Translations under genes and position numbers: made by a program
Origin: Paracoccaceae bacterium
GTDB lineage: Bacteria; Pseudomonadota; Alphaproteobacteria; Rhodobacterales; Rhodobacteraceae
Length of the DNA: 64,000 nucleotides
NCBI GenBank assembly: GCA_016744015.1
Contig: JADGFD010000005.1
Location: 66,208 to 130,207 of the forward strand
Reading direction: 5' to 3'
Shown here: positions 1-64,000 of the stretch, one piece after another
Numbering within the stretch: the stretch's first letter is position 1
Layout: each line of letters begins with the position of its first letter
Notes under the pieces: generated by a model
Told to the model about the DNA's origin: nothing
Seen by the model: the letters and a program-made list of their open reading frames with translations, nothing else
Database searches by the model: none

Positions 1-1229
1 TGCGCAGCCTTTCGCGCGAGGTGCTATTTGATGCCGAGCATTTCTTTGACGGCTATAAAGCCAACCCTGAATATGCGCTGGAATGCGGCCTTGAGGCTTA
101 TAAAGCTGGGGCCCGCTGGGTGGTGCTGTGTGACACCAACGGCGGGGCGCTGCCGGATGACATTAAGGCGGGGGTTTCAGCGCTTATTAAGGCAGGCGTG
201 CCGGGGAGCCATATCGGCATTCATACCCATAATGACACCGAGCACGCAGCGGCCAACAGCCTTGCGGCGGTGGATGCGGGGGCGCGGCAAATTCAGGGCA
301 CGCTGAATGGCCTTGGCGAGCGCTGCGGCAATGCCAACCTCGTCACGCTGATCCCGACGCTGCTGCTGAAAGAGCCTTACGCCAGCCGCTATGAGATTAA
401 CGTGCCTACGGGCCGCCTCAGCGGCCTTACCAAGCTTTCACGGATGCTTGATGACATCCTCAACCGCGTGCCAAACCCGAGCGCGGCTTATGTCGGGGCC
501 TCGGCCTTTGTGCATAAGGCGGGGCTGCATGCCAGCGCTATTTTAAAAGACCCAACCACCTATGAGCACATCCCGCCCGAAACCGTGGGCAATGCGCGGC
601 TTGTGCCGATGTCTAACCAAGCGGGGCAAAGCAACCTGCGGGCGCGGCTGGCGGATGCAGGCATTGAGGTGGCCAAGGGCAACCCTGCCCTACTGGAAAT
701 TCTGAACCGCGTAAAAGAGCGCGAGGATAAGGGCTATGCTTATGATAGCGCGCAGGCCAGCTTTGAGCTGTTAGCGCGCGAAGTGCTGGGGACTATGCCG
801 CGGTTTTTTGATGTTAAGCGCTACCGCGTGACGGTAGAGCGGCGCAAGAACAAGGGCAACAAAGTGGTCACGCTTTCCGAGGCCGTGGTGGCGGTGAAGA
901 TCGGCGGGGAAAAGAAGCTTTCAGTTTCCGATAGCTTGGACAGCCTTGGCAAAGATAGCGGCCCGGTGAATGCGCTGGCCAAGGCGTTGGCCAAAGATTT
1001 GGGGCCGTATCAGGCGATGATCGACGATATGCGCTTGGTGGATTTTAAGGTGCGAATAACCAATGGCGGCACAGAAGCCGTGACCCGCGTGCTGATAGAC
1101 TCAGAAGATAGCGCGGGGCAGCGGTGGTCTACCGTTGGGGTTTCGGCCAATATTGTGGATGCCTCTTTTCAAGCGCTGCTCGATGCCATTCGCTGGAAGT
1201 TGATCCGCGACGGGGCGGCGGATGTCTGA
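1..1229 (+). CDS. cimA: (R)-citramalate synthase / LeuA-family HMGL-like enzyme, 5'-partial (C-terminal ~400 aa)
   Basis: HMGL-like motifs 'HTHNDTEHAAANSLAAVDAGARQIQGTLNGLGERCGNANL' and a CimA-type C-terminal regulatory domain. The frame is open to the window start. Confidence 0.8.
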   Translation, partial: RSLSREVLFDAEHFFDGYKANPEYALECGLEAYKAGARWVVLCDTNGGALPDDIKAGVSALIKAGVPGSHIGIHTHNDTEHAAANSLAAVDAGARQIQGTLNGLGERCGNANLVTLIPTLLLKEPYASRYEINVPTGRLSGLTKLSRMLDDILNRVPNPSAAYVGASAFVHKAGLHASAILKDPTTYEHIPPETVGNARLVPMSNQAGQSNLRARLADAGIEVAKGNPALLEILNRVKEREDKGYAYDSAQASFELLAREVLGTMPRFFDVKRYRVTVERRKNKGNKVVTLSEAVVAVKIGGEKKLSVSDSLDSLGKDSGPVNALAKALAKDLGPYQAMIDDMRLVDFKVRITNGGTEAVTRVLIDSEDSAGQRWSTVGVSANIVDASFQALLDAIRWKLIRDGAADV

Positions 1230-1929
1230 AGAATTTGACGCCTTTATGGAACTATATGCTGGCCTGCCGCGCGAGGGGCCGGGCACGGTTAACAGTCTGT
1301 TAAACGTGCTGGAAATTGCCAATGTGCCGCCGCTTGGGCGCGTGCTGGATGTGGCTTGTGGCTCGGGGGCGGATTGTGAAACCTTTCAGCGCGCCCTGCC
1401 GGGGGTAGAGCTTATAGGCATTGATAAGCAGGAGGCTTTTATCGAGGCGGCCAAGGCGCGCGGGCTGAACGCTGATTTTCGGGTGGGAGATATGCTCTGG
1501 CCCGAGGGTGAGTTTGACTTGATCTGGTGCGCGGGCGCGGTTTATTTCTTTGGCGCTGAAACCGTGCTTGAGGCATGGCGCAGCCACCTGTGCCCCGGTG
1601 GAAAAGTAGCATTTTCGGAGATTGTCTGGATGGGGCAGCCCAGCCCCGAGGCCAAGGCCTTTTGGGCCGAAGCCTACCCGCAGATGGACAGCCAAAACGG
1701 CCTCGCCGCACGCATTGAGGCCTGCGGCTTCAAGGTGCTCTCAGCTGAACCTCTGGGCCGTGGGGGCTGGGAGGAATACTATAATGCGCTGCGGGCAAAC
1801 GTAGCGCGCCTGAAAGGGCAGAGCGGCGTGATGGATGCAGTCTGTGCTGAAACCGAAGCTGAAATCAACATCTATGATGCACATTTTGGTGAATTTGATT
1901 ACGTGCTCTATCTGGTTGAGCCGGTATGA
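1222..1929 (+). CDS. class I SAM-dependent methyltransferase
   Basis: Motif I 'VLDVACGSGADCE'. The ATG overlaps the cimA stop. Confidence 0.7.
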   Translation: MSEEFDAFMELYAGLPREGPGTVNSLLNVLEIANVPPLGRVLDVACGSGADCETFQRALPGVELIGIDKQEAFIEAAKARGLNADFRVGDMLWPEGEFDLIWCAGAVYFFGAETVLEAWRSHLCPGGKVAFSEIVWMGQPSPEAKAFWAEAYPQMDSQNGLAARIEACGFKVLSAEPLGRGGWEEYYNALRANVARLKGQSGVMDAVCAETEAEINIYDAHFGEFDYVLYLVEPV

Positions 1930-2432
1930 TTTACCTGTTGCGGCACTGTGAAAAAACCGCCGAAGCCGCAGAGGCCCCGCTTTCAAGCACCGGTTTCAAG
2001 CAGGCGCAGGCAATGGTGCCTGCCCTCGCGCATCTCGGCATTATGCGAATCATATCAAGCCCTTTTCTGCGGGCGCAGCAAAGCATTTTGCCCTTTGCCG
2101 TTGCCGCGGGGATTGAGGTGGAAACCTCGAATGCGCTGAAGGAGTGGCAGCTGGCGGGCGAGCCGCGCGCTGACTGGAAAGCCGTGCTGGCACACGGGCT
2201 GGCCAACCCGACCATAGCGGCTGCGGGCGGCGAAAGTGCAGAAGAGGTTTGGGCGCGTGCACAGGCCGTTTTGCAGCCCAAGGTGCCAACTTTGCTGGTA
2301 TCTCATGGCGGCTGGTTAACGGTGGTGCTTGGACAATTTGGCCGCCCCCTTAGCCTTGAAAGCCTGCTCAGCATCAAAACGCCTCATCTGTTCAGCATTA
2401 GCCCGGAAGGATGGCAAAACCATGAGCTTTGA
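1926..2432 (+). CDS. histidine phosphatase (phosphoglycerate mutase-like) family protein
   Basis: N-terminal 'LLRHCE' (RHG-type catalytic His) and C-terminal 'SHGG'. The ATGA start overlaps the upstream stop. Confidence 0.6.
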   Translation: MIYLLRHCEKTAEAAEAPLSSTGFKQAQAMVPALAHLGIMRIISSPFLRAQQSILPFAVAAGIEVETSNALKEWQLAGEPRADWKAVLAHGLANPTIAAAGGESAEEVWARAQAVLQPKVPTLLVSHGGWLTVVLGQFGRPLSLESLLSIKTPHLFSISPEGWQNHEL

Positions 2433-3186
2433 CGCCTGTAAAAAACTTGTTCGGGCTGGGGACCCAGACCGATATCTTTCTGCCCAAACCGCCACGCCAG
2501 AAGGACACAAAGCGCTTATGGCGATTTATGCGGTAAACCTCGAAATCGCCCACGCGCCATGGGCTAGCCCCGAGCCGTTGGTCGCCCAAATGCGGCTGCG
2601 CTGGTGGGGAGACGAGATTGCGCGCATCTATCAAGGTGAAGCGGTCACCACGCATGAAATATTACCGGCCCTGCGCGAGGTGATCTTTGATCATAACCTG
2701 CCGCAGCGCTATTTTGAGGCGCTCATTGAGGCCCGTATGAACGACGTATTTGCTGACCCCCCCGAAAGCCCCGCGGCGTTTGATGCCTATATCGAGGCCA
2801 CGTCAGGCAGCGTTATGGCGCTGGCTGCCCGTGCCCTAGGCGCGCCGGAAGCGGCCATGCCTGTGGTTTCTGGTTTTGCATATGGCGCGGGTGTGGCGAA
2901 CCTTCTGCGTGCGGTTCCGGCGCTAAAATCCCATGGCCATCAGCCGCTTGTTGAGCCTGCGAGCGAGGTTGTGCAATCCGCCATCAGCCAAATGGCGCTT
3001 GCCCGCAAAAACCGCTCGGCAATCCCTCCTACGGCGACACCTGCGATGCTGGCAGGCTGGCGGGCCGATGCAACGCTCACCCATGCATATAAGCACCCTG
3101 ATCACATCAACACTGGCCTGCTCGAAGAATCTCCTGCACGCAAAATGCTAGCGCTACGCTGGCGCAGGTTCATAAAAAGATGGTGA
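2422..3186 (+). CDS. squalene/phytoene synthase family protein (isoprenoid synthase fold), tentative
   Basis: 'RLRWW' and helix-rich composition typical of the SQS_PSY family. The start at 2422 overlaps the upstream stop. Confidence 0.4.
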   Translation: MSFDACKKLVRAGDPDRYLSAQTATPEGHKALMAIYAVNLEIAHAPWASPEPLVAQMRLRWWGDEIARIYQGEAVTTHEILPALREVIFDHNLPQRYFEALIEARMNDVFADPPESPAAFDAYIEATSGSVMALAARALGAPEAAMPVVSGFAYGAGVANLLRAVPALKSHGHQPLVEPASEVVQSAISQMALARKNRSAIPPTATPAMLAGWRADATLTHAYKHPDHINTGLLEESPARKMLALRWRRFIKRW

Positions 3187-3380
3187 CCATGCCTCGGCTA
3201 TCCCACCGAGGCGTAGCCGAGGCCGCCGCAGGCCAGTTTTTCAGCTTGCTGGAAAACCTGCCTTTGCTGAGCGGGGGGACAGGCGAGATACCCCAACAAG
3301 CGCCAACCGTGTGGCCCTCCCCGAAGCAAAGGCACACTGGCTGGGTGCTAACCTTTAAACAAGCGCAAGACCCGAGCGTT

Positions 3381-3470
3381 GCTCTCCCGCCCACCTTGCG
3401 CCATTTGCTTCGCAAACGCCCCCGGCGGTTGGGCGTGGCCTCGCTTCGCTCGGCAGGGGGCCAAGCCAAA
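3381..3470. repeat. dispersed GC-rich intergenic repeat, copy A
   Basis: Reverse-complement match to 41495-41590. Lies between convergent genes. Confidence 0.7.
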
Positions 3471-3478
3471 CATGCGGT

Positions 3479-4195
3479 TTAATCCTGACCGACCGCCATT
3501 TCCAATGCCTGATACGCATCCGGCATCGTTTCAAGCTGCCGGATGCCACGCCTTAGCTTCTTGCCAAGATTTGAGTCAAGCACGGCCAGTACTTGCTCAA
3601 CCGAGATCGCACGCAGCTTCAAAAAAAGCGCAAGGGCAAACATGCGAAGTTCGTTCGAAAGATATCCGGCCCATCCTGCCTGCCGCGCACCTTGCGCTTG
3701 GAATGCACCAAACCCCATGACAATGCACAGAAAATCAGTATGCATTTCGTGCTCGGGGAGATCATCCATAGTTTTCGGGGGTGATAGAAGGTCATGCGCC
3801 AACTCATGCGCCAGAGTGGCGATGAAATTGAGCGGGATGGACATAGCTTCAGGGCTGTAAGAGATGATGGCTGCCTCTTCATCAGCTTGGTATGTGCCAG
3901 CAACTTGCGCGATATCCTGGTAATTATGGTGGTCAACACCCTCAATCTTTTCAGGCATGCGGTGCAATTGATAGCTATCGTCTGCCACCCCCATCAAGCG
4001 CTTCACATCTGCGAAAACGGCCTCGGCGGTTTCATGGCTTTTGCCTGTCGGCGCGTTAAAGAAATTGCGGGTCGGCAACACCAGCGGCAGCGTATGAAAA
4101 CGCTCGGCAAGGCCGCATTCCGTTATCAACTGCGCGTAGCTTTCCAGCGCCCATTCGGCAAGCTCATCTGATACCAGTTGCCGCCTAAAGCGCAT
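3479..4195 (-). CDS. hypothetical protein with HExxH (HELAH) zinc-binding motif
   Basis: 'ATLAHELAHDLL'. No family recognised. Start chosen at 'MRFRRQ', which abuts the MFS gene stop. Confidence 0.45.
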   Translation of the reverse strand: MRFRRQLVSDELAEWALESYAQLITECGLAERFHTLPLVLPTRNFFNAPTGKSHETAEAVFADVKRLMGVADDSYQLHRMPEKIEGVDHHNYQDIAQVAGTYQADEEAAIISYSPEAMSIPLNFIATLAHELAHDLLSPPKTMDDLPEHEMHTDFLCIVMGFGAFQAQGARQAGWAGYLSNELRMFALALFLKLRAISVEQVLAVLDSNLGKKLRRGIRQLETMPDAYQALEMAVGQD

Positions 4196-5405
4196 CGCGG
4201 TTTTTGCCAGAAATGGCAAACCACAGCAGCGCACCACCCGCCAGCGCCAGCAATGGCAGCATCGCGAGGTTGACGGCTTGCCAGCCCTCTTGGGCCGAAC
4301 CGCCCGAACAGTTCATCAGCCCGCCAGAGCTGAGCGAGGCCAGCGTAACCATGCCAAAAACCAGAAAGTCATTCAGCCCCTGCACCCGACCACGTTCCTC
4401 AGCTGTGTGTGATTCCGCCAGCATGGTGGTGCCGCCGATAAAGCCAAAATTCCAGCCGATGCCCAAAAGGATAAGTGCGGCGTAAAAATTCTCGATCTGA
4501 ACGCCATTGAGCGCCGTAACGCCCGCCGCCGCCAGAATAACCAGCCCCGCAGCAATAATTTTGCGCACGCCAAACCAGTTAATAAAATACCCCGTCACAA
4601 AGGAAGGCGCATACATCGCCAGCACGTGCGCTGCAACAATATCAGCGGCCTGATCGGTTTCAAAGCCGCAACCGACAACGGCGAGCGGCGTGGATGTCAT
4701 GACCAAGTTCATCAAGGAATAGGACACCATGGCGCTAATAATCGCGACGGCGATTTTGGGGGTGCGCAAAAGCTGCCCAATGCTACGACCGGAGGATTGC
4801 CCAGGCTCCGCCGGCTTGGGCTTGGGGATCTTGAGCGCCATAAACAGAAATATTCCGAAGATATTCAAAGCGATGACGGTGAGATAAGCCCCGGCAAAGG
4901 GAACAGGCGCAAGCGCATCTTGCGTAAATTTAACCAGCTGCGGCCCAATAACAGCCGCCAACAACCCCCCTGCCATAACCCATGAAATAGCTTTAGGCAT
5001 AAACGCAGGTGAGGCGGTATCTGTAGCGGCAAAGCGGTAAAACCCTTGGGCCGACATATAGATACCCGTGAGAAACCCGCCAATCAGAAAGAGCTCAAAA
5101 GACTGTGTGTAGAGCGCATAGACTTGCAGCACAGCGCTCAGCCCGCCCGCAACAACGCCCAGCATAAAGCCGGCACGGCGGCCATATTTTTGCATAATGG
5201 TTGACATCACAGGGGCAGAAAGCATGGAGCCCAGAATGATCAGCGAAATCGGGAGGGTGGCCAAGCAGGGGTTGGGCGACAGGTATTGCCCAGCAAGGCC
5301 GCCAAGAATAAAACTGATGCCCATTTGCGCACCAAGCACCGCTTGGGCTATGATCAAAACCGCAAGGTTTCGCTTGGCCAGTGTATCATTTATTGCATGT
5401 GTCAT
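4185..5405 (-). CDS. MFS transporter
   Basis: 12-TM hydrophobic profile with the MFS-like loop 'GRRAGF'. Start taken at 'MTHAINDTL'. Confidence 0.8.
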   Translation of the reverse strand: MTHAINDTLAKRNLAVLIIAQAVLGAQMGISFILGGLAGQYLSPNPCLATLPISLIILGSMLSAPVMSTIMQKYGRRAGFMLGVVAGGLSAVLQVYALYTQSFELFLIGGFLTGIYMSAQGFYRFAATDTASPAFMPKAISWVMAGGLLAAVIGPQLVKFTQDALAPVPFAGAYLTVIALNIFGIFLFMALKIPKPKPAEPGQSSGRSIGQLLRTPKIAVAIISAMVSYSLMNLVMTSTPLAVVGCGFETDQAADIVAAHVLAMYAPSFVTGYFINWFGVRKIIAAGLVILAAAGVTALNGVQIENFYAALILLGIGWNFGFIGGTTMLAESHTAEERGRVQGLNDFLVFGMVTLASLSSGGLMNCSGGSAQEGWQAVNLAMLPLLALAGGALLWFAISGKNRDAL

Positions 5406-5713
5406 GGCGAGATTTGTATGCCTGTATATCGTGAATGACCAGAGACAAAATGCGCCCTGCGGCAAAGAGGAATGCGGCTACACGCAGCGCGTCTGGCATT
5501 GCTCTATTTGGCCAAGCTTATGTCCGCGCTGCTTAGCGAGCATCGTGCTTGTGGCGGCTCCTTATTGGCGCTCCCCACAAGTGTTGCGATCAAGCGCGGC
5601 GCGAGCCGGAACGTGCAAAACAAAGCCATGCCAGACGCGCCGCCACCGACAGGTCGCTTACGCATTGATCTTTTCGCTGGGCCTGTCATGCTAGCCACCT
5701 TGGAGGTGCGCGC

Positions 5714-6343
5714 ATGGACGAATACATTATCAAAACCGAAGCTGATGTCGCTAAGGGGGCGGCTTGGCTGGCGCGGGCGGAGCCTCGATTTGAGGTGGCT
5801 CTAGGCCAAATAGGCACCCTGCCCTTGCGGCTTCGGGGAGACGGGTTTGAAGCATTGCTGTCAGCAATTGTATCGCAACAAATCTCTGTGGCCGCCGCGC
5901 GGGGGGTATGGGCCAAGCTCGATGCAGCAGGCGCCATTGAGGCCGAGGCCATTTTAAAGCTCAGCATGGAAGAATTGCGCAGCATCGGGCTTTCACGACA
6001 AAAGGCAAGCTATGCCAAAGCGCTGGCCGAATACCGTATTGATTATGCCGATTTGCGGAACCAGCCCGCCGAGGCTGTGGTGAGAACCCTCACCGAGGTA
6101 AAGGGCATCGGCAAATGGACCGCCGAGATTTATTGCATGTTTAGCCTTGGGCGGGCGGATGTTTTGGCTGCCGGAGACCTAGCCTTGCAGGAATCCGCAC
6201 GGGTTTTGTTTGGCCTGCCAGCCCGCCCTACCGAAAAAGAACTGCGTCAACTGGCCGAAGCATGGTCGCCGTGGCGGGCGGTTGCCGCACGCTTGCTTTT
6301 CACCTATTACCATCTGATCAAAGATCGGGAAGGACTATCCTAA
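5714..6343 (+). CDS. DNA-3-methyladenine glycosylase II family (HhH-GPD)
   Basis: AlkA-like HhH-GPD layout: 'EALLSAIVSQQIS' and 'VKGIGKWTAEIY'. Good SD (GGAGG) upstream. Confidence 0.75.
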   Translation: MDEYIIKTEADVAKGAAWLARAEPRFEVALGQIGTLPLRLRGDGFEALLSAIVSQQISVAAARGVWAKLDAAGAIEAEAILKLSMEELRSIGLSRQKASYAKALAEYRIDYADLRNQPAEAVVRTLTEVKGIGKWTAEIYCMFSLGRADVLAAGDLALQESARVLFGLPARPTEKELRQLAEAWSPWRAVAARLLFTYYHLIKDREGLS

Positions 6344-7000
6344 ATGACAGAACTCAATGGCCCACGGCGGGCAGCAAAATCAGGCAATGGCAAATACCTC
6401 GTGGTATTTGTTCACGGCTACGGGGCTGACGGAAACGACCTGATCGGGCTGGCAGACTCGCTGGCCGAGCACCTACCCGATGTGGTTTTCCACGCGCCCA
6501 ACGCCCCGCAGCGCTGCACCGGTAATCCGATGGGCTTCCAGTGGTTTCCGATCCCGTGGCTAGATGGCTCTAGTGAGGCCGAGGCTGCCGAAGGTATGGC
6601 AAGTGCTGCCGCCCTGCTGAACGATTGGCTGGATGAAACCATGAAAGCCGAGGGCGTGGACGAGGCGCACACCCTGCTGGTTGGCTTTTCCCAAGGCACC
6701 ATGATGTCACTCCATATTGCCCCGCGTCGCCCCGAGCCTCTGGCGGGGGTTGTTGGCTTTTCGGGCCGCTTGTTGGCCCCGGAAACGCTGGAAGATGAAG
6801 CCCTGAGCCACCTACCGATTTTGCTCATCCACGGCGACGAAGACCCCGTGGTGCCGCTACAATCCTTGCCCGAGGCCGCGGATGCGCTCACCAAAGTTGG
6901 TTATGAGGTTTATACTCACATTTCCAAAGGCACTGGCCACGGCATCGCCCAAGACGGCCTGCAACTGGCATTGCAATTCATCCAGCAACAGCTGCCCTGA
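6344..7000 (+). CDS. alpha/beta hydrolase, phospholipase/carboxylesterase family
   Basis: 'VVFVHGYGADGNDL', the nucleophile elbow 'GFSQGTMMSL', and 'HGDEDPVVP'. Confidence 0.8.
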   Translation: MTELNGPRRAAKSGNGKYLVVFVHGYGADGNDLIGLADSLAEHLPDVVFHAPNAPQRCTGNPMGFQWFPIPWLDGSSEAEAAEGMASAAALLNDWLDETMKAEGVDEAHTLLVGFSQGTMMSLHIAPRRPEPLAGVVGFSGRLLAPETLEDEALSHLPILLIHGDEDPVVPLQSLPEAADALTKVGYEVYTHISKGTGHGIAQDGLQLALQFIQQQLP

Positions 7001-7617
7001 TGCTATTGGAAGCGTGGGAATCAATAATTACTGCGCCTTTAGAGGCCACCATTTTGCCCGATGGTTGCCAAGACCTGCTTTTCACAGCCCTGCCCGGGCA
7101 GGCCCCAAGATGGGAGATCACCACGCTTGATGATAGCCCCTACCGGATACATATGGCCAGCGGCACCTATTTCAAAGGTTTTCGCCTGCGGGCTGGGGTG
7201 CGGATAAACGACAATGAGCTTAGGGCCGCCATGCACGGCCTTTCGCCCGACCACACCGACATTGAAGATCGTTTGAACACCTTCGCAACACTTGACCCAC
7301 TGGTGGAGGATGCTTTATCGGCCCTCGCTGATCAGGCTGCGGCGGGTGGAAGCGTTGCCAAGGCGGCAGCGGCAATTGGCGTTCATCAACGCCGCCTCCA
7401 GCGCGCCATGGCGGGCCAAACCGGCCGGAGTGCCGCCCAATGGCTGGCGCTGGCGCGGGTGCGAAAGGCGGCCCGGGCCATAGTCTCGGGCAATGAGTTA
7501 GCCACGGTGGCTTATGATACCGGCTATGCGGACCAGCCCCATATGCACCGCGCCTTTCGGCGATGGCTCGGCACTACGCCCAAAAACGCACCCTTTCTAT
7601 CGCTTGGCTACAACTGA
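7000..7617 (+). CDS. AraC family transcriptional regulator
   Basis: C-terminal AraC HTH 'AYDTGYADQPHMHRAFRRWLGTTP'. The ATG overlaps the upstream TGA. Confidence 0.7.
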   Translation: MLLEAWESIITAPLEATILPDGCQDLLFTALPGQAPRWEITTLDDSPYRIHMASGTYFKGFRLRAGVRINDNELRAAMHGLSPDHTDIEDRLNTFATLDPLVEDALSALADQAAAGGSVAKAAAAIGVHQRRLQRAMAGQTGRSAAQWLALARVRKAARAIVSGNELATVAYDTGYADQPHMHRAFRRWLGTTPKNAPFLSLGYN

Positions 7618-7961
7618 TCCAGCGCTTGCACGATAAACGCCCTTAGCTGCTTGGCTTCAATATCCTCCAACTGGCGTAGCTTTATGTGGCGGCGAAGCTT
7701 GCCCTTACCCTCTAGAAATGCAGCTAGGTTATTAAGCGCGGCCCCGTTGCTAAACTCAAATGAAACATGGTTTTTATAGGCAAAAACCCCACCCCAATCC
7801 GCGCCATCATTTGCAAACATAATGCCACCATACATGATTCGCTCTTGGCTTTCAGGCGCCTCCGCCTGCACCAGCTTGCGCACCTGCTGCACGGTTTCAT
7901 AAGCCGCCATATTGGCAATCCGTAGGGCCTCAAGAAGGCTCTCAATTTCAGGGGCGCTCAT
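7608..7961 (-). CDS. DUF1801 (YdhG-like) domain protein
   Basis: 'MSAPEIESLLEAL...GKGKLRRHIKL'. The ATGA start overlaps the glyoxalase stop. Confidence 0.55.
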   Translation of the reverse strand: MSAPEIESLLEALRIANMAAYETVQQVRKLVQAEAPESQERIMYGGIMFANDGADWGGVFAYKNHVSFEFSNGAALNNLAAFLEGKGKLRRHIKLRQLEDIEAKQLRAFIVQALDQL

Positions 7962-8341
7962 GCTGCTATCGGTGTGCAAAGTTCCACCAATCCGCCATTG
8001 ATGTCCGATACATAGGCCACGACCTGCCCCCATGGCATATCTTGCGGCGCGCTTACCAGCCCCGCCCCTGCCGCCACGGCTGTTTCCACCGCTTTGGCGA
8101 CGTTATTTGTAGTGAAGGCCACTTCAAAACTCGGCGCGCCTGCATCCATAGGTTTTGGCTGCTTTCCCATCTCTTCCAGCGTGGAAAAACTGGCAAAAGC
8201 CAGCGTGGTGTTGCCGGTTTCCAGCTCGCCATAGCCACCGGTTTCATGCAGCATCTTTCGTGCAATTCCAAAGGCCTGCTGATAAAAATCCAGTGTTGCC
8301 TCGACGTTCTCAACGTAGATAATAGTATAGCCAAAATCCAT
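7958..8341 (-). CDS. VOC/glyoxalase family protein
   Basis: 'MDFGYTIIYVENVEATLDFYQQAFG', with SD AAAGGAG upstream. Confidence 0.7.
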   Translation of the reverse strand: MDFGYTIIYVENVEATLDFYQQAFGIARKMLHETGGYGELETGNTTLAFASFSTLEEMGKQPKPMDAGAPSFEVAFTTNNVAKAVETAVAAGAGLVSAPQDMPWGQVVAYVSDINGGLVELCTPIAA

Positions 8342-8431
8342 TCTGTGCTCCTTTGCTTCAAGAAAGGCTAACATATTTTGAACCATACATATTGGATATT
8401 TGCGACAGTAAGAAGAAACAATGCTCGAAAT

Positions 8432-8461
8432 CCAAAAACGGCCACCCCTTTCGGGGCAGCC
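8432..8461 (-). terminator. intrinsic terminator-like hairpin after the yeeE-like gene pair
   Basis: GGCCACCCC-TTTC-GGGGCAGCC stem-loop followed by a T-run on the minus strand. Confidence 0.45.
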
Positions 8462-8493
8462 ATCTAACCTACTAACCTAGGTTAATAGGTGTC

Positions 8494-9096
8494 TTATTCA
8501 GCTGGAATAGTTGTGCCATGCACATCGCCAGAGCCGACAAATTTGCTCGGCAGGGCAAAGGCAATCACGATGAAGCCAAGGCCAAGCACAATCCCAACAA
8601 TATCGCCGGGCAGGCCTTCGAAAAGCGATGGGTAATCGGTGCCCGGAACCGCCGCAACTGTGGCTTTGCCGCCAAACATATTGTCAAGAATACCGGTGGA
8701 TTTTATCCAGCTATAGCTGGCCATATAGGCCGCAGCCCCCAGCAAGCCGCCCGCAATGAAAAACAGCGCATCTTTGCGCCCTGTTGCCGCCGCCGAAAGG
8801 CCAGTACCCGGGCAATAGCCCGTAACCGCCCAGCCAGTGCCCAGCAGAAGACCACCAATAAACACGCCCAGATAGGCTGTTTTTACCGACATGTGGGCCA
8901 CATCCACCAGCCCCGCCATTTGGCCCGCAAACATGGCCACCGAAGCCACGCCAATGGCCAGAAGAATGGTTTTCATCAGGTGCAAATTCGTGAGTGCCAG
9001 CATTTTGAGCGCATATTTGGGGTTAGTCGCGCCGATGCGGTCCAACACCACACCAAACGCGCCGCCAATTACGATGGCTAGAATAATGGTTGTCAT
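8494..9096 (-). CDS. YeeE/YedE family membrane protein (half-size)
   Basis: TM-rich sequence with Gly-rich motifs typical of YeeE/YedE sulfur-transport-associated proteins. Confidence 0.7.
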   Translation of the reverse strand: MTTIILAIVIGGAFGVVLDRIGATNPKYALKMLALTNLHLMKTILLAIGVASVAMFAGQMAGLVDVAHMSVKTAYLGVFIGGLLLGTGWAVTGYCPGTGLSAAATGRKDALFFIAGGLLGAAAYMASYSWIKSTGILDNMFGGKATVAAVPGTDYPSLFEGLPGDIVGIVLGLGFIVIAFALPSKFVGSGDVHGTTIPAE

Positions 9097-9099
9097 GGC

Positions 9100-9654
9100 T
9101 TAGCCCTCCGACTTTTTGTAAAGCATCATGGCGATGGGAATCCCCGCGCCAAATGCCCCGAGCGTAAACATATAGCCCGAGATAGATGTCTGCATCAGGC
9201 CGCTCATCATGTGGCCAGAGGTGCAGCCCCCCGCCAAACGCGCGCCAAATACGATGATAAAACCGCCCAGAAAGGACACAGCAAACCGCTTGAGCGCCGA
9301 GTCGCCAAAGTTTTCACGCCAGATATTCGGCATGGTTTTTTCGCCGCCCTTAACGCCGCCGCGCAGGAATGATGAAATGGCCGCGCCCGCCATCATCGCC
9401 AACACAAACACAAAAGAATAGTTCAGTGGGTTGGATGCATTTTTGGCATACTTGCCGTTGCTTTTGGCCATATAGGCATTTTCCGAGGTGTAGCCCTCTT
9501 CGGTTTCAGTGATAAATTCGGGGCTGATTGCGTCAGCAATAATGCCGTCTGCGATCACAAATTGGGTGGACACGCCAATGGGTTTTACCAGCAGCACCGC
9601 CGCCAAAAAGACCAAGCCAAGGAGTATCCCGCCTGTTTTCCAGGATAGGGTCAT
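9100..9654 (-). CDS. YeeE/YedE family membrane protein (half-size)
   Basis: Paired with the previous gene at a 3-nt spacing. Contains 'GGCTSGHMMSGL'. Confidence 0.7.
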   Translation of the reverse strand: MTLSWKTGGILLGLVFLAAVLLVKPIGVSTQFVIADGIIADAISPEFITETEEGYTSENAYMAKSNGKYAKNASNPLNYSFVFVLAMMAGAAISSFLRGGVKGGEKTMPNIWRENFGDSALKRFAVSFLGGFIIVFGARLAGGCTSGHMMSGLMQTSISGYMFTLGAFGAGIPIAMMLYKKSEG

Positions 9655-9886
9655 GAGAATATTCTCCGTTTGGGATTACGAGAATCCATTACATTCATAT
9701 TTTCGAATATGAACTGCTTCTCTCGCCACTTCAACCCCGATAATTAAAATACTCAGGTATAAGCTGTTAAGCCCTCACGCTCTGCATTTTTCAGTCAAAC
9801 TACAGCTGTAGCTTTTGGTTTTAATTCCACGCCCTCCTGCTTTATACATGCCGAAAAGAAAGTAAATATCCAAAAGGCCCCGCAAA

Positions 9887-10153
9887 ATGTCAGACCTTCT
9901 CTCCACCTTTACGCTCGCTGATCTTGTCGGAATCTTCGGCACACTGATCGTAACAGCCGCCTACTTTGCCACCCAGATGCGATACTTAAATTCTGATGAC
10001 ATTTTGTTTCCCGTCGCCAATCTCGCTGGCTCTCTTTTTATCGTATATTCCCTTGTCTTCTCCTTTAATCTCGCCTCGGCCCTCATGGAATTTTTCTGGA
10101 TTCTCATCAGCCTAGCAGGAATCATCAATTACCTGCGCCGCAAAAGGGCTTGA
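9887..10153 (+). CDS. small membrane protein (2-3 TM)
   Basis: Hydrophobic 88-aa ORF whose stop overlaps the MoxR gene. Confidence 0.45.
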   Translation: MSDLLSTFTLADLVGIFGTLIVTAAYFATQMRYLNSDDILFPVANLAGSLFIVYSLVFSFNLASALMEFFWILISLAGIINYLRRKRA

Positions 10154-10196
10154 CGGCCGCGCGCTGTCGCCATCTACTTCCCTCAAAAGGATACGC

Positions 10197-11109
10197 CATG
10201 CCCTTGCCCGATAGCATCGAAGCCACCGAAAAAATGCTCGCCGATACCGGCTATATCTGCCCGCGAGCGCTGGCAACGGTAGCTTTCCTTTCGCTCAAGC
10301 TGGGCCGCCCGCTTTTCCTTGAAGGCGAAGCCGGTGTTGGCAAAACCGAGATCGCCAAAGCGCTCGCTAAAGGGCTGGGCCGCCGCCTTATCCGGCTGCA
10401 ATGCTATGAGGGCTTGGATGCCAACAGCGCCGTTTACGAATGGAATTTCGCGGCGCAAATGGTGGCTATCCGCACCGCAGAAGCCACCGATAGCACCAAT
10501 CGCAAAGCCCTCACCGACGAGCTATTCTCCGACGAATTCCTCATCCGCCGCCCACTCTTGGAAGCCATGCAACCCCAGCGCGGCGGCCCACCCGTGCTGC
10601 TGATAGACGAGCTAGACCGCACCGATGAGCCATTCGAGGCCTTCCTTTTGGAAGCCCTATCAGATTTCCAAGTCACCATCCCCGAGCTAGGCACCATCAA
10701 GGCCCCCGAGCCGCCCATCGTGATTGTCACCTCCAATCGCACCCGCGAAGTGCATGACGCCCTCAAGCGCCGCTGCCTTTACCACTGGGTTGACTACCCC
10801 GATTTTGACCGTGAAATGCAAATCCTGCAATCCCGCGCCCCCGACGCCACCGAGGCCCTCAGCCGCGAAATTGTCGCCTTTGTGCAGCGCCTGCGCTCTG
10901 AGGACCTGTTCAAAAAGCCCGGCGTCGCGGAAACCATAGACTGGGCCAAATGCCTGCTGGCGCTAGATGCCGTCGCCCTCTCCCCCCAGCTGATCGCCGA
11001 CACCCTAGGGGCCATTCTAAAATACCAAGATGACATCCAAAAGCTCGTGGGCAGCGAGGCCAGCAAGATTTTGGAAGAGGCCAAGAGGGGGCTGGAGGAC
11101 GGCGCATAG
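10197..11109 (+). CDS. MoxR-family AAA+ ATPase (CoxD-like)
   Basis: Walker A 'LEGEAGVGKTEIAKALA' and Walker B 'LLIDELDR'. SD AAGGA lies before ATG 10197; the alternative start is 10150. Confidence 0.85.
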
Positions 11110-11184
11110 AGACAGCACAACAAGCACTGGCATTTTCGCCCGCACAACGTATGCTTGCGTTGATAAACGAAAAGTAACCCACTC

Positions 11185-12426
11185 ATGAAAAAAACCATTG
11201 CCCTCCCCTTAGCTGCCGTCGCCCTTGTTGGCATGCTGGCCTTCGTCGCGTTTGTGCAGCTTACACCGGCCACAAGCCAACCCGTTCCCGAGCCTGCCGG
11301 AACCTACCCCGCTGACCACATCATCCGCATCACCGCGCTGTTGGAGTTTGACGGCAAGCCCGTGGTGGTAGACGAGCTTGTTACCTGCCTTGCCGAGGGC
11401 GCGGGCGGTTCTACCTCTGGGCGGCAGTTTTTGAGCTTCAGGCCCAATCGTATTCTGGTTGCCGTAGATACGCCTGATGGCGGGATGATCAGGTTTTCGG
11501 TTTTTCGCAGCTTGTGCTACGCTTATGGCAAAACTTGGGGTGAGACCGAAACCGAACGAACAATCCCTGATGGGTGGACGCCGGTTCTCACATGGTTTGA
11601 TGATCGAAATCCGCAAGAGTGGGTTGAAGGAATCATATACATCTCGGAAACCGCACTGAACGCCGAAAATGGACGCTTGCGGATCATCGAGGATTTTGCC
11701 CTCACCATTCCCGAACACCCATTTACGGAAAGCCTTCTGACCAAAGCCGAAGCGCAAGCGGTTGAGCGGGATTATTGGCAGGGGGTGCCACCAACCGGAT
11801 CTGATGTTTTTTGGCAATCCTCCGGTAGATTGGGCACTATGATTGAAGTGCCCGAAAGCATGTGGCGCAACCCCGCCACCCATTATCTACGCACTTCAAT
11901 TCATGCTAACCGCGATACAGACCCGCAGCCGCTTATCGATTTCCTTGACGGACTTGGCGAGGGGGATAGGATTATTGCGATTCCCTACTATCTGGATCCG
12001 GATGTTGGGCGAGACTCGGGGGATATGATGACTGAGGAAGCCCTGCGAATGTTGGATAGTTTTAACTATGGAAGGCATCCAGCAATGTTTGACTATCTGG
12101 AGCGCGGCGTTCCAAAAACAGATGCAGAACGTTTTGGTTTGCTGATTTCCGAAAATTCAACGCTCCGGTATCAGAATATCCCACTTGATTTGAACAGGTT
12201 CGATACGCGCATCCCTTGGACCTGCGAGGACAACGTAGCTACGCCCGATTTTGATAATCCGGGGCTGATTTATATCTTCACTCGCTCCCAACGCTGCACA
12301 CATCCTAACAATTTTGAACGGCTTGATTGGCCAGGATATGGCGAAATACCGGAATGGTATCCGGATTATGGAAACATGTTTTTCGACCAAAAGACCAAAA
12401 CTGTTTGGTATTACCGAACTAATTAA
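11185..12426 (+). CDS. hypothetical signal-anchored/secreted protein (413 aa), no recognisable domain
   Basis: N-terminal hydrophobic segment 'LPLAAVALVGMLAFVAFV'. GC is about 45-50% against about 62% in the flanks. Confidence 0.55.
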   Translation: MKKTIALPLAAVALVGMLAFVAFVQLTPATSQPVPEPAGTYPADHIIRITALLEFDGKPVVVDELVTCLAEGAGGSTSGRQFLSFRPNRILVAVDTPDGGMIRFSVFRSLCYAYGKTWGETETERTIPDGWTPVLTWFDDRNPQEWVEGIIYISETALNAENGRLRIIEDFALTIPEHPFTESLLTKAEAQAVERDYWQGVPPTGSDVFWQSSGRLGTMIEVPESMWRNPATHYLRTSIHANRDTDPQPLIDFLDGLGEGDRIIAIPYYLDPDVGRDSGDMMTEEALRMLDSFNYGRHPAMFDYLERGVPKTDAERFGLLISENSTLRYQNIPLDLNRFDTRIPWTCEDNVATPDFDNPGLIYIFTRSQRCTHPNNFERLDWPGYGEIPEWYPDYGNMFFDQKTKTVWYYRTN

Positions 12427-12437
12427 GGACAATAGAA

Positions 12438-12713
12438 ATGCCCGACAAACAAACCTACGCATTTATGGCTGCCGCCGCATATGACGAGCGGCGAGGTAGC
12501 GCTAATGACGACCATGTTATGGCCATTGAAAGCTATCTTGAAGAGAAAATGGGGTGGTTCAAAGAAAACCGTGGTGGCGGAGCCGCCGGCGCGTCCTATT
12601 CCGACCCATCCACCGGCATGCAGGCGGATGTTTGGACAAAAGGCTCCGAATACGTCATCGCCTTCCGCGGCACTGAGGGCAGCCGCACAAAGGGCAACGC
12701 CCTTAATGGTTAG
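12438..12713 (+). pseudogene. class-3 lipase (Lipase_3)-like N-terminal fragment, 91 codons
   Basis: 'YAFMAAAAYDE...VIAFRGTEGS' matches the region just upstream of the Lipase_3 catalytic Ser, which is absent. SD AAGGA. The TAG stop overlaps the VWA gene ATG. Confidence 0.4.
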
Positions 12714-13950
12714 CCTCCCCGATCTCGAAATCCCAGCAGACGGCAAGCTGGCCGCCAATATTACCTATTTCGCCCGTGCGCTTCGGGCGGCGGGCATTCC
12801 TGTGGGGGCGGGAAGGCTGATTGATGCGATTAGGGCGGTGGAGGCCGTGGGGTTTAGCGGGCGGCGTGATTTTTACTGGACGCTGCACGCCTGTTTTGTA
12901 AACCGCCCCGAGCAGCGGGTGGTTTTTGGGCAGGTTTTTCGGCTGTTTTGGCGCGACCCACAATTCCTTGAGCACATGATGGGCATGTTGCGCCCCACCC
13001 TGCGCGGGGCCAACGCGCCGCCCAATAAGAAAGACGCCGAGCGGCGGGCGGCGGAGGCCTTGCTCGATGGGGCTAACCAAGAGCTGCCGGATATGCAAGA
13101 AGACGGCGAGGAGGTCGAATTTGATGCGACCATCAGCTTTTCGGCCTCTGAAAAGCTCAAGCAGCAGGATTTTGAACAAATGAGCGCCGATGAGCTCGCC
13201 CGCGCCCGCCGTGCTATCGCGCAAATCACCCTGCCCATAAAACCCATCGCCAGCCGCCGCAGCCAAGCAGCCGCAAACGGCCCCCTGCCTGACTGGCGCG
13301 CCACGCTCCGCACCGCCATACGCACCGGCGGCGAGCTGCAAAGCATCAAGCGGCGCAAACGCAAGCAGCATTATCCTAATCTGGTGGCGCTGTGTGATAT
13401 CTCCGGCTCTATGTCGGGCTACTCCCGCATGCTGCTGCACTTTCTGCACGCCGCCAGCAATGCCAAAGGCGCGGGCTGGGCCAAGGTGCATAGCTTTACC
13501 TTTGGCACCCGCCTTACCAATATAACTCGCCACCTGCACCACCGTGATGTAGACGCCGCCCTGCACGCCGCTGGCCTGCAAGCCCAAGGTTGGGAGGGCG
13601 GCACCCGCATTGGTGAAAGCCTGCACGCCTTTAACCGCGATTGGTCCCGCCGCACCCTTGGCCAAGGTGCTGTCGTGCTGCTGATAACAGATGGCCTGGA
13701 TCGCGACGACGCAACACTTCTGGCCAAAGAGGCCGAGCGCCTCCGCCTCTCCTGCCGCCGCCTGATCTGGCTTAACCCACTCTTGCGCTGGGAGGGCTTC
13801 ACCCCCAAAGCCGCGGGCGTTAAGGCTCTGCTCCCTCATGTGGACACCTTCACCGCCAGCCACTCGATCGGCTCAATAGAGGCCCTCGCCAATATCCTGA
13901 GCCAAGCTGGAAATAGCGGCGACAAGGCGCGGCTTATGAGGTTGCTCTAG
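12706..13950 (+). CDS. VWA domain-containing CoxE-like protein
   Basis: 'DFYWTLHACFVNRPEQRVVFGQVFRLFWRDPQFLEHMM', and the VWA MIDAS 'DISGSMSG'. Confidence 0.85.
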   Translation: MVSLPDLEIPADGKLAANITYFARALRAAGIPVGAGRLIDAIRAVEAVGFSGRRDFYWTLHACFVNRPEQRVVFGQVFRLFWRDPQFLEHMMGMLRPTLRGANAPPNKKDAERRAAEALLDGANQELPDMQEDGEEVEFDATISFSASEKLKQQDFEQMSADELARARRAIAQITLPIKPIASRRSQAAANGPLPDWRATLRTAIRTGGELQSIKRRKRKQHYPNLVALCDISGSMSGYSRMLLHFLHAASNAKGAGWAKVHSFTFGTRLTNITRHLHHRDVDAALHAAGLQAQGWEGGTRIGESLHAFNRDWSRRTLGQGAVVLLITDGLDRDDATLLAKEAERLRLSCRRLIWLNPLLRWEGFTPKAAGVKALLPHVDTFTASHSIGSIEALANILSQAGNSGDKARLMRLL

Positions 13951-13994
13951 AGCGATCTCGGGTGCCGTATCAAGCACCCGAAGACCATATTTAC

Positions 13995-14222
13995 TTAGCT
14001 CAAATGCGCCTTGATCTTTTCGATCACATCTTCCACCGAAAGGCCCAGCCCTTCAAGCATTGATAGATCAATACCCTTACTTTCCAGCATCGATGTAACG
14101 GCGTCCGCGTCCATATTCGCCAGTGCAGAAAGATCAATCCCGCTGTCGCTAATTTTTGAAACAATTTCGTCCGTTCCTCCAAGAGCGCCTGCGGCTTTCC
14201 CGAGCATATCACCTAGTCCCAT
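13995..14222 (-). CDS. small Gly-rich protein (DUF937/YidB-like), tentative
   Basis: 'MGLGDMLGKAAGALGG...', with SD GAGGAG upstream of ATG 14222. Confidence 0.45.
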   Translation of the reverse strand: MGLGDMLGKAAGALGGTDEIVSKISDSGIDLSALANMDADAVTSMLESKGIDLSMLEGLGLSVEDVIEKIKAHLS

Positions 14223-14410
14223 ATTTATCTCCTCATCTAATTGCGCTGCGCGGCTTGCCCCGCCCAAGAAATGTCGCACTAATCCTGATGGATTAAAAGG
14301 TCTGATATCGCGCATCTGTTTTGCATTGCAACGCTGCGTCTAGGGGCAACGCACCAGCGCGGCGCGTACCGGGTGCTACCCCAAAGCGCAATACCGCCGC
14401 GCCGCCACCG

Positions 14411-15355
14411 CTACGGCACCGCGTTTACGTATTCATACATGCCCACAGCTTCGTTCATGGCCGTTAGCACCGCTTCCATGTTTTCCACAACCGCTTTGCG
14501 GTCCTCATCTGTAATCTCCCCGCCATCAGCTACGGCCTGAAGCACAGTATCCATCGGGGCCCACAGCCGCGCAACTTCATGCAGCTTTTGGCGAATATCA
14601 TAATTGGGCGCTGGTATCACCATTCCGGGCAATCCGTTTTGCAAGCCCGCTAGCGTGGCATTAAAAACGCTGATCGTCTCTGCCAATTTGGCGCGGTTCT
14701 CGGTGGGCGTCACACCTGCATCTATCAGGCAAAACTCTTTCGCCATTTTTTGGCTCAGCATGCGTTGTCGCCCGGCAATATCCAACGAGACCGATACAAT
14801 GAGGGGCAATTCATCCAACTGCTCTACATAGGTTTGGGAAATGGTCTGAACGGCGGCATTTGCTTTCGCCAATAAGTCTAGCCCAAGGGCATCAAGGCTG
14901 TAGAGGTCCTCAATCGAAATGCCTGCGGGAGAAATCGCAACATCTCCCAAGCTGGCAACGTTACCCCACTCCAACGAGATAACCTCAAGCTCCGCCAAAA
15001 TTTCAGGCGTAGTTTCGCGGCGCAACCCAAGTGCCGGATCCCCATTTTGCAAGGCAAGAAGCGACTGCTCAAACAGGTTTCCGGTTTCAACCATCTCCGC
15101 ACGGTATGCCGTGCGCTCAATGCCCAGCGAAGAAAAGCACGCCGATTTCACCATCCGTTGAATCAACATACGCTCACGCCCAGCGATGTTAATGCGGGTT
15201 TTGGCCTCAATGGCATCTATGCTTTGCGCATGAGCAGGCACCACCATTGGTGCATTAACCGAACAAGCCAAAGCAAGACTCATTACAACGCGGGACACGC
15301 GTTTTGAAATTATAGTATTTAACATTTTTTTCACCGAATCGTTAATAGAGAGCAA
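14411..15355 (-). CDS. periplasmic protein with two PilJ/NarX-type N-terminal sensor (NIT-like) repeats
   Basis: Signal peptide plus the repeated motif 'IAGRERMLIQRMVK' / 'IAGRQRMLSQKMAKE'. No output domain. Confidence 0.55.
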   Translation of the reverse strand: MLSINDSVKKMLNTIISKRVSRVVMSLALACSVNAPMVVPAHAQSIDAIEAKTRINIAGRERMLIQRMVKSACFSSLGIERTAYRAEMVETGNLFEQSLLALQNGDPALGLRRETTPEILAELEVISLEWGNVASLGDVAISPAGISIEDLYSLDALGLDLLAKANAAVQTISQTYVEQLDELPLIVSVSLDIAGRQRMLSQKMAKEFCLIDAGVTPTENRAKLAETISVFNATLAGLQNGLPGMVIPAPNYDIRQKLHEVARLWAPMDTVLQAVADGGEITDEDRKAVVENMEAVLTAMNEAVGMYEYVNAVP

Positions 15356-15414
15356 TCGTTAGAAGTGGGTAATTACTTACCACCATATTCACTCAGATGC
15401 ATACAACAAACCTT

Positions 15415-15483
15415 TGCGTTTGCCAAAAATGTCGCCAAAATCGGAGCACTTGTGCGTTTGCGCAAAAATCTGCGCCAAAAAAG
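15415..15483. repeat. two ~28-bp direct repeats (TGCGTTTGCSMAAAAATSTSGCCAAAA) upstream of the sensor-domain gene
   Basis: The repeats lie at 15415-15440 and 15453-15483, separated by a 12-bp spacer. Confidence 0.5.
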
Positions 15484-15507
15484 AAGGTATTTTAAGGGCA
15501 CTAGGCG

Positions 15508-15978
15508 TTACATAAGCCCGATATCCTCGGCTCTGAGCTTACAAGCATATCCGAACCCGCCATTCAAAAAGGCTGCATGCACTTGAAAACGCACAAACCC
15601 AAAATCACCAAAATCTATGTAGAGCTTGGCCTTAGGGTGTGTTTTTAGCCAGCGTTCACGCAGAGTTTCATCGCGGCCAACCAGCTCAGCATTGGCCTGT
15701 ATTGTCAGGCGCGCATGGGTCAGCGGGTCACCCTTTGGCCCCGGCTCACCGATCAAAAGCGAGCAGCGCGGGTTGGCCTTCAACGCCGTTGTATGCTGGG
15801 AAAGGGTTGAAACCAAAGATATAATCCCACCCTCGGCATTGAGGGCAATACGGGTTACAAACGGCGCGCCCTCAAGCATAACGCCCAGCGCACCAAAGCG
15901 CGCCGTAGCCAGCAACCCCCGCGCTATCTCCCGCGCCTCGTCATCGACCGGCCTCAAACTGGATTTTTTAATGGTCAT
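15508..15978 (-). CDS. pyridoxamine 5'-phosphate oxidase-like FMN-binding split-barrel protein
   Basis: PNPOx-like profile. The ATGA start overlaps the mgtE stop. Confidence 0.6.
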   Translation of the reverse strand: MTIKKSSLRPVDDEAREIARGLLATARFGALGVMLEGAPFVTRIALNAEGGIISLVSTLSQHTTALKANPRCSLLIGEPGPKGDPLTHARLTIQANAELVGRDETLRERWLKTHPKAKLYIDFGDFGFVRFQVHAAFLNGGFGYACKLRAEDIGLM

Positions 15979-17351
15979 ATCAGCATCAGCGCGGCTAGCC
16001 CGAGAAACGAGAAAAAACCAACGATATCTGTCACCGTGGTTACAAATGCGCCAGAGGCCAAGGCCGGGTCAGCCCCAAGCTTATCGAGCGTAATGGGCAC
16101 CAAAATGCCGGCCATGCCTGCCATCAATAGATTCGCGATCATAGCCAGCCCCAGCACCACGCCCAGCATCGGGCTCCCAAACCAGACCGCGCCGACAATG
16201 CCAATGACCACGGCAAATATCACTCCATTTACCAGCCCCACCAGCGTTTCCCGCAGCACAATGCGCATAGCGTTTGAGGGCGTAAGGTCATGGGTGGCAA
16301 TAGCGCGTACGGCCACCGTAAGGGTTTGCGTGGCAGCATTTCCGCCCATGGAGGCCACGATGGGCAACAGCACGGCAAGCGCTACGATCGCCTCGATCAC
16401 ATCAGTGAATTGCGCAATCACAAAGGATGCCAAAATGGAGGTCACGAGGTTCACGGCCAGCCACGGAAAGCGCGCCTTGGTGATGCGCCAGACCTTATCC
16501 GTCAGATCTTCATCGCCAACCCCCGCAAGGCGGTTCATGTCTTCCTCCACCTCGTCTTCCAGCACTTCCATGGCGTCATCAATGGTAATAACGCCGACCA
16601 AACGGCCCTCGCGGTCCACCACCGGCGCGCTGACCATATGGTATTGGTTGAAGGCATAGGCCACCTCTTCGATATCCTGATCAACGGGAATCGTGCGGAA
16701 ATCTTTCTCCATGAGGTCGGCAATCGGCACCTCACGATCTGCACCCACGATGGTGGCAAGGCGCACTTCCCCCACAGGGTGCATCAATGGGTCCACCACC
16801 ATCACATCATAAAAGCTTTCGGGCAGGTTTTCGGCGCTGCGCATATAATCAATAATATTGCCCACGGCCCAGTGCGCGGGTGCGACCACCATTTCGCGCT
16901 GCATCAGGCGGCCCGCGCTATCCTCTTGATAGGTCAGGGCTTGCTCAACCGCAATCCGGTCCACGTCATCCAGCTTTTCGAGTAGCTTTTCCTGCTGCGG
17001 CTCTTCGAGGTCTTCAACGAGGTAAACCACGTCATCGGTTTCAAGCTCGCGCACGGCCTCTGCCAACACTTCGTCGGGCAGATCACGCATCACTTCGTCG
17101 CGAATGCCCTCTTCCAGCTCGGAAAGTACTTCAGCATCAATTTCGCGCCCCCAAAGCATGAGCATCGCTTCACGCTCAGACGGGCTGATCTGCTCAAGAA
17201 TGTCGGCGATATCAGCCTCGTGCAGCGGCTCTAGCAGGCTTAAGAGCTGCTGTTGAGAGCCTTGCTCAACGGTCTCCAGCACCGATTCGACCAAGGACAG
17301 GTTCAGGCCGTAATCGTCCTCAGCCGGGAAATCATGGAGTTGGTCTGTCAT
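15975..17351 (-). CDS. mgtE: magnesium transporter MgtE
   Basis: N-terminal acidic domain, tandem CBS domains and a C-terminal TM domain typical of MgtE. Confidence 0.9.
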   Translation of the reverse strand: MTDQLHDFPAEDDYGLNLSLVESVLETVEQGSQQQLLSLLEPLHEADIADILEQISPSEREAMLMLWGREIDAEVLSELEEGIRDEVMRDLPDEVLAEAVRELETDDVVYLVEDLEEPQQEKLLEKLDDVDRIAVEQALTYQEDSAGRLMQREMVVAPAHWAVGNIIDYMRSAENLPESFYDVMVVDPLMHPVGEVRLATIVGADREVPIADLMEKDFRTIPVDQDIEEVAYAFNQYHMVSAPVVDREGRLVGVITIDDAMEVLEDEVEEDMNRLAGVGDEDLTDKVWRITKARFPWLAVNLVTSILASFVIAQFTDVIEAIVALAVLLPIVASMGGNAATQTLTVAVRAIATHDLTPSNAMRIVLRETLVGLVNGVIFAVVIGIVGAVWFGSPMLGVVLGLAMIANLLMAGMAGILVPITLDKLGADPALASGAFVTTVTDIVGFFSFLGLAALMLI

Positions 17352-17510
17352 GGTGCGGCCCCTTTGCTTTTAGGGCAACATAGGCGAGGCGGCGAGCTAT
17401 GTCACCCGCTCTGGAACATTTTGACTGCGTAGCGTGTGCGCCTCTTCGGGGAGCCTAAAGGCCCCCCTCATCAGCGCAAGTTGTGCAAGCACAACGGGAT
17501 GGGCGTGGCC

Positions 17511-18365
17511 TTAGGGAAATTCTCGCGCTGCCATCGCCATAAAGGCTTTGATTAGCCGCCGCTCCCTGCGTGCGCTCATGCATATCAGCGATTCCTGCAT
17601 CATCAGGGGCGGATTAGGGAGCTTGATTGCCTGTAAGCGCTCATCTCGCCCGAATTCGGCGGTGGACACAAAGCCTATCCCATTGCCTGCGGCCACAATC
17701 TCACGCACCGCTTCGCGCCCTTCTGCCACAATTGAGGCTCTTAACCGCCCCGCAACGGCCTCTAGTTTTTGCCGGGTTCGTGAGCCTTTCTCCCTTAATA
17801 CCAAAGGCACTTTGGTTAGGTCTTCATAGCTGAGTTGACGAATGCCTCCATAAGCGCCTGCTTTAGCGGCAAAGGCTATCAAGGGAGATTCTCCTATAGG
17901 CCGGACCTCAAAATTTGAGGATTCAGAAAGTGCGCCGACTACGCCAATATCAGCGGTATAGTCCAGCAATGCCCCGATAACATCTTCTGAGTTTCCGACC
18001 CGCAGTGAAATTGCTATTTTTGGGTAGCGTGTCTGAAATGCTTTTAGCATTGGCGTGACGTGGTATGCGGAATCCACAAACAACCTTAACGTGCCGGACT
18101 CCAAGGCACTGGTTTCGTTTAAATAATCTAGCGCCTGAGCTTCAGCGTCAAACATCTGGTTTGTCGATTTCAGCAAGCCAGCCCCTTTTTCTGTCAGCCT
18201 AATTTGCCGCTTGCTGCGGTCAAATAGCAAAATATCGTAAGCTTCTTCAAGCCTGCGCACTTGATCAGAGATCGCAGGCTGGCTGAGGTTTAGGGCTTCA
18301 GCAGCACGCGAAAACCCGCCCAAAGCGGCGACGTAATGAAAAGCCCGGAGTTGAGTGTATCGCAT
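17511..18365 (-). CDS. LysR family transcriptional regulator
   Basis: N-terminal HTH 'LRAFHYVAALGGFSRAAEALNLSQPAISDQVRRLE'. Confidence 0.85.
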   Translation of the reverse strand: MRYTQLRAFHYVAALGGFSRAAEALNLSQPAISDQVRRLEEAYDILLFDRSKRQIRLTEKGAGLLKSTNQMFDAEAQALDYLNETSALESGTLRLFVDSAYHVTPMLKAFQTRYPKIAISLRVGNSEDVIGALLDYTADIGVVGALSESSNFEVRPIGESPLIAFAAKAGAYGGIRQLSYEDLTKVPLVLREKGSRTRQKLEAVAGRLRASIVAEGREAVREIVAAGNGIGFVSTAEFGRDERLQAIKLPNPPLMMQESLICMSARRERRLIKAFMAMAAREFP

Positions 18366-18511
18366 CGGTTTATTCTATAGGTTTTTCTTATATAATAATC
18401 AATTATAACGATTTTACAAATGCACCTGCCAGCACGATATTTCCGCCAAATTCGCCTCGGAGGAGCTACACATGACACCCCGCATCCCTACCTTAACTGC
18501 ACAATTCTTAC

Positions 18512-19381
18512 GTGCCAGCTGGGAGAAATACCATTACTAGCTTTGCGATCACAATTGTCCTTTGCGCGGCCATACTGCACGCGCTGTGGAATGCGCTTGT
18601 TAAAGCCAGCACCGACCGGTTGGCTATATTGGGGCTTATTGCAGCAGGCCACGTGGTGCTTGGCGCGGGGTTAGCTGCGGGTGCACCTTTGCCGTCGCTC
18701 GCAGGCTGGGCCTATATTGCGGCTTCAACCATTATCCACTTTGGCTATTATTTCCTGCTTTATCATAGCTACCGGCTTGGTGATCTTAGCCAAGTTTACC
18801 CCATCGCGCGGGGCATGGCACCGGTTTTGGTTGCCGTTGGTGCGCAAGTATTCGCGGGCGAGACCTTGCCGCCCTTGGCATGGCTCGGCGTGCTGGTTAC
18901 TTCGGGCGGCATTTTTTTGCTGTCGGGAAGCATTTTTAGAGAGAAAACACCACCAATTGTCGTGTTGACAGCGATGGCGACGGGGCTGATCATTGCCAGT
19001 TACTCACTGGTTGATGGCTTAGGCGTGCGCGCTGCGGGCACCGAGCGTGGCTATATCGGCTGGCTGTTTATGGCTGAGGTTTTTGTGGCTGGCGCTGTGT
19101 TTGTAAAACTTGGGGGCAAGGCCAGGCAAATTTCCAGGAAAACCGTTCTAACAGGCCTGCTCGGTGGTTTGGTCTCGGCTATGGCCTATGCGCTGGTGAT
19201 CTACGCCAAATCGTTTAGCCCCTTGGCCGCTGTTTCAACCCTACGCGAAACCTCTGTGGTATTTGCTGCCCTCATTGGCATGATTTGGCTAGGGGAGCGC
19301 CCGTGGAAGCTAAGGCTTATCGCATCAGGTGTTGTGGCATCCGGCGTTATCGCTATGACACTCGCCAACACCCTGCCTTAA
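18512..19381 (+). CDS. EamA/DMT family transporter
   Basis: 10-TM profile with duplicated EamA halves. Confidence 0.75.
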   Translation: MPAGRNTITSFAITIVLCAAILHALWNALVKASTDRLAILGLIAAGHVVLGAGLAAGAPLPSLAGWAYIAASTIIHFGYYFLLYHSYRLGDLSQVYPIARGMAPVLVAVGAQVFAGETLPPLAWLGVLVTSGGIFLLSGSIFREKTPPIVVLTAMATGLIIASYSLVDGLGVRAAGTERGYIGWLFMAEVFVAGAVFVKLGGKARQISRKTVLTGLLGGLVSAMAYALVIYAKSFSPLAAVSTLRETSVVFAALIGMIWLGERPWKLRLIASGVVASGVIAMTLANTLP

Positions 19382-19552
19382 CGATTGTCTCGCTGCGCTC
19401 GACCCGCGCGGCGCGTCAACCATTGTGGGTGTGGCAAGGCCATACGCGCGCCGCACTGCGCCATTTGCGCCTGCAACAAGCGCCAAGGTCCGAGCGCGGC
19501 GCGAGCACAACCTTGCACAGCAAAGCCATGCTCACCGCGCCGCCACCGAGCG

Positions 19553-19588
19553 CAGCGAGGCCACGCCCAACCGAAGGGCGGGAGCACC
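19553..19588. repeat. short copy of the dispersed GC-rich intergenic repeat (CGAGGCCACGCCCAACCG...GGGCGGGAG)
   Basis: Shares the core motifs of the elements at 3381-3470 and 41495-41590. Confidence 0.4.
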
Positions 19589-19597
19589 ACGCCTTAC

Positions 19598-20824
19598 CTA
19601 GAAATATCGTGTAATATTTATCCCAAGGTTTGTGGGCGCTCTCAAGAAAACCCCCGAACCAGCCGAGGTTTCACGCCCGCCAAACTCTGTACCATTTGGG
19701 CCAAAGCCCTTGCTGGCATTCACCGAAATATCGAGGTTATCGCTTACAGACACCCCAGCCTGCACAGCGCCAAAAATGCTGCCGTCGTTCAGGCTTGTGA
19801 TCACGCTCGGAGATATAGTTATTGCCGCTGAAACGCTCAACTGTGCGCCCAGCGCCAAGAAGTCTTGCCCCACATTAAATAGCTGCCCTGTGGCTAGGCG
19901 GTCAGCTAAGGAAGCTGGCAAAGCGTCTAGTGGCGTCGCGGTATCCACACCAAAGCCATTATGAAAATACTCGGCGAAATAGGTGATGTTCATCTCGCCA
20001 ATGGTCCCACTATTGGAAATATTAGCAAGGAAATTCAATGCGGTGCTGCCATCAGCCAATAGCCATTGCCCGAGCTCAACATTCCATGCCGCATTGCCCA
20101 CCGGGCCGCCTAGGCCGAGGTTTACGAGCGTGTCACCATGGTCTTGCGCCAATAGCACCGTGCCGTCGAAATCACCCAAAAGCAAGCTGCTGCGCAGGGC
20201 CAGCGTGGATTCCTCCCACACCATCGGCCCCCCAGCCACCGCGCGGCGGGGCACAAATGCAGCTTCGATATCATTGCCATTGTCAAACAGCACCTGCGCA
20301 TAGGCCATTTCCACGCCCGGTTTATAAGCCGTATCCACCGCATTGGGCGCAAAAGGCGCAATAATGTCGGAGGGGCGAAAAACCAGCCCGCTTCCCCAAG
20401 TAACCGCCTGCCGCCCGAGCTTCAGTACAAAGCGCTGGTTTGAGTAGCTCACCGAAAGCCGGTCAATCCCTACCGTCATGCTTTGGTTGGTGTTGCTAAA
20501 AACCTCTGTGCTTAGGTCAAAGAAGCTGGGCGGTGGTGAGGGGGGAGTCATGCCCGCAAAAGCCCCGGCAAAGCCCACATTGTCACCCACCTGATAGCCA
20601 AGCAGCACTTGCGTTTCAAAGCGCAGCGCGCCTTCGCCGCCTTTCCAGATCAGCCGCGCTTTGGCGTCAAGCGTTTGGCGGGTTTCGAAGCCCAAAAGCG
20701 CATCTACACTGTCGGCCATTGCCCAATCAAAGCTGCCGCCAAAGTCCAGGCGCACAGAAACCGGATCCGCCAGTGCGGGGCCAGCCAGCAGGCTAGCTGC
20801 GAGTATCGCTGATAATTTGTCCAT
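19598..20824 (-). CDS. outer-membrane beta-barrel protein (alginate-export/porin-like), tentative
   Basis: Signal peptide 'AASLLAGPALA', an alternating beta-strand pattern, and a C-terminal aromatic residue (F). Confidence 0.5.
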   Translation of the reverse strand: MDKLSAILAASLLAGPALADPVSVRLDFGGSFDWAMADSVDALLGFETRQTLDAKARLIWKGGEGALRFETQVLLGYQVGDNVGFAGAFAGMTPPSPPPSFFDLSTEVFSNTNQSMTVGIDRLSVSYSNQRFVLKLGRQAVTWGSGLVFRPSDIIAPFAPNAVDTAYKPGVEMAYAQVLFDNGNDIEAAFVPRRAVAGGPMVWEESTLALRSSLLLGDFDGTVLLAQDHGDTLVNLGLGGPVGNAAWNVELGQWLLADGSTALNFLANISNSGTIGEMNITYFAEYFHNGFGVDTATPLDALPASLADRLATGQLFNVGQDFLALGAQLSVSAAITISPSVITSLNDGSIFGAVQAGVSVSDNLDISVNASKGFGPNGTEFGGRETSAGSGVFLRAPTNLGINITRYF

Positions 20825-21500
20825 CTTCCATCTCGATATGTCGTTTTGAATGGGCCATCACCCGCGGGTCGTGGGTGCCCATCAAAAAGGTTATCCCGCT
20901 GTCTTGGTTAAGCCGATACATCAGGTCCACCAGCTCGCCGGTGGTTTTGCTGTCCAGGTTGGCCGTGGGCTCATCGGCCAGCACAATCCGAGGCCGCCCC
21001 ACCAGCGCACGGGCAATCGCCACGCGCTGTTGCTGCCCGCCCGAAAGCGCCGAAGGGCGGCGGGTTTCCATGCCTTGCAGGCCCACTTCGGCTAAGGCCG
21101 CATCGGCGCGGCTTCGGCGCTCAGCGACGGACACTTTGGCCAGTCGCAGCACAAATTCTACATTTTCGCGGGCACTCAGCACCGGCACCAAATTATAGGC
21201 CTGAAAGATAAAGCCAACTTTCTGCAACCGCAGATCAGACAGCGCGCTTTTGCTCAGGCCGCTCAGGCTTTGGCCATCCACCGTAACCTCGCCCTCGGTG
21301 GGGTGGTCGAGCGCGCCGATCATATTGAGCAGCGTCGTTTTGCCAGAGCCAGACGGCCCCGCCAGCGTGGCAAAATCACCTTCCATAATATCAAGGTCAA
21401 TACCCCGCAGCGCATGCACCGCCAGCTCGCCCTTGCCAAAGACCTTGGTTATGCCCTTACAGCTCACAATTGCCGTCATCTCGTTTCCTTTATGTTGCAT
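20793..21500 (-). CDS. ABC transporter ATP-binding protein (LolD/MacB-type)
   Basis: Walker A 'GPSGSGKTT', signature 'LSGGQQQRVAIARAL', Walker B 'ILADEPT'. Confidence 0.9.
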   Translation of the reverse strand: MQHKGNEMTAIVSCKGITKVFGKGELAVHALRGIDLDIMEGDFATLAGPSGSGKTTLLNMIGALDHPTEGEVTVDGQSLSGLSKSALSDLRLQKVGFIFQAYNLVPVLSARENVEFVLRLAKVSVAERRSRADAALAEVGLQGMETRRPSALSGGQQQRVAIARALVGRPRIVLADEPTANLDSKTTGELVDLMYRLNQDSGITFLMGTHDPRVMAHSKRHIEMEDGQIISDTRS

Positions 21501-22716
21501 GGCGCATCGCCTCGACTGGCGAAATTTTGGCCGCGCGCCACGCGGGCCACAGCGCCACCAAAACGCCCAGCAGCCAAATGGCCAGTGGGAAGATCACGTA
21601 ATCAATCGGCTTAATTTCAAGGTAAAGCACCTCGCCCGATTTAAACGCTTCAAGCGCTTGGCTAAAGGCGCTAAGATCAATCCCATCCCGCAGCCCCCAC
21701 ACTGTTGCCGCGCCCATAGCCATGCCGATCAGCACGCCAAGGCCAATAAGCAGCACCGATTCAAGCGTGACCAGCGCCAGCACATGGCCGGGCTTGAGCC
21801 CCAGCGCCCGCAAGAGGCCAAACTCGTGGATGCGCTCAAACACCGCCATAAGCTGGGTGTTAATCACCCCGATCGAGATCATCACCATCATCACGCTCAT
21901 CCACACATAAACTGACGCGTCCATAGAAGCATCCATTGCCCCCAGCATGAGCGAAAGGTCTCGCCATTGGCGGATATCAAGGGTGGGGGCGGCTGCCCGC
22001 AGGCTGTCCACCACGCCGCTCAGCGCGTCATCCTGCGGCACTTCAAAGGCGATTTGCGCAATTTTATCGCCAACACCCACCATGTTTTGCATGGCCGTTT
22101 GGCCGGTAAAAACATAGGTGTCCTCAAAGGCGGTGTCGGCATCATAAATGCCCACCACATCAAAGCTGCGTTCTTCCAGCCAGCCATCCTCGCCCGTAAT
22201 CATCAAAATCACCCGCCGCCCGAGCGCCGTTTTTAACCGCTTGGCGAGGTTAAGCCCGATGACCGCCCCGTCATCTTCCGGCCCGCTTAAATAGCGGCCC
22301 TCCACCAGTTTTTCTGGCACAGATGAAATGCGTATCTCCGCCTCTGGCACCACGCCCACCACGCTCACGGGCAGGGTTTTGTATTCGGACTGCACCACGG
22401 CGGGCAGTTCCAGCCGTGCTGCCCAATTTGAAACTTCGGGAGCGTTTAGCGCCGCCAGCAAGGTGGCATCCGGTCGGTCCATCAAGCGGTCAATATTGGG
22501 GTTATCAAGGTAACCCTCGGCATGGATCTGCCCTTGCGCAAGCAGCAACCGCAAGGTGGCATCGCGCGAGCTTTGCGCCCACGCGGTGATAAAGCTCGCC
22601 ATTGCCAGCACAGACCAGAGCCCGACAGAGACCACAAAAAGCGTAATCACCGTGCGGCGCGGGTTTCGCCATAGGTTGCGCCACGCCAGCGGGGCCAATA
22701 GCCTGAAGTTTTCCAT
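21490..22716 (-). CDS. ABC transporter permease, FtsX-like (LolC/E-type)
   Basis: N-terminal TM, large periplasmic domain and a C-terminal 3-TM FtsX fold. Confidence 0.85.
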   Translation of the reverse strand: MENFRLLAPLAWRNLWRNPRRTVITLFVVSVGLWSVLAMASFITAWAQSSRDATLRLLLAQGQIHAEGYLDNPNIDRLMDRPDATLLAALNAPEVSNWAARLELPAVVQSEYKTLPVSVVGVVPEAEIRISSVPEKLVEGRYLSGPEDDGAVIGLNLAKRLKTALGRRVILMITGEDGWLEERSFDVVGIYDADTAFEDTYVFTGQTAMQNMVGVGDKIAQIAFEVPQDDALSGVVDSLRAAAPTLDIRQWRDLSLMLGAMDASMDASVYVWMSVMMVMISIGVINTQLMAVFERIHEFGLLRALGLKPGHVLALVTLESVLLIGLGVLIGMAMGAATVWGLRDGIDLSAFSQALEAFKSGEVLYLEIKPIDYVIFPLAIWLLGVLVALWPAWRAAKISPVEAMRHAT

Positions 22717-23936
22717 TATGCGGCCCCCATGGCTGTCACAGGCTCAAGGCCCAGAATGCGGCGATAGGGGATCAGCCCCAGAATAATGATCGAGATCACG
22801 ATCACCCCCGGCCCAGCCACGGCGCTTAGTAGGCTCAGATCAGGGTAAACCCGCCCCGAAATGCCCCATTGCCGAAACACCTCGTCCATACCCGGAAACT
22901 GGATGCCGACGTTTTCGACCCATAGGGTAACCCCCGCGCCAAGTGCGATACCAATGCCAGCACCAAGCAGCGAAAGAAATATCAGCTCAAGCCACACCAT
23001 GGTGCCAATTTGTGTGGGCCGCATGCCCACCGCCATTAGCCCACCAAACTCGCGCGTGCGCTCCAGCACCGACATATAAAGCGTGTTGAGCAAAATAAAC
23101 ACGACCACAATAATCATAACGCCGTAAGACAGCATCGCGGTGGATAAATCCAGCGTTATCATCTGCTTAACCTCTGGCTGTAACTCATCCCAGCGCAGGT
23201 AAACCGCGCCCTCGGTCTCAGCCATGTGCGCCAATGCGGGCGCGGCTTGCAGCACGGCGCTAAAATCACCCCCGCGCAGGGCGATTACATTTATGTTGTC
23301 ACCAAGGTTAAAAGTATCCTGAAAGCGCGCCAGCGGCATTTGGGTAATCTGGCGGTCTAGCCCCGAGATACCGGTGCTAAAAATCCCGACCAACTCCAGC
23401 ACATCAGCCGCCACGGCACCGTCATTTCCGGTGCCCAGCATGGTGACGTTATCGCCAAGCGTTAGCCCAAGGTTGCGCACCAGCCCTTCGCCCATCACAA
23501 TGGTGGCTTCATCGCCTTTCGCCAAATAGCGACCCTCGATGATAGTGCTCGCCAGCGTGCTCACTTTCGGCTCGGTCACGGGGTCCACGCCTATAATGGC
23601 GGCGCCAAAGCTGGTATCGCCGCTGGCCATAATGGCGAAGGAACTCGCGCGCGGGGTGGCCGTGTTTATCCCGTCCAGTTCAGCCGCCTCAACGAGGGCT
23701 TGCCAGTTTGGTAACAGGCGCGAGATATCGGGGTCGTCGTCATACCCAACAGGCTGAAACTGCCCATAACCATCCAGCAACCCCAGCGCGCCCACCTTCA
23801 TGGTGTCATAAATGCCAAGCTGAAAAGACAGCATAAACACCAGCAGAAGCGACGAAAACGCCAGCCCGATCAGGCTGAGAATAGAGCGCACCGGCTGCCG
23901 CCAGATATTGCGCCATGCAAGAGCGGCCAGCATCAC
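22716..23936 (-). CDS. ABC transporter permease, FtsX-like (LolC/E-type)
   Basis: Paralogue of the previous gene. Confidence 0.85.
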   Translation of the reverse strand: MMLAALAWRNIWRQPVRSILSLIGLAFSSLLLVFMLSFQLGIYDTMKVGALGLLDGYGQFQPVGYDDDPDISRLLPNWQALVEAAELDGINTATPRASSFAIMASGDTSFGAAIIGVDPVTEPKVSTLASTIIEGRYLAKGDEATIVMGEGLVRNLGLTLGDNVTMLGTGNDGAVAADVLELVGIFSTGISGLDRQITQMPLARFQDTFNLGDNINVIALRGGDFSAVLQAAPALAHMAETEGAVYLRWDELQPEVKQMITLDLSTAMLSYGVMIIVVVFILLNTLYMSVLERTREFGGLMAVGMRPTQIGTMVWLELIFLSLLGAGIGIALGAGVTLWVENVGIQFPGMDEVFRQWGISGRVYPDLSLLSAVAGPGVIVISIIILGLIPYRRILGLEPVTAMGAA

Positions 23937-24695
23937 TTACCTCGGGTTTTGCAGGTTGGAACGAGTAAACAGGTAGCTCGGATTACTCACATCAAACTCC
24001 GCCGATTGCGTTACAATCTTTGTCCACTGCCCCGGGGTATCCACGCTGCTCATGGTGAGCTCGGTCGGATAAGGCCGCCCGCCCAGATTTCGCACACGGT
24101 CAGCGACCATGGTGCGCACAAGGTTGCCGGATTGGTCATAAAACTCCTGTCGGAGCAGCACGTAGTCATCGCGCACATGCACAATTTGCTTGCCCCACAC
24201 AATAGGCTTGCCGCGCTTGGGTACGCTCTCGATTATATAAACCGTATGGCCGCTATGGCGGCCTGTGCCCAGTAATGTGTGGGTATAATCATCCACCAGC
24301 TCACGAGCTTTTGTGAGGTCACTATAGCTAAAATCTGACTCCATCCAGCTTTGACTCATGGCCGAGGCTGGCAGCTGAATTACCTGATTGAGCTTGGGGT
24401 TAAACACATAGGTCCGCCGCCCGCTTTGCAAAGTGGCATTGCCAGCATCGCGTGCGGGAGCAATGAAGCGCACCAGCGCCTTATCATCCCCTTCTGTCCA
24501 GCTTTCCATGGTGAGTGAGCGGGTGCCGGAACTGCCGCGAATGGTCATCTCCGCAATGGCATGGGAGCTGGTGGCGCGCCAGTTGTTAAACGCCGCCCTT
24601 AACAGCGCCGCCGGGTCTTGCGCCATGGCTGCATTTGGCAAAAGCAACGCAGCGGCGCTTATCTTCATCAGGTTGCGGCGGGTTAGTTTTGGCAT
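23937..24695 (-). CDS. outer membrane lipoprotein-sorting (LolA-like) protein
   Basis: Signal peptide followed by a LolA-like beta-rich profile. First gene of the cluster. Confidence 0.65.
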   Translation of the reverse strand: MPKLTRRNLMKISAAALLLPNAAMAQDPAALLRAAFNNWRATSSHAIAEMTIRGSSGTRSLTMESWTEGDDKALVRFIAPARDAGNATLQSGRRTYVFNPKLNQVIQLPASAMSQSWMESDFSYSDLTKARELVDDYTHTLLGTGRHSGHTVYIIESVPKRGKPIVWGKQIVHVRDDYVLLRQEFYDQSGNLVRTMVADRVRNLGGRPYPTELTMSSVDTPGQWTKIVTQSAEFDVSNPSYLFTRSNLQNPR

Positions 24696-24741
24696 AACAG
24701 GCTCCTACTTGCGTCGGGGGGCGTGGGTCGCTAAGATATTG

Positions 24742-24757
24742 TGGACCGATCGGTCCA
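24742..24757. promoter_or_regulatory. perfect 16-bp palindrome TGGACCGATCGGTCCA, candidate TetR operator
   Basis: Lies in the divergent region between the LolA-like cluster and the TetR gene. Confidence 0.5.
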
Positions 24758-24794
24758 TTCATATTTAGTCCCGCTCAAAGGCCCTGTCAACCCC

Positions 24795-25415
24795 ATGCCG
24801 CCCCACCCCTCCCTTAAGATGAAGCCCGAGCGCCGCACCCGGCTTTTTGCCGCTGCTACGCGCGAGTTTACCGAGCTAGGCTTCGAGCAAGCCTCGCTGA
24901 ATAAAATCATTAGCGAAGTGGGCATGAGCAAGAGCAGTTTTTACCATTATTTTGGCAATAAAACCGAACTGTTCGAACAAATATTCGCCCAAACTCTCGC
25001 ACCGATTACCAAAATCGCAGAGGCGTTTCAGCCAGAGATTCTCACCAAAGATACCTTTTGGCCCGGAATCCTTATGGCCTCAAAAGGCGGCGGTAAATTT
25101 TTTGCCAGCCAGCCCGAAATATTCAATGTCGGGCGGATGTTTCACCGAAACCTGAACGAACCAAACGGCATTTGCGCCGAAATGATGGCATCCCCATTGG
25201 CACTGGTTTCCCGTATTCTGGAGCATGGCAAAACCATTGGTACCATCCGCAATGACCTCCCGACCTCGCTTTTGATCGAAGTGGCTATGGCCATGGGCAT
25301 GGCGATTGATGGCTGGGCCGTTGAAAATATTCAAAGCAACAGCAAAAACGCGTTTGAAGATTTTAATGAAAAGGTCGTCGGCATGTTTATCAATGTGTTG
25401 TCACCGAAGCCATAA
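24795..25415 (+). CDS. TetR/AcrR family transcriptional regulator
   Basis: HTH 'ATREFTELGFEQASLNKIISEVGMSKSSFYHYF'. The start is uncertain (24795 or 24819), because the palindrome overlaps the ATG at 24741. Confidence 0.8.
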   Translation: MPPHPSLKMKPERRTRLFAAATREFTELGFEQASLNKIISEVGMSKSSFYHYFGNKTELFEQIFAQTLAPITKIAEAFQPEILTKDTFWPGILMASKGGGKFFASQPEIFNVGRMFHRNLNEPNGICAEMMASPLALVSRILEHGKTIGTIRNDLPTSLLIEVAMAMGMAIDGWAVENIQSNSKNAFEDFNEKVVGMFINVLSPKP

Positions 25416-26035
25416 TGGGGTTTTACGACACAAAAATCCTGCCATACCTTACCGACAAGGCCTGCGGCGGCGGGTTTGCCAAAGCCCAGCGGCAAAAGGT
25501 GGTGCCACATGCGTGGGGCGAGGTGCTGGAAATTGGTGTCGGCTCCGGCCATAATTTACCGCTTTATGACGCGCACAAAGTAAGCAAAGTGTGGGCGCTG
25601 GAGCCATCTCGTGAAATGCGGGCGAAAGCCGTAAAAGTGGCGACGCAAGCGGCGGTGCCGGTCTCGTTTATCAGCCTGCCGGGTGAAGAAATTCCGCTGG
25701 ATGACAAGAGCGTGGATACAGTGCTGGTGACCTACACGCTTTGCACTATTCCTGATGTAACCACCGCCCTTCAGCAAATGCGCCGCGTGCTCAAGTCTAG
25801 CGGCCAGCTGATATTTTGCGAGCATGGCCAAGCGCCCGACCCTTCGGTGCGCCGCTGGCAAGATAGGCTAGACCCTATTTGGGGCCAGTTTGCCGGGGGC
25901 TGCCATCTGAACCGGCCGATTGATGCTTTGATTAAGCAGGCCGGATTTCACATTAAAACACTGGACACAGGATACATCGCCCGCCCGAAATTTGCGGGAT
26001 TTAACTATTGGGGCACCGCAAAGCCCGATAGCTAA
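25415..26035 (+). CDS. class I SAM-dependent methyltransferase
   Basis: 'VLEIGVGSGHNL'. Confidence 0.75.
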   Translation: MGFYDTKILPYLTDKACGGGFAKAQRQKVVPHAWGEVLEIGVGSGHNLPLYDAHKVSKVWALEPSREMRAKAVKVATQAAVPVSFISLPGEEIPLDDKSVDTVLVTYTLCTIPDVTTALQQMRRVLKSSGQLIFCEHGQAPDPSVRRWQDRLDPIWGQFAGGCHLNRPIDALIKQAGFHIKTLDTGYIARPKFAGFNYWGTAKPDS

Positions 26036-26061
26036 ATGCTGTATTAGGTTGAAACTATGTT

Positions 26062-27531
26062 TTGAGTATGCCACTCAAACCTATGCAAAAAACCCGCGCC
26101 ATTATGATTCAAGGCACCGGCTCCAATGTCGGTAAATCACTGCTGGTGGCTGGTATTTGCCGCGCGTTGCACCTGCGCGGCCTGAATGTGCGGCCCTTTA
26201 AGCCGCAAAATATGTCTAACAATGCGGCCGTAGCCGGGGGCGGTGAAATTGGCCGGGCGCAGGCTTTGCAGGCCTTGGCCTGCGGGGTGAAGCCAAGCGT
26301 GGATATGAACCCGATACTGCTAAAACCCGAGTCTGAAACTGGTGCGCAGGTGGTGGTGCAGGGACAGCGATTTGCGACAGCAAAGGCGCGAGCGTATGGC
26401 GGGCTGAAGGCTTCGCTTATGCCGCGCGTTTTGCAAAGCTTTGCGCGGCTTAAAGCGGAGGCTGAAATTGTGGTGATCGAGGGCGCGGGCAGCCCCGCCG
26501 AAATTAACCTCCGCGCGGGGGATATCGCCAATATGGGATTTGCCGAGGCCGCAAATGTGCCGGTGGTGCTGGTGGGTGATATAGACCGCGGCGGCGTAAT
26601 TGCGCAGATTGTGGGCACAAAAGCGGTGATTTCTAAGGGTGATGCGGCGCGGATCAAAGGCTTCATCGTTAACAAATTTCGCGGCGACCCCTCCCTTTTT
26701 GATGAAGGATTTGCGGCGATTGAGAACCACACAAGCTGGCGCGGGCTTGGCACTTTGCCATGGTTCGCAGACGCCCACAAGCTCCCTGCCGAGGATGCGC
26801 TGGACATCCGGTCAGGCGGCACGGGCGCTTACCACATCGCCGTGCCCCAACTTTCCCGCATGGCCAATTTTGATGACCTTGACCCGCTGGCGCAGGAGCC
26901 AAACATGCGGGTCACTATGGTGCCGCCCGGCAAAGCCCTGCCAGGGGATGCTGACCTTGTGCTCATTCCCGGCACAAAATCCACCATCAAGGACCTCGCG
27001 TTCTTCCAAGCTCAAGGCTGGGAGCTGGACCTGAAAGCGCATTTGCGGCGGGGCGGCAAGGTGCTGGGGGTTTGTGGCGGCTACCAAATGCTTGGGCAGC
27101 GCATTGCGGACCCTGAAGGCATTGAAGGGCCGGCCGGCGCGGTAAACGGCCTCGGGCTTTTGGATGTAGAAACCGTGATGGTGCCGGAAAAAAGTGTGAC
27201 GGAAGTGGAGGCCAAGCATGTGGCCTCGGGGGCGCAAGTTCGCGGCTACGAAATCCATATCGGCACCACAGAGGGGGCAGACAGGGCGCGCCCGATGTTT
27301 AGCATTTCCGGCCAGCCCGAGGGTGCCATCAGCACCAACGGGCAAGTCTCTGGCACTTATCTGCACGGGCTGTTTAGCGCTGACGCATTTCGTGCGGCGT
27401 GGCTTGAAGCCCAAGGTGCGGGGGCCTCAACGCTCGCTTATGGCGCTGCGGTTGAAACCGCACTGGATGCGCTAGCGGCGCATATTGAGGTGCATATTGA
27501 CCTAGACGCCCTACTTGAAATGGCGCGATGA
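26062..27531 (+). CDS. cobQ: cobyric acid synthase
   Basis: '[13 protein letters not shown]' P-loop and a C-terminal glutamine amidotransferase domain. Confidence 0.9.
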
Positions 27532-28109
27532 TCACGGTGGCAAACATAGAACAGGCGCTGACCCGCCCTGCCCCTGTGGCCTCAAGTGACTATGATTATG
27601 CACCGGGTCTGCGCACCAAATCCCGCATGCTGCGCCCTGCGGCGGTGCTCATTGCCCTGCAAGAAGGCCCGCGCGGGCTGGAGGTTATCCTCACCCGCCG
27701 CGCCGCGCATTTGCGCAATCACCCCGGCCAAGTGGCCTTCCCAGGGGGGAAGGTTGAGGACCATGACGCGGGGCTGTGGCAGGCGGCCTTGCGCGAGGCC
27801 GAGGAGGAAATTGGGCTGGCAAGGGCGCGCCATTTGGGAGCCTTGCAAGGACATGAAAGCGTGACTGGCTTTGAAATAAGCCCGCAAGTGGGGCTGATTG
27901 AGGGGCAATTTATGCCACGGCCAGACCCATCTGAAGTGGAGGAAGTCTTTACCGTGCCACTAGATTTTTTGATGAACCCAGCAAATATGTGCCTGCACCA
28001 GCGCCCTTGGCGCGGACATATGCGGGGGTATCTGGCAATACCTTATGGGCCGCACTATATTTGGGGTGCGAGTGCACGGATGATCAGGAACCTGGCGGAA
28101 CGGTTGTGA
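27528..28109 (+). CDS. CoA pyrophosphatase (NUDIX hydrolase)
   Basis: Nudix box '[25 protein letters not shown]'. Confidence 0.8.
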
Positions 28110-28150
28110 GAATTACAGAGGCAAAATGGCTGGAAGATGCCGCGCCAGTG

Positions 28151-29257
28151 ATGGCAATGCTCAAAGCTGCGGGCCATCGCGCGCTGGCCGTGGGCGGCTG
28201 CGTGCGCAACGAGGTTTTTGATGAGCCCATCGCTGATGTTGATATTGCGACCGACGCCCTGCCCGAAGCCGTTATGGCTTTGGCCAAAAGCGCAGGTTTT
28301 CGGGCTGTGCCGACGGGCATAGAGCACGGCACGGTTACTGTAGTTTACAAGGGCGAGGCCTATGAAATAACGACCTTTCGCAAAGATGTAGAAACCGACG
28401 GGCGGCGCGCCGTGGTGGCGTTTTCAGCTGATATTATGGACGATGCCCGACGGCGGGATTTTACTTTTAATGCACTTTATGTGCAGGCCGATGGCGAGAT
28501 TATTGACCCTCTTGGCGGGCTGGAAGACGCCAAAGCACGGCGGTTGCGGTTTATCGAAAACGCCTTTGAGCGCATTGCCGAGGACGGCCTGCGCATTTTG
28601 CGTTATTTCCGGTTTTATGCCCAATATTGCAACCCGTTAGACGGGCCGGATATGGAAGCGATTGCGGCCATTTCCGGCAGTATCGGCGGGTTGGACGGGC
28701 TATCCGCCGAGCGGGTTGGTGCGGAAATGCGCAAGCTATTGAGCGCGCCGGACCCCGCGCCCGCATTGGCACTTATGGCGCAAACAGGCGTGCTGGCGCG
28801 GGTGCTCCCCGGGGCCGATTCCCGCTTTATCGCCCCCTTGGTCACGCTTGAAAGTGGTCAGCCAATCCGCTGGCTACGGCGGCTGGCAGCGCTGGGGGGC
28901 AAGGCACCGGCAAGCCGCTGGCGGCTCTCCAAGGCGGAGGCCAAAGCGCTGGCAAATATCCTTGCAGCCATGGCATTGCCAAGCCTGATCGAGGCTGGAT
29001 ACAGGTTGGGCGAAACCGCTGCGATTGATGCTCTATTGGTGCAATGCGCCAGCATCGGCCAGCCCGCCAACCCCACTGTCATCAGAAAAATTAAAGCCGC
29101 GTCGCAACAGGTTTTTCCGCTCAAAGCCCCCTATGTGATGGACCGCATCCCGCCCGGAAAAGCTCTAGGCACAGAGCTTAAGCGCCTCGAAAAACTGTGG
29201 ATAGACTCTGGCTTTACGCTGAGCGCTACAGCGCTTGACAAGATGGTAAAACCCTGA
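28151..29257 (+). CDS. cca: CCA tRNA nucleotidyltransferase / poly(A) polymerase family
   Basis: 'GGCVRNEVFDEPIADVDIATDALPE'. The in-frame GTG at 28106 is an alternative start. Confidence 0.75.
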   Translation: MAMLKAAGHRALAVGGCVRNEVFDEPIADVDIATDALPEAVMALAKSAGFRAVPTGIEHGTVTVVYKGEAYEITTFRKDVETDGRRAVVAFSADIMDDARRRDFTFNALYVQADGEIIDPLGGLEDAKARRLRFIENAFERIAEDGLRILRYFRFYAQYCNPLDGPDMEAIAAISGSIGGLDGLSAERVGAEMRKLLSAPDPAPALALMAQTGVLARVLPGADSRFIAPLVTLESGQPIRWLRRLAALGGKAPASRWRLSKAEAKALANILAAMALPSLIEAGYRLGETAAIDALLVQCASIGQPANPTVIRKIKAASQQVFPLKAPYVMDRIPPGKALGTELKRLEKLWIDSGFTLSATALDKMVKP

Positions 29258-29290
29258 AAAGGTCACAATAGTTGACCTTTAGGAAGCCCC

Positions 29291-29893
29291 ATGTCTATTG
29301 ATAGCCTACTAGCCCTTCTGGGCATTGTCATGGCCTCGGCCTGGACGCCCGGACCAAATAATATGATGCTGGCCGCCTCGGGCGTAAACTATGGTTTGCG
29401 CGCCACGGTCCCGCATATTTTTGGCGTGTTTATTGGCTTTGGGTTGATGATATTTTCAATCTCCCTAGGCCTCGGCGAAGTGTTTAACACCTATCCTCTC
29501 TTGCACGAAATCCTGCGTTGGGGCGGAGCTTTGATGCTGATTTGGGTAGCGTGGAAAATAGCCACAGCCAAGCGCCCCGGCGAGGCCGGCGCAGCCACCA
29601 AGCCCTTTACCTTTATTCAGGCCGCAGCGTTTCAGTGGATAAACCCCAAAGCCTGGATCATGTGCATCAGTATTTCAGCCCAATTTTTGCACCCCGAGAA
29701 CCCGGTGATGAGCGCCGCTATCATTGCGAGTATTTCAATGCTTGGCGGCGCGACTTCAGCCACCGGCTGGGCATGGTTTGGTATGCTACTGGCGCGCTGG
29801 CTGCACAGCTCGGCCCGGCTGCGGGCGTTTAACTGGAGCATGGCGGCGATCATTTTAGCGGGCGTGCTGGTGGTTATATTCGGCGGGTTCTAA
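29291..29893 (+). CDS. LysE/RhtB family amino-acid efflux translocator
   Basis: 6-TM profile with 'PGPNNMMLAASG'. Confidence 0.85.
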   Translation: MSIDSLLALLGIVMASAWTPGPNNMMLAASGVNYGLRATVPHIFGVFIGFGLMIFSISLGLGEVFNTYPLLHEILRWGGALMLIWVAWKIATAKRPGEAGAATKPFTFIQAAAFQWINPKAWIMCISISAQFLHPENPVMSAAIIASISMLGGATSATGWAWFGMLLARWLHSSARLRAFNWSMAAIILAGVLVVIFGGF

Positions 29894-29896
29894 ACG

Positions 29897-29930
29897 AAAA
29901 CAACGCGCAGCTTTCACTACGCGTTGTTTA
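29897..29930. terminator. bidirectional hairpin between the convergent LysE and DUF2158-like genes
   Basis: AAAACAACGCG-12-nt loop-CGCGTTGTTTA. Confidence 0.5.
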
Positions 29931-29957
29931 AATATCCTAGCTTAAAACCAGTGCAAC

Positions 29958-30383
29958 CTAGTCCTTGCGGAAGAATTTCTTCTCGCGGGGTTTGCCATCC
30001 CAGCCGGGCTTGCCCTTGGGCGCGCCGCGATCATCGCCGCCACCAAAAGATTTGCCGCCGCCGTCACGGTCGCCGCCATAGGGCTTGCCGCCGCCTTTGT
30101 AGCCGCCACGATCACCACCACGGTCTCCGCCTTTGTAGCCGCCACGGTCACCACCGCGATCGCCGCCACCTTTGTAGCCGCCACGATCACCGCCGCCTTT
30201 ATAACCCCCGCCGCCTTCGCGAACTTCCCATTTTTTGATCAGTAATGCATTAAAGCTGTCGCGATGAATGGTGCCTTCGTTGCACCATACTGTTGAGATC
30301 ATATCACCCTCAACACTTTCGATCGCCATGCGGGGTGAACCCGCAGTAAGGGCCACGATATCGCCCAGTTTATAGTCCGCCAT
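29958..30383 (-). CDS. DUF2158 (YodC-like) small protein fused to a Gly/Arg/Asp/Tyr/Lys-rich repetitive tail
   Basis: 'MADYKLGDIVALTAGSPRMAIESVEGDMISTVWCNEG', then repeats of GGYKGGGDRGG. SD GGAGAGAG. Confidence 0.6.
   Translation of the reverse strand: MADYKLGDIVALTAGSPRMAIESVEGDMISTVWCNEGTIHRDSFNALLIKKWEVREGGGGYKGGGDRGGYKGGGDRGGDRGGYKGGDRGGDRGGYKGGGKPYGGDRDGGGKSFGGGDDRGAPKGKPGWDGKPREKKFFRKD
30040..30235 (-). repeat. imperfect tandem DNA repeats (~30-40 nt units) encoding the GGYKGGGDRGG tail
   Basis: The unit CTTTGTAGCCGCCACGATCACCACC recurs on the plus strand. Confidence 0.6.
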
Positions 30384-30566
30384 TTTCTCTCTCCATATAC
30401 AACGCCGCATCTCTTAGCAGACGCTCTACATAGCGGCTTTTGGAAGAGTTACAATAGAAAAGCGCGAATAGTGCTTCTGCTTTACTTTGAATCGCAATGC
30501 CCTCCCCTTGGTTTCTCTCAAACGCGCATTGCGATAATACCCGCCTCAAAGAAAAGCTAAAGCGCT

Positions 30567-31325
30567 TTAGTAGCTGCGTTCGACCAGTGTTTTACTGAGC
30601 TTATCATAAGGCATGGCACCGTTCCACCAGATCATCGGGGCCACCCACCACAAGATATAAACAAACGTTGCCGCCCCAAGAAAGCCAAGCACAAGCGCTA
30701 TATCTTCACCCTTTTGCAGCAACGGCACGACCTGCTCCAGCGAATAGGCGGGAGCAAACATACCAACTAAAAACAGCACAATTGCCGGCGCAAATTTGAG
30801 GATCTCGCGTTGTGCAACTTGAACAAAACTTGGGTAATCACCATCATTTTTAATAACCTGCACTTGCGTGACCTTTTTGCCAAAAGACTGCCCTTGCAGA
30901 AAAAAGGTCATTAAAATCAACAGCACAAGCACAAGCACGGGCTGCAAATAAGCCAAAGGGAAAGAGGGCGAAACTTGCTGCCCAGCATCATCCAGCGCCA
31001 CGGAAATGGTCTTCGCATCATCCGCAATGCCGCCCTCGGCATTGGTGTGGCTGCTCACCAAAAGGGTTGATCCGGCAAAGAATCCGTTTTGGTAGGCGCT
31101 GCACAAGCTGCCGTTTTCAGCCTCAACGCCCTGCGCAGTAAAATAGTCCTGCGACTCTGGCGCAAGTGGCACTGTTCGGCAACTGACCGATTGATATATT
31201 CCACCGCTAAGCCGCACGGAATTTCCGTCCGCAAAAGGCACTGTTATATAAAAAATAAGCTGGCTCAGCAGAATTATATCTATCACCGCCGCAATCAAGC
31301 GACGCATAAAATGCCGTGGTTCCAC
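30567..31325 (-). CDS. RDD family membrane protein, tentative
   Basis: 'MRRLIAAVIDIIL' and a TM profile with a large central loop. Confidence 0.5.
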   Translation of the reverse strand: MEPRHFMRRLIAAVIDIILLSQLIFYITVPFADGNSVRLSGGIYQSVSCRTVPLAPESQDYFTAQGVEAENGSLCSAYQNGFFAGSTLLVSSHTNAEGGIADDAKTISVALDDAGQQVSPSFPLAYLQPVLVLVLLILMTFFLQGQSFGKKVTQVQVIKNDGDYPSFVQVAQREILKFAPAIVLFLVGMFAPAYSLEQVVPLLQKGEDIALVLGFLGAATFVYILWWVAPMIWWNGAMPYDKLSKTLVERSY

Positions 31326-31433
31326 TGCCCTGTCTCCTCTGAGCCGTTATTGGCTTCTTCGCCGCGCATAATGTCAGGCTTTATTGATTCCAACAAGCGC
31401 AAAAGCCCGCCCGATTGCTCGGGCGGGGCCGGT

Positions 31434-32567
31434 TTAATCCCGCAGTTTCGCAAGGTCGTTAAGCAACCCGTCGGTGCCGTTATGCACCGTCAGGCGCTCA
31501 ACCTTACCTGCAATCGCCTCCAGCGCTTCCAGCTCTTTAAGCCGCAGCATTACCGGGTTTTCGGCCATCACCTTGGCGGTGTTGAGCAGCGAGCGCGTGG
31601 CGTTAGTTTCCTCGCGCCGTTTGATCACGTTAGCCTCGGCGGCCTTGGTAGCGGCCACAACCTGGTTGAGGATATCGCGCATTTCGCCCGGCAAAATCAC
31701 ATCTTTCAACGCGATCTCCCCTAGCTCAACCCCGATCTCCGCCATTTCAGCGCGAACCTTATCCGCCGCCTCGGTATCAACGCTCACCTTCTCGGCCAAC
31801 AGGTCATCCAGCGTGCGCGCTCCTAGCGTTTTGCGGAAGGCAAACTGAAGCGCGCGGTGCAGGGCTTCCTCAAAATCCTTAACCGTGGTGACCGCTTTGA
31901 GCGGGTCCGCCACCCGGAAATCAGCTGCGAGGTTTACCCGCAGTGTCACCCGATCTTTGGTCAGGATCTCCTGCCCTGTCACATCATGCGCCCGCCAACG
32001 GGTATCCACCAGCTTAGCCTTAACCATCTGCGCAACCGCCCAGAAATGGTGTGTGCCAGCCGGCAAAACCCGCGTGAAACTGCCATCAACCTCCAGCAGG
32101 CCAACCCAGCCATCCGGCACCGCAACTGCGGCTACAGATTTTGGAAAGCCCGCCTTCCAGAGCCTTTGCCCAAGCTTTGGCGCAATTGCCAAATCTTCAG
32201 TGATATCAAAGGACTCCACCTCCCAAGGCCCGGCATCTAGCCACAGCGTATTTTGGTTGCTTGGCCCAAGCACAAAGCGCACACGACCCTCGCGCGAAAT
32301 CACTTTTACCTCGCCATCGCCAGCGGTTACCCGCAGCAAATGTGCCTCGGCCAGCTCAGGGCGTTCGCGGTTCAGCGCGTCCTTCAAAGGGGTGGCAAAC
32401 TCGGGCGTGTTGAGGTCAAACATATGCACCTGTGCGCTCTTTTTCAGCCGGTGCTCGCCCGCCTTCAAAATATCCGCAAAGCGGCCTTTTTCCAACACCA
32501 GCGCCCGCTGGTTTTCTGTGACCACCACCCTTTTGGTGCCAGTCAATACATCCAATAGTTTTACCAT
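31434..32567 (-). CDS. SPFH/band 7 (slipin-like) family protein
   Basis: C-terminal SPFH core 'VDTRWRAHDVTGQEILTKDRVTLRVN...FRVADPLKAV' with coiled-coil. SD AAGGA before ATG 32567. No N-terminal TM. Confidence 0.75.
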   Translation of the reverse strand: MVKLLDVLTGTKRVVVTENQRALVLEKGRFADILKAGEHRLKKSAQVHMFDLNTPEFATPLKDALNRERPELAEAHLLRVTAGDGEVKVISREGRVRFVLGPSNQNTLWLDAGPWEVESFDITEDLAIAPKLGQRLWKAGFPKSVAAVAVPDGWVGLLEVDGSFTRVLPAGTHHFWAVAQMVKAKLVDTRWRAHDVTGQEILTKDRVTLRVNLAADFRVADPLKAVTTVKDFEEALHRALQFAFRKTLGARTLDDLLAEKVSVDTEAADKVRAEMAEIGVELGEIALKDVILPGEMRDILNQVVAATKAAEANVIKRREETNATRSLLNTAKVMAENPVMLRLKELEALEAIAGKVERLTVHNGTDGLLNDLAKLRD

Positions 32568-32797
32568 GTTCTTAATCCTTTGATTATCGTCGTCGCAATG
32601 CGAGCTCCTAAGTTTGGGTTGAGGGTTAAAGTTAAAGCGCCCGAAACCGGCGGCATGAAGTTTGGCGGCCCAAGGGAGAGTGGAGCGCGCGTGCATGGAT
32701 GGGGTTTGGGCGCTCTAAAGCCCCCGCACCTGATCCATTCAGGCCCAATTCTTCATCCCCTCGGCGGTCATCCCCCAAGGTGCTACCGGCTCCAAAA

Positions 32798-32812
32798 GGG
32801 GGCAAGCCCCCC
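32798..32812. repeat. GGGGGC-AA-GCCCCC hairpin nested in an outer GGCTC/GAGCC stem (REP-like element)
   Basis: The same motif is found at 17447-17466 and 41494-41508. Confidence 0.45.
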
Positions 32813-32864
32813 GCCAGAGCCAGCACCACAAGCCAGTTCCGGGAACCAATTTTTGCCTTTCGGC

Positions 32865-32936
32865 AGTTTGAGGCCGGACTCGAACCGGCTACAAATAGAT
32901 TAGATTCTATCGCTCTACCAGATGAGCTACTCATGT
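32865..32936 (-). tRNA. tRNA-like element with canonical D- and T-arms but a 6-nt anticodon loop and a mostly unpaired acceptor stem (probable tRNA pseudogene/remnant)
   Basis: Minus-strand read ACATGAG-TA-GCTCATCTGGTAGAGC-G-ATAGA-ATCTAA-TCTAT-TTGTA-GCCGGTTCGAGTCCGGC-CTCAAAC. Only 4 of 7 acceptor pairs form. Confidence 0.35.
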
Positions 32937-33167
32937 TGGAGTTGAACCAACGGACTGTCGCGGAAAACCGCATACCAGTTTCACCCGTGTGCAACCTGTT
33001 TATCCCTGCTTTGGCATACGGGTTAAGGCAAAGCCCCCCGCACCAGTGGTGTTGCAACACCAGCCGTTAAAGTCAGTTCCTATTCAGGCAACGAGCACCC
33101 TATAGGGCGGAAGATAGATTCGACACAACAGGGGGTTGCGGAAAAACCTTTCACTGCGACAATTTTG

Positions 33168-34385
33168 TCACAGCTCGACATTCAGGTGCTCAGCCACCGA
33201 GAAAATGTCTTTATCACCGCGACCACTCAGGTTCACCACCATCAGGTGGTCCGCAGGAAGGTCTGGCACAATTTTGGCCACATAGGCCAGCGCGTGGGAG
33301 CTTTCAAGCGCGGGGATAATCCCCTCTTTCGCACACAGAAGCTGAAACGCTTCCAGCGCTTCGGTGTCGGTCACCGACTTATATTCAACCCGCCCGATAT
33401 CATGCAGCCAAGAGTGCTCCGGCCCGATGCCGGGGTAGTCTAGCCCTGCCGAAATAGAGTGGCCCTCAAGGATTTGGCCGTCTTCGTCTTGCAGCAAATA
33501 GGTGCGGTTGCCGTGCAGCACGCCGGGGCGGCCGCCGGAAATGCTCGCCGCATGCTCCATGCGGTCATCCACTCCGTGGCCACCAGCCTCAACGCCGATA
33601 ATGCGCACACTTTCATCGTCCAAAAACGGGTGAAACAGCCCCATGGCGTTAGAGCCGCCACCAATGCAGGCAACCAAGCTATCAGGCAAACGGCCTTCTT
33701 GTTCCTCTAGCTGCCAGCGGGTTTCCTTGCCAATAATGGTTTGAAAATCCCGCACCATCGCGGGGTATGGGTGCGGGCCAGCCACAGTGCCGATGCAGTA
33801 AAACGTCTCGTCTACATTGGTAACCCAATCGCGCATCGCCTCGTTCATCGCGTCTTTCAGCGTACCACGGCCTGCGGTTACGGGGATCACTTCAGCCCCG
33901 AGTAGTTTCATCCGAAACACGTTGGGCGATTGCCGGTCCACATCGGTTTTCCCCATAAAAACCACACATTTCAGGCCAAACTTGGCGCACACCGTGGCCG
34001 TGGCCACCCCGTGCTGCCCCGCGCCGGTTTCGGCAATAATTCGGGTTTTACCCATGCGGCGGGCCAGAAGTATCTGCCCCAACACATTGTTAATTTTATG
34101 CGCGCCGGTGTGGTTCAACTCGTCCCGTTTCAAATAAATCTTGGCCCCGCCAAAATGCTCTGTCAGGCGTTCGGCAAAATAAAGCGGGCTGGGGCGGCCC
34201 ACATAGTGCTTCCAGAGCTGCTCCATTTCGGCCCAAAAACTATCGTCCGTTTTAGCAAACTCATATTGCGCTTCCAGCTCCAATATCAGCGGCATCAAGG
34301 TTTCAGACACAAAGCGCCCGCCATGAATGCCATAGCGGCCCTGCTCGTCTGGGCCTTGCATGTATGAATTTTTGTTATTGGTCAT
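33168..34385 (-). CDS. trpB: tryptophan synthase beta subunit
   Basis: PLP-dependent TrpB motifs 'HTGAHKINN' and 'GGGSNAMG'. Confidence 0.95.
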
Positions 34386-34418
34386 CTTAAAAGCCTCACC
34401 TACGGGTTTGGCTCCCTC

Positions 34419-35057
34419 TTAGCCCACAACGCCAGCGGCTTCAATAAAGGCTTTTATCAGGGCCACATCTTTCACGCCCTTGGTGGATTCCACCCCCGAA
34501 GATACATCCACCTGCTGTGCCCCCGTCAGCCGAATGGCTTCGGCCACATTGTTGGGCACCAGCCCGCCAGCCAGCATCCAAGGGCGCTGCCATTTGCGGC
34601 CGGAAATCAAACGCCAGTCAAAAGAAAGCCCGTTGCCGCCGGGCAATACGGCATTTTTGGGTGGCTTGGCGTCGACCAAAATTTGGTCCGCAACCGCTTC
34701 ATAATCGGAGATCTGCGCGATATCGGCATGATCCGCGACCCCAATAGCCTTCATCACCGGCAAGCCAATGCGCGCCCGAATTTCGGCCACGCGCCCTGGC
34801 GTTTCCGCGCCGTGGAGCTGTAGTATATCCAGTGGCACGTTCGTTATAATCTCATCAATTTCAGCATCTGTTGCATTCACAACCAACGCGACCTTCGCCA
34901 CCCCGAAAGGGGTGACAACAGCCAAATCCGCCGCCTGCGCGGGGGAAACATACCGTGGTGATTTTGGGAAAAAGTTAAGCCCGATATAACGCGCACCAGC
35001 CTGTGCCGCTGCCTCAACATCGGCACAATCCTTAAGACCGCAAATTTTAACACGCAT
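34419..35057 (-). CDS. trpF: phosphoribosylanthranilate isomerase
   Basis: 'MRVKICGL...[12 protein letters not shown]'. Confidence 0.9.
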
Positions 35058-35395
35058 TAATTCAGCAATGCCAAAACGTCGTCTTCGTCAGACCCGTTTG
35101 ACTTTTTCAACTGGGCCAGCTCGGCACTCAGCGCGGCGGCTTCACGGTTTTTCACGGCGGCTTGGCGGCGGTATTTATGCTCGCGGAAATACTCAAGGAA
35201 ATATCCCAGCAGCAGGCCCGCGCCGATAGCGGCAAATATGATTACAAAAAGCGGCACCTGATAGCTGAGCGCCCCCGCATAAGGCAGCCCCTCAGGCAAG
35301 GCCGACACCAAAACCGCCTCGCGGTTGGCAAGGGCCAGCAACACCAAGGCAGCCATGAAGGCTGCCAAAATTATGTATTTAATATAGCGCATCAT
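35057..35395 (-). CDS. lapA: LapA-family (DUF1049) inner-membrane protein
   Basis: Two TM segments and a C-terminal coiled-coil. Conserved position between ihfB and trpF. Confidence 0.65.
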
Positions 35396-35416
35396 GATCT
35401 CTAGAATAAGCGCGGG

Positions 35417-35698
35417 TTACTTGCCGTTCAAGCGGTCCCGCAAAAGTTTTCCGGTCTTGAAAAACGGAACGTGCTTTTCTTCAACATTTACGGTTTCACC
35501 CGTGCGCGGGTTACGCCCTGTGCGCGCCTCACGTTTTTTCACCGAAAACGCACCAAAGCCGCGAAGCTCTACGCGTTTTCCTTCGGCCATCGCTTCGACG
35601 ATCTCGTCAAAAATGGTCCCTACAATGCGCTCAACGTCCCGTTGGTAAAGGTGCGGGTTTTCATCGGCGATCTTTTGAACCAGTTCGGATTTTATCAT
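35417..35698 (-). CDS. ihfB: integration host factor subunit beta
   Basis: '[11 protein letters not shown]...[23 protein letters not shown]'. Confidence 0.9.
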
Positions 35699-35790
35699 TA
35701 TTGTTCCCCTCCAAGTTGTCGAGCCTACGCAGAGGCGCCCCGTCAAGCACCGATCACATTTCACTGTTTACATATGTATTGTGCCACGCC

Positions 35791-36732
35791 TTAGCGGGTT
35801 ATGGAATAGAGCGCGGGCGATTCAGAGGCAGAAAAACGATCAAGTAGCGGATTTATGCCCAATAATGTAGATAAAATCCCATTATACCAAGGCTGTGCCC
35901 GTGTTAGCGCCCAATCTTCCACATCCAGATCACCTAACGTAGGCGTAACCGATTCGAGATACACGCGAAGCTCGGCCTCGCCACCTAGCGCATCTATCAG
36001 CCCGTTTCTCACCGCTGTGCGGCCGGAAAACACGCCGCCTGTCGTAACGTCATCTAGCGCGTTTCCGCTCAGGTTGCGTCGCTCGGATACAAGGGTTTTA
36101 AACCATGCAAATGTTTCTGCAATCAAAGCCTCTTGTGCGGCCATTTCCGCTGGGCTGGCCTCGCGAAACGGGCTAACCCCGCCTTTGATTTCAGAGCTAC
36201 GGACAACCTGCATTTCAACACCAATTTGGGAAAGTAAGCCGCTCATATCAGGGTATTCCATGATCACCCCGATCGAGCCGGTAATGGTATTTGAGCGCGC
36301 CACGATATAGTCAGCCCCCAAGGCTGCAATATAGCCACCAGACGCCGCCACACCTGCCATCTGCGCGACCACCGGCTTTTTAGCCGCCACAGCCCGCAGG
36401 TTTTCGTAAAGGATTTCGGAGCCAACAACCGTGCCGCCGGGCGAATTGATTATGACAATCAGTGCCTTCACATCATCATCAGCCGCAATTTTCGCGAGCA
36501 CGTCCTCGCGGTAGCGGCTTTGGGTGATGATGCCGTCAATGCTGATACGGGCAATGTGCTTGCCCGTCGGAAATTCACTTTCCGCGTTGGCCAGCGCCCA
36601 CCAGATAAGCCCCCCCAGCAACAGCACCATAAGCCCGATACCGCGCCAAAAACCAGAGCGGCGCCACTTACGGCGCCGCTCCTCATAAAGGTCTCTCTCA
36701 AGGCCTTCTTTATTGCCATCCCAAGGGGGCAT
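35791..36732 (-). CDS. sppA: signal peptide peptidase SppA (S49 family, 36K type)
   Basis: 'ASGGYIAALGADYIVA' and 'SIGVIM'. N-terminal TM. Confidence 0.85.
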   Translation of the reverse strand: MPPWDGNKEGLERDLYEERRRKWRRSGFWRGIGLMVLLLGGLIWWALANAESEFPTGKHIARISIDGIITQSRYREDVLAKIAADDDVKALIVIINSPGGTVVGSEILYENLRAVAAKKPVVAQMAGVAASGGYIAALGADYIVARSNTITGSIGVIMEYPDMSGLLSQIGVEMQVVRSSEIKGGVSPFREASPAEMAAQEALIAETFAWFKTLVSERRNLSGNALDDVTTGGVFSGRTAVRNGLIDALGGEAELRVYLESVTPTLGDLDVEDWALTRAQPWYNGILSTLLGINPLLDRFSASESPALYSITR

Positions 36733-38414
36733 TAGTCGTCAGTGCTCTTCAGCGCTGCGCCAAGGATATCGCCGAGTGAAGCACCGGAGTCAGATGACCC
36801 ATACTGCTCAATGGCTTCCTTCTCTTCGGCAATCTCACGGGCTTTGATCGAAAGACCAAGGCGGCGGGTTGCTTTGTCGATATTGGTGACGCGGGCGTCG
36901 ATCTTGTCACCCACTGAGAAACGCTCAGGGCGTTGCTCGGCACGGTCACGCGAAAGATCGGAGCGACGGATGAAGGACTTCATGCCGTCATACGTAACTT
37001 CAATGCCGCCATCTTCAATCGACGTCACTTCAACGGTTACGATAGCACCGCGCTTGATGCCGCCAACGGCGCCTTCAAACGGATCATCGCCAAGCTCTTT
37101 GATCGACAGGGAGATGCGCTCTTTGTCGGCATCAATGTCGGTCACAACCGCTTTCACAGTGTCACCCTTTTGGTAGTCCTGAATGGCTTCCTCGCCGGAG
37201 CGATCCCAATCAAGGCCCGAAAGGTGAACCATGCCGTCAATATCGCCATCCAAGCCAATAAACAGGCCGAATTCAGTGATATTCTTAACTTCACCTTCAA
37301 CTTCGGTGCCCACTGGGTAAGCGCCTGCGAAATTCTCCCACGGGTTGCCCTGAGTTTGCTTCAGGCCAAGGGATACACGGCGTTTAACAGTGTCGATTTC
37401 CAGCACCATAACTTCAACTTCTTCCGAAGTAGAAACGATTTTGCCCGGGTGCACGTTCTTTTTGGTCCAAGACATTTCAGAAACGTGAACAAGGCCTTCA
37501 ACGCCAGCTTCAAGCTCAACAAATGCACCGTAATCGGTGATGTTGGTGACGCGGCCTTTGTGGGTAGACTCAAGCGGATAACGCCCTTCTACATCGGCCC
37601 ATGGGTCTTCTTGCAGCTGCTTCATGCCAAGCGAAATACGCATGGTTTCGCGGTTGATCTTCACAACCTGCACTTTAACAGTTGCCCCAATTTCCAGAAT
37701 TTCGGAAGGGTGGTTCACACGGCGCCATGCCATGTCTGTTACGTGCAGCAAGCCGTCTACGCCGCCAAGGTCAACAAACGCACCGTAATCAGTGATGTTC
37801 TTAACCACACCGTCAACAGTGTCGCCTTCAGCAAGCTTGCCAACGATTTCAGCGCGCTGTTCAGCACGGGATTCTTCAAGAATGGCGCGGCGGGACACAA
37901 CGATGTTACCACGGCGACGGTCCATTTTCAAAATCTGGAAGGGTTGAGCCAAGCCCATCAGCGGGCCAGCATCACGCACGGGGCGCACATCAACCTGAGA
38001 GCCGGGAAGGAACGCAACTGCGCCGCCAAGGTCAACCGTAAAGCCGCCTTTGACGCGGCCAAACATGGCACCCTCAACACGCTCTTCTTTTTCATAGGCT
38101 TTCTCAAGCCGGTCCCAAGCTTCCTCACGGCGGGCTTTTTCACGGCTAATCGCCGCTTCGCCACGCTGGTTTTCAACGCGTTCGAGGAATACCTCAACGG
38201 TGTCGCCAACTTCTACTTCAGGGGCTTGGCCGGGCTCGGCAAATTCTTTTAGCTCAACACGGCCTTCCATTTTGTAGCCGATGTCGATGATAGCTTGGCC
38301 AGCTTCAATTGCGATAACTGTGCCTTTGACGACAGATCCCTCGTCAGGGGTTTCAAGTTCAAAGCTCTCGTTTAGAAGGGCTTCAAAGTCTTCCATGGAT
38401 GCGGAAGTAGCCAT
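36732..38414 (-). CDS. rpsA: 30S ribosomal protein S1
   Basis: Six S1 repeats. Start 'MATSASMEDFEALLNESFE' with SD GGAGA. Confidence 0.95.
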   Translation of the reverse strand: MATSASMEDFEALLNESFELETPDEGSVVKGTVIAIEAGQAIIDIGYKMEGRVELKEFAEPGQAPEVEVGDTVEVFLERVENQRGEAAISREKARREEAWDRLEKAYEKEERVEGAMFGRVKGGFTVDLGGAVAFLPGSQVDVRPVRDAGPLMGLAQPFQILKMDRRRGNIVVSRRAILEESRAEQRAEIVGKLAEGDTVDGVVKNITDYGAFVDLGGVDGLLHVTDMAWRRVNHPSEILEIGATVKVQVVKINRETMRISLGMKQLQEDPWADVEGRYPLESTHKGRVTNITDYGAFVELEAGVEGLVHVSEMSWTKKNVHPGKIVSTSEEVEVMVLEIDTVKRRVSLGLKQTQGNPWENFAGAYPVGTEVEGEVKNITEFGLFIGLDGDIDGMVHLSGLDWDRSGEEAIQDYQKGDTVKAVVTDIDADKERISLSIKELGDDPFEGAVGGIKRGAIVTVEVTSIEDGGIEVTYDGMKSFIRRSDLSRDRAEQRPERFSVGDKIDARVTNIDKATRRLGLSIKAREIAEEKEAIEQYGSSDSGASLGDILGAALKSTDD

Positions 38415-38676
38415 AAATAGTGTCTCCAGATATGTGTTACGGGCCGAGCGGTTGGGTCCGCCGGTCTTTAGGTTTCGAGTCTGAGGCTGTGGAACGCGTA
38501 AAAGCGCCTCGGGGCTTACGCTTTTCCGAATCGCTGCTTTACGGGTGCCACCACCTCGGCGACAGCCGCGTCTATAACGGTTAAACCCCAATGCCGCAAG
38601 GCCGATGATTGCAGCACGCTAGGGGGATTGATACTAATCAATGCACCACCCGCATAGCACGCGCTATCGTTAGCAC

Positions 38677-39615
38677 ATGGAAGACGATGTTCATATTAAA
38701 TGGCTAATGCAAGGCGATGTGTCTATTGCATGGCAAGCCGCGCGAGACCTGCTGGGGGAAAACCGGCCCGATTTGCGCAGCCGAATTGCGACCGAAGGCT
38801 GGGGGAAGGCCTTTTTGGCCGCCCGCAACGCTGATGGCTTCTGGGGTGAACGGTTTTACGCCCCCCGCTGGGCCTGCACTCATTACGTGCTGCTGGAGCT
38901 CCAAGCCATGGGCTTCCCACCCGAGCACCCCGAAATACGCGCCATCGTGGCCCAAATTCTGGACACCCACATAGCGCGCGACGGCGGATTGGGAGAATCG
39001 GTGAATGGCCTCAAAAGCGACGTGTGCATCAACGGCATGTTTTTGAACTATGCCAGCTATTTTGGTGCTAGGGCCAACGGGCTGCGCTCGGTGATTGATT
39101 TTCTGCTTTCCATGCACATGCCCGATGGTGGTTTTAACTGTAGCCTCAATCGCGCGGGGGCCACGCACAGCTCACTTCACAGCACCACATCAGTGCTGGA
39201 AGGCTTCTGGGCGTATGAGAGCCATGGCTATACTTACCGGCTCGCCGAAGTGCAGCAGGCAGCACAGACAGCGCGGGCCTTTATCCTGCAACACCGATTT
39301 TACAAATCAGACCGCACGGGAAAAGTGATCAATAAAGACTTTCTCAAAATGCCTTACCCGCCGCGCTGGCGCTACAACACCTTGCGTGCACTTGACCATT
39401 TCCGTGCCGCCGGGCAGCCCTATGCCCCTGAAATGCAAGACGCGCTAGCAGCTCTTGAGGCACGGCGGCGGGCAGATGGCCTATGGCCGCGGATGGCTAT
39501 GATTCCGGGAAAGGTGTTTTTTACCATGGAGCCGCCGCGCGGGCCAAGCCGCTGGAACACCCTTCTGGCGCTGCGCGTGCTAAAAGCCTATCCGCGTGCG
39601 CCTAATGCGGCTTGA
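38677..39615 (+). CDS. hypothetical protein with four DGG(F/W/L) repeats, possibly a prenyltransferase/squalene-cyclase-like alpha/alpha-toroid fold
   Basis: Repeats 'NADGFWGE', 'ARDGGLGE', 'MPDGGFNC', 'RADGLWPR'. Its 3' end overlaps the cmk 3' end by 28 nt. Confidence 0.4.
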
Positions 39616-40226
39616 ACACTGTCAATCGCAGCCTGCACCGCAACTTTTATATCCATCTCCGACGTATCAATAACGGTCGCATCCGCAGCGGCGTGCATGG
39701 GCGCAACATCGCGCGAGGCATCACGGATGTCCCGCTGTTTAAGGTCAATCGCCACGGTCTCCAGCTTGGTCTCGGGCTTTTTCGCTTTCAGCTCCAAATA
39801 GCGCCGCTCGGCCCGCACCGTATCTGAGGCCGTTACATAAAGCTTTACGTCGGCCTCAGGGCTAATCACCGTGCCAATATCGCGGCCATCCAGCACCGCG
39901 CCACCTTTGCGCTTGGCAAAGGCCTTCTGGAAATCCAGCAACGCCGCCCGCACCTCTGGCAAGGCCGCCACCTTGCTGGCCGCCTGCGCCACGCGCGCAG
40001 TGCGCAACCCGTCACGGGCAAGGTCGCTTTCCGTAAGTGTTTTGGCAATGTCTTCTGCAATATCAGCCGCAATCACCCCGCGCCCACGCATCATGGCCTT
40101 AGCCCCCACGGCGCGGTAAAGTAAGCCGGTATCAAGATGCGCAAAGCCAAATTTTTCAGCCACGGCGCGGGCAACAGTGCCCTTGCCGGCGGCGGCCGGG
40201 CCATCAATGGCAACGGTAAACTGCAT
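39588..40226 (-). CDS. cmk: (d)CMP kinase
   Basis: P-loop '[11 protein letters not shown]'. Confidence 0.9.
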
Positions 40227-40253
40227 ACTGATTCCTACTCGCTTTTCGCCTTT

Positions 40254-41285
40254 TTAGCGATTCAACAGCCGGTTGACTACCGGCGCAAACAATATCACCA
40301 CAAATATCCTTAAAATATGGTGCGTCACCACAAAGCTAAGATCTGCGCCCGCGATAATCGCCACCACCGTCATCTCAGCCTGCCCACCGGGCAAATAGGC
40401 CAGAAACGCCTCAAGCGGCGGCGCAATGCCACTATGGCCGATGCCATAAATAAACGTCCCAGCAACCCCCGCGACTGCGACCGAAAAAGCTAGCCCTGCG
40501 GCCACATCCTTCTTCAACTCTCGCGCCGTTATGCCTGCATATTTCACCCCCACGGCAATGCCTATAAAAAACTGCGCCGACCAAATGATTTCAGCCGGCG
40601 GCCGCTGGGTAATAATGCCCGAAAGGCTCAGCCCCGCCGTGAGGATCATCGGCCCCAAGATAGACGCTCCAAATAGCCCCACCCGCTCAGCCACCTTCCA
40701 GCCAATAAAACCAGCCGCGATCATCAGCCCTATTTGGACAGGGTCCATCCCGCGCGCCGGTGTTCCCGGTGGCAAAGTCAGATCAAGTGACCAAAGCATG
40801 GTCAGCACAATCGGCGCAATGGTCAGCAGCACCAGCACCCGCGTCGCATGAATAAGCCCCAGCGCCCGCACATCTCCGCCCGCCTCTTCGCCAAAAACCA
40901 GCATATCCTGCAAGCCCCCCGGCATGGAGGCATAATAGGCCGTCGGGTGGTTGAAGCCAAAGCCATAGCGCAAGATCGGATAGCCAATCGCCCCGATGGC
41001 CAGCACAAAAAGCGGAATGAAAGCCAGCGAAAGCCCGATCTCGGGCAGCCTAGCCACCACATCGGGCGTAATCGTAGAGCCGACCGCCACGCCAAGGAAG
41101 GTGCGAAAGAATATGCCCACCTGCCCCATACCCTTAAGCCGCGCACCGGCCAAAGCCGCTACAAGGCAAATGGCCATGGGGCCAAGGAGCATAGGCAGCG
41201 GCAGTGAGAGCGCGCTAAAGGCAGCCGCTCCGATGGCCGCCAAGCCCAATGTAAGGACTCTATATTTCGCGCGGGTCAAAACCAT
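40254..41285 (-). CDS. AbrB-family (putative ammonia monooxygenase-like) duplicated membrane protein
   Basis: Two homologous 5-TM halves (PF05145-like). Confidence 0.75.
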   Translation of the reverse strand: MVLTRAKYRVLTLGLAAIGAAAFSALSLPLPMLLGPMAICLVAALAGARLKGMGQVGIFFRTFLGVAVGSTITPDVVARLPEIGLSLAFIPLFVLAIGAIGYPILRYGFGFNHPTAYYASMPGGLQDMLVFGEEAGGDVRALGLIHATRVLVLLTIAPIVLTMLWSLDLTLPPGTPARGMDPVQIGLMIAAGFIGWKVAERVGLFGASILGPMILTAGLSLSGIITQRPPAEIIWSAQFFIGIAVGVKYAGITARELKKDVAAGLAFSVAVAGVAGTFIYGIGHSGIAPPLEAFLAYLPGGQAEMTVVAIIAGADLSFVVTHHILRIFVVILFAPVVNRLLNR

Positions 41286-41494
41286 ACACAGCTCTCGTTT
41301 TCATCCCCGCCAAGCCTAACGAAGCCATCACCTAATTGCGAGAGGTTTGTTGCAACCCTGAAACGCCACGCCAAGCACAACCAGCTTGCTTTGACCTCGG
41401 GGCGGGCAAGCCCACCCGCTCGGCGAGATGGGCGCAAAATCAAGCTAACAGGTGACCACTGTAATTAGGGGGTGAATGGCGCTTGCGCCAGAGG

Positions 41495-41590
41495 GGGCTA
41501 AGCCCCCTGCCGATGGCGAAGCCGAGGCCAAGCCCAACCGCCGGTGTCGTTTGCGAAGCAAATGGCGTCCGGTGGGCGGGAGGGCTTGCT
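41495..41590. repeat. dispersed GC-rich intergenic repeat, copy B (inverted relative to the copy at 3381-3470; ~80% identity over ~90 bp)
   Basis: Shared string GCGAAG(C)CGAGGCCA(A/C)GCCCAACCGCCGG...CGTTTGCGAAGCAAATGGCG...GGTGGGCGGGAG, preceded by GCCCCCTGCCGA. Confidence 0.7.
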
Positions 41591-41669
41591 TCAGTCTGCA
41601 CCTTTTTGCTATCGCAACACCACCCAAATTTGCCTCTTACAAGTGACTAAACTGCAATACTGTGTCGTG

Positions 41670-42393
41670 CTAAAACAAAAGCGAAGGTTCAACAGATAGC
41701 AACCGCACAAAAGCGGGTGATACCAGTTCAAGCCCCGCCTCTGACAAACGGGAGCAAAGTGCAAGAAGCTGAGGCTCGACACCTTCATCCCAAGGCCAAA
41801 ATCGTGTTTCCACCATTTCCGAAATCGTCTGCCGCTGATCTATCAGCTCGGCAAGCGCAGGCGCCAACTCATCTGGAACCATTTCATTTGTTTTTAGCGC
41901 CGCGTTTATGACGGCCATCACAGTGATGTATTTCTCAAGCACGGAGCTACCACTGGCCTGCCATTGCGAAAATGCACCATGTGAATAGGCCCCGATTTCA
42001 TATAAGCCCCTGCGCCAAGCAGCTCTTTCGCTCGGGTCCGCGCAAGCCGCCAATGCCTTTGTAGCGCGGCGCTCCAAATCCCCCGCCCACATCCCCTTTG
42101 GCAGGCCTTGTGGGTAGGCGCAGAAATACGGCGCATCCTTAACGGCGGGATCGGCACTGTTGCGGTCAATTTGCCCAAACGTTGCCAGCAGATAAATTGC
42201 TGACACCCGCAGGGGCGCTGGCGGCGTATACCGTGCCTTGGTGCCAGATATTCCCGTAAAGCGCATCCATCGCGCGCGCCGAGGTTTTTGGGCTCGGGCT
42301 GATGAGGTTTCGGAGGTGCTGCGGAATATCCCCAGCTGCGCCATAGGCGTGCTCAAGGCTGGCCCAGTTGACATCATCCAATTTTTCAAACAT
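41670..42393 (-). pseudogene. hypothetical protein gene with an apparent +1 frameshift near 42229
   Basis: The N-terminal 56 codons (MFEKLDDVNWASLEHAYG...NIWHQGTVY) are in one frame. Plausible protein sequence then continues in another frame (PPAPLRVSAIYLLATFGQ...). Confidence 0.4.
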
Positions 42394-42402
42394 CAGCGGT
42401 CC

Positions 42403-44235
42403 TTACGGCACAATGCGCACGGCCCCTTTAGCGGCCGAGCTGGCAAAGGCCGCATAGGCCCGCAGCGCGGTTGATACCCGCCGCGTGCGCCTTTCACTAG
42501 GCAGCCAAGGTGCCGCCCCTTTGGCGGCGCGGCGCGCGTCCAGCACGTCCTCTGCCACGGCAAGGTTGATAATCCGCTTAGGAATATCAATTTCGATAAT
42601 ATCCCCTGTTTCCACCAGCCCGATCAGCCCACCTTCCGCCGCTTCCGGCGAAACATGGCCAATGGAAAGGCCCGAGGTTCCCCCCGAAAAGCGCCCATCC
42701 GTTAGCAGCGCGCATTTTTTGCCCAGCCCTTTGGATTTCAGGTAGCTGGTCGGATACAACATTTCCTGCATCCCCGGCCCGCCCTGCGGCCCCTCGAAGC
42801 GGATGACAACCACGTCACCCTCCACCACTTTCCCCGTCAAAATCGCACTCACCGCACTATCCTGACTCTCAAAAACTTTTGCAGGGCCGGTGAACACAAG
42901 GTTGCTATCGTCCACCCCAGCCGTTTTCACAATGCAACCATCCAGCGCAATGTTCCCATCCAGCACGGCCAGCCCGCCATCTTTCGAAAAGGCGTTTTCA
43001 GCACTGCGGATAATCCCGCCTGCGCGGTCACGATCCAGCTCTTTGTAGCGATTATCTGTCGAAAACGCCTCAACCGTGCGTACGCCACCGGGGGCCGCTT
43101 TATAAAACTTCTCAATCTCAGGTTCGTTGCTTACAGCAATGTCCCACTTCGCCAGCGCATGGCCCATGGTTTCCGAATGCACCGTTGGCAGCTCGTCATG
43201 AATAAGCCCTGCCCTGTTCAGCTCGCCCAAAATGCCCATAATCCCGCCCGCGCGGTGGATATCTTCCATATGCACATTCTCGATTGAGGGCGCAACCTTG
43301 CACAGCACCGGCACCTGCTTGGACAGGCGGTTGATGTCTTCCATCGTAAAATCCACACCGCCTTCATGGGCCATCGCCAGCAGGTGCAGTACGGTATTCG
43401 TGGAGCCGCCCATCGAAATATCCAGCGTCATCGCATTTTCAAAAGCTTTGAAGTTTGCCACATCGCGCGGCAAAAGCCCCGCCTCGTTACCCTCGTAATG
43501 CCGCTTGGTGATGTCCACAATCCGCTGGCCACACTCCTCAAATAAGACCTTCCTGTCCGCATGTGTCGCGAGCATTGAACCATTGCCCGGCAGCGCGAGG
43601 CCCAAGGCTTCGGCAAGGCAATTCATAGAGTTCGCGGTAAACATACCCGAGCAAGAGCCGCATGTCGGGCAGGCCGAAGCTTCGATATCATCGACCTGTT
43701 CATCGGTGAAGCTATCATCCGCCGCCGAAACCATGGCATCGACCAAGTCGATCTTCTTTTCCAGATCATTGATCGTAACCTTGCCCGCTTCCATCGGCCC
43801 ACCCGATACAAAGATCGCCGGAACATTGAGCCGCATCGCGGCCATCAGCATCCCCGGCGTAATTTTATCACAGTTGGAAATGCAAACGATAGCATCAGCA
43901 CAGTGGGCATTCACCATATACTCCACCGAGTCCGCAATCACCTCACGCGAAGGCAGGCTATAAAGCATGCCGTCATGGCCCATGGCAATGCCATCATCCA
44001 CCGCGATGGTGTTAAATTCCTTGGCCACCCCGCCAGCCTTCTCAACCTCCCGCGCCACCAGTTGCCCCATATCTTTCAGGTGCACATGGCCCGGCACAAA
44101 CTGCGTGAACGAATTCACCACAGCAATAATCGGCTTGCCAAAGTCACCATCCGTCATGCCTGTGGCCCGCCAAAGGCCGCGAGCGCCTGCCATATTGCGG
44201 CCATGGGTAGAAGTGCGAGAGCGATAATGTGGCAT
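42403..44235 (-). CDS. ilvD: dihydroxy-acid dehydratase
   Basis: '[12 protein letters not shown]' and 'SGGTSG', with [2Fe-2S] cysteines. Confidence 0.95.
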
Positions 44236-44314
44236 GAGAGGCCCCTTGTGGTTATCCGGTTTTTACCGGATTAGCACAAGCGGCGGGGGGAGCGCCAGAG
44301 GGTTCAGGCGGAGG

Positions 44315-45190
44315 CTAAATGTTCCAATACCGGACAGGGTTTTGGACGTGCCTCATGTTGGGGTTTACAATACGCTTCCCACGTTCACCTACATACTTTT
44401 CCCATATCTCATCTGGTGCGACCATCCCTTCAAATGCAGATCGGTCCGGCTCGTCAAATGGTTTGTCTGGAAAGATATTACGGGTAGCTTCTCTCCATCC
44501 CTTTTTATCAACCACAAACGCACCAACAACCACACCCCTTACAACAGCCAACACATAGTCGGCTTTGTTCGCCCTATTTCTGCTCAGCCTCCATGCGAAT
44601 CGGACTTGTCTGTAAATTTGTTGCCGCTCAGGATCGTCCGCATTCATTGACTTAAGTCTATTAATATTTATCAAAACGAGTTTGTCTGTTGGAGTTTTGT
44701 CCAATTCAGGCAAATCATATTTATCCATAATTTGAAGAACATGCATTGGCCCTCGGTCAGAGCTTCCATGCCCACCTTGAGAGTTAGTTAATCCAGGGAA
44801 AGCATCAATAAGCGCTGCTTCGACCTCAAAAATTGCAGGTTTGGGAATCCCGTGCCTGTGTATAATATGAATGACTTTGAGTTGGGCTCGTTTTATTTCA
44901 TTAATCCGGCCTATTTTGGCTCCCAATTCATCCTCGTTATCCACATCCTCTCCGTCAGTAGTCGCGTTTAAACGTATCTGATCTGCTTGGGCTTTGGCAA
45001 ACTCGCCCGAGGCATGATGGAACACACGGTTTTTCACCCCCTTACCCACATAGAAAGTTTCTCCATTTCGTGGGTCCACAAGGCGATAGACATAGTTCCC
45101 CAAATCTTTGATCGCTTGCTCACTAAATTGTTTTTCCTTTTTGGGTGTGCTCAATGCTTTTCTTCCTTGGGTTGCACCCCAATCCACCAC
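44315..45190 (-). CDS. GIY-YIG nuclease-domain protein with a ~170-aa C-terminal domain of unknown function
   Basis: 'GNYVYRLVDPRNGETFYVGKGVKNRVFHH' (GIY...YVG...NR..H). Gene GC is about 41%. Probable start TTG 45157, preceded by SD AAGGAAG. Confidence 0.7.
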   Translation of the reverse strand: MVDWGATQGRKALSTPKKEKQFSEQAIKDLGNYVYRLVDPRNGETFYVGKGVKNRVFHHASGEFAKAQADQIRLNATTDGEDVDNEDELGAKIGRINEIKRAQLKVIHIIHRHGIPKPAIFEVEAALIDAFPGLTNSQGGHGSSDRGPMHVLQIMDKYDLPELDKTPTDKLVLININRLKSMNADDPERQQIYRQVRFAWRLSRNRANKADYVLAVVRGVVVGAFVVDKKGWREATRNIFPDKPFDEPDRSAFEGMVAPDEIWEKYVGERGKRIVNPNMRHVQNPVRYWNI

Positions 45191-45213
45191 AAAAGGACGG
45201 GCGCTTCAAGACA

Positions 45214-45579
45214 TCATTCTTGATCCATTGTTACCCTGCACTGAAAGCAATTATTCCGCGCCGAGCGCACATCCACAAAAGCCACGCCTGCCCGCGCCAG
45301 TATTTCCGTCCCCATCCGCTCAATATCCGCTGCCAACGTGATTTGCCCTGTGCCATACACAATCCGGTAATCGGCGCTGTAGCCTTTTAGCAAATAGTCA
45401 GGGCTGGATTGCAAGGCTGGCGGAATGCCCGTCCCGCGCCAAGGCGTGCAATTGTTAGCACATAAAAAGATCGGGCCCATTTCTGCATAGGGCTTAATAG
45501 TGGGAAATGGCCCTCTCGGCTTGAAATCCATAGTCATCAACCCCGCCTTGGCGGATATCTGTAACCCATGCTTGGTCAT
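45214..45579 (-). CDS. hypothetical protein (121 codons), no recognised domain
   Basis: ORF immediately upstream of the GIY-YIG gene on the same strand (23-nt gap). Confidence 0.35.
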   Translation of the reverse strand: MTKHGLQISAKAGLMTMDFKPRGPFPTIKPYAEMGPIFLCANNCTPWRGTGIPPALQSSPDYLLKGYSADYRIVYGTGQITLAADIERMGTEILARAGVAFVDVRSARNNCFQCRVTMDQE

Positions 45580-45722
45580 AGGGATGAAATGTGAGGTTCA
45601 TGTTCTTACTCCAAATAGTGTGTTGCACTCTTGGAGCAAACGCCCTTTAATCTCGACCCGAAACCTGCGGGTTATGTAGAGTAGGCTTTGACCCACCAAT
45701 GGTGCGTGGGAAACCACGCACC

Positions 45723-46505
45723 CTACCTCGCCGCGCTCTGCAAGCTGCTTTCCAGCAAGTGCTTCGTATAGGGATGCTCGGTGCGCATGGCACGCATGTC
45801 CTCCACCCCCAACGTTTCAACGATTTCGCCAAGCTGCATCACGGCGATATCGTGGCAGATATGCCCCACCACCGCGAGATCATGGCTCACCATCAAATAG
45901 GTCAGCTTATGCTCGGCCCGCAGATCTGTCAGCAGGTTGAGTATTTCGGCTTGCACCGAAACATCCAGCGCCGAAGTGGGCTCATCCAGCAGCAGGATTT
46001 GCGGCTCAGGGGCCAAGGCACGTGCAATCGCCACGCGCTGGCGCTGGCCGCCAGAAAGCTGGTGCGGGTAGCGAAACCGGAAAGATGGGCCAAGGCCCAC
46101 ATCATCCAGCAGCTTGGAAATGCGGGTATCAATATCCTTAAACCCGTGCAATGAAAGCGTTTCGCTCAGCACTTGGTCAACCGAATGGCGGGGGTGCAAG
46201 CTGGCGTAGGGGTCTTGAAACACCATTTGCACGGCTCGATAGAAATCACGCGAGCGTGGGGTTTCGACAGGTTTGCCCAGAATATCAATTTTGCCAGACC
46301 ACGTAGGCGCCAGCCCCATGATCGCCCGCAAAATTGTGGATTTACCCGAACCACTTTCGCCAACCAGCCCAAAGCTGCCACCCTTGGGCACGCTCAGCTT
46401 GGCGTTTTTCACAGCGTCCACCCGCTCTTCATACTCTCCGAACCAAACGTTCAGGCCTTCAATTTCAATACCACTCATCCGCTTACACTTTCCTCTGTCG
46501 CCCAA
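45723..46505 (-). CDS. peptide/nickel ABC transporter ATP-binding protein (DppF/OppF-type)
   Basis: Walker A 'GESGSGKST' and 'LSGGQRQRVAIARAL'. Confidence 0.9.
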   Translation of the reverse strand: MGDRGKCKRMSGIEIEGLNVWFGEYEERVDAVKNAKLSVPKGGSFGLVGESGSGKSTILRAIMGLAPTWSGKIDILGKPVETPRSRDFYRAVQMVFQDPYASLHPRHSVDQVLSETLSLHGFKDIDTRISKLLDDVGLGPSFRFRYPHQLSGGQRQRVAIARALAPEPQILLLDEPTSALDVSVQAEILNLLTDLRAEHKLTYLMVSHDLAVVGHICHDIAVMQLGEIVETLGVEDMRAMRTEHPYTKHLLESSLQSAAR

Positions 46506-47326
46506 GCAGGGTCCCTCTGAAGCACGTCCAGCCGCTCTTTTGGCGCGTCCAAGCGCGGTAATGAGTTAAGCAAGCCCCGCGTATAGGGGTGCTGTGCCTC
46601 GTGCAACTTGTCAGCTGGCAGGGTTTCTACCACGCGGCCAGCATACATAATCAGCACACGGTCACAGAAGCTCGACACCAAATTCAGGTCATGGCTGATG
46701 AAAATCAGCCCCATGCCACGGTCCTTCACTAGCTTGTCCATTATCTCCAGCACCTGCATTTGCACGCTCACATCCAGCGCCGAAGTTGGCTCGTCTGCTA
46801 TCATAATCTTTGGATCAGGTATCAGCATCATGGCAATCATTATCCGCTGGCCCATACCGCCAGACACCTCATGCGGGAACATGCGATACACCCGTTCGGG
46901 GTCTCGAATGGCGACCGCCTCCAGCATGGCAATGGCTTTGCGCTTGGCCTCTTTTTTCGACACTTTGGCATGCAGCCGATAGGCCTCTGAAATCTGCGCG
47001 CCCACCCGCATTACAGGGTTCAGCGAAAACTTCGGGTCCTGCATGATCATCGAAATCTGCTGCCCGCGCACCTTGCGCATCTCACGCTCAGAGCGGCCCA
47101 GCAGGTCCACCCCTTCCAGTTCCATCTTGTCGGCTTCTATCATGCCCGGCGGCCTGATCAGCCGCAAAATGGCGCGGCCTGTCATGGATTTGCCCGAGCC
47201 ACTTTCGCCCACAATCCCCAGCCGCTCTTGCCCGAGGCTAAAGCTCACGCCGCGCACAGCGTCAAACACGCCATTGCGAGTGGGGAATTTTACCCAGAGG
47301 TTTTCAACTTCTAACAGCTTGCTCAT
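46475..47326 (-). CDS. peptide/nickel ABC transporter ATP-binding protein (DppD/OppD-type)
   Basis: 'GESGSGKS' and 'VSGGMGQRIMIAM'. Confidence 0.9.
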   Translation of the reverse strand: MSKLLEVENLWVKFPTRNGVFDAVRGVSFSLGQERLGIVGESGSGKSMTGRAILRLIRPPGMIEADKMELEGVDLLGRSEREMRKVRGQQISMIMQDPKFSLNPVMRVGAQISEAYRLHAKVSKKEAKRKAIAMLEAVAIRDPERVYRMFPHEVSGGMGQRIMIAMMLIPDPKIMIADEPTSALDVSVQMQVLEIMDKLVKDRGMGLIFISHDLNLVSSFCDRVLIMYAGRVVETLPADKLHEAQHPYTRGLLNSLPRLDAPKERLDVLQRDPAWATEESVSG

Positions 47327-48273
47327 GACGCACCATCTTTCGGGTCCAACACATCGCGCAACCCATCGCCCAGCAGGTTAAACGCCAGCGAAACCGTAAA
47401 AATCGCGAGGCCGGGCATAGTGGCCACCCACCAGTGATCAAGGATAAACTTGCGGCCCTCACTGATCATCGCGCCCCACTCGGGGCTAGGCGGCTGCGCA
47501 CCAAGACCAAGGAACCCAAGGCCCGCGGCAGCCAGAATGATGCCTGCCATATCCAGCGTCACCCTCACCACGAGCGAGGAAATGCAAAGCGGCCAGATGT
47601 GCTTGGTGATAATCCGCATCGGTCCTGCACCTTGCAAACGCACAGCGTGGATATAATCCGAATTCCGGATCGTCAGCGTTTCCGCCCGTGCAATCCGTGC
47701 ATAGGGCGGCCATGCCGTTAGCGAGATCGCCAGTACCGCGTTTTCAATGCCTGCGCCCAGCGTGGCCACAAAGGCCAGCGCCAGAATCAAGCGCGGGAAC
47801 GCAAGAAAAATATCGGTAATCCGCATCAGGATAACATCCAGCCAGCCGCCCGCATAGCCCGCAATGGTGCCCACCAGCAGCCCCATAATCGGGGCCATCA
47901 GCGCCACCAGCGTAACGATATAAAGCGTAATCCGCGAGCCATATAAGAGCCTTGAAAGAATATCCCGCCCGAGACTGTCTGACCCCAAAATGTAACCCTC
48001 AATTGCGGGGTCACGGTCTGCCTGCCAAATCGGCGGGGTCAGCCGCAAGCTTAGGTCTTGGATAAACGGATCAGACGGGGCCAGAACCGAGGCCAAGGCC
48101 GCGATGATCACCAACGCTATCAAAATCCCCAGCCCCAACATCGCCATGTGGTTACCCTTAAGCGACAGCCACGCTTGGTAAAGCGAGGCGGCGCGGGCAT
48201 GGCGGCGTGAGGTTGGGGTATCGGTTAACAGCCAGCCACGAAGGCCGGGTTTTTGCGTGTCGGCTAGGCTCAT
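47323..48273 (-). CDS. peptide ABC transporter permease (DppC/OppC-type)
   Basis: Binding-protein-dependent permease TM profile. Confidence 0.9.
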   Translation of the reverse strand: MSLADTQKPGLRGWLLTDTPTSRRHARAASLYQAWLSLKGNHMAMLGLGILIALVIIAALASVLAPSDPFIQDLSLRLTPPIWQADRDPAIEGYILGSDSLGRDILSRLLYGSRITLYIVTLVALMAPIMGLLVGTIAGYAGGWLDVILMRITDIFLAFPRLILALAFVATLGAGIENAVLAISLTAWPPYARIARAETLTIRNSDYIHAVRLQGAGPMRIITKHIWPLCISSLVVRVTLDMAGIILAAAGLGFLGLGAQPPSPEWGAMISEGRKFILDHWWVATMPGLAIFTVSLAFNLLGDGLRDVLDPKDGAS

Positions 48274-49328
48274 TTTGCCCTCGGATCAAAGAATTTATAG
48301 AGAAGTTCGGCAAAGATATTGAGCAGCACAAACACAAGGCCCACCACCACGGTGCCGCCCATAACGGCGTTCATATCGGCGCTCAAAAGCGAGATCGTGA
48401 TGTATTTACCAATGCCGGGCCATGAGAAAATGATCTCGGTCAGCACCGAGCCTTCCAGCAAGCCCGCATAAGAAAGCGCAATCACCGTAATCAGCGGCAC
48501 CTTGATATTGCCAAAAGCGTGCTTCCACACCACTGCCCATTCCGACATGCCCTTAACCCGCGCCGTCGTAATGTATTCCGCGCTCAATTGCTCCAACATA
48601 AAGCTCCGCGTCATCCGGCTGATATAGGCCAATGAGTAGTAGCCGAGCAAGGAGGCTGGCAGGATGATATGCGAAACCGCATTCCAGAAAATTGTCCAGT
48701 CCCGCGCGATAATACTGTCGATGAGGATCATCCCCGTAACGCTCGGCACGATATCCTCAAAATAAATATCGACCCGCCCCGGGCCAGACACCCAGCCAAG
48801 CTTGCCGTAAAGCACCATAAGCCCGATGATGGCCAGCCAAAACACCGGCATCGAATAGCCAATAAGCGCCACAACGCGGGCCACTTGGTCTATCCAGGTG
48901 CCGCGCTTTACCGCCGCCAAAACCCCGAGCGGCACGCCGATGAACACACCAATAAGTGTGCCCAATGTGGCAAGCTCCAGCGTCGCGGGGAAGACCCGCG
49001 TCACGTCATCCCATACCGGAAAACCGGTGCGAAGCGACTTACCAAAATCACCCTGAACCACATCACCGAGGTATATAAAAAATTGCGTAAACAGAGATTT
49101 ATCGAGCCCGAGCTCCAGAAAAACCGCCTGATATTGCTCTTGCGTGGCACGTTCGCCAACAATCGAGAGCACAGGGTCCACCGGCATAACCCGCCCGATG
49201 AAAAAGGTTACAAATAAAAGCCCCAGCATGGTGGCGACAACCGTCAGCAGCGTGGAGCCTGTTTTTTTCGCTATGCCAAAAAGGGGCGACCTGCGCCGCC
49301 CCTTTCTGCTTTGTTCAGCCATCGCCAT
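48270..49328 (-). CDS. peptide ABC transporter permease (DppB/OppB-type)
   Basis: Permease profile. Confidence 0.9.
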   Translation of the reverse strand: MAMAEQSRKGRRRSPLFGIAKKTGSTLLTVVATMLGLLFVTFFIGRVMPVDPVLSIVGERATQEQYQAVFLELGLDKSLFTQFFIYLGDVVQGDFGKSLRTGFPVWDDVTRVFPATLELATLGTLIGVFIGVPLGVLAAVKRGTWIDQVARVVALIGYSMPVFWLAIIGLMVLYGKLGWVSGPGRVDIYFEDIVPSVTGMILIDSIIARDWTIFWNAVSHIILPASLLGYYSLAYISRMTRSFMLEQLSAEYITTARVKGMSEWAVVWKHAFGNIKVPLITVIALSYAGLLEGSVLTEIIFSWPGIGKYITISLLSADMNAVMGGTVVVGLVFVLLNIFAELLYKFFDPRAK

Positions 49329-50927
49329 TTACTTAGTCACGTTCCAATAAGAAACAGCGGTAATCGCGCCGCCAAGGCTCAGGCCTTGCACGTTCTCGGC
49401 CCGTCCGGTTTGCTCAATCTTCTGGAACATCACCGCAAATGGCGAGGTTTGCTGGTGCTCGCGCTGGATGGCTTCATACATCGCAGCCCGGGCGTCACGG
49501 TCATTTTCAACCACAGCGGCCAGCGTGGCCTCACTCATTTCAGGAATGCTCCACGAGTTCCGCCAAGCCAGAAGGCCGGTAGCGCCTGCTTCGTCAGAGT
49601 TATCGGGGTTAAAGGCAAAGGTGCCGGCGTTGGTGTTTGGATCCGGATAATCCGGCCCCCACGCACCCACATAAATATCGTGCTCACGTGCCCGATAGAT
49701 GCCGAGAATTTGCTTGCCCGTGCCCACCTGAATGCTCACGGTGATACCAGCTTGCGCAAAGGTGTTCTGGATAGACTGCGCGATCTCGATGCGCTCTTGC
49801 GCTTCCCGCACCACAATGCCGATTTCAAAGCCGTCTGCATAGCCAGCTTCAGCCAGCAGCGCTTTGGCTTTTTCTACGTCGAGCGTAAATGGCGCATCAT
49901 CAATCTCACCTAAATAAGTGGCGGGGAGGAAGGCTTGGTGAATAGTGTATTGCCCATTCAGGAAGCCATTTTGCATGCCTTCATAGTCAATCAGATACTT
50001 GAGCGCCTCAATCACTTTTGGGTTGGCCAGAATTTCGTTCTTCTGGTTCATCGAAATATACATCAAGCGGCCACGAAGCTCGCTATCCACCGCAATGCCG
50101 TCCACAAGGGCAACCCCAGCCACATCTTCAGGGTTCAGGTTGCGCGCTACGTCAATGTCGCCATTTTCGAGCAGCAAGCGCTGGGTAGCACTTTCCTGAA
50201 TGTTACGCACAATAACACGCTGCATTTCTGGCGCACCACGGAAGAAATCGTTATTCGCCACCAGCGTAACCGATTCATCTGGCTTCCAGCTACCAAGCGT
50301 ATAAGCGCCCGAACCCGCAGCATTTGTGCGCAGCCATTCATTGGCAAGGTCGCCATCCACCTCATGCTCCATCGCGGTTTGGCTATCAATGATAGAGCCA
50401 ACCGTCGCGGTCAGGCAGTTGAGCACAAAGGATGTTGCGTAGCGCTTGTCTGTTGTGATCGAAATCGTGTTGCCGTCAGCCACAATAGTCTCAGCCACGT
50501 TTTCAGGGGTAAAGCCGAATTGTGACAAGATAAACGATGGCGTTTTATTCAGCGTAATCACGCGGCGGAGCGACCACTCAACGTCTTGCGCTGTTACCGC
50601 ATTGCCGCTTTCAAAGGTCACGCCCTCACGCATGGTGAAGGTGATGGTCTTGCCATCCTCCGAAACGTCCCAGCTATCAGCCAATGCCGGAATGTAGCCG
50701 CCGCTCAGGTTGGCAGGGTCAAAGCCCACCAGCTTGGAATACAGATTCCGGTTTACATCCGAGCCTGCAAACTCAAAAGACTGCGCTGGGTCAAGCGTGG
50801 TGATATCATCAATTCGATTGGCGATGATCAGCATGTTGTCGGGCGTGGCAGCGATTACCGGTGCAATGCTGACCCCGGCGGCCAAAATAACGGCTGAGCT
50901 GAATAGTGTTGAACGAAATGCGTTCAT
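49329..50927 (-). CDS. ABC transporter substrate-binding protein, family 5 (peptide/nickel)
   Basis: Signal peptide 'AVILAAGVSIAPVIAA'. SD AGGAGG before ATG 50927. Confidence 0.9.
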   Translation of the reverse strand: MNAFRSTLFSSAVILAAGVSIAPVIAATPDNMLIIANRIDDITTLDPAQSFEFAGSDVNRNLYSKLVGFDPANLSGGYIPALADSWDVSEDGKTITFTMREGVTFESGNAVTAQDVEWSLRRVITLNKTPSFILSQFGFTPENVAETIVADGNTISITTDKRYATSFVLNCLTATVGSIIDSQTAMEHEVDGDLANEWLRTNAAGSGAYTLGSWKPDESVTLVANNDFFRGAPEMQRVIVRNIQESATQRLLLENGDIDVARNLNPEDVAGVALVDGIAVDSELRGRLMYISMNQKNEILANPKVIEALKYLIDYEGMQNGFLNGQYTIHQAFLPATYLGEIDDAPFTLDVEKAKALLAEAGYADGFEIGIVVREAQERIEIAQSIQNTFAQAGITVSIQVGTGKQILGIYRAREHDIYVGAWGPDYPDPNTNAGTFAFNPDNSDEAGATGLLAWRNSWSIPEMSEATLAAVVENDRDARAAMYEAIQREHQQTSPFAVMFQKIEQTGRAENVQGLSLGGAITAVSYWNVTK

Positions 50928-51052
50928 AGTATCCTCCTGAAGGTTTTTCACGGGATTCTTGCTGAATCCCTTGGTGCCGACATTAACCCGCGCTTTGACC
51001 ATTTAGTCAAGCGCGGGATAGGCGATCACATACCGTAGTATTACGGTCAGGC

Positions 51053-51084
51053 ACAAAAAAGGGCCGGCAAAAACCGGCCCTTTG
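51053..51084 (-). terminator. intrinsic terminator for the porin-like gene
   Basis: GGGCCGG-CAAAAA-CCGGCCC followed by a T-run on the minus strand. Confidence 0.6.
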
Positions 51085-51105
51085 AATTGCATAGCTTAGA
51101 TAGGT

Positions 51106-51990
51106 TTAATCAAGCGTTGAGGTATAAACCGCCACTAGATTGTTAAACGAATTATCAATCATCGGCGTTGAGTTGGTGAAGGTATTCCGCAAGCTACCGC
51201 CGCCAAACACCATAGATATGCCCGCATAAAAGCGGCTCTCATTGCTTACATCGTCATTGCCGTTGTCTTCACTCGCATGTAAGCCTTCATAGCCTGCATT
51301 AGCATAAAAATTGCTCTGGCCAAGCCGCATAGTGCCTTCAAGACCATACACGGTAAGCGCCAATGGGTCGCTGTGAATGATGCCCAGGCCATGCCCAAGG
51401 CTACCAGTGATCATGAAATTGTCATTCAGGAAATAGTTGGCACGCACCTGCCCAAACAGTTCGTTGTTATAATCCAGTGCATTGTGGTCACTATCTGAGC
51501 TGGCAAAACCAAGCTGAGCGGCCAAGGCAATATTGCCAAACGTGCGCGCAGCTTCAATGCCATACCAGTTGCCCGGTCCGCCATCACTCCCATTTTCGTT
51601 ATATTGATAACCCGCGCCAGCAAAAGCACCAACTTTATAGCCGGCAAGATCGAAGTTAATGTGGGCTGTACCGCCATATGCACGGTAATAATCGGCCGAG
51701 TCGCTGCCAAGTTCGTAATTGGCATCAATCTGCCAACCCAAGCGACCGCCACCAATACCGCCACCCAATGATGCCTCTATGCCATAATAGCTGTAGGTTG
51801 GGTCATCATAGTCACAGCAGTTTTCATCTGCGACCGACGCGCCACCATAATAACCTGTTACATAGCCGCCAAAAGTGCTGGCAGCTGGTGCCATCACCGC
51901 AGTGCTAACAGGGGAAACATCATCAAACGAACCAGCCAACGCCGGGGCGGCAAAAGCCGAGGTGATCAAAAGTATAGAAATCGTTTTCAT
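51106..51990 (-). CDS. outer-membrane porin-like beta-barrel protein
   Basis: Signal peptide, Gly/Tyr-rich amphipathic strands and a C-terminal aromatic residue. Confidence 0.6.
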   Translation of the reverse strand: MKTISILLITSAFAAPALAGSFDDVSPVSTAVMAPAASTFGGYVTGYYGGASVADENCCDYDDPTYSYYGIEASLGGGIGGGRLGWQIDANYELGSDSADYYRAYGGTAHINFDLAGYKVGAFAGAGYQYNENGSDGGPGNWYGIEAARTFGNIALAAQLGFASSDSDHNALDYNNELFGQVRANYFLNDNFMITGSLGHGLGIIHSDPLALTVYGLEGTMRLGQSNFYANAGYEGLHASEDNGNDDVSNESRFYAGISMVFGGGSLRNTFTNSTPMIDNSFNNLVAVYTSTLD

Positions 51991-52103
51991 AGTTTACTCC
52001 AAAATAATTATACAAAATATGAGCCCAAATCCGACTCACACAATTAACTTGTTGCTAATGCCACAAAAGATTAACAATAACAATCTTAGATTTAGTCGCG
52101 CTC

Positions 52104-53153
52104 CTACAATTTCCATGTGCGCTCCAGCAACGCCAGCCAGTTCCGGTAGCAAAGCTTTTCCATAAGCGCCTCGTCATAGCCATGTGCCACCATTGCGGCG
52201 CGCAGGTTTGGCAAGCCAGAAATATCACCGATCGCCTCAGGCACCATCGCCCCATCAAAATCCGAGCCGAGGCCCACATGGTCTTCCCCCGCCAGTTTAA
52301 TCATATGATCAAGGTGGCGCAGCATGGTTTCCAGTGCAACTTCCGCCTTCATCTGCCCATCAGGGCGCAAAAATCCGGTGGCAAAGTTCAGCCCCACCAT
52401 ACCGCCACTTTGGCCGATGGTGCGGAACTGGTCATCGGTCAGGTTACGGGCATGGGGGCATATTTCATAGGCGTTGGAGTGCGTTGCCACAATCGGGGCA
52501 TCGCTGGTTTCCACCACATCCCAAAACCCTTTTTCATTGAGATGGGACATATCAAGCATAATCCCGAGCGCATTGCATTCGCGCACAAGGTCAAAGCCCG
52601 CAGGGCTAAGGCCGGGCCCGGTATCGCCAGTTGACGGGTAGCGAAACGGCACCCCCTCGGCAAAAATCGTCGGCCGAGACCACACCAGCCCAAGTGAGCG
52701 CAGCCCCGCGCGGTAAAGCACATGCAGTGCATCGAGATCACGGTCTATCGGCTCCGCGCCTTCCATATGCATAATCGCCGCCATGGTGCCGCTTTGCATG
52801 GTTTTGGCGATATCCGCCACACTCGTACAAATCTTCAGCGCGCCGTCGCTTTCAAGATCTGCCAGCATCCGCGCCTGCTTCATAGCCACGCCCAGCGCAA
52901 AGCCTTGGTCAACGGCGGATGGCCTTGGGATATCATATTCAGGCTGCATCATTTGCTCAAAAATGCCGTCTTCATCCATCGGGCTAGGCACCCAAATGGC
53001 AAAAAACCCGCCGCCAAAGCCGCCTGCCTTGGCTTTTGGCACATCTATATGGTGCTCGTTTCCGGTGCTAAACGCACTGCGCGCCGCCCGCCCGCCTTCA
53101 AATTGCTTAAGCAGCGCATCATTATGGCCATCAAAAATTAGCGGTGTGTTCAT
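52104..53153 (-). CDS. membrane dipeptidase (peptidase M19 family)
   Basis: 'FDGHNDALLK', 'HLNEKGFWDV', 'GLGSDFDG'. Confidence 0.85.
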   Translation of the reverse strand: MNTPLIFDGHNDALLKQFEGGRAARSAFSTGNEHHIDVPKAKAGGFGGGFFAIWVPSPMDEDGIFEQMMQPEYDIPRPSAVDQGFALGVAMKQARMLADLESDGALKICTSVADIAKTMQSGTMAAIMHMEGAEPIDRDLDALHVLYRAGLRSLGLVWSRPTIFAEGVPFRYPSTGDTGPGLSPAGFDLVRECNALGIMLDMSHLNEKGFWDVVETSDAPIVATHSNAYEICPHARNLTDDQFRTIGQSGGMVGLNFATGFLRPDGQMKAEVALETMLRHLDHMIKLAGEDHVGLGSDFDGAMVPEAIGDISGLPNLRAAMVAHGYDEALMEKLCYRNWLALLERTWKL

Positions 53154-54076
53154 GGTGCGTCCGGCAAATATTGCCCCTCCAGCTTAGTCAGAAATTCGGC
53201 AAAGGCTTTGGCCACGGGTGGCAGCGCTCGCCCTGCCCGCCGGATTAAAAACCAGTGGCGCACAATCGGCAAGCCCTCAAATTCCAGTTTAACAAGCCGC
53301 CCGCTTTCCAGCTCGGCGCTCACCGCCTGCGCCGAAATAAACGCCAGCCCCAGCCCCGCAATCGCCGATTGTTTGATGGTCTCGTTACTCTCGATCACCA
53401 TGGTTTTATATTCCCGCCCCTCACCGATTCTATCCAAGAATCGCTGCATAAGAATGCGGGTTCCCGAGCCGCGCTCACGGGAAAGAAAGGTCTCTGCCAG
53501 CAATTCATCGGGCGAAATGTCGCGCTTACCCGCTAGCGGGTGGCCTTTCGGCGCGACCAAAACGTGGGGATTATCCCCAAGCACGTCCGCCTCTACCGGC
53601 GGGTTTCGCGGTGGCCGCCCCATGATCGCAAGGTCAATTTTCTTGTCACCCAGCGCCTCAATTATCTCCGCCCGATTGCCCACAAACAAGCTTATTTCCA
53701 CATCAGGTAGCCCCTTTTGCGCGGCCACCACAATGCGCGGCGCAAAGTATTTTGCCGTACTCACCACCCCCAAAGTCAGGTGGCCCACCTTCCCCGTTTT
53801 AAGAGCATTAATATTATTATAACAGGTGGTTAACGAGTTCTCGATTTGCCTCGTGGTTGCCAGAACCACCTCCCCGCTTTGGGTCAGCACCGTTTTTCCA
53901 TCCGGCCCGCGATGCACCATCTGCACCCCGAAATTGCTCTCCAGCAACTTAAGCTGGGTCGAGACCGCAGGCGCGGTTACATTCAGCAGCTCAGCTGCCG
54001 CCGTCAGGTTTCCGGCTTTCACAATCGCGGCCAACGCGCGCAATTGCTTTAGGGTTATGGCGTTTTGCTGTGTCAT
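53150..54076 (-). CDS. cbbR: LysR-family regulator, CbbR-like (divergent from cbbF)
   Basis: HTH 'LKQLRALAAIVKAGNLTAAAELLNVTAPAVSTQLKLLE'. Its stop overlaps the dipeptidase start (ATGA). Confidence 0.75.
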   Translation of the reverse strand: MTQQNAITLKQLRALAAIVKAGNLTAAAELLNVTAPAVSTQLKLLESNFGVQMVHRGPDGKTVLTQSGEVVLATTRQIENSLTTCYNNINALKTGKVGHLTLGVVSTAKYFAPRIVVAAQKGLPDVEISLFVGNRAEIIEALGDKKIDLAIMGRPPRNPPVEADVLGDNPHVLVAPKGHPLAGKRDISPDELLAETFLSRERGSGTRILMQRFLDRIGEGREYKTMVIESNETIKQSAIAGLGLAFISAQAVSAELESGRLVKLEFEGLPIVRHWFLIRRAGRALPPVAKAFAEFLTKLEGQYLPDAP

Positions 54077-54178
54077 AGTTTTTCTTAACACATAAAAGAT
54101 TTTTTTTAGTTTTATTTTACTCACAACCTGTCATGCATCACACATTCACTTTTTCGCAACCAACGGGAAACAGCGTTT

Positions 54179-55189
54179 ATGACCTCAGACACCAACCTGA
54201 GCGGCTTTCTTTCAGATAAGCCCAAAGACCTAAGCGAGGCCATTCTTGCGGTGGCAAAAGTCGGTAAGGACCTTGCCGCCCTCATCTCACGTGGTGCCCT
54301 TGGTGGCGAATTAGGCGGAGCCGTGGGCGAAAATATGGGCGGTGACCAACAAAAAGCGTTGGATGTTATGGCCGATGATGTTTTTGCCGCCGCACTCACC
54401 AAAACCCAAGTAAAATATTACGCCTCGGAAGAGCAGGACGAGGTGATTACGCTTAATCCAAACGGCCACCTAGCCCTCGCGATTGACCCGCTGGATGGGT
54501 CCTCCAATATCGACGTTAACGTTTCCATCGGCACGATTTTTTCGATTTTTGAGGCGAATGAGGGCGCAAATGAAAGCTTCCTGCGCCCGGGCAAAGAGCA
54601 GATCGCGGCTGGCTACATTATTTTTGGCCCGCAAACCGGCATTATGCTCACCTTAGGTGATGGCACAGCGATGTTTATTCTCGACCATGAAAATGGCGAA
54701 TATATGCTGGTGAATCCGCGCGTAAACATCGTGCCTGATGCCATTGAATACGCCATTAACGCCTCGAATTATCGCCACTGGGCCACGCCCATTCGTGCTT
54801 ATATTGATGATATGATCGAAGGTGCCGACGGCATTCACGAGCGCAATTTCAACATGCGATGGGTGGCGAGCCTGATCGCCGAAACCCACCGCATTATCTC
54901 GCGCGGGGGCATCTTCCTTTATCCGGGTGACAACCGCGACGGCTACAAAATGGGTCGCCTCCGCATGGTTTATGAAGGCGCGCCCGTGGCCTTTGTGGTT
55001 GAGCAAGCAGGCGGCATGGCCACCGATGGCAAAGACCGTATTTTAGACCAAACCCCAACCGAGCTGCACGGCCGCACCCCGCTGGTATTTGGCTCCAAAA
55101 ACAAAGTAACCCGCGTGGTCGCCTATCACGACCTTCCAGAAACCGAAATGTCGCCGCTATTTAAAAAGCGCGGCCTGTTTAACGCTTAA
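54179..55189 (+). CDS. cbbF: fructose-1,6-bisphosphatase class 1
   Basis: 'DPLDGSSNIDVNVSIGTIF' and 'GGIFLYPGD'. Confidence 0.9.
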   Translation: MTSDTNLSGFLSDKPKDLSEAILAVAKVGKDLAALISRGALGGELGGAVGENMGGDQQKALDVMADDVFAAALTKTQVKYYASEEQDEVITLNPNGHLALAIDPLDGSSNIDVNVSIGTIFSIFEANEGANESFLRPGKEQIAAGYIIFGPQTGIMLTLGDGTAMFILDHENGEYMLVNPRVNIVPDAIEYAINASNYRHWATPIRAYIDDMIEGADGIHERNFNMRWVASLIAETHRIISRGGIFLYPGDNRDGYKMGRLRMVYEGAPVAFVVEQAGGMATDGKDRILDQTPTELHGRTPLVFGSKNKVTRVVAYHDLPETEMSPLFKKRGLFNA

Positions 55190-55200
55190 GGATCAAGAAA

Positions 55201-56073
55201 ATGAGCACCAAGCACCCGATCATCTCTGTTACTGGCTCTTCCGGCGCAGGCACATCGACGGTTAAAAACACCTTTGACCAAATCTTCCGCCGCGAGGGCC
55301 TAAAAGCCGTGAGCATTGAGGGCGACGCCTTTCACGCCTTTGACCGCGCCACCATGAAGGTTGAATTTGAAAAGCGTATCGCCGCGGGCGACCACTCTTT
55401 CAGCCACTTCTCCTATGAAGCCAACGAGCTGGCCGAGCTAGAGCGCGTATTCCGCGAATATGGCGAAACCGGCGGCGGTAAAACCCGCCACTATGTGCAT
55501 AATGACGAAGAAGGCAAAGCGCTGGGCGCGGCCTCTGGCACCTTCACCGACTGGGCCGATTTTGAATCTGGCACAGATATGTTGTTTTACGAGGGCCTGC
55601 ACGGCGCTGTAAGAAACGACGAAGTGGACTTGCCGAAATATGCTGACCTGAAAGTCGGCGTCGTGCCGGTCATTAACCTAGAGTGGATCCAGAAAATTCA
55701 CCGCGACCGTAACCAGCGCGGCTATTCTACCGAGGCCGTGACCGACGTAATTTTGCGCCGGATGGATGCCTATGTTAAATGCATCACCCCGCAATTCAGC
55801 CAAACCGATATCAACTTTCAGCGCGTGCCGGTGGTCGACACCTCAAACCCGTTCATCGCCCGCAGCATTCCTACGCCGGATGAGAGCCTTGTGGTGATCC
55901 GCTTCAAAGACCCGCACGGGATTGATTTCCCATACCTGACCAACATGATTGAGGGCAGCTGGATGAGCCGCGCTAACTCTATCGTGGTGCCCGGTGGGAA
56001 AATGGACCTCGCCATGCAACTCATCCTCACCCCGCTGATCCTGCGGCTGGCCGATAACGCGAAAAGGGCTTAA
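55201..56073 (+). CDS. prk: phosphoribulokinase
   Basis: 'IISVTGSSGAGTSTV' and 'EGLHG'. Confidence 0.9.
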   Translation: MSTKHPIISVTGSSGAGTSTVKNTFDQIFRREGLKAVSIEGDAFHAFDRATMKVEFEKRIAAGDHSFSHFSYEANELAELERVFREYGETGGGKTRHYVHNDEEGKALGAASGTFTDWADFESGTDMLFYEGLHGAVRNDEVDLPKYADLKVGVVPVINLEWIQKIHRDRNQRGYSTEAVTDVILRRMDAYVKCITPQFSQTDINFQRVPVVDTSNPFIARSIPTPDESLVVIRFKDPHGIDFPYLTNMIEGSWMSRANSIVVPGGKMDLAMQLILTPLILRLADNAKRA

Positions 56074-56076
56074 ATT

Positions 56077-58041
56077 ATGGAAAACAATATGGCAAACGCC
56101 ATCCGTGCGCTCAGCATGGATGGCATTCAAAAAGCAAATTCCGGCCACCCCGGCATGCCCATGGGCATGGCCGATGTCGCCACGGTGCTTTTTAACCGTT
56201 TCATGAAAATCGACCCGGCCAACCCTGATTGGGCCGACCGTGACCGCTTCGTTTTGTCCGCTGGCCACGGCTCCATGCTGCTTTATGCCATCCACCACCT
56301 GCTTGGTTATGATGACATGCCGATGTCAGAAATCGAGAATTTCCGCCAGATGGGTGCCCGCACCGCTGGCCACCCCGAATATGGCCACGCCAAAGGTATT
56401 GAAACCACCACGGGCCCGCTGGGCTCCGGCATTGCCACCGCTGTGGGCATGGCGCTCGCTGAGCGCATGCAAAACGCGCGCTTTGGAGATGATCTGGTAG
56501 ACCACAACACCTACGTAATTGTGGGTGACGGCTGCCTTATGGAAGGCATTAGCCATGAAGCGATTGATTTTGCAGGCAACTTGGGCTTGGGCAAAATGAT
56601 CGTACTGTGGGATGATAACTCGATCTGTATTGACGGCGACACGTCGCTTTCCACCGGCACTGACCAAGTGGCGCGCTTTGCGGCCAGTAAATGGCACACT
56701 ATTGCCGTGGACGGCCACGATAAAGACGCCGTTGCTGCCGCGATCGAGGTGGCAAAAGCCGACCCGCGCCCAAGCTTCATTGCTTGCAAAACCATCATCG
56801 GTTTTGGCGCCCCCAACAAGCAAGGCACCGCCTCTACCCACGGCGCGCCGCTGGGAGAGAACGAAATCGCAGCCACCCGCGAGGTGCTCGGCTGGCCTCA
56901 TGCGCCCTTCAGCATCCCTGCGGATGTGAAGGCCAACTGGGAAGCCATCGCCACTAAAGGCAACAAAGCGCAAGCTTCGTGGGCCGCGCGCTTGCAAGAC
57001 TCGCCCGACGCGAAGACGTTCCGCGCGGCCATGGCGGGGCCTGATTTGGCCGCGCTGAATACAGCGCTGACCGCGTATCGCAAAACCCTCAGCGCAGATG
57101 CCCCCAAGGTCGCTACCCGTAAAGCCAGCCAAATGGCGCTTGAGGTTATCAACGTCACCACCGACACCACCATCGGCGGCTCGGCTGATCTCACCGGCTC
57201 CAATCTGACCAAAACCACCACCACCGATCCCGTTTCGGCGGATGATTTCTCTGGTCGTTACATTTATTACGGTGTGCGCGAGCACGGCATGGCGGCCGCT
57301 ATGAATGGCCTCGCCTTGCATGGTGGCTTTGTGCCCTATGGCGGCACCTTCTTGGTGTTTGCCGATTATATGCGCGGTGCCATGCGCCTTTCGGCCCTTA
57401 TGGGCAAGCGTGTGATCTATGTGCTTACACATGACAGCATCGGCCTTGGCGAAGATGGCCCAACCCACCAGCCGGTGGAAACCATCGCCTCCCTTCGCGC
57501 CATTCCCAACCTCAATGTGTATCGTCCCGCAGATGCGGTTGAGACGGCCGAGGCTTGGGAACTGGCTCTGGCGGACGAGGGCACACCCTCCGTGCTCTGC
57601 CTATCTCGCCAGGGCCTACCAACTTTGCGCACCGCGCATACTGATGAGCTGCAAAGCTCTAAAGGTGCTTACGTGCTTCGCGAAGCCGAGGGCGACCGTG
57701 ATCTCACCCTCATCGCCACCGGTTCCGAAGTTGAAACTGCCATGAAGGCCGCTGACAAGCTGGCCGAAAAAGGTGTAAAAACCGCCGTGATTTCCGCCCC
57801 GTGTTTCGAGCGTTTCAAAGCCCAACCCGCCGCCTACCGCGCCACTGTGCTCGGCAATGCGCCGCGCGTTGGCGTTGAGGCCGCCATCCAGCAAAGCTGG
57901 GGGGGCTTGCTTGGCGACAATTCTGCCTTTATTGGCATGAGTAGCTTTGGCGCTTCGGCACCGGCAGACGAGCTATACGAACATTTTGGCATCACCGCGC
58001 AGGCGGTGGTAGACGCCGCAACCAGACTTATCAACGCATAG
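56077..58041 (+). CDS. tkt: transketolase
   Basis: '[28 protein letters not shown]' and the ThDP motif 'GDGCLMEG'. Confidence 0.95.
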
Positions 58042-58054
58042 AGGGAATTCTCAC

Positions 58055-59053
58055 ATGACTGTAAAAGTAGCCATCAACGGCTTTGGCCGCATCGGCCGTA
58101 ACGTGCTCCGCGCCATCATAGAATCTGGCCGGACAGACATTGAAGTTGTTGCCATCAACGACCTTGGTTCGGTTGAATATAATGCCCACCTTCTGCAATT
58201 TGATAGCGTGCACGGCAAATTCTCTGCCGATGTGAAAGTTGACGGTGATACGATCAACGTTGGCACCGGCCCTATTAAAGTCACCGCCATCCGCAACCCT
58301 GACGAGCTGCCATGGGCTGGCGTAGACATCGCCATGGAATGCACAGGTTTCTTTACCGCCAGGGACAAGGCCGCGCTTCACCTCAAAAACGGCTCCAAAA
58401 AAGTGCTTATTTCGGCACCCGGCGCCAATGCTGACAAAACCATCGTTTATGGTGTGAATGATGACACGCTAACAGCCGACGACATTATCGTGTCTAACGC
58501 CTCTTGCACCACCAACTGCCTATCCCCCGTGGCCTATGTTCTGGACAACCTTGTGGGCATAAAAAGCGGTTTCATGACCACGGTGCACTCTTACACCGGT
58601 GACCAGCCAACGCTCGACACCATGCATAGCGACCTTTACCGCGCGCGCGGTGCGGCCCTTAACATGATCCCGACCTCCACCGGCGCGGCCAAGGCTGTTG
58701 GCCTTGTATTGCCCCAGCTTGACGGCAAGCTTGATGGTGTTTCCATCCGCGTGCCTACGCCAAATGTTTCGGTGGTTGACCTGTGCTTCCTGCCAAAACG
58801 CGCCACAAGTGTTGACGAAATCAACGACGCCATTCGCGCCGCTGCTGATGGCCCGCTGAAAGGCGTGCTGGGCTATACGGACCTCAAAAACGTGTCGTCT
58901 GACTTCAACCACGACCCACATTCCTCAATTTTCCACACCGACCAAACCAAGGTTATGGAAGACGGCATTGTGCGGATTTTGACATGGTATGACAACGAGT
59001 GGGGCTTCTCTAACCGGATGGCCGATACCGCGGTTGCCATGAGCAAACTCTAA
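58055..59053 (+). CDS. gap: glyceraldehyde-3-phosphate dehydrogenase
   Basis: 'VAINGFGRIGR' and 'ASCTTNCL'. Confidence 0.95.
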   Translation: MTVKVAINGFGRIGRNVLRAIIESGRTDIEVVAINDLGSVEYNAHLLQFDSVHGKFSADVKVDGDTINVGTGPIKVTAIRNPDELPWAGVDIAMECTGFFTARDKAALHLKNGSKKVLISAPGANADKTIVYGVNDDTLTADDIIVSNASCTTNCLSPVAYVLDNLVGIKSGFMTTVHSYTGDQPTLDTMHSDLYRARGAALNMIPTSTGAAKAVGLVLPQLDGKLDGVSIRVPTPNVSVVDLCFLPKRATSVDEINDAIRAAADGPLKGVLGYTDLKNVSSDFNHDPHSSIFHTDQTKVMEDGIVRILTWYDNEWGFSNRMADTAVAMSKL

Positions 59054-59104
59054 AACCAATCGGGTGGCCGCCATGGCCACCCTCCCCCTTCAGGAGAAGA
59101 TAAA

Positions 59105-60154
59105 ATGGCCCTTATTACCCTTCGCCAATTGCTGGACCACGCCGCCGAAAATGATTACGGTATGCCAGCGTTTAACATTAACAACATGGAGCAAGGCCTT
59201 GCAATCATGCGCGGCGCGGAAAAAACTAATTCGCCCGTGATCCTGCAAGCCTCACGCGGTGCGCGTTCTTATGCGGGCGACATTATGCTCCGGCATATGA
59301 TTCAGGCGCTGGCTGAGATGTATCCGGATATTCCGATCTGTATGCACCAAGACCACGGCAATAATGAGCAGACCTGTATGTCTGCCATCAAATACGGCTT
59401 CACCTCGGTGATGATGGATGGCTCGCTGAAAGCCGACATGAAAACACCGGCTGATTTTGCTTATAATGTTGACATCTCCGAGCGGGTTGCGCGCTTTTCG
59501 CATTGGGTTGGGGCGAGTGTTGAGGGGGAACTTGGGGTTCTTGGCTCACTCGAAACCGGCATGGCGGCTGAGGAAGACGGCTCTGGTGCGTCTGGCAAGC
59601 TGAGCATGGAGCAACTGCTGACAGACCCTGGCGAGGCGGCTGATTTTGTAGCCAAAACCAAGGTAGACGCGCTGGCAATTGCCTGTGGCACCTCCCACGG
59701 CGCCTACAAGTTCACCAGCAAGCCTACGGGTGATTCACTGGCGATGGAGCGGATCGAGGCCATCCACGCCAAAATTCCGAATGTTCACTTGGTTATGCAC
59801 GGCTCATCAAGCGTGCCGCAATATCTGCAAGACCTTATCAACGAAAACGGTGGCGACATGGCGCAGACCTACGGTGTGCCGGTTGAGGAAATCGAGCGCG
59901 GCATCAAATCCGGCGTGCGCAAGGTGAATATTGATACCGATAACCGCATGGCGCTCACAGGCACCTTCCGCAAGGTTGCCAAGGAGAGCCCGTCCGAGTT
60001 TGACCCGCGCAAATTCATGATCCCGGCGATGGCCGCTATGGAAGAGCTTGTGGTGGACCGTTTTGAGCGCTTTGGCGCGGCGGGCAATGCTGGCAAGATC
60101 AAGGTTATCCCGCTGGATGACATGGCCAAGCGCTATGCTGACGGCTCGCTTTAA
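59105..60154 (+). CDS. cbbA: fructose-bisphosphate aldolase class II (CbbA-type)
   Basis: '[10 protein letters not shown]' and 'HQDHG'. Confidence 0.9.
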
Positions 60155-60181
60155 AGGCGAACACTAAGGAAGGGAGGGGAC

Positions 60182-60937
60182 ATGGATCACACTGATCGTT
60201 TTTTGAGCCTCTCCCTTGCCGCGCCGGATTTGGCGGCCCCCCACGTGCTGGCCGCCTATATCCTCAAGCCCGCTGACGGGCATGATTTCCTACAAACCGT
60301 TGCCAGTTTTGCCGCTGAAAGTGGCCGAGGCACACAAGTGCCGCTGCCCATGATGGCCGATGCGCTAATACGCGCGCCAGGTAAAACTGGCACAGCCAAG
60401 ATTTTCTCGATGAGTATTTCGGCTGATGACCTCAATGAGATAGACATGCGCGCCGAAGCCGCACTGCCGGCCTTTAAGCCCCCCCCAGACAGCCTCGCCT
60501 TTCATGTAGACACCTCCTACCTCGCTGGCCCCATGGGCTTTGGCCCTATGGAAGGAAATGAGGCCGACCGGCCGATCGCCTGCATGATCGCGCAAAACAT
60601 CGCCCAAGGCCCCTATTTTGAGCAAAACTGGTATGGGCTAAAGCGCTCTGCGGCCATTGCTTCCGGCGGCATAAATGCCCCGCGGCTGCCTTCATTCCTA
60701 CAAAACCTCGGCCATTCCAACTTCATCCTCGCGGCTGACGGCGGAGCCTTTGGCCATATTGACGGCCCGTTGGCAGGCGCATGTTACCTGCGCCAAGCCG
60801 AGGCCTGCTGGCTAGCGCGTGCCGACCCGTTTGACTTTGCCGCAAACCATAAAGAATTCGCCCGCGCCTTCCTCAGCTTTGAGCAAGACGCCGATATCAT
60901 CCACCCCGGCTGGCGCGCCGCGCTTAGCCAAGCCTAA
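60182..60937 (+). CDS. cbbM: RuBisCO form II (CbbM)-derived ORF with large internal in-frame deletions and loss of catalytic residues; probable non-catalytic remnant
   Basis: The N-terminus 'HVLAAYILKP...FAAESGRGT' and the C-terminus 'GGAFGHIDGP', 'HKEFARAF.SF..DADIIHPGWR' match form II RuBisCO. The ORF is 251 aa against about 460, lacks the KPKLG region, and reads 'GFGPMEG' in place of 'GFGKMEG'. Strong SD GGAAGGGAGG. Confidence 0.7.
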   Translation: MDHTDRFLSLSLAAPDLAAPHVLAAYILKPADGHDFLQTVASFAAESGRGTQVPLPMMADALIRAPGKTGTAKIFSMSISADDLNEIDMRAEAALPAFKPPPDSLAFHVDTSYLAGPMGFGPMEGNEADRPIACMIAQNIAQGPYFEQNWYGLKRSAAIASGGINAPRLPSFLQNLGHSNFILAADGGAFGHIDGPLAGACYLRQAEACWLARADPFDFAANHKEFARAFLSFEQDADIIHPGWRAALSQA

Positions 60938-60957
60938 CCAACCAGTGAGGACCCATC

Positions 60958-61641
60958 ATGGACCGTTCAATTAAAATCGCCCCGTCGATCCTATCAGCCG
61001 ATTTCGCCAATTTCGGACAAGAGATCCGCGCCATTGAGGACCAAGGCTGTGACTGGGTACATGTGGACGTGATGGACGGCCACTTTGTGCCCAACCTCAC
61101 CTTTGGCCCCCCCGCCGTGGCCGCCTTTCGCCCACACGTAAAAACCGTGATGGATGTGCACCTGATGATCTCTCCGGTGGACCAGTATATTGAGGCATAC
61201 GCCAAGGCGGGCGCTGACTATATTTCGGCCCATCTAGAGGCCACCACCCACCCACACCGCACCTTGCAAGCCATTCGCGCCACGGGCGCAAAGGCGGGCC
61301 TTGCGCTTAACCCCGGCACAGGGATTGGCGATATCGAGTATCTGCTTGATATGGTGGATATGTTTGTGGTGATGACTGTAAACCCCGGTTTTGGCGGGCA
61401 AAAGTTCATCCACTCACAAATCGAAAAGGTGAAAAACCTGCGGGCTATGATCGGGGATCGCCCGATCCATATCCAGATTGATGGTGGCATTACCACCGAA
61501 ACCGCACCCCTTATGGCGGCAGCGGGTGCCGACGTATTGGTGGCTGGGTCGGCCGTGTTTAACGGTGGCACGGTGGATACCCCCGAGGTTTACGGCGCTA
61601 ATATCAAAGCTATCCGCGCAGCAGCAGAGGCGGCACGGTAA
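60958..61641 (+). CDS. rpe: ribulose-phosphate 3-epimerase
   Basis: 'IAPSILSADF...HVDVMDGHFVPN'. Confidence 0.95.
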   Translation: MDRSIKIAPSILSADFANFGQEIRAIEDQGCDWVHVDVMDGHFVPNLTFGPPAVAAFRPHVKTVMDVHLMISPVDQYIEAYAKAGADYISAHLEATTHPHRTLQAIRATGAKAGLALNPGTGIGDIEYLLDMVDMFVVMTVNPGFGGQKFIHSQIEKVKNLRAMIGDRPIHIQIDGGITTETAPLMAAAGADVLVAGSAVFNGGTVDTPEVYGANIKAIRAAAEAAR

Positions 61642-61642
61642 T

Positions 61643-62284
61643 ATGAAATCTGTAGTATTTGATCTGGATGGCACGCTGATCCACAGCGCGCCAGACCTGC
61701 AAGCCGCCGCCAACAAAATGCTGGCTGATTACGGCCTTGCGCCGCTCGACATGGCCACGATTGAGGGCTTCATCGGCAATGGTGTGCCCAAGCTGGTGGA
61801 GCGTTGCTTGCGGGCCTATGGCAAGCCCCAAAGCGAGGAGGCCATCGACAAAATGCGGGCGTATTATGGTGCCGACCCATTTACGCTGACCGAGCCTTAT
61901 GTGGGCGTGGTGGATTGCCTTGAGGCGCTAAAGGCGGCAGGCATCCAGCTTGCTGTTTGCACCAACAAGCCTTTGGCCCCTGCCCTGACCATTCTTGATG
62001 GTCTCAACCTCACGAAGTATTTCGACGTGGTCGTTGGCGGAGACACCTATTCCACCCATAAACCAGACCCACAGCCACTGCTGGGCTGTATGGACAAAAT
62101 GGGAGCAGATATGGCCAACACAGTTTATGTGGGCGATAGCGAGACCGATGCGCTGACAGCGCAGAACGCCGATATGACCTTTGCGCTATTTTCCGGTGGT
62201 TACCGTAAAACCCCGTGTGAAGAGCTGCGGCACCACTTCTTGTTTGACGATTTTGCGGCTCTGACGCCTTACCTGAAAGGGTGA
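61643..62284 (+). CDS. gph: phosphoglycolate phosphatase (HAD)
   Basis: 'VVFDLDGTL' and 'VGDSETD'. Confidence 0.8.
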   Translation: MKSVVFDLDGTLIHSAPDLQAAANKMLADYGLAPLDMATIEGFIGNGVPKLVERCLRAYGKPQSEEAIDKMRAYYGADPFTLTEPYVGVVDCLEALKAAGIQLAVCTNKPLAPALTILDGLNLTKYFDVVVGGDTYSTHKPDPQPLLGCMDKMGADMANTVYVGDSETDALTAQNADMTFALFSGGYRKTPCEELRHHFLFDDFAALTPYLKG

Positions 62285-62287
62285 CTC

Positions 62288-62968
62288 ATGGCTATTAAGG
62301 CGCTGATTTTTGACGTGGATGGAACGCTCGCAGAAACCGAAGAAGCCCATCGGCAGGCCTTCAATGATACCTTTAAAGCCAACGGGATAGCGTGGGCGTG
62401 GGATGTGCCGATGTATAGCATCTTGCTCAAAACGACTGGCGGCAAGGAGCGGATGCAGGCATATCAGCAGGCTCACCGGAGCGGTGAGCCGCAAATGGGT
62501 TGGGAGCGGATTAAAGACCTGCACGCACAGAAAACCGAACGCTATGTGGAGATACTGGCCTCTGGTGGATTACCTTTGCGCACGGGTGTGGCTGACTTGA
62601 TTGAGCGGGCCGCAGCCGCTGGGCTGCGGCTGGCGATTGCCACCACCACCAGCCGCCCCAATGTAGATGCGCTTACGGCCTGCTGCTGGGGCAAAACACC
62701 CGAAGAGGTTTTTGAAGTGGTGGCCACAGGTGAGCAGGTGAAGGCCAAGAAGCCCGCGCCTGATCTCTTTGAACTAGCGCTTGAGAGGCTGGGCCTGCCA
62801 GCGGCTGAATGCCTTGCCTTTGAGGACTCCCGCAACGGGGTGCTTTCAGCCATGGGGGCCGGGCTGCGCACGATTGTGACACCGGGGCAGTATACGCTGG
62901 AGGATGATTTTAGCGGCGCGGAAGCTGTGATTCCTTCCTTGGAAGGCTTCGAGCTTCAAGGATTGTGA
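62288..62968 (+). CDS. cbbY: HAD-family hydrolase CbbY-like
   Basis: 'LIFDVDGTLAETE' and 'FEDSRNG'. Confidence 0.8.
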   Translation: MAIKALIFDVDGTLAETEEAHRQAFNDTFKANGIAWAWDVPMYSILLKTTGGKERMQAYQQAHRSGEPQMGWERIKDLHAQKTERYVEILASGGLPLRTGVADLIERAAAAGLRLAIATTTSRPNVDALTACCWGKTPEEVFEVVATGEQVKAKKPAPDLFELALERLGLPAAECLAFEDSRNGVLSAMGAGLRTIVTPGQYTLEDDFSGAEAVIPSLEGFELQGL

Positions 62969-63067
62969 CAACGCTAGGCTCGCGCCGCGCTCGGGGAGCA
63001 AAGGCGGGGCGTGCCGCCCCTATTTGCCCCCCTCACGCGGCGCGCTTCGCCCAAGGGGCTCAGGGGG

Positions 63068-63784
63068 TTACCGCGCCTGCATTTCTACATCGGTGAAGTA
63101 GGCAATGCTGCGCGAGCCCGTGTTATCGCTATCGCAAAAAATCCCAATGCTTTTGAGAATCGGGAAATCACTGCGCCCATAAATCTCACGGTAAACCTCC
63201 ATTAGGTTCACTTCCTGATGCTGCCAGACGCCTGCGTTTTCATCTAGGCCATTGGCCACATAATGGGCAAAATCACCAATATACTTATAGTCGCCCGGCT
63301 CGTATTTCTGGTTGCTCCAGATAATTTCAAAAGCATACTCACCGCCCTCACGATCTTCCATTTTCAGGATAAGCCGTGCGGGGTGGTCGTCACCGGCTTC
63401 GGTGGCTTCATCTGCAGTTGACGAAATCGGGTGGTCAATCAACCAATCCCACACTAAAATCGGGTAGTCACCGACCTCGATATCAGTGGTGCGGCTCAGG
63501 ATAGAGGCGGTGCTATTGGTTTCACATTTCAGCGCCATTTTGCCCAGTGTTTCGCCGCGGGAAAGCCGCATAGGCTGTACCATCCAAAACTGGCTGTGCA
63601 CCCAGCCGAGATTTGGCTCCTCGTAATTTCCCACGGACTCCCATGGCAAAACCACCACGCTTTCGGCACCGTCTTCAGCGACAATCGGATTGCTCTCAGG
63701 GGGCGGATTAAAATAGCCGTAAACGACCCAGGCAACGACGCCTAGGCCGGCAAAAATGGCGGTAAGTCTCATCCATGACTGCAT
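63068..63784 (-). CDS. hypothetical protein with N-terminal TM (DUF3047-like?)
   Basis: 'MRLTAIFAGLGVVAWVVYGYF', Trp-rich. Confidence 0.4.
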   Translation of the reverse strand: MQSWMRLTAIFAGLGVVAWVVYGYFNPPPESNPIVAEDGAESVVVLPWESVGNYEEPNLGWVHSQFWMVQPMRLSRGETLGKMALKCETNSTASILSRTTDIEVGDYPILVWDWLIDHPISSTADEATEAGDDHPARLILKMEDREGGEYAFEIIWSNQKYEPGDYKYIGDFAHYVANGLDENAGVWQHQEVNLMEVYREIYGRSDFPILKSIGIFCDSDNTGSRSIAYFTDVEMQAR

Positions 63785-63800
63785 AAAATACCTCTAAAAC

Positions 63801-63986
63801 TTAAAACTCTCGGCCATATTCATTCGTATCAATCGGCTTGCTCGATAGATCATAGGTTGTGTCGCGCAGAAATTCCATCAAGGCACGGCTATCTTTGGCA
63901 TAGGCGTCTAGCTCATCACGGCTAAGTGGTTGGCCAACAGCAATTTTTACCGGCTTGTTTATCCGCCGTTTGAACTCGTTCACCAA
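63801..63986 (-). CDS. hypothetical protein, possibly 5'-truncated by the window end
   Basis: ORF only. Confidence 0.25.
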   Translation of the reverse strand: MVNEFKRRINKPVKIAVGQPLSRDELDAYAKDSRALMEFLRDTTYDLSSKPIDTNEYGREF

Positions 63987-64000
63987 GAGTGCCGTGCGCA

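Follow-up and report, generated by a model that had tools for sequence, protein, structure and literature searches.

A polymorphic single-gene cassette upstream of ilvD carrying a probable modification-dependent restriction gene of the PD-T4-3/CMoRE family

Described relatives of the protein

The closest described relatives of the protein considered here are the PD-T4-3 nucleases, recently renamed CMoRE, for which the crystal structures 9U75/9U8D and 9U7U/9U7Z are available (PMC12923530). That structural study describes CMoRE as a single-protein type IV restriction endonuclease, always single-component, which binds and degrades DNA containing 5-hydroxymethylcytosine (5hmC) or glucosyl-5hmC and does not cut DNA containing cytosine or 5-methylcytosine. 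Cleavage follows the pattern CN11/N9G, the assembly is a tetramer, and E. coli is protected about 10^5-fold against T2, T4 and T6 without abortive infection. The enzyme is restrained by an acidic loop, and neutralisation of this loop makes it toxic. According to the same study, UvrC is the closest structural neighbour of the nuclease domain, and the sensor domain has a distinct fold, for which neither a sequence homologue nor a structural one is given (PMC12923530).

A homologue from Capnocytophaga, PD-T4-3Capno, which is 48% identical to the E. coli protein, was found by metagenomic selections and works in a heterologous host. It degrades the DNA of T4 and Mu and spares that of unmodified T4-GT7, and its cleavage of Mu DNA, which contains carbamoylmethyl-adenine, points to a relaxed specificity (PMC12366544). 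PD-T4-3 also works in a clinical E. coli strain that carries it natively, where it leaves plasmid maintenance unaffected. Cleavage of hypermodified DNA and protection from phages are known only for the members from E. coli, Klebsiella and Capnocytophaga.

Two other groups of enzymes are relevant for comparison. The combination of a PUA-superfamily sensor with a nuclease is a common design of type IV enzymes, represented by the EVE-HNH enzyme VcaM4I, the N-terminal domains of McrB and the SRA-HNH proteins (PMC7897488), and fusions of EVE and GIY-YIG domains were previously predicted (PMC7641849). The free-standing GIY-YIG homing endonucleases of phages, such as the T4 Seg proteins and I-TevI, have the same catalytic core as the protein described below, and their genes are likewise gene-sized insertions between conserved genes, present in some genomes and absent from others.

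The gene and its protein product

The window, as the whole 64-kb stretch of DNA analysed here is called, comes from a 231-kb scaffold in a metagenome-assembled genome, and the closest relatives of its ilvD gene belong to Rhodobacteraceae/Paracoccaceae. A preliminary description had singled out the interval 44236-45213 as a low-GC, single-gene segment directly upstream of ilvD. The gene region is in fact the lowest-GC stretch of about 1 kb in the 64 kb, but the values given at that time, about 41% against a background of about 60%, were too far apart. The GC content is 46.9% in the interval and 45.3% in the open reading frame, it falls to about 40% only in a 300-bp core (44650-44949, 40.3%), and the mean of the window is 55.8%. 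Among all 978-bp windows of the 64 kb (mean 55.8%, sd 3.0%) the minimum of 46.0% is found at 44301, about 3 sd below the mean. At third codon positions the GC content is 42% in the gene versus 65% in ilvD.

The minus strand reads, in order, ABC-transporter ATPases, a DUF1203 gene (45214-45579; Pfam DUF1203, E = 8.5e-21), the PD-T4-3/CMoRE-family gene and ilvD, the gene of dihydroxy-acid dehydratase (42403-44235), whose Pfam matches are those of a dehydratase only (ILVD_EDD_N, E = 2e-129, and ILV_EDD_C, E = 8e-73). The segment thus contains one gene immediately upstream of ilvD, as had been described. Its coding sequence (44315-45154, minus strand) extends from a TTG start at 45154-45152 to a TAG stop at 44315-44317 and specifies 279 amino acids. 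A longer version of the open reading frame opens at a GTG at 45190. The TTG, proposed earlier together with the Shine-Dalgarno sequence AAGGAAG, is probably the real start, since this sequence (45162-45168, minus strand) lies 7 nt upstream of it, the product is 100% identical to the public gene call on the same contig (P0001), and the N-termini of the homologues are equivalent.

Membership in the family is established along the entire length of the protein. The PADLOC model PD-T4-3, a search of the kind that had been suggested at the outset, matches with E = 4e-71 over 203 of 256 profile positions. In a phmmer search of the PDB sequences, 9U75/9U8D are found with E = 1.2e-50 and 9U7U/9U7Z with E = 7e-48, and the match to 9U75 pairs residues 21-288 of the long open reading frame with residues 10-258 of the 262-residue chain, so that both domains are included. 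Foldseek with the full predicted model places 9u75 at the top (E = 5.6e-21, probability 1.0). The global TM-score to 9u75 is 0.43-0.48; this low value is attributed to a different orientation of the modelled domains across a flexible linker, because the isolated C-terminal domain fits well. Pfam recognises the nuclease core only (LEM-3_GIY-YIG, E = 2.7e-8), and an NCBIfam search of the protein gave nothing significant.

Compared with the characterised enzymes of E. coli ECOR68, O157:H7 and APEC O1 (9U75, 9U7U, 9U7Z and 9U8D), the protein has the same two-domain architecture and belongs to the same length class ('type I', which has no extra domain), and its gene is likewise single and free of partners. 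The GIYxY-YIG signature, the aligned catalytic arginine and glutamate, the acidic lid loop, a valine and a leucine of the dimer interface, and the tyrosine that contacts 5hmC are common to both. It differs from them in its host, an uncultured Rhodobacterales-like alphaproteobacterium, in an acidic loop that is about 16 residues longer, and in extra residues at 168-172 and 216-218. The identity to the E. coli enzymes is only about 36-43%, and the modification that is recognised may therefore differ from theirs. PD-T4-3Capno shows that a distant member of the same family can retain modification-dependent nuclease activity (PMC12366544).

The N-terminal GIY-YIG domain is encoded by 44792-45130 (minus strand; Pfam LEM-3_GIY-YIG). 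The motif noted at the beginning, YVYRLVD...ETFYVGKG...NRV..H, is present, and within it Y21-V-Y23 and F-Y35-V-G align to Y17, Y19 and Y31 of CMoRE. Y21, Y23, Y35, R43 and E112, which lie inside the domain, and N124, just past its end, are invariant in an alignment of 40 sequences (A1). R43, E112 and N124 align to identical residues in 9U75; the assignment of the catalytic arginine and glutamate is based on this alignment and on the general GIY-YIG pattern. V111 and L115 correspond to V92 and L96 at the CMoRE interface, and in the same 40 sequences V111 is invariant and L115 is at least 90% conserved. Between two helices, which in CMoRE are alpha2 and alpha3, residues 50-79 (44918-45007, minus strand) form an acidic loop with nine Asp/Glu and two Lys/Arg in 30 residues and with TTDGEDVDNEDE as its core. 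This loop is the predicted counterpart of the autoinhibitory lid of CMoRE. It aligns to the DDDD loop of 9U75 with an insertion of about 16 residues, its pLDDT in the predicted model is 62-64, and among the aligned sequences the extension is found elsewhere only in the closest homologue (P0002).

The C-terminal part was previously taken to be an uncharacterised domain of about 170 residues. It is shorter, about 145 residues, and as all the hallmarks of the family are present it corresponds to the known modified-base sensor, which the structural study characterises (PMC12923530). The predicted sensor comprises residues 134-279 (44318-44755, minus strand) and has the CMoRE sensor fold. Y146, which lies in a nearly invariant D-K-Y and is at least 90% conserved, aligns to Y127 of CMoRE, the residue that contacts 5hmC.

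When the C-terminal domain was modelled on its own, a weak but consistent resemblance to the PUA-like readers became apparent. Foldseek with the domain-only model returned PUA-like families (YTH, EVE and ASCH) at probabilities of 0.2-0.6 with modest TM-scores of about 0.3 and no accompanying sequence signal. A Pfam search with the isolated C-terminal 148 amino acids, at E <= 10, gave no match, including EVE, YTH, ASCH, NUMOD and IENR1, and the idea is therefore a purely structural one. Judged from the models, there is a roughly even chance that the CMoRE sensor is a highly diverged PUA-like reader of the YTH/EVE/ASCH type and not a new fold. The logic of a reader joined to a non-specific nuclease is the same as in the PUA-sensor enzymes, including the predicted EVE-GIY-YIG proteins (PMC7897488; PMC7641849). 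In contrast to these enzymes, the nuclease comes first in the protein and the sensor second, no EVE, YTH or ASCH sequence match is found, and the TM-scores reach only about 0.3. CMoRE also differs from them in binding the base at an edge and not in a pocket, as stated in the structural study (PMC12923530).

The cassette and its empty sites

Related loci were found by scanning metagenomes with the DUF1203 protein. On five contigs (L085, L086, L087, L088 and L090) the gap between DUF1203 and ilvD is 80-116 bp and contains no GIY-YIG gene, and the ilvD proteins of these contigs are 92-95% identical to that of the window. In a second occupied lineage, represented by L082, L083 and L084, a homologue (P0002) that is 77% identical to the protein of the window is encoded at exactly the same place, by a gene with 44% GC flanked by DNA of 53-55%. 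The comparison of occupied with empty sites, called for in the preliminary description, thus gives two occupied lineages against five empty contigs; the segment is a real insertion, an acquired islet.

Alignment of the two occupied with the five empty sites delimits an inserted cassette of about 915-925 bp (44308-45229). Its right junction is at 44307/44308, 7 bp past the stop codon of the gene, and its left junction lies in the final codons of DUF1203, within 45222-45232. Because of the latter position, the end of the DUF1203 reading frame, with its stop codon, is provided by the cassette, and the C-terminal tail of the DUF1203 protein differs between the alleles. Apart from the gene, the cassette contains about 70 bp of its own upstream region. 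The junctions of the two occupied alleles are identical. A possible promoter may be formed within the insert by CTTGAA and GTGGAT, separated by 17 nt (45182-45210, minus strand). The second occupied allele has kept the CTTGAA, and GTCTTGAAGC, at the left end of the insert, is common to the window and L082/L083. A scan for consensus promoters found no sigma-70-like promoter and no terminator on the minus strand, and the CTTGAA candidate was not called by it.

The DNA between the right junction and ilvD (44236-44307, minus strand) is the host leader of ilvD; it lies outside the insert and is also present in the empty sites. It contains a 20-nt imperfect hairpin (44241-44284, inverted repeat I1), which ends 5 nt short of the ilvD ATG and is conserved in seven lineages. 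An Rfam search of 44100-45700 (E <= 1) gave no match to this hairpin and only one spurious match to a lncRNA.

Occupied and empty alleles are found side by side in nearly identical surroundings. Over the last 102 nt of DUF1203 ahead of the junction, the occupied L082/L083 match the empty L086 with 100% identity, and over the first 348 nt of ilvD with 98.6%; L083 and L086 originate from one and the same JGI metagenome. In the empty L086 there is an intergenic hairpin that is also found in the empty L085 and L088, and its ilvD leader differs from that of L082, which shows that the empty allele is not a deletion scar. These sequence comparisons suggest homologous recombination, with breakpoints near the insert, as the way in which the cassette was gained or lost.

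The absence of an integrase and of direct repeats at the islet, reported earlier, is borne out. There is neither an integrase nor a tRNA at the locus, and the search for target-site duplications at the islet edges that had been recommended found none: the region 43900-45900 and the alignment of the junctions showed no target-site duplication or terminal inverted repeats, only short repeats at chance level, none of which is at a junction. The genes on either side do not qualify as partners either, in agreement with the earlier statement that none are visible. The DUF1203 gene and the ABC transporter were considered for this role and rejected, as both are present at empty sites and neither matches a PADLOC model; the open reading frame downstream of ilvD likewise matched none. 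Since DUF1203 and ilvD are both found at sites that lack the cassette, the gene is single-component, as are PD-T4-3/CMoRE genes. A larger defence island was also rejected. The other low-GC patches of the 64-kb window encode sulphur transport, a LysR regulator, PilJ, an RDD protein and an AAA_5 ATPase and gave no convincing match to a defence model, and the rest of the window contains nothing resembling defence or mobile DNA.

Outside the close relatives the position is vacant. In 80 ilvD loci of other species, mostly alphaproteobacteria, no homologue was found within about 6 kb (0/80); these loci are species representatives of distant relatives, in which ilvD is at most 81% identical and the DUF1203/ABC-transporter neighbourhood is lacking. 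Conservation of the gene at this position across other species is thus not observed. The family itself is widespread, with about 4,000 homologues in a database search. After P0002 the next homologues, those named being from Rhodobacteraceae and Rhizobiales, are 52-61% identical by pairwise BLASTP and 54-64% in the multiple alignment. Homologues are found on plasmids of Rhizobium, Roseibium, Bosea, E. coli and Klebsiella, and jumbo phages of Serratia and Pectobacterium encode full-length homologues with 29-33% identity, annotated 'putative homing nuclease' or 'GIY-YIG endonuclease'. The Phaeobacter italicus homologue likewise stands alone among genes of metabolism, with 51.5% GC between flanks of 63-64%, so that the lone low-GC islet recurs in at least one other alphaproteobacterial member.

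Comparison of the two occupied alleles gives a dN/dS of 0.065 (dN 0.14, dS about 2.2), which indicates strong purifying selection on a functional protein. In the adjacent ilvD segment dS is 0.67. The higher dS of the insert may mean that the two cassettes diverged before their hosts did and were exchanged between lineages, but this is only suggestive because of differences in codon bias between the insert gene and ilvD.

Function of the cassette

Taken together, the gene in the window is very probably a lone anti-phage restriction gene of the PD-T4-3/CMoRE family, modification-dependent (type IV) and carried on an acquired cassette, and single-protein, modification-dependent restriction of phage DNA is its likely function. 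The suggestion of a minimal, horizontally acquired defence gene gains support from the family assignment and from the absence of the gene from the five related DUF1203-ilvD loci. If the protein works like its E. coli and Capnocytophaga homologues, the C-terminal domain would bind a hypermodified base in incoming phage DNA, which in E. coli is 5-hydroxymethyl- or glucosyl-hydroxymethyl-cytosine, and the N-terminal GIY-YIG domain would then cleave the bound DNA. The acidic loop would lie over the active site and exclude the unmodified DNA of the host. As the host would lack the target modification, neither a methylase nor a partner protein would be needed. The cassette of about 0.92 kb would have arrived between DUF1203 and ilvD, where it is polymorphic among related bacteria, and it would most likely move by homologous recombination in the conserved flanking genes and not by means of a transposase or an integrase.

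A member of the family could also have another role or specificity: it might restrict plasmids or other mobile elements, recognise a modification unrelated to hydroxymethyl-cytosine, or have no role at all as a silent, unexpressed passenger. The protein belongs to a divergent sub-clade, only 55-64% identical to the next homologues, and has insertions of its own in both the acidic loop and the sensor domain; the Capnocytophaga homologue has a relaxed specificity (PMC12366544), and no promoter is recognisable. The intact catalytic and sensor positions and the purifying selection on them argue against a silent passenger, and the lack of an effect of PD-T4-3 on plasmid maintenance in its native host argues against plasmid restriction. 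As a whole this explanation is very improbable. A different substrate modification, which is quite possible, would be a variation within the same mechanism.

Two further explanations concern homing. The cassette may be a homing-like selfish element, in which a CMoRE-type nuclease would in addition drive the copying of its gene into empty DUF1203-ilvD sites of related genomes; this is very improbable, and the proposal that the sensor is a diverged PUA domain is both the milder and the more likely of the two. Should the homing-like behaviour be true, it would explain the gene-sized insertion, its identical junctions in two species, the absence of a recombinase and the breakpoints hugging the insert, and a restriction enzyme of defence would be connected with homing. 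In a stricter form, the protein would be an ordinary free-standing GIY-YIG homing endonuclease that cuts the empty DUF1203-ilvD site, the cassette then being copied by repair and spreading selfishly. Several properties of the locus would be expected of such an element: the cassette is the size of one gene and is accompanied by neither an integrase nor a transposase and by neither a target-site duplication nor terminal repeats, the junctions of both occupied alleles are identical, recombination breakpoints lie close to the insert, and presence or absence varies within one population. The annotations of the jumbo-phage homologues point in the same direction. The protein, however, is homologous over its whole length, the C-terminal domain included, to an enzyme that requires modified bases and spares host DNA; where the homing endonucleases have a sequence-specific DNA-binding module it has the CMoRE sensor, and the NUMOD, IENR1 and helix-turn-helix modules of GIY-YIG homing enzymes were not detected by Pfam. 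The acidic autoinhibitory loop is kept. Homing genes tend to decay after fixation, and the gene is under strong purifying selection. Members of the family are, moreover, located at unrelated sites in other genomes. A homing endonuclease of the usual kind is accordingly very unlikely.

A housekeeping nuclease of the UvrC, Slx1 or LEM-3 type, acting in DNA repair or on DNA structures and merely unusual in base composition, would fit the sole Pfam match, LEM-3_GIY-YIG, and the similarity of the CMoRE nuclease domain to UvrC reported in the structural study (PMC12923530), but that Pfam match covers the nuclease core only, the full-length match is to a defence enzyme, the 279 residues leave out the additional domains of UvrC, and the absence of the gene from the five related loci, and from the neighbourhood of ilvD (about 6 kb) in 80 other species, effectively refutes it.

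With the PD-T4-3/CMoRE assignment, a defence family whose genetics, biochemistry and structure are already known gains a further predicted member, which comes from an uncultured marine-type alphaproteobacterium. The novelty is lower than was supposed in the preliminary description, since the family and its C-terminal domain have meanwhile been characterised by biochemical and structural work, as the study documents (PMC12923530). What the locus adds is a polymorphic cassette of one gene with exactly defined borders, and a sensor with a possible affinity to PUA-like domains. If this affinity is true, CMoRE would join the design of PUA-type sensor plus nuclease, and its confirmation on the crystal structure would give a simpler evolutionary picture of modification-dependent restriction. 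In alphaproteobacteria, members of the family occur as isolated genes whose GC content is 10-12 points lower than that of their hosts, a property that could be used to find more of them. The locus itself is a clean case of natural turnover, in which a defence cassette of one gene comes or goes at a fixed position between two housekeeping genes, with occupied and empty alleles coexisting in one metagenome and no mobility gene involved.

Insertion site and age of the cassette

A GC-rich hairpin, GGGTGGTGGGG-N-CCCCACCC, directly follows DUF1203 in three of the five empty alleles, those without the cassette (L085, approximately 2068-2110; L086, approximately 1321-1365; L088, approximately 613-660), and is probably the DUF1203 terminator. 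It is absent from both occupied alleles, the window and the metagenomic L082, as well as from the empty alleles L087 and L090. The original insertion of the cassette therefore seems to have taken place in an allele lacking the hairpin, with recombination moving it later.

Between the window and L082, dS is about 2.2 for the cassette gene (44315-45154) and 0.67 for the adjacent segment of ilvD (gene at 42403-44235), an approximately threefold excess in the cassette. Judged by this excess, the cassette alleles may be older than the split of their hosts; alternatively, codon-bias differences alone may account for it.

The ilvD leader and other genes in the window

A leader of about 72 nt (44236-44307, minus strand) is also found directly upstream of ilvD in L082, L085-L088 and L090, and is conserved in seven lineages, with the cassette present or absent alike. 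It contains an imperfect 20-nt hairpin (44241-44284, minus strand). The hairpin overlaps AAGGGG, the likely ribosome-binding site, and ends 5 nt upstream of the ilvD ATG. RNAalifold folds the leader into two stems with only two compensatory pairs, and a search against Rfam gave no match. The leader could serve to control ilvD, at the level of translation or by an attenuation-type mechanism.

Directly downstream of ilvD is a 239-aa ORF (41670-42389, minus strand). A 294-aa ORF (51106-51990, minus strand) is located in a low-GC patch adjoining the operon for the peptide ABC transporter. The public record lists each of the two as a gene, and neither has a match in Pfam or PADLOC. In another low-GC patch (10150-12426, plus strand), a 413-aa ORF comes after the gene for an AAA_5 (MoxR/dynein-like) ATPase. 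In PADLOC, the ATPase matches candidate systems only weakly and at the level of the P-loop; the 413-aa ORF has no match in Pfam or PADLOC.

The protein sub-clade and its homologues

Together with its closest relative, P0002 of the L082 allele, the window protein forms a sub-clade in which the acidic loop (residues 50-79; nucleotides 44918-45007) is extended by 16-18 residues and the sensor domain carries two small insertions (residues 168-172 and 216-218, further downstream). The extension and the two insertions are missing in the other 38 aligned homologues and in the E. coli CMoRE crystal structures (9U75, 9U7U and related entries). They may point to differences in autoinhibition or in specificity.

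The Phaeobacter italicus homologue (L156, 6001-6759; GCA_019801785.1) is likewise a lone gene, flanked by ordinary metabolic genes, one for a PrmA-like methyltransferase and one for a GcvT-domain oxidoreductase. Its GC content is 51.5% versus 63-64% in the flanks, so that a deficit of about 10-12 points recurs in a second alphaproteobacterial member.

Among the phage records H1-H15, Serratia and Pectobacterium jumbo phages encode full-length homologues with both domains and 29-33% identity; one example is that of Serratia phage Moabite (NC_048792.1, 6418-7158). The match is limited to the first two-thirds of the protein in Pseudomonas phage OBP (NC_016571.1, 158718-159200), Pantoea phage Survivor and some other phages. 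Annotations of the phage homologues read homing endonuclease or GIY-YIG endonuclease. Such an enzyme may be turned by phages on competitors that carry modified DNA.

Follow-up and report, generated by a model that had tools for sequence, protein, structure and literature searches.

Form II RuBisCO (CbbM) is an enzyme of about 460 residues with an eight-stranded barrel. In Rhodospirillum rubrum numbering, which is used here for all active-site positions, K191 is the lysine whose carbamate binds Mg2+, E194 a metal ligand, and K329 the loop-6 lysine required for the addition of CO2. Site-directed K191E and K329X mutants of the R. rubrum enzyme are reported to lose carboxylation, and the K329 mutants to keep enolisation. 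RuBisCO-like proteins that have been characterised all fall, to our knowledge, within the deep form IV lineage. In R. capsulatus and Rhodobacter sphaeroides, cbbM is the last gene of a cbbF-P-T-G-A-M run with a divergent cbbR (the cbbII operon), to which R. capsulatus adds E-Z-Y.

In the 64-kb stretch of DNA analysed here (the window), which comes from a Paracoccaceae bacterium, the slot between fba and rpe is occupied by an open reading frame of 251 codons (Table 1). Its product contains both RuBisCO large-subunit domains, RuBisCO_large (PF00016, 2.2e-38) and RuBisCO_large_N (PF02788, 4.8e-5). Among all PDB chains compared with phmmer, the best match is the form II CbbM of Rhodopseudomonas palustris (E=4e-70), while form III and form I chains match at 3e-15 or weaker. 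The alignment with 5KOZ, whose chain numbering includes a 20-residue tag, consists of three collinear blocks: residues 1-59 correspond to chain positions 21-82, 57-119 to 231-292, and 115-249 to 343-477. The protein is therefore closest to form II, but is far shorter than a complete enzyme of that form, and it scores 240.8 bits on the NCBIfam form II model, which has a cut-off of 489. AlphaFold2 returned a mean pLDDT of 55.7 for this remnant and 58.9 for a full-length control (P0054) with a similarly shallow alignment; because the control is predicted as poorly as the remnant, the low values are uninformative on the missing parts.

The genes around the remnant are arranged as peptidase M19 and cbbR, followed by cbbF-prk-tkt-gap-fba-cbbM-like-rpe-HAD-HAD and then DUF3047, an order that holds in every member of the orthologous clade described below with enough flanking DNA. 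Full-length alignments to the orthologues, at about 80-97% identity, are obtained for cbbR, cbbF, prk, tkt, gap, fba, rpe and both HAD genes. In pairs that include the window, the neighbouring cbb genes have dN/dS values of 0.04-0.17, which are not above those of pairs without it. Judged by length and dN/dS against orthologues, these neighbours give no sign of general operon decay. No second RuBisCO gene was found within the 64-kb window and its 10-kb flanks.

Table 1. Features of the cbb operon and the cbbM-like remnant, in window coordinates.
Feature	Position	Strand	Basis
cbbR, LysR-type regulator, divergent from operon	53150-54076	-	HTH_1 + LysR_substrate; 91-92% aa identity to orthologues; dN/dS 0.09-0.13
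cbbF, fructose/sedoheptulose bisphosphatase, intact	54179-55189	+	Pfam FBPase; 92-97% identity; dN/dS 0.04-0.06
prk, phosphoribulokinase, intact	55201-56073	+	Pfam PRK; 91-94% identity; dN/dS 0.05-0.08 in window pairs
tkt, transketolase, intact	56077-58041	+	Orthologue alignment; dN/dS 0.11-0.14
gap, glyceraldehyde-3-phosphate dehydrogenase, intact	58055-59053	+	Orthologue alignment
fba, class II aldolase, CbbA, intact	59105-60154	+	Orthologue alignment; dN/dS 0.07-0.09
Shine-Dalgarno-like GGAAGGGAGG, 4 nt short of ATG	60168-60177	+	Direct sequence reading
251-codon in-frame remnant of form II-derived, apparently non-carboxylating cbbM-like gene	60182-60937	+	Pfam, phmmer, codon alignment
Deletion 1 junction, 453 bp (151 codons) lost between 60343 and 60344	60344-60348	+	Codon alignment with L005-L009
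3-nt insertion, VD-AY to VDTSY, exact placement ambiguous	60512-60514	+	Codon alignment
Deletion 2 junction, 165 bp (55 codons) lost between 60532 and 60533	60531-60536	+	Codon alignment with L005-L009
rpe, ribulose-phosphate 3-epimerase, intact, starts 20 nt past remnant stop	60958-61641	+	dN/dS 0.04-0.05
HAD hydrolase, gph/cbbZ position, intact	61643-62284	+	Orthologue alignment
HAD hydrolase, cbbY position, intact	62288-62968	+	Orthologue alignment

Several other features of the window and of its relatives were recorded. Three consecutive window genes at 10150-13950 encode an AAA_5 (MoxR-type) ATPase, a 413-aa product without a Pfam match and a VWA_CoxE protein; the AAA+/VWA genes were considered as a CbbQ/CbbO activase and rejected, their Pfam assignments being AAA_5 and VWA_CoxE, a CoxD/E-like arrangement. 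Open reading frames of 294-413 aa without a Pfam match at E<=1e-5 lie at 51106-51990 (-), 38677-39615 (+), 11185-12426 (+) and 19598-20824 (-). The one at 51106-51990 directly precedes the peptidase M19-cbbR block, and L001 and L002, the two independent assemblies of this contig, both have a gene call there. Two allele types of gap are present: the window copy is 79-80% identical to those of L006 and L010 and 92-96% identical to those of L005, L008 and L012. The L006 and L010 copies are mutually close (dN 0.048), at odds with the cbbM-like tree, and the pattern suggests that gap may have been recombined or replaced within the operon. In the basal lineage, the first HAD gene (gph position, L010:12136-12771) encodes a protein with 65% identity to that of the window (dN about 0.3) and evolves far faster than the remaining operon genes.

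The missing parts of the remnant were mapped by codon alignment of the window copy with five orthologues (L005-L009). The first deletion takes the greater part of the N-terminal domain together with barrel strands 1 and 2, which carry the equivalents of K166, K168, K191, D193 and E194, and the second takes barrel strands 5 and 6, with those of H287, R288 and H321; strand assignments on the form II fold follow established structural knowledge. A 62-residue middle block, from barrel helix 2 to strand 4, is retained between the two gaps. In total, 206 codons (151 + 55) are missing relative to the orthologues, and the lost pieces are absent from the whole 64-kb window. With K191, D193 and E194 gone, the window copy has neither the carbamylated lysine nor its neighbouring metal ligands. 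By alignment onto the form II fold, it is without four of the eight barrel strands, and what remains is predicted to be unable to form an eight-stranded barrel. Compared with intact orthologues in the same slot, the remnant has lost essential parts, as a pseudogene does, but it carries no frameshift or premature stop and its frame is open throughout.

Neither deletion shifts the reading frame, and microhomology of 5-6 bp flanks each of them. In the orthologues, the segment lost in the first deletion is bordered at both ends by the direct repeat CTGCC(C), and the segment lost in the second by (CC)ATGG. Short direct repeats at both junctions are a signature that points to slippage or illegitimate recombination.

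Much of what the first-pass annotation had read from this stretch was confirmed. The reading frame is CbbM-derived at both ends (Pfam; phmmer E=4e-70 over three collinear blocks), a second, shorter block is missing (55 codons), all 251 codons are open behind a strong Shine-Dalgarno sequence (GGAAGGGAGG at 60168-60177), and cbbR, cbbF, prk, tkt, gap, fba, rpe, gph and cbbY, which it had called intact, are all full length against their orthologues. It was also right that the catalytic core is absent, although the larger gap is 151 codons rather than about 200. Its account of two deletions held, but left out the retained middle block and the 3-nt insertion. The proline that it had noted at the position of loop-6 Lys329 (GFGPMEG) is present, but the orthologues already have arginine there rather than lysine (GFGRMEG).

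Full-length relatives of the remnant exist and have their own distinctive features. When the remnant itself served as the protein query, the partial P0052 was the only member of this group to be recovered; the group emerged from a genome scan and from a search with L005. The scan, which covered one genome per GTDB species, gave five loci in Rhodobacteraceae or alphaproteobacterial metagenome-assembled genomes. Each has a full-length open reading frame of 451-460 codons in the same operon position as the remnant, and the encoded proteins share 76-80% identity with each other and about 58% with canonical Paracoccaceae CbbM. The N-terminal 56 residues of the remnant are 80-88% identical to the full-length orthologues, and L009 matches its C-terminal 135 residues at 80% identity. 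A protein search with L005 (= P0054), the closest relative, returned three tiers of matches. The first, clade A, comprises at least 14 clusters (74-100% identity to L005, 451-462 aa), all from Rhodobacteraceae-type metagenome assemblies; the second, clade B, comprises three clusters (60-63% identity); and the third is canonical form II (55-59% identity). Clade B (P0070, P0071, P0074; L014:806-2164) comes from short contigs on which the genomic context is seen in part. The C-terminal signatures DRPIACMIAQ and DADIIHPGWR are common to clades A and B.

The active sites of these proteins were compared at 19 classical positions across 186 full-length sequences (169 canonical form II, 14 clade A clusters and 3 clade B clusters). 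All 19 positions are invariant in canonical form II (169/169 in each case). At K191, clade A has E in 12 of 14 clusters and K in the other two, and clade B has D. At E194, clade A has Q (13/14) or L (1/14) and clade B has A, while at K329, clade A has R throughout (14/14) and clade B has T. N54 is replaced by Q (13/14) or A (1/14) in clade A and falls in an alignment gap in clade B. Two further positions, E48 and M330, are kept in all of clade A and are changed in clade B, to D (2/3) or N (1/3) and to L (3/3), respectively. The residues K166, K168, D193, H287, R288, H291, H321, S368, G370, G393 and G394 are unchanged throughout the 17 clusters of the two clades, and every residue that binds ribulose bisphosphate, at both phosphates, is retained in the full-length clade. 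Two clade A members, L008:2355-3734 (P0056) and L010:10001-11389 (P0067), have kept Lys191 and carry E194Q and K329R; one of them is the most basal member. Because these two have the latter changes and yet retain K191, it is suggested that the metal ligand and the loop-6 residue may have changed first within clade A, and the carbamyl-lysine later.

In a neighbour-joining tree that held form II sequences only, clades A and B form a single group beside canonical form II, on a long stem of 0.19; canonical sequences are separated pairwise by 0.187 on average. On the NCBIfam form II model, clade A reaches 600 bits and clade B 640, compared with 878 for a canonical sequence and a cut-off of 489. This model is of the equivalog type, in which a score above the cut-off is taken to mean the same function. 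Consequently, the clade proteins are annotated as ribulose-bisphosphate carboxylase, and this is the label that they bear in the source databases. Scores on form IV models are far below their cut-offs, both for clade A (OiaX, 87 vs 700; MtnW, 64 vs 409 and 56 vs 514) and for clade B (39-79 bits; cut-offs 409-700), and the full-length clade lies outside the form IV lineage. It nevertheless has the property that defines a RuBisCO-like protein, namely that residues essential for carboxylation have been lost while selection has been retained. Large RuBisCO surveys exclude RuBisCO-like proteins by phylogeny (PMC7507306, PMC12663927), a procedure under which this clade would stay inside 'form II'. 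No account of a non-carboxylating clade derived from form II turned up in a literature search, which was thin on subscription journals and is weak evidence of novelty. The full-length relatives apparently represent an undescribed branch of form II RuBisCO that is without the residues for CO2 fixation.

The full-length genes are clearly under purifying selection, with pairwise dN/dS values of 0.12-0.19 (Nei-Gojobori) at dS from 0.4 to more than 1. The cbbM-like gene nevertheless has the highest dN/dS in the operon, compared with 0.03-0.10 for prk, fba, rpe and cbbF, and is its fastest-evolving gene: its dN is 0.07-0.25, where prk, fba and rpe have 0.02-0.06. The window copy has 8 private changes at columns that are invariant in the rest of clade A, where most members have 0-5; the most basal clade A member has 13, which are mostly conservative. 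Private changes in the window copy include Q219P and the radical R330P, L375P and G394D, the last of these in the phosphate-binding GGG. Private codon changes relative to seven orthologues number 13 non-synonymous and 4 synonymous in the cbbM-like gene of the window, against 32 and 76 in its other cbb genes combined, a count that leans towards non-synonymous changes by demanding identical codons in seven other taxa and is of comparative use only. A codon branch model (Goldman-Yang style, F3x4 frequencies, 250 codons, 8 taxa, neighbour-joining topology) gave a dN/dS of 0.25 on the terminal branch of the window against 0.147 in the background (p=0.067 against equality). A dN/dS of 1 over that whole branch, which is long at about 0.4 substitutions per codon, was rejected (p=3.6e-6). 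If the branch is read as a mixture of background and neutral evolution, the neutral part would take up about a tenth of it. This result fits a recent inactivation of the remnant, and weak ongoing constraint may also hold.

The same data bear on the possibility that the 251-residue protein is itself functional, as a minimised RuBisCO module in which, for example, the C-terminal helical part and strands 7 and 8 act as a partner or regulator. Three indels that are all multiples of three would be expected about once in 27 times if they were neutral and independent, the Shine-Dalgarno sequence has been kept, the terminal-branch dN/dS is 0.25 with a value of 1 rejected, and the C-terminal 135 residues remain at least 80% identical to those of relatives. 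Nonetheless, such a function is unlikely, since the remnant is unique (one single-member cluster, with no other copy bearing the deletions in the genomes, metagenomes and proteins searched), has lost half of the barrel strands, and carries private changes at clade-invariant sites, with two new prolines and the G-to-D change in GGG among them. The rejection of dN/dS=1 would in any case be expected of young deletions on a long branch (dS about 0.4).

Another reading is that the whole clade is functionless DNA that is slowly degrading. The loss of three catalytic sites and the fast evolution of the cbbM-like gene within its operon would suit this idea, but it is very improbable given that seventeen independent clusters keep open frames of 450-462 codons, with a dN/dS of about 0.15, dS values that reach above 1, and all phosphate-binding residues invariant.

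It is most improbable that a form II carboxylase still active until recently has been lost here, in a fresh decay of autotrophy. The form II derivation of the remnant and the otherwise intact operon are what such a loss would leave, but E194 and K329 are absent from all 14 same-slot orthologue clusters and K191 from 12 of them, whereas the canonical enzymes are invariant at these positions (169/169), and mutation of K191 or K329 in R. rubrum reportedly abolishes carboxylase activity. The loss of the canonical carboxylase site is old and lineage-wide, and only the two deletions are recent, because at least 14 orthologue clusters share that loss and, in diverging to dS values that can exceed 1, have remained under purifying selection.

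The deletions themselves have been seen only in the window copy. Searches of GTDB species genomes, of JGI metagenomes and of the protein collection gave no second doubly deleted copy, one search pattern of the scans having spanned junction 1, and the remnant's protein cluster has a single member. The JGI scan gave no closer relative that would date the deletions more finely. All of the sequence derives from one metagenome sample (SAMN14086998, 'A5'), a bone microbiome associated with Osedax mucofloris from Byfjorden in Norway (PMC7883544). It is most improbable that the deletions are an assembly artefact or a minority strain of this single sample, as the ENA assembly (a 231-kb scaffold) is identical to the window over 13.8 kb and the Logan assembly over 12.7 kb, though possibly from the same reads, the 5-6 bp junction repeats are too short for a k-mer graph collapse, and the many private point changes in the remnant are consistent with real divergence.

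Taken together, these observations make it likely that the window carries a recent and most likely non-functional relic, produced by two microhomology-mediated deletions in a lineage-specific cbbM-like gene whose product was not a carboxylase. The remnant alone is an ordinary gene relic. Confidence in this is weakened by a frame that stays open through three indels, a good ribosome-binding site, the rejection of dN/dS=1 and the marginal nature of the rise in dN/dS. In this relic, replication slippage or illegitimate recombination would have removed 453 and 165 bp, and the frame would have remained open by chance, or because an out-of-frame lesion would lower the expression of rpe, gph and cbbY. 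The full-length parent would retain the ability to bind ribulose bisphosphate, or else a bisphosphate similar to it. Its role would then be either that of a non-carboxylating enzyme, catalysing an enolisation or isomerisation, or that of a ligand-binding partner in the cbb operon. That function may then have become dispensable in the organism of the window.

The two interpretations offered by the first-pass annotation fared differently. A 'very recent decay of autotrophy' is not supported, as orthologues in at least 14 lineages already carry K191E, E194Q and K329R. A 'repurposed non-catalytic RuBisCO-derived protein' suits the full-length clade well, but is not supported for the remnant, which is unique, has lost half of its strands and bears radical substitutions. 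The comparison of the orthologous locus in close relatives that it had proposed yielded full-length genes in the same slot, with identical synteny.

The full-length proteins look like an independently evolved RuBisCO-like protein. With a slight preference, the clade may be regarded as a second, independent and recent origin of such a protein, from a form II enzyme within a Calvin-cycle operon. It would bind the ribulose bisphosphate made by prk and either catalyse a new enediol reaction or have a regulatory or sequestering role, with the genome of the window as a natural knockout that shows this function to be dispensable.

A conserved phosphoribulokinase without a canonical carboxylase at the locus raises the question of what becomes of ribulose bisphosphate. 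The retention of prk may indicate that another RuBisCO exists unseen, or that this compound has a new fate. A second, canonical RuBisCO could be present elsewhere in the genome, like the form I operon of Rhodobacter sphaeroides, and this would explain why prk has been kept. Since clade proteins score above the equivalog cut-off and are named as carboxylases, surveys that equate cbbM plus prk with autotrophic potential would miscount these marine Rhodobacteraceae. Several of the clade assemblies bear names that suggest subseafloor or hydrothermal sampling, while the window sample is bone-associated. A young lineage in which only the metal/carbamate site and the loop-6 lysine have changed, with the pocket and operon kept, would offer a tractable model for the loss or redirection of RuBisCO chemistry.

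Shortened cbbM genes of the canonical type were also observed. In a Logan contig of Jhaorihella thermophila (SRR4234953; L004:7077-8456), a canonical-type cbbM (GYGKMEG) is split over two reading frames: one, at 7175-8074, covers residues 1-297, and the other, at 7986-8453, covers residues 271-426. The annotation gives the gene a 151-aa product named 'ribulose-bisphosphate carboxylase large chain' (P0039, 10 member sequences), and the cbb operon is otherwise intact, with pgk and fba called as one 767-aa product. This looks like either a separate decay of cbbM in the Roseobacter group or a sequencing frameshift. Short open reading frames of 150-341 aa derived from canonical-type cbbM are represented by P0040, P0050, P0048, P0053, P0036, P0012, P0030 and P0051, in the last of which the cbbM C-terminus is fused to rpe. 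Their contigs are 24 kb to 1.6 Mb long, and contig ends therefore do not explain them. Truncation of cbbM may be recurrent in marine Rhodobacteraceae/Paracoccaceae.

Among known systems, form II CbbM of R. rubrum and R. palustris (5RUB/9RUB, 4LF1, 5KOZ) is the best match, both for a full-length member (E=1e-167) and for the remnant (4e-70). The full-length clade resembles it in size (about 460 aa), in its slot between fba and rpe, and in its phosphate-binding and most catalytic residues, but differs in overall sequence (55-59% identity) and in the replacement of K191, E194 and K329, to which the remnant adds the absence of 206 codons. Form IV proteins (the MtnW/YkrW enolase, the R. rubrum RLP isomerase and OiaX) likewise lack carboxylation residues and are kept by selection. 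In contrast to them, the clade scores below the cut-offs of the RuBisCO-like protein models, differs from canonical form II at only 3-4 of 19 active-site residues, and sits in a cbb operon with prk. The cbbII operon of R. capsulatus and R. sphaeroides shares its gene order and divergent cbbR with the window locus, but the cbbM of those model organisms encodes an active carboxylase. Finally, the site-directed R. rubrum K191E and K329X mutants are changed at the same positions as the clade; those mutants were made in the laboratory, whereas the changes in the clade are natural, combined and fixed in a lineage.
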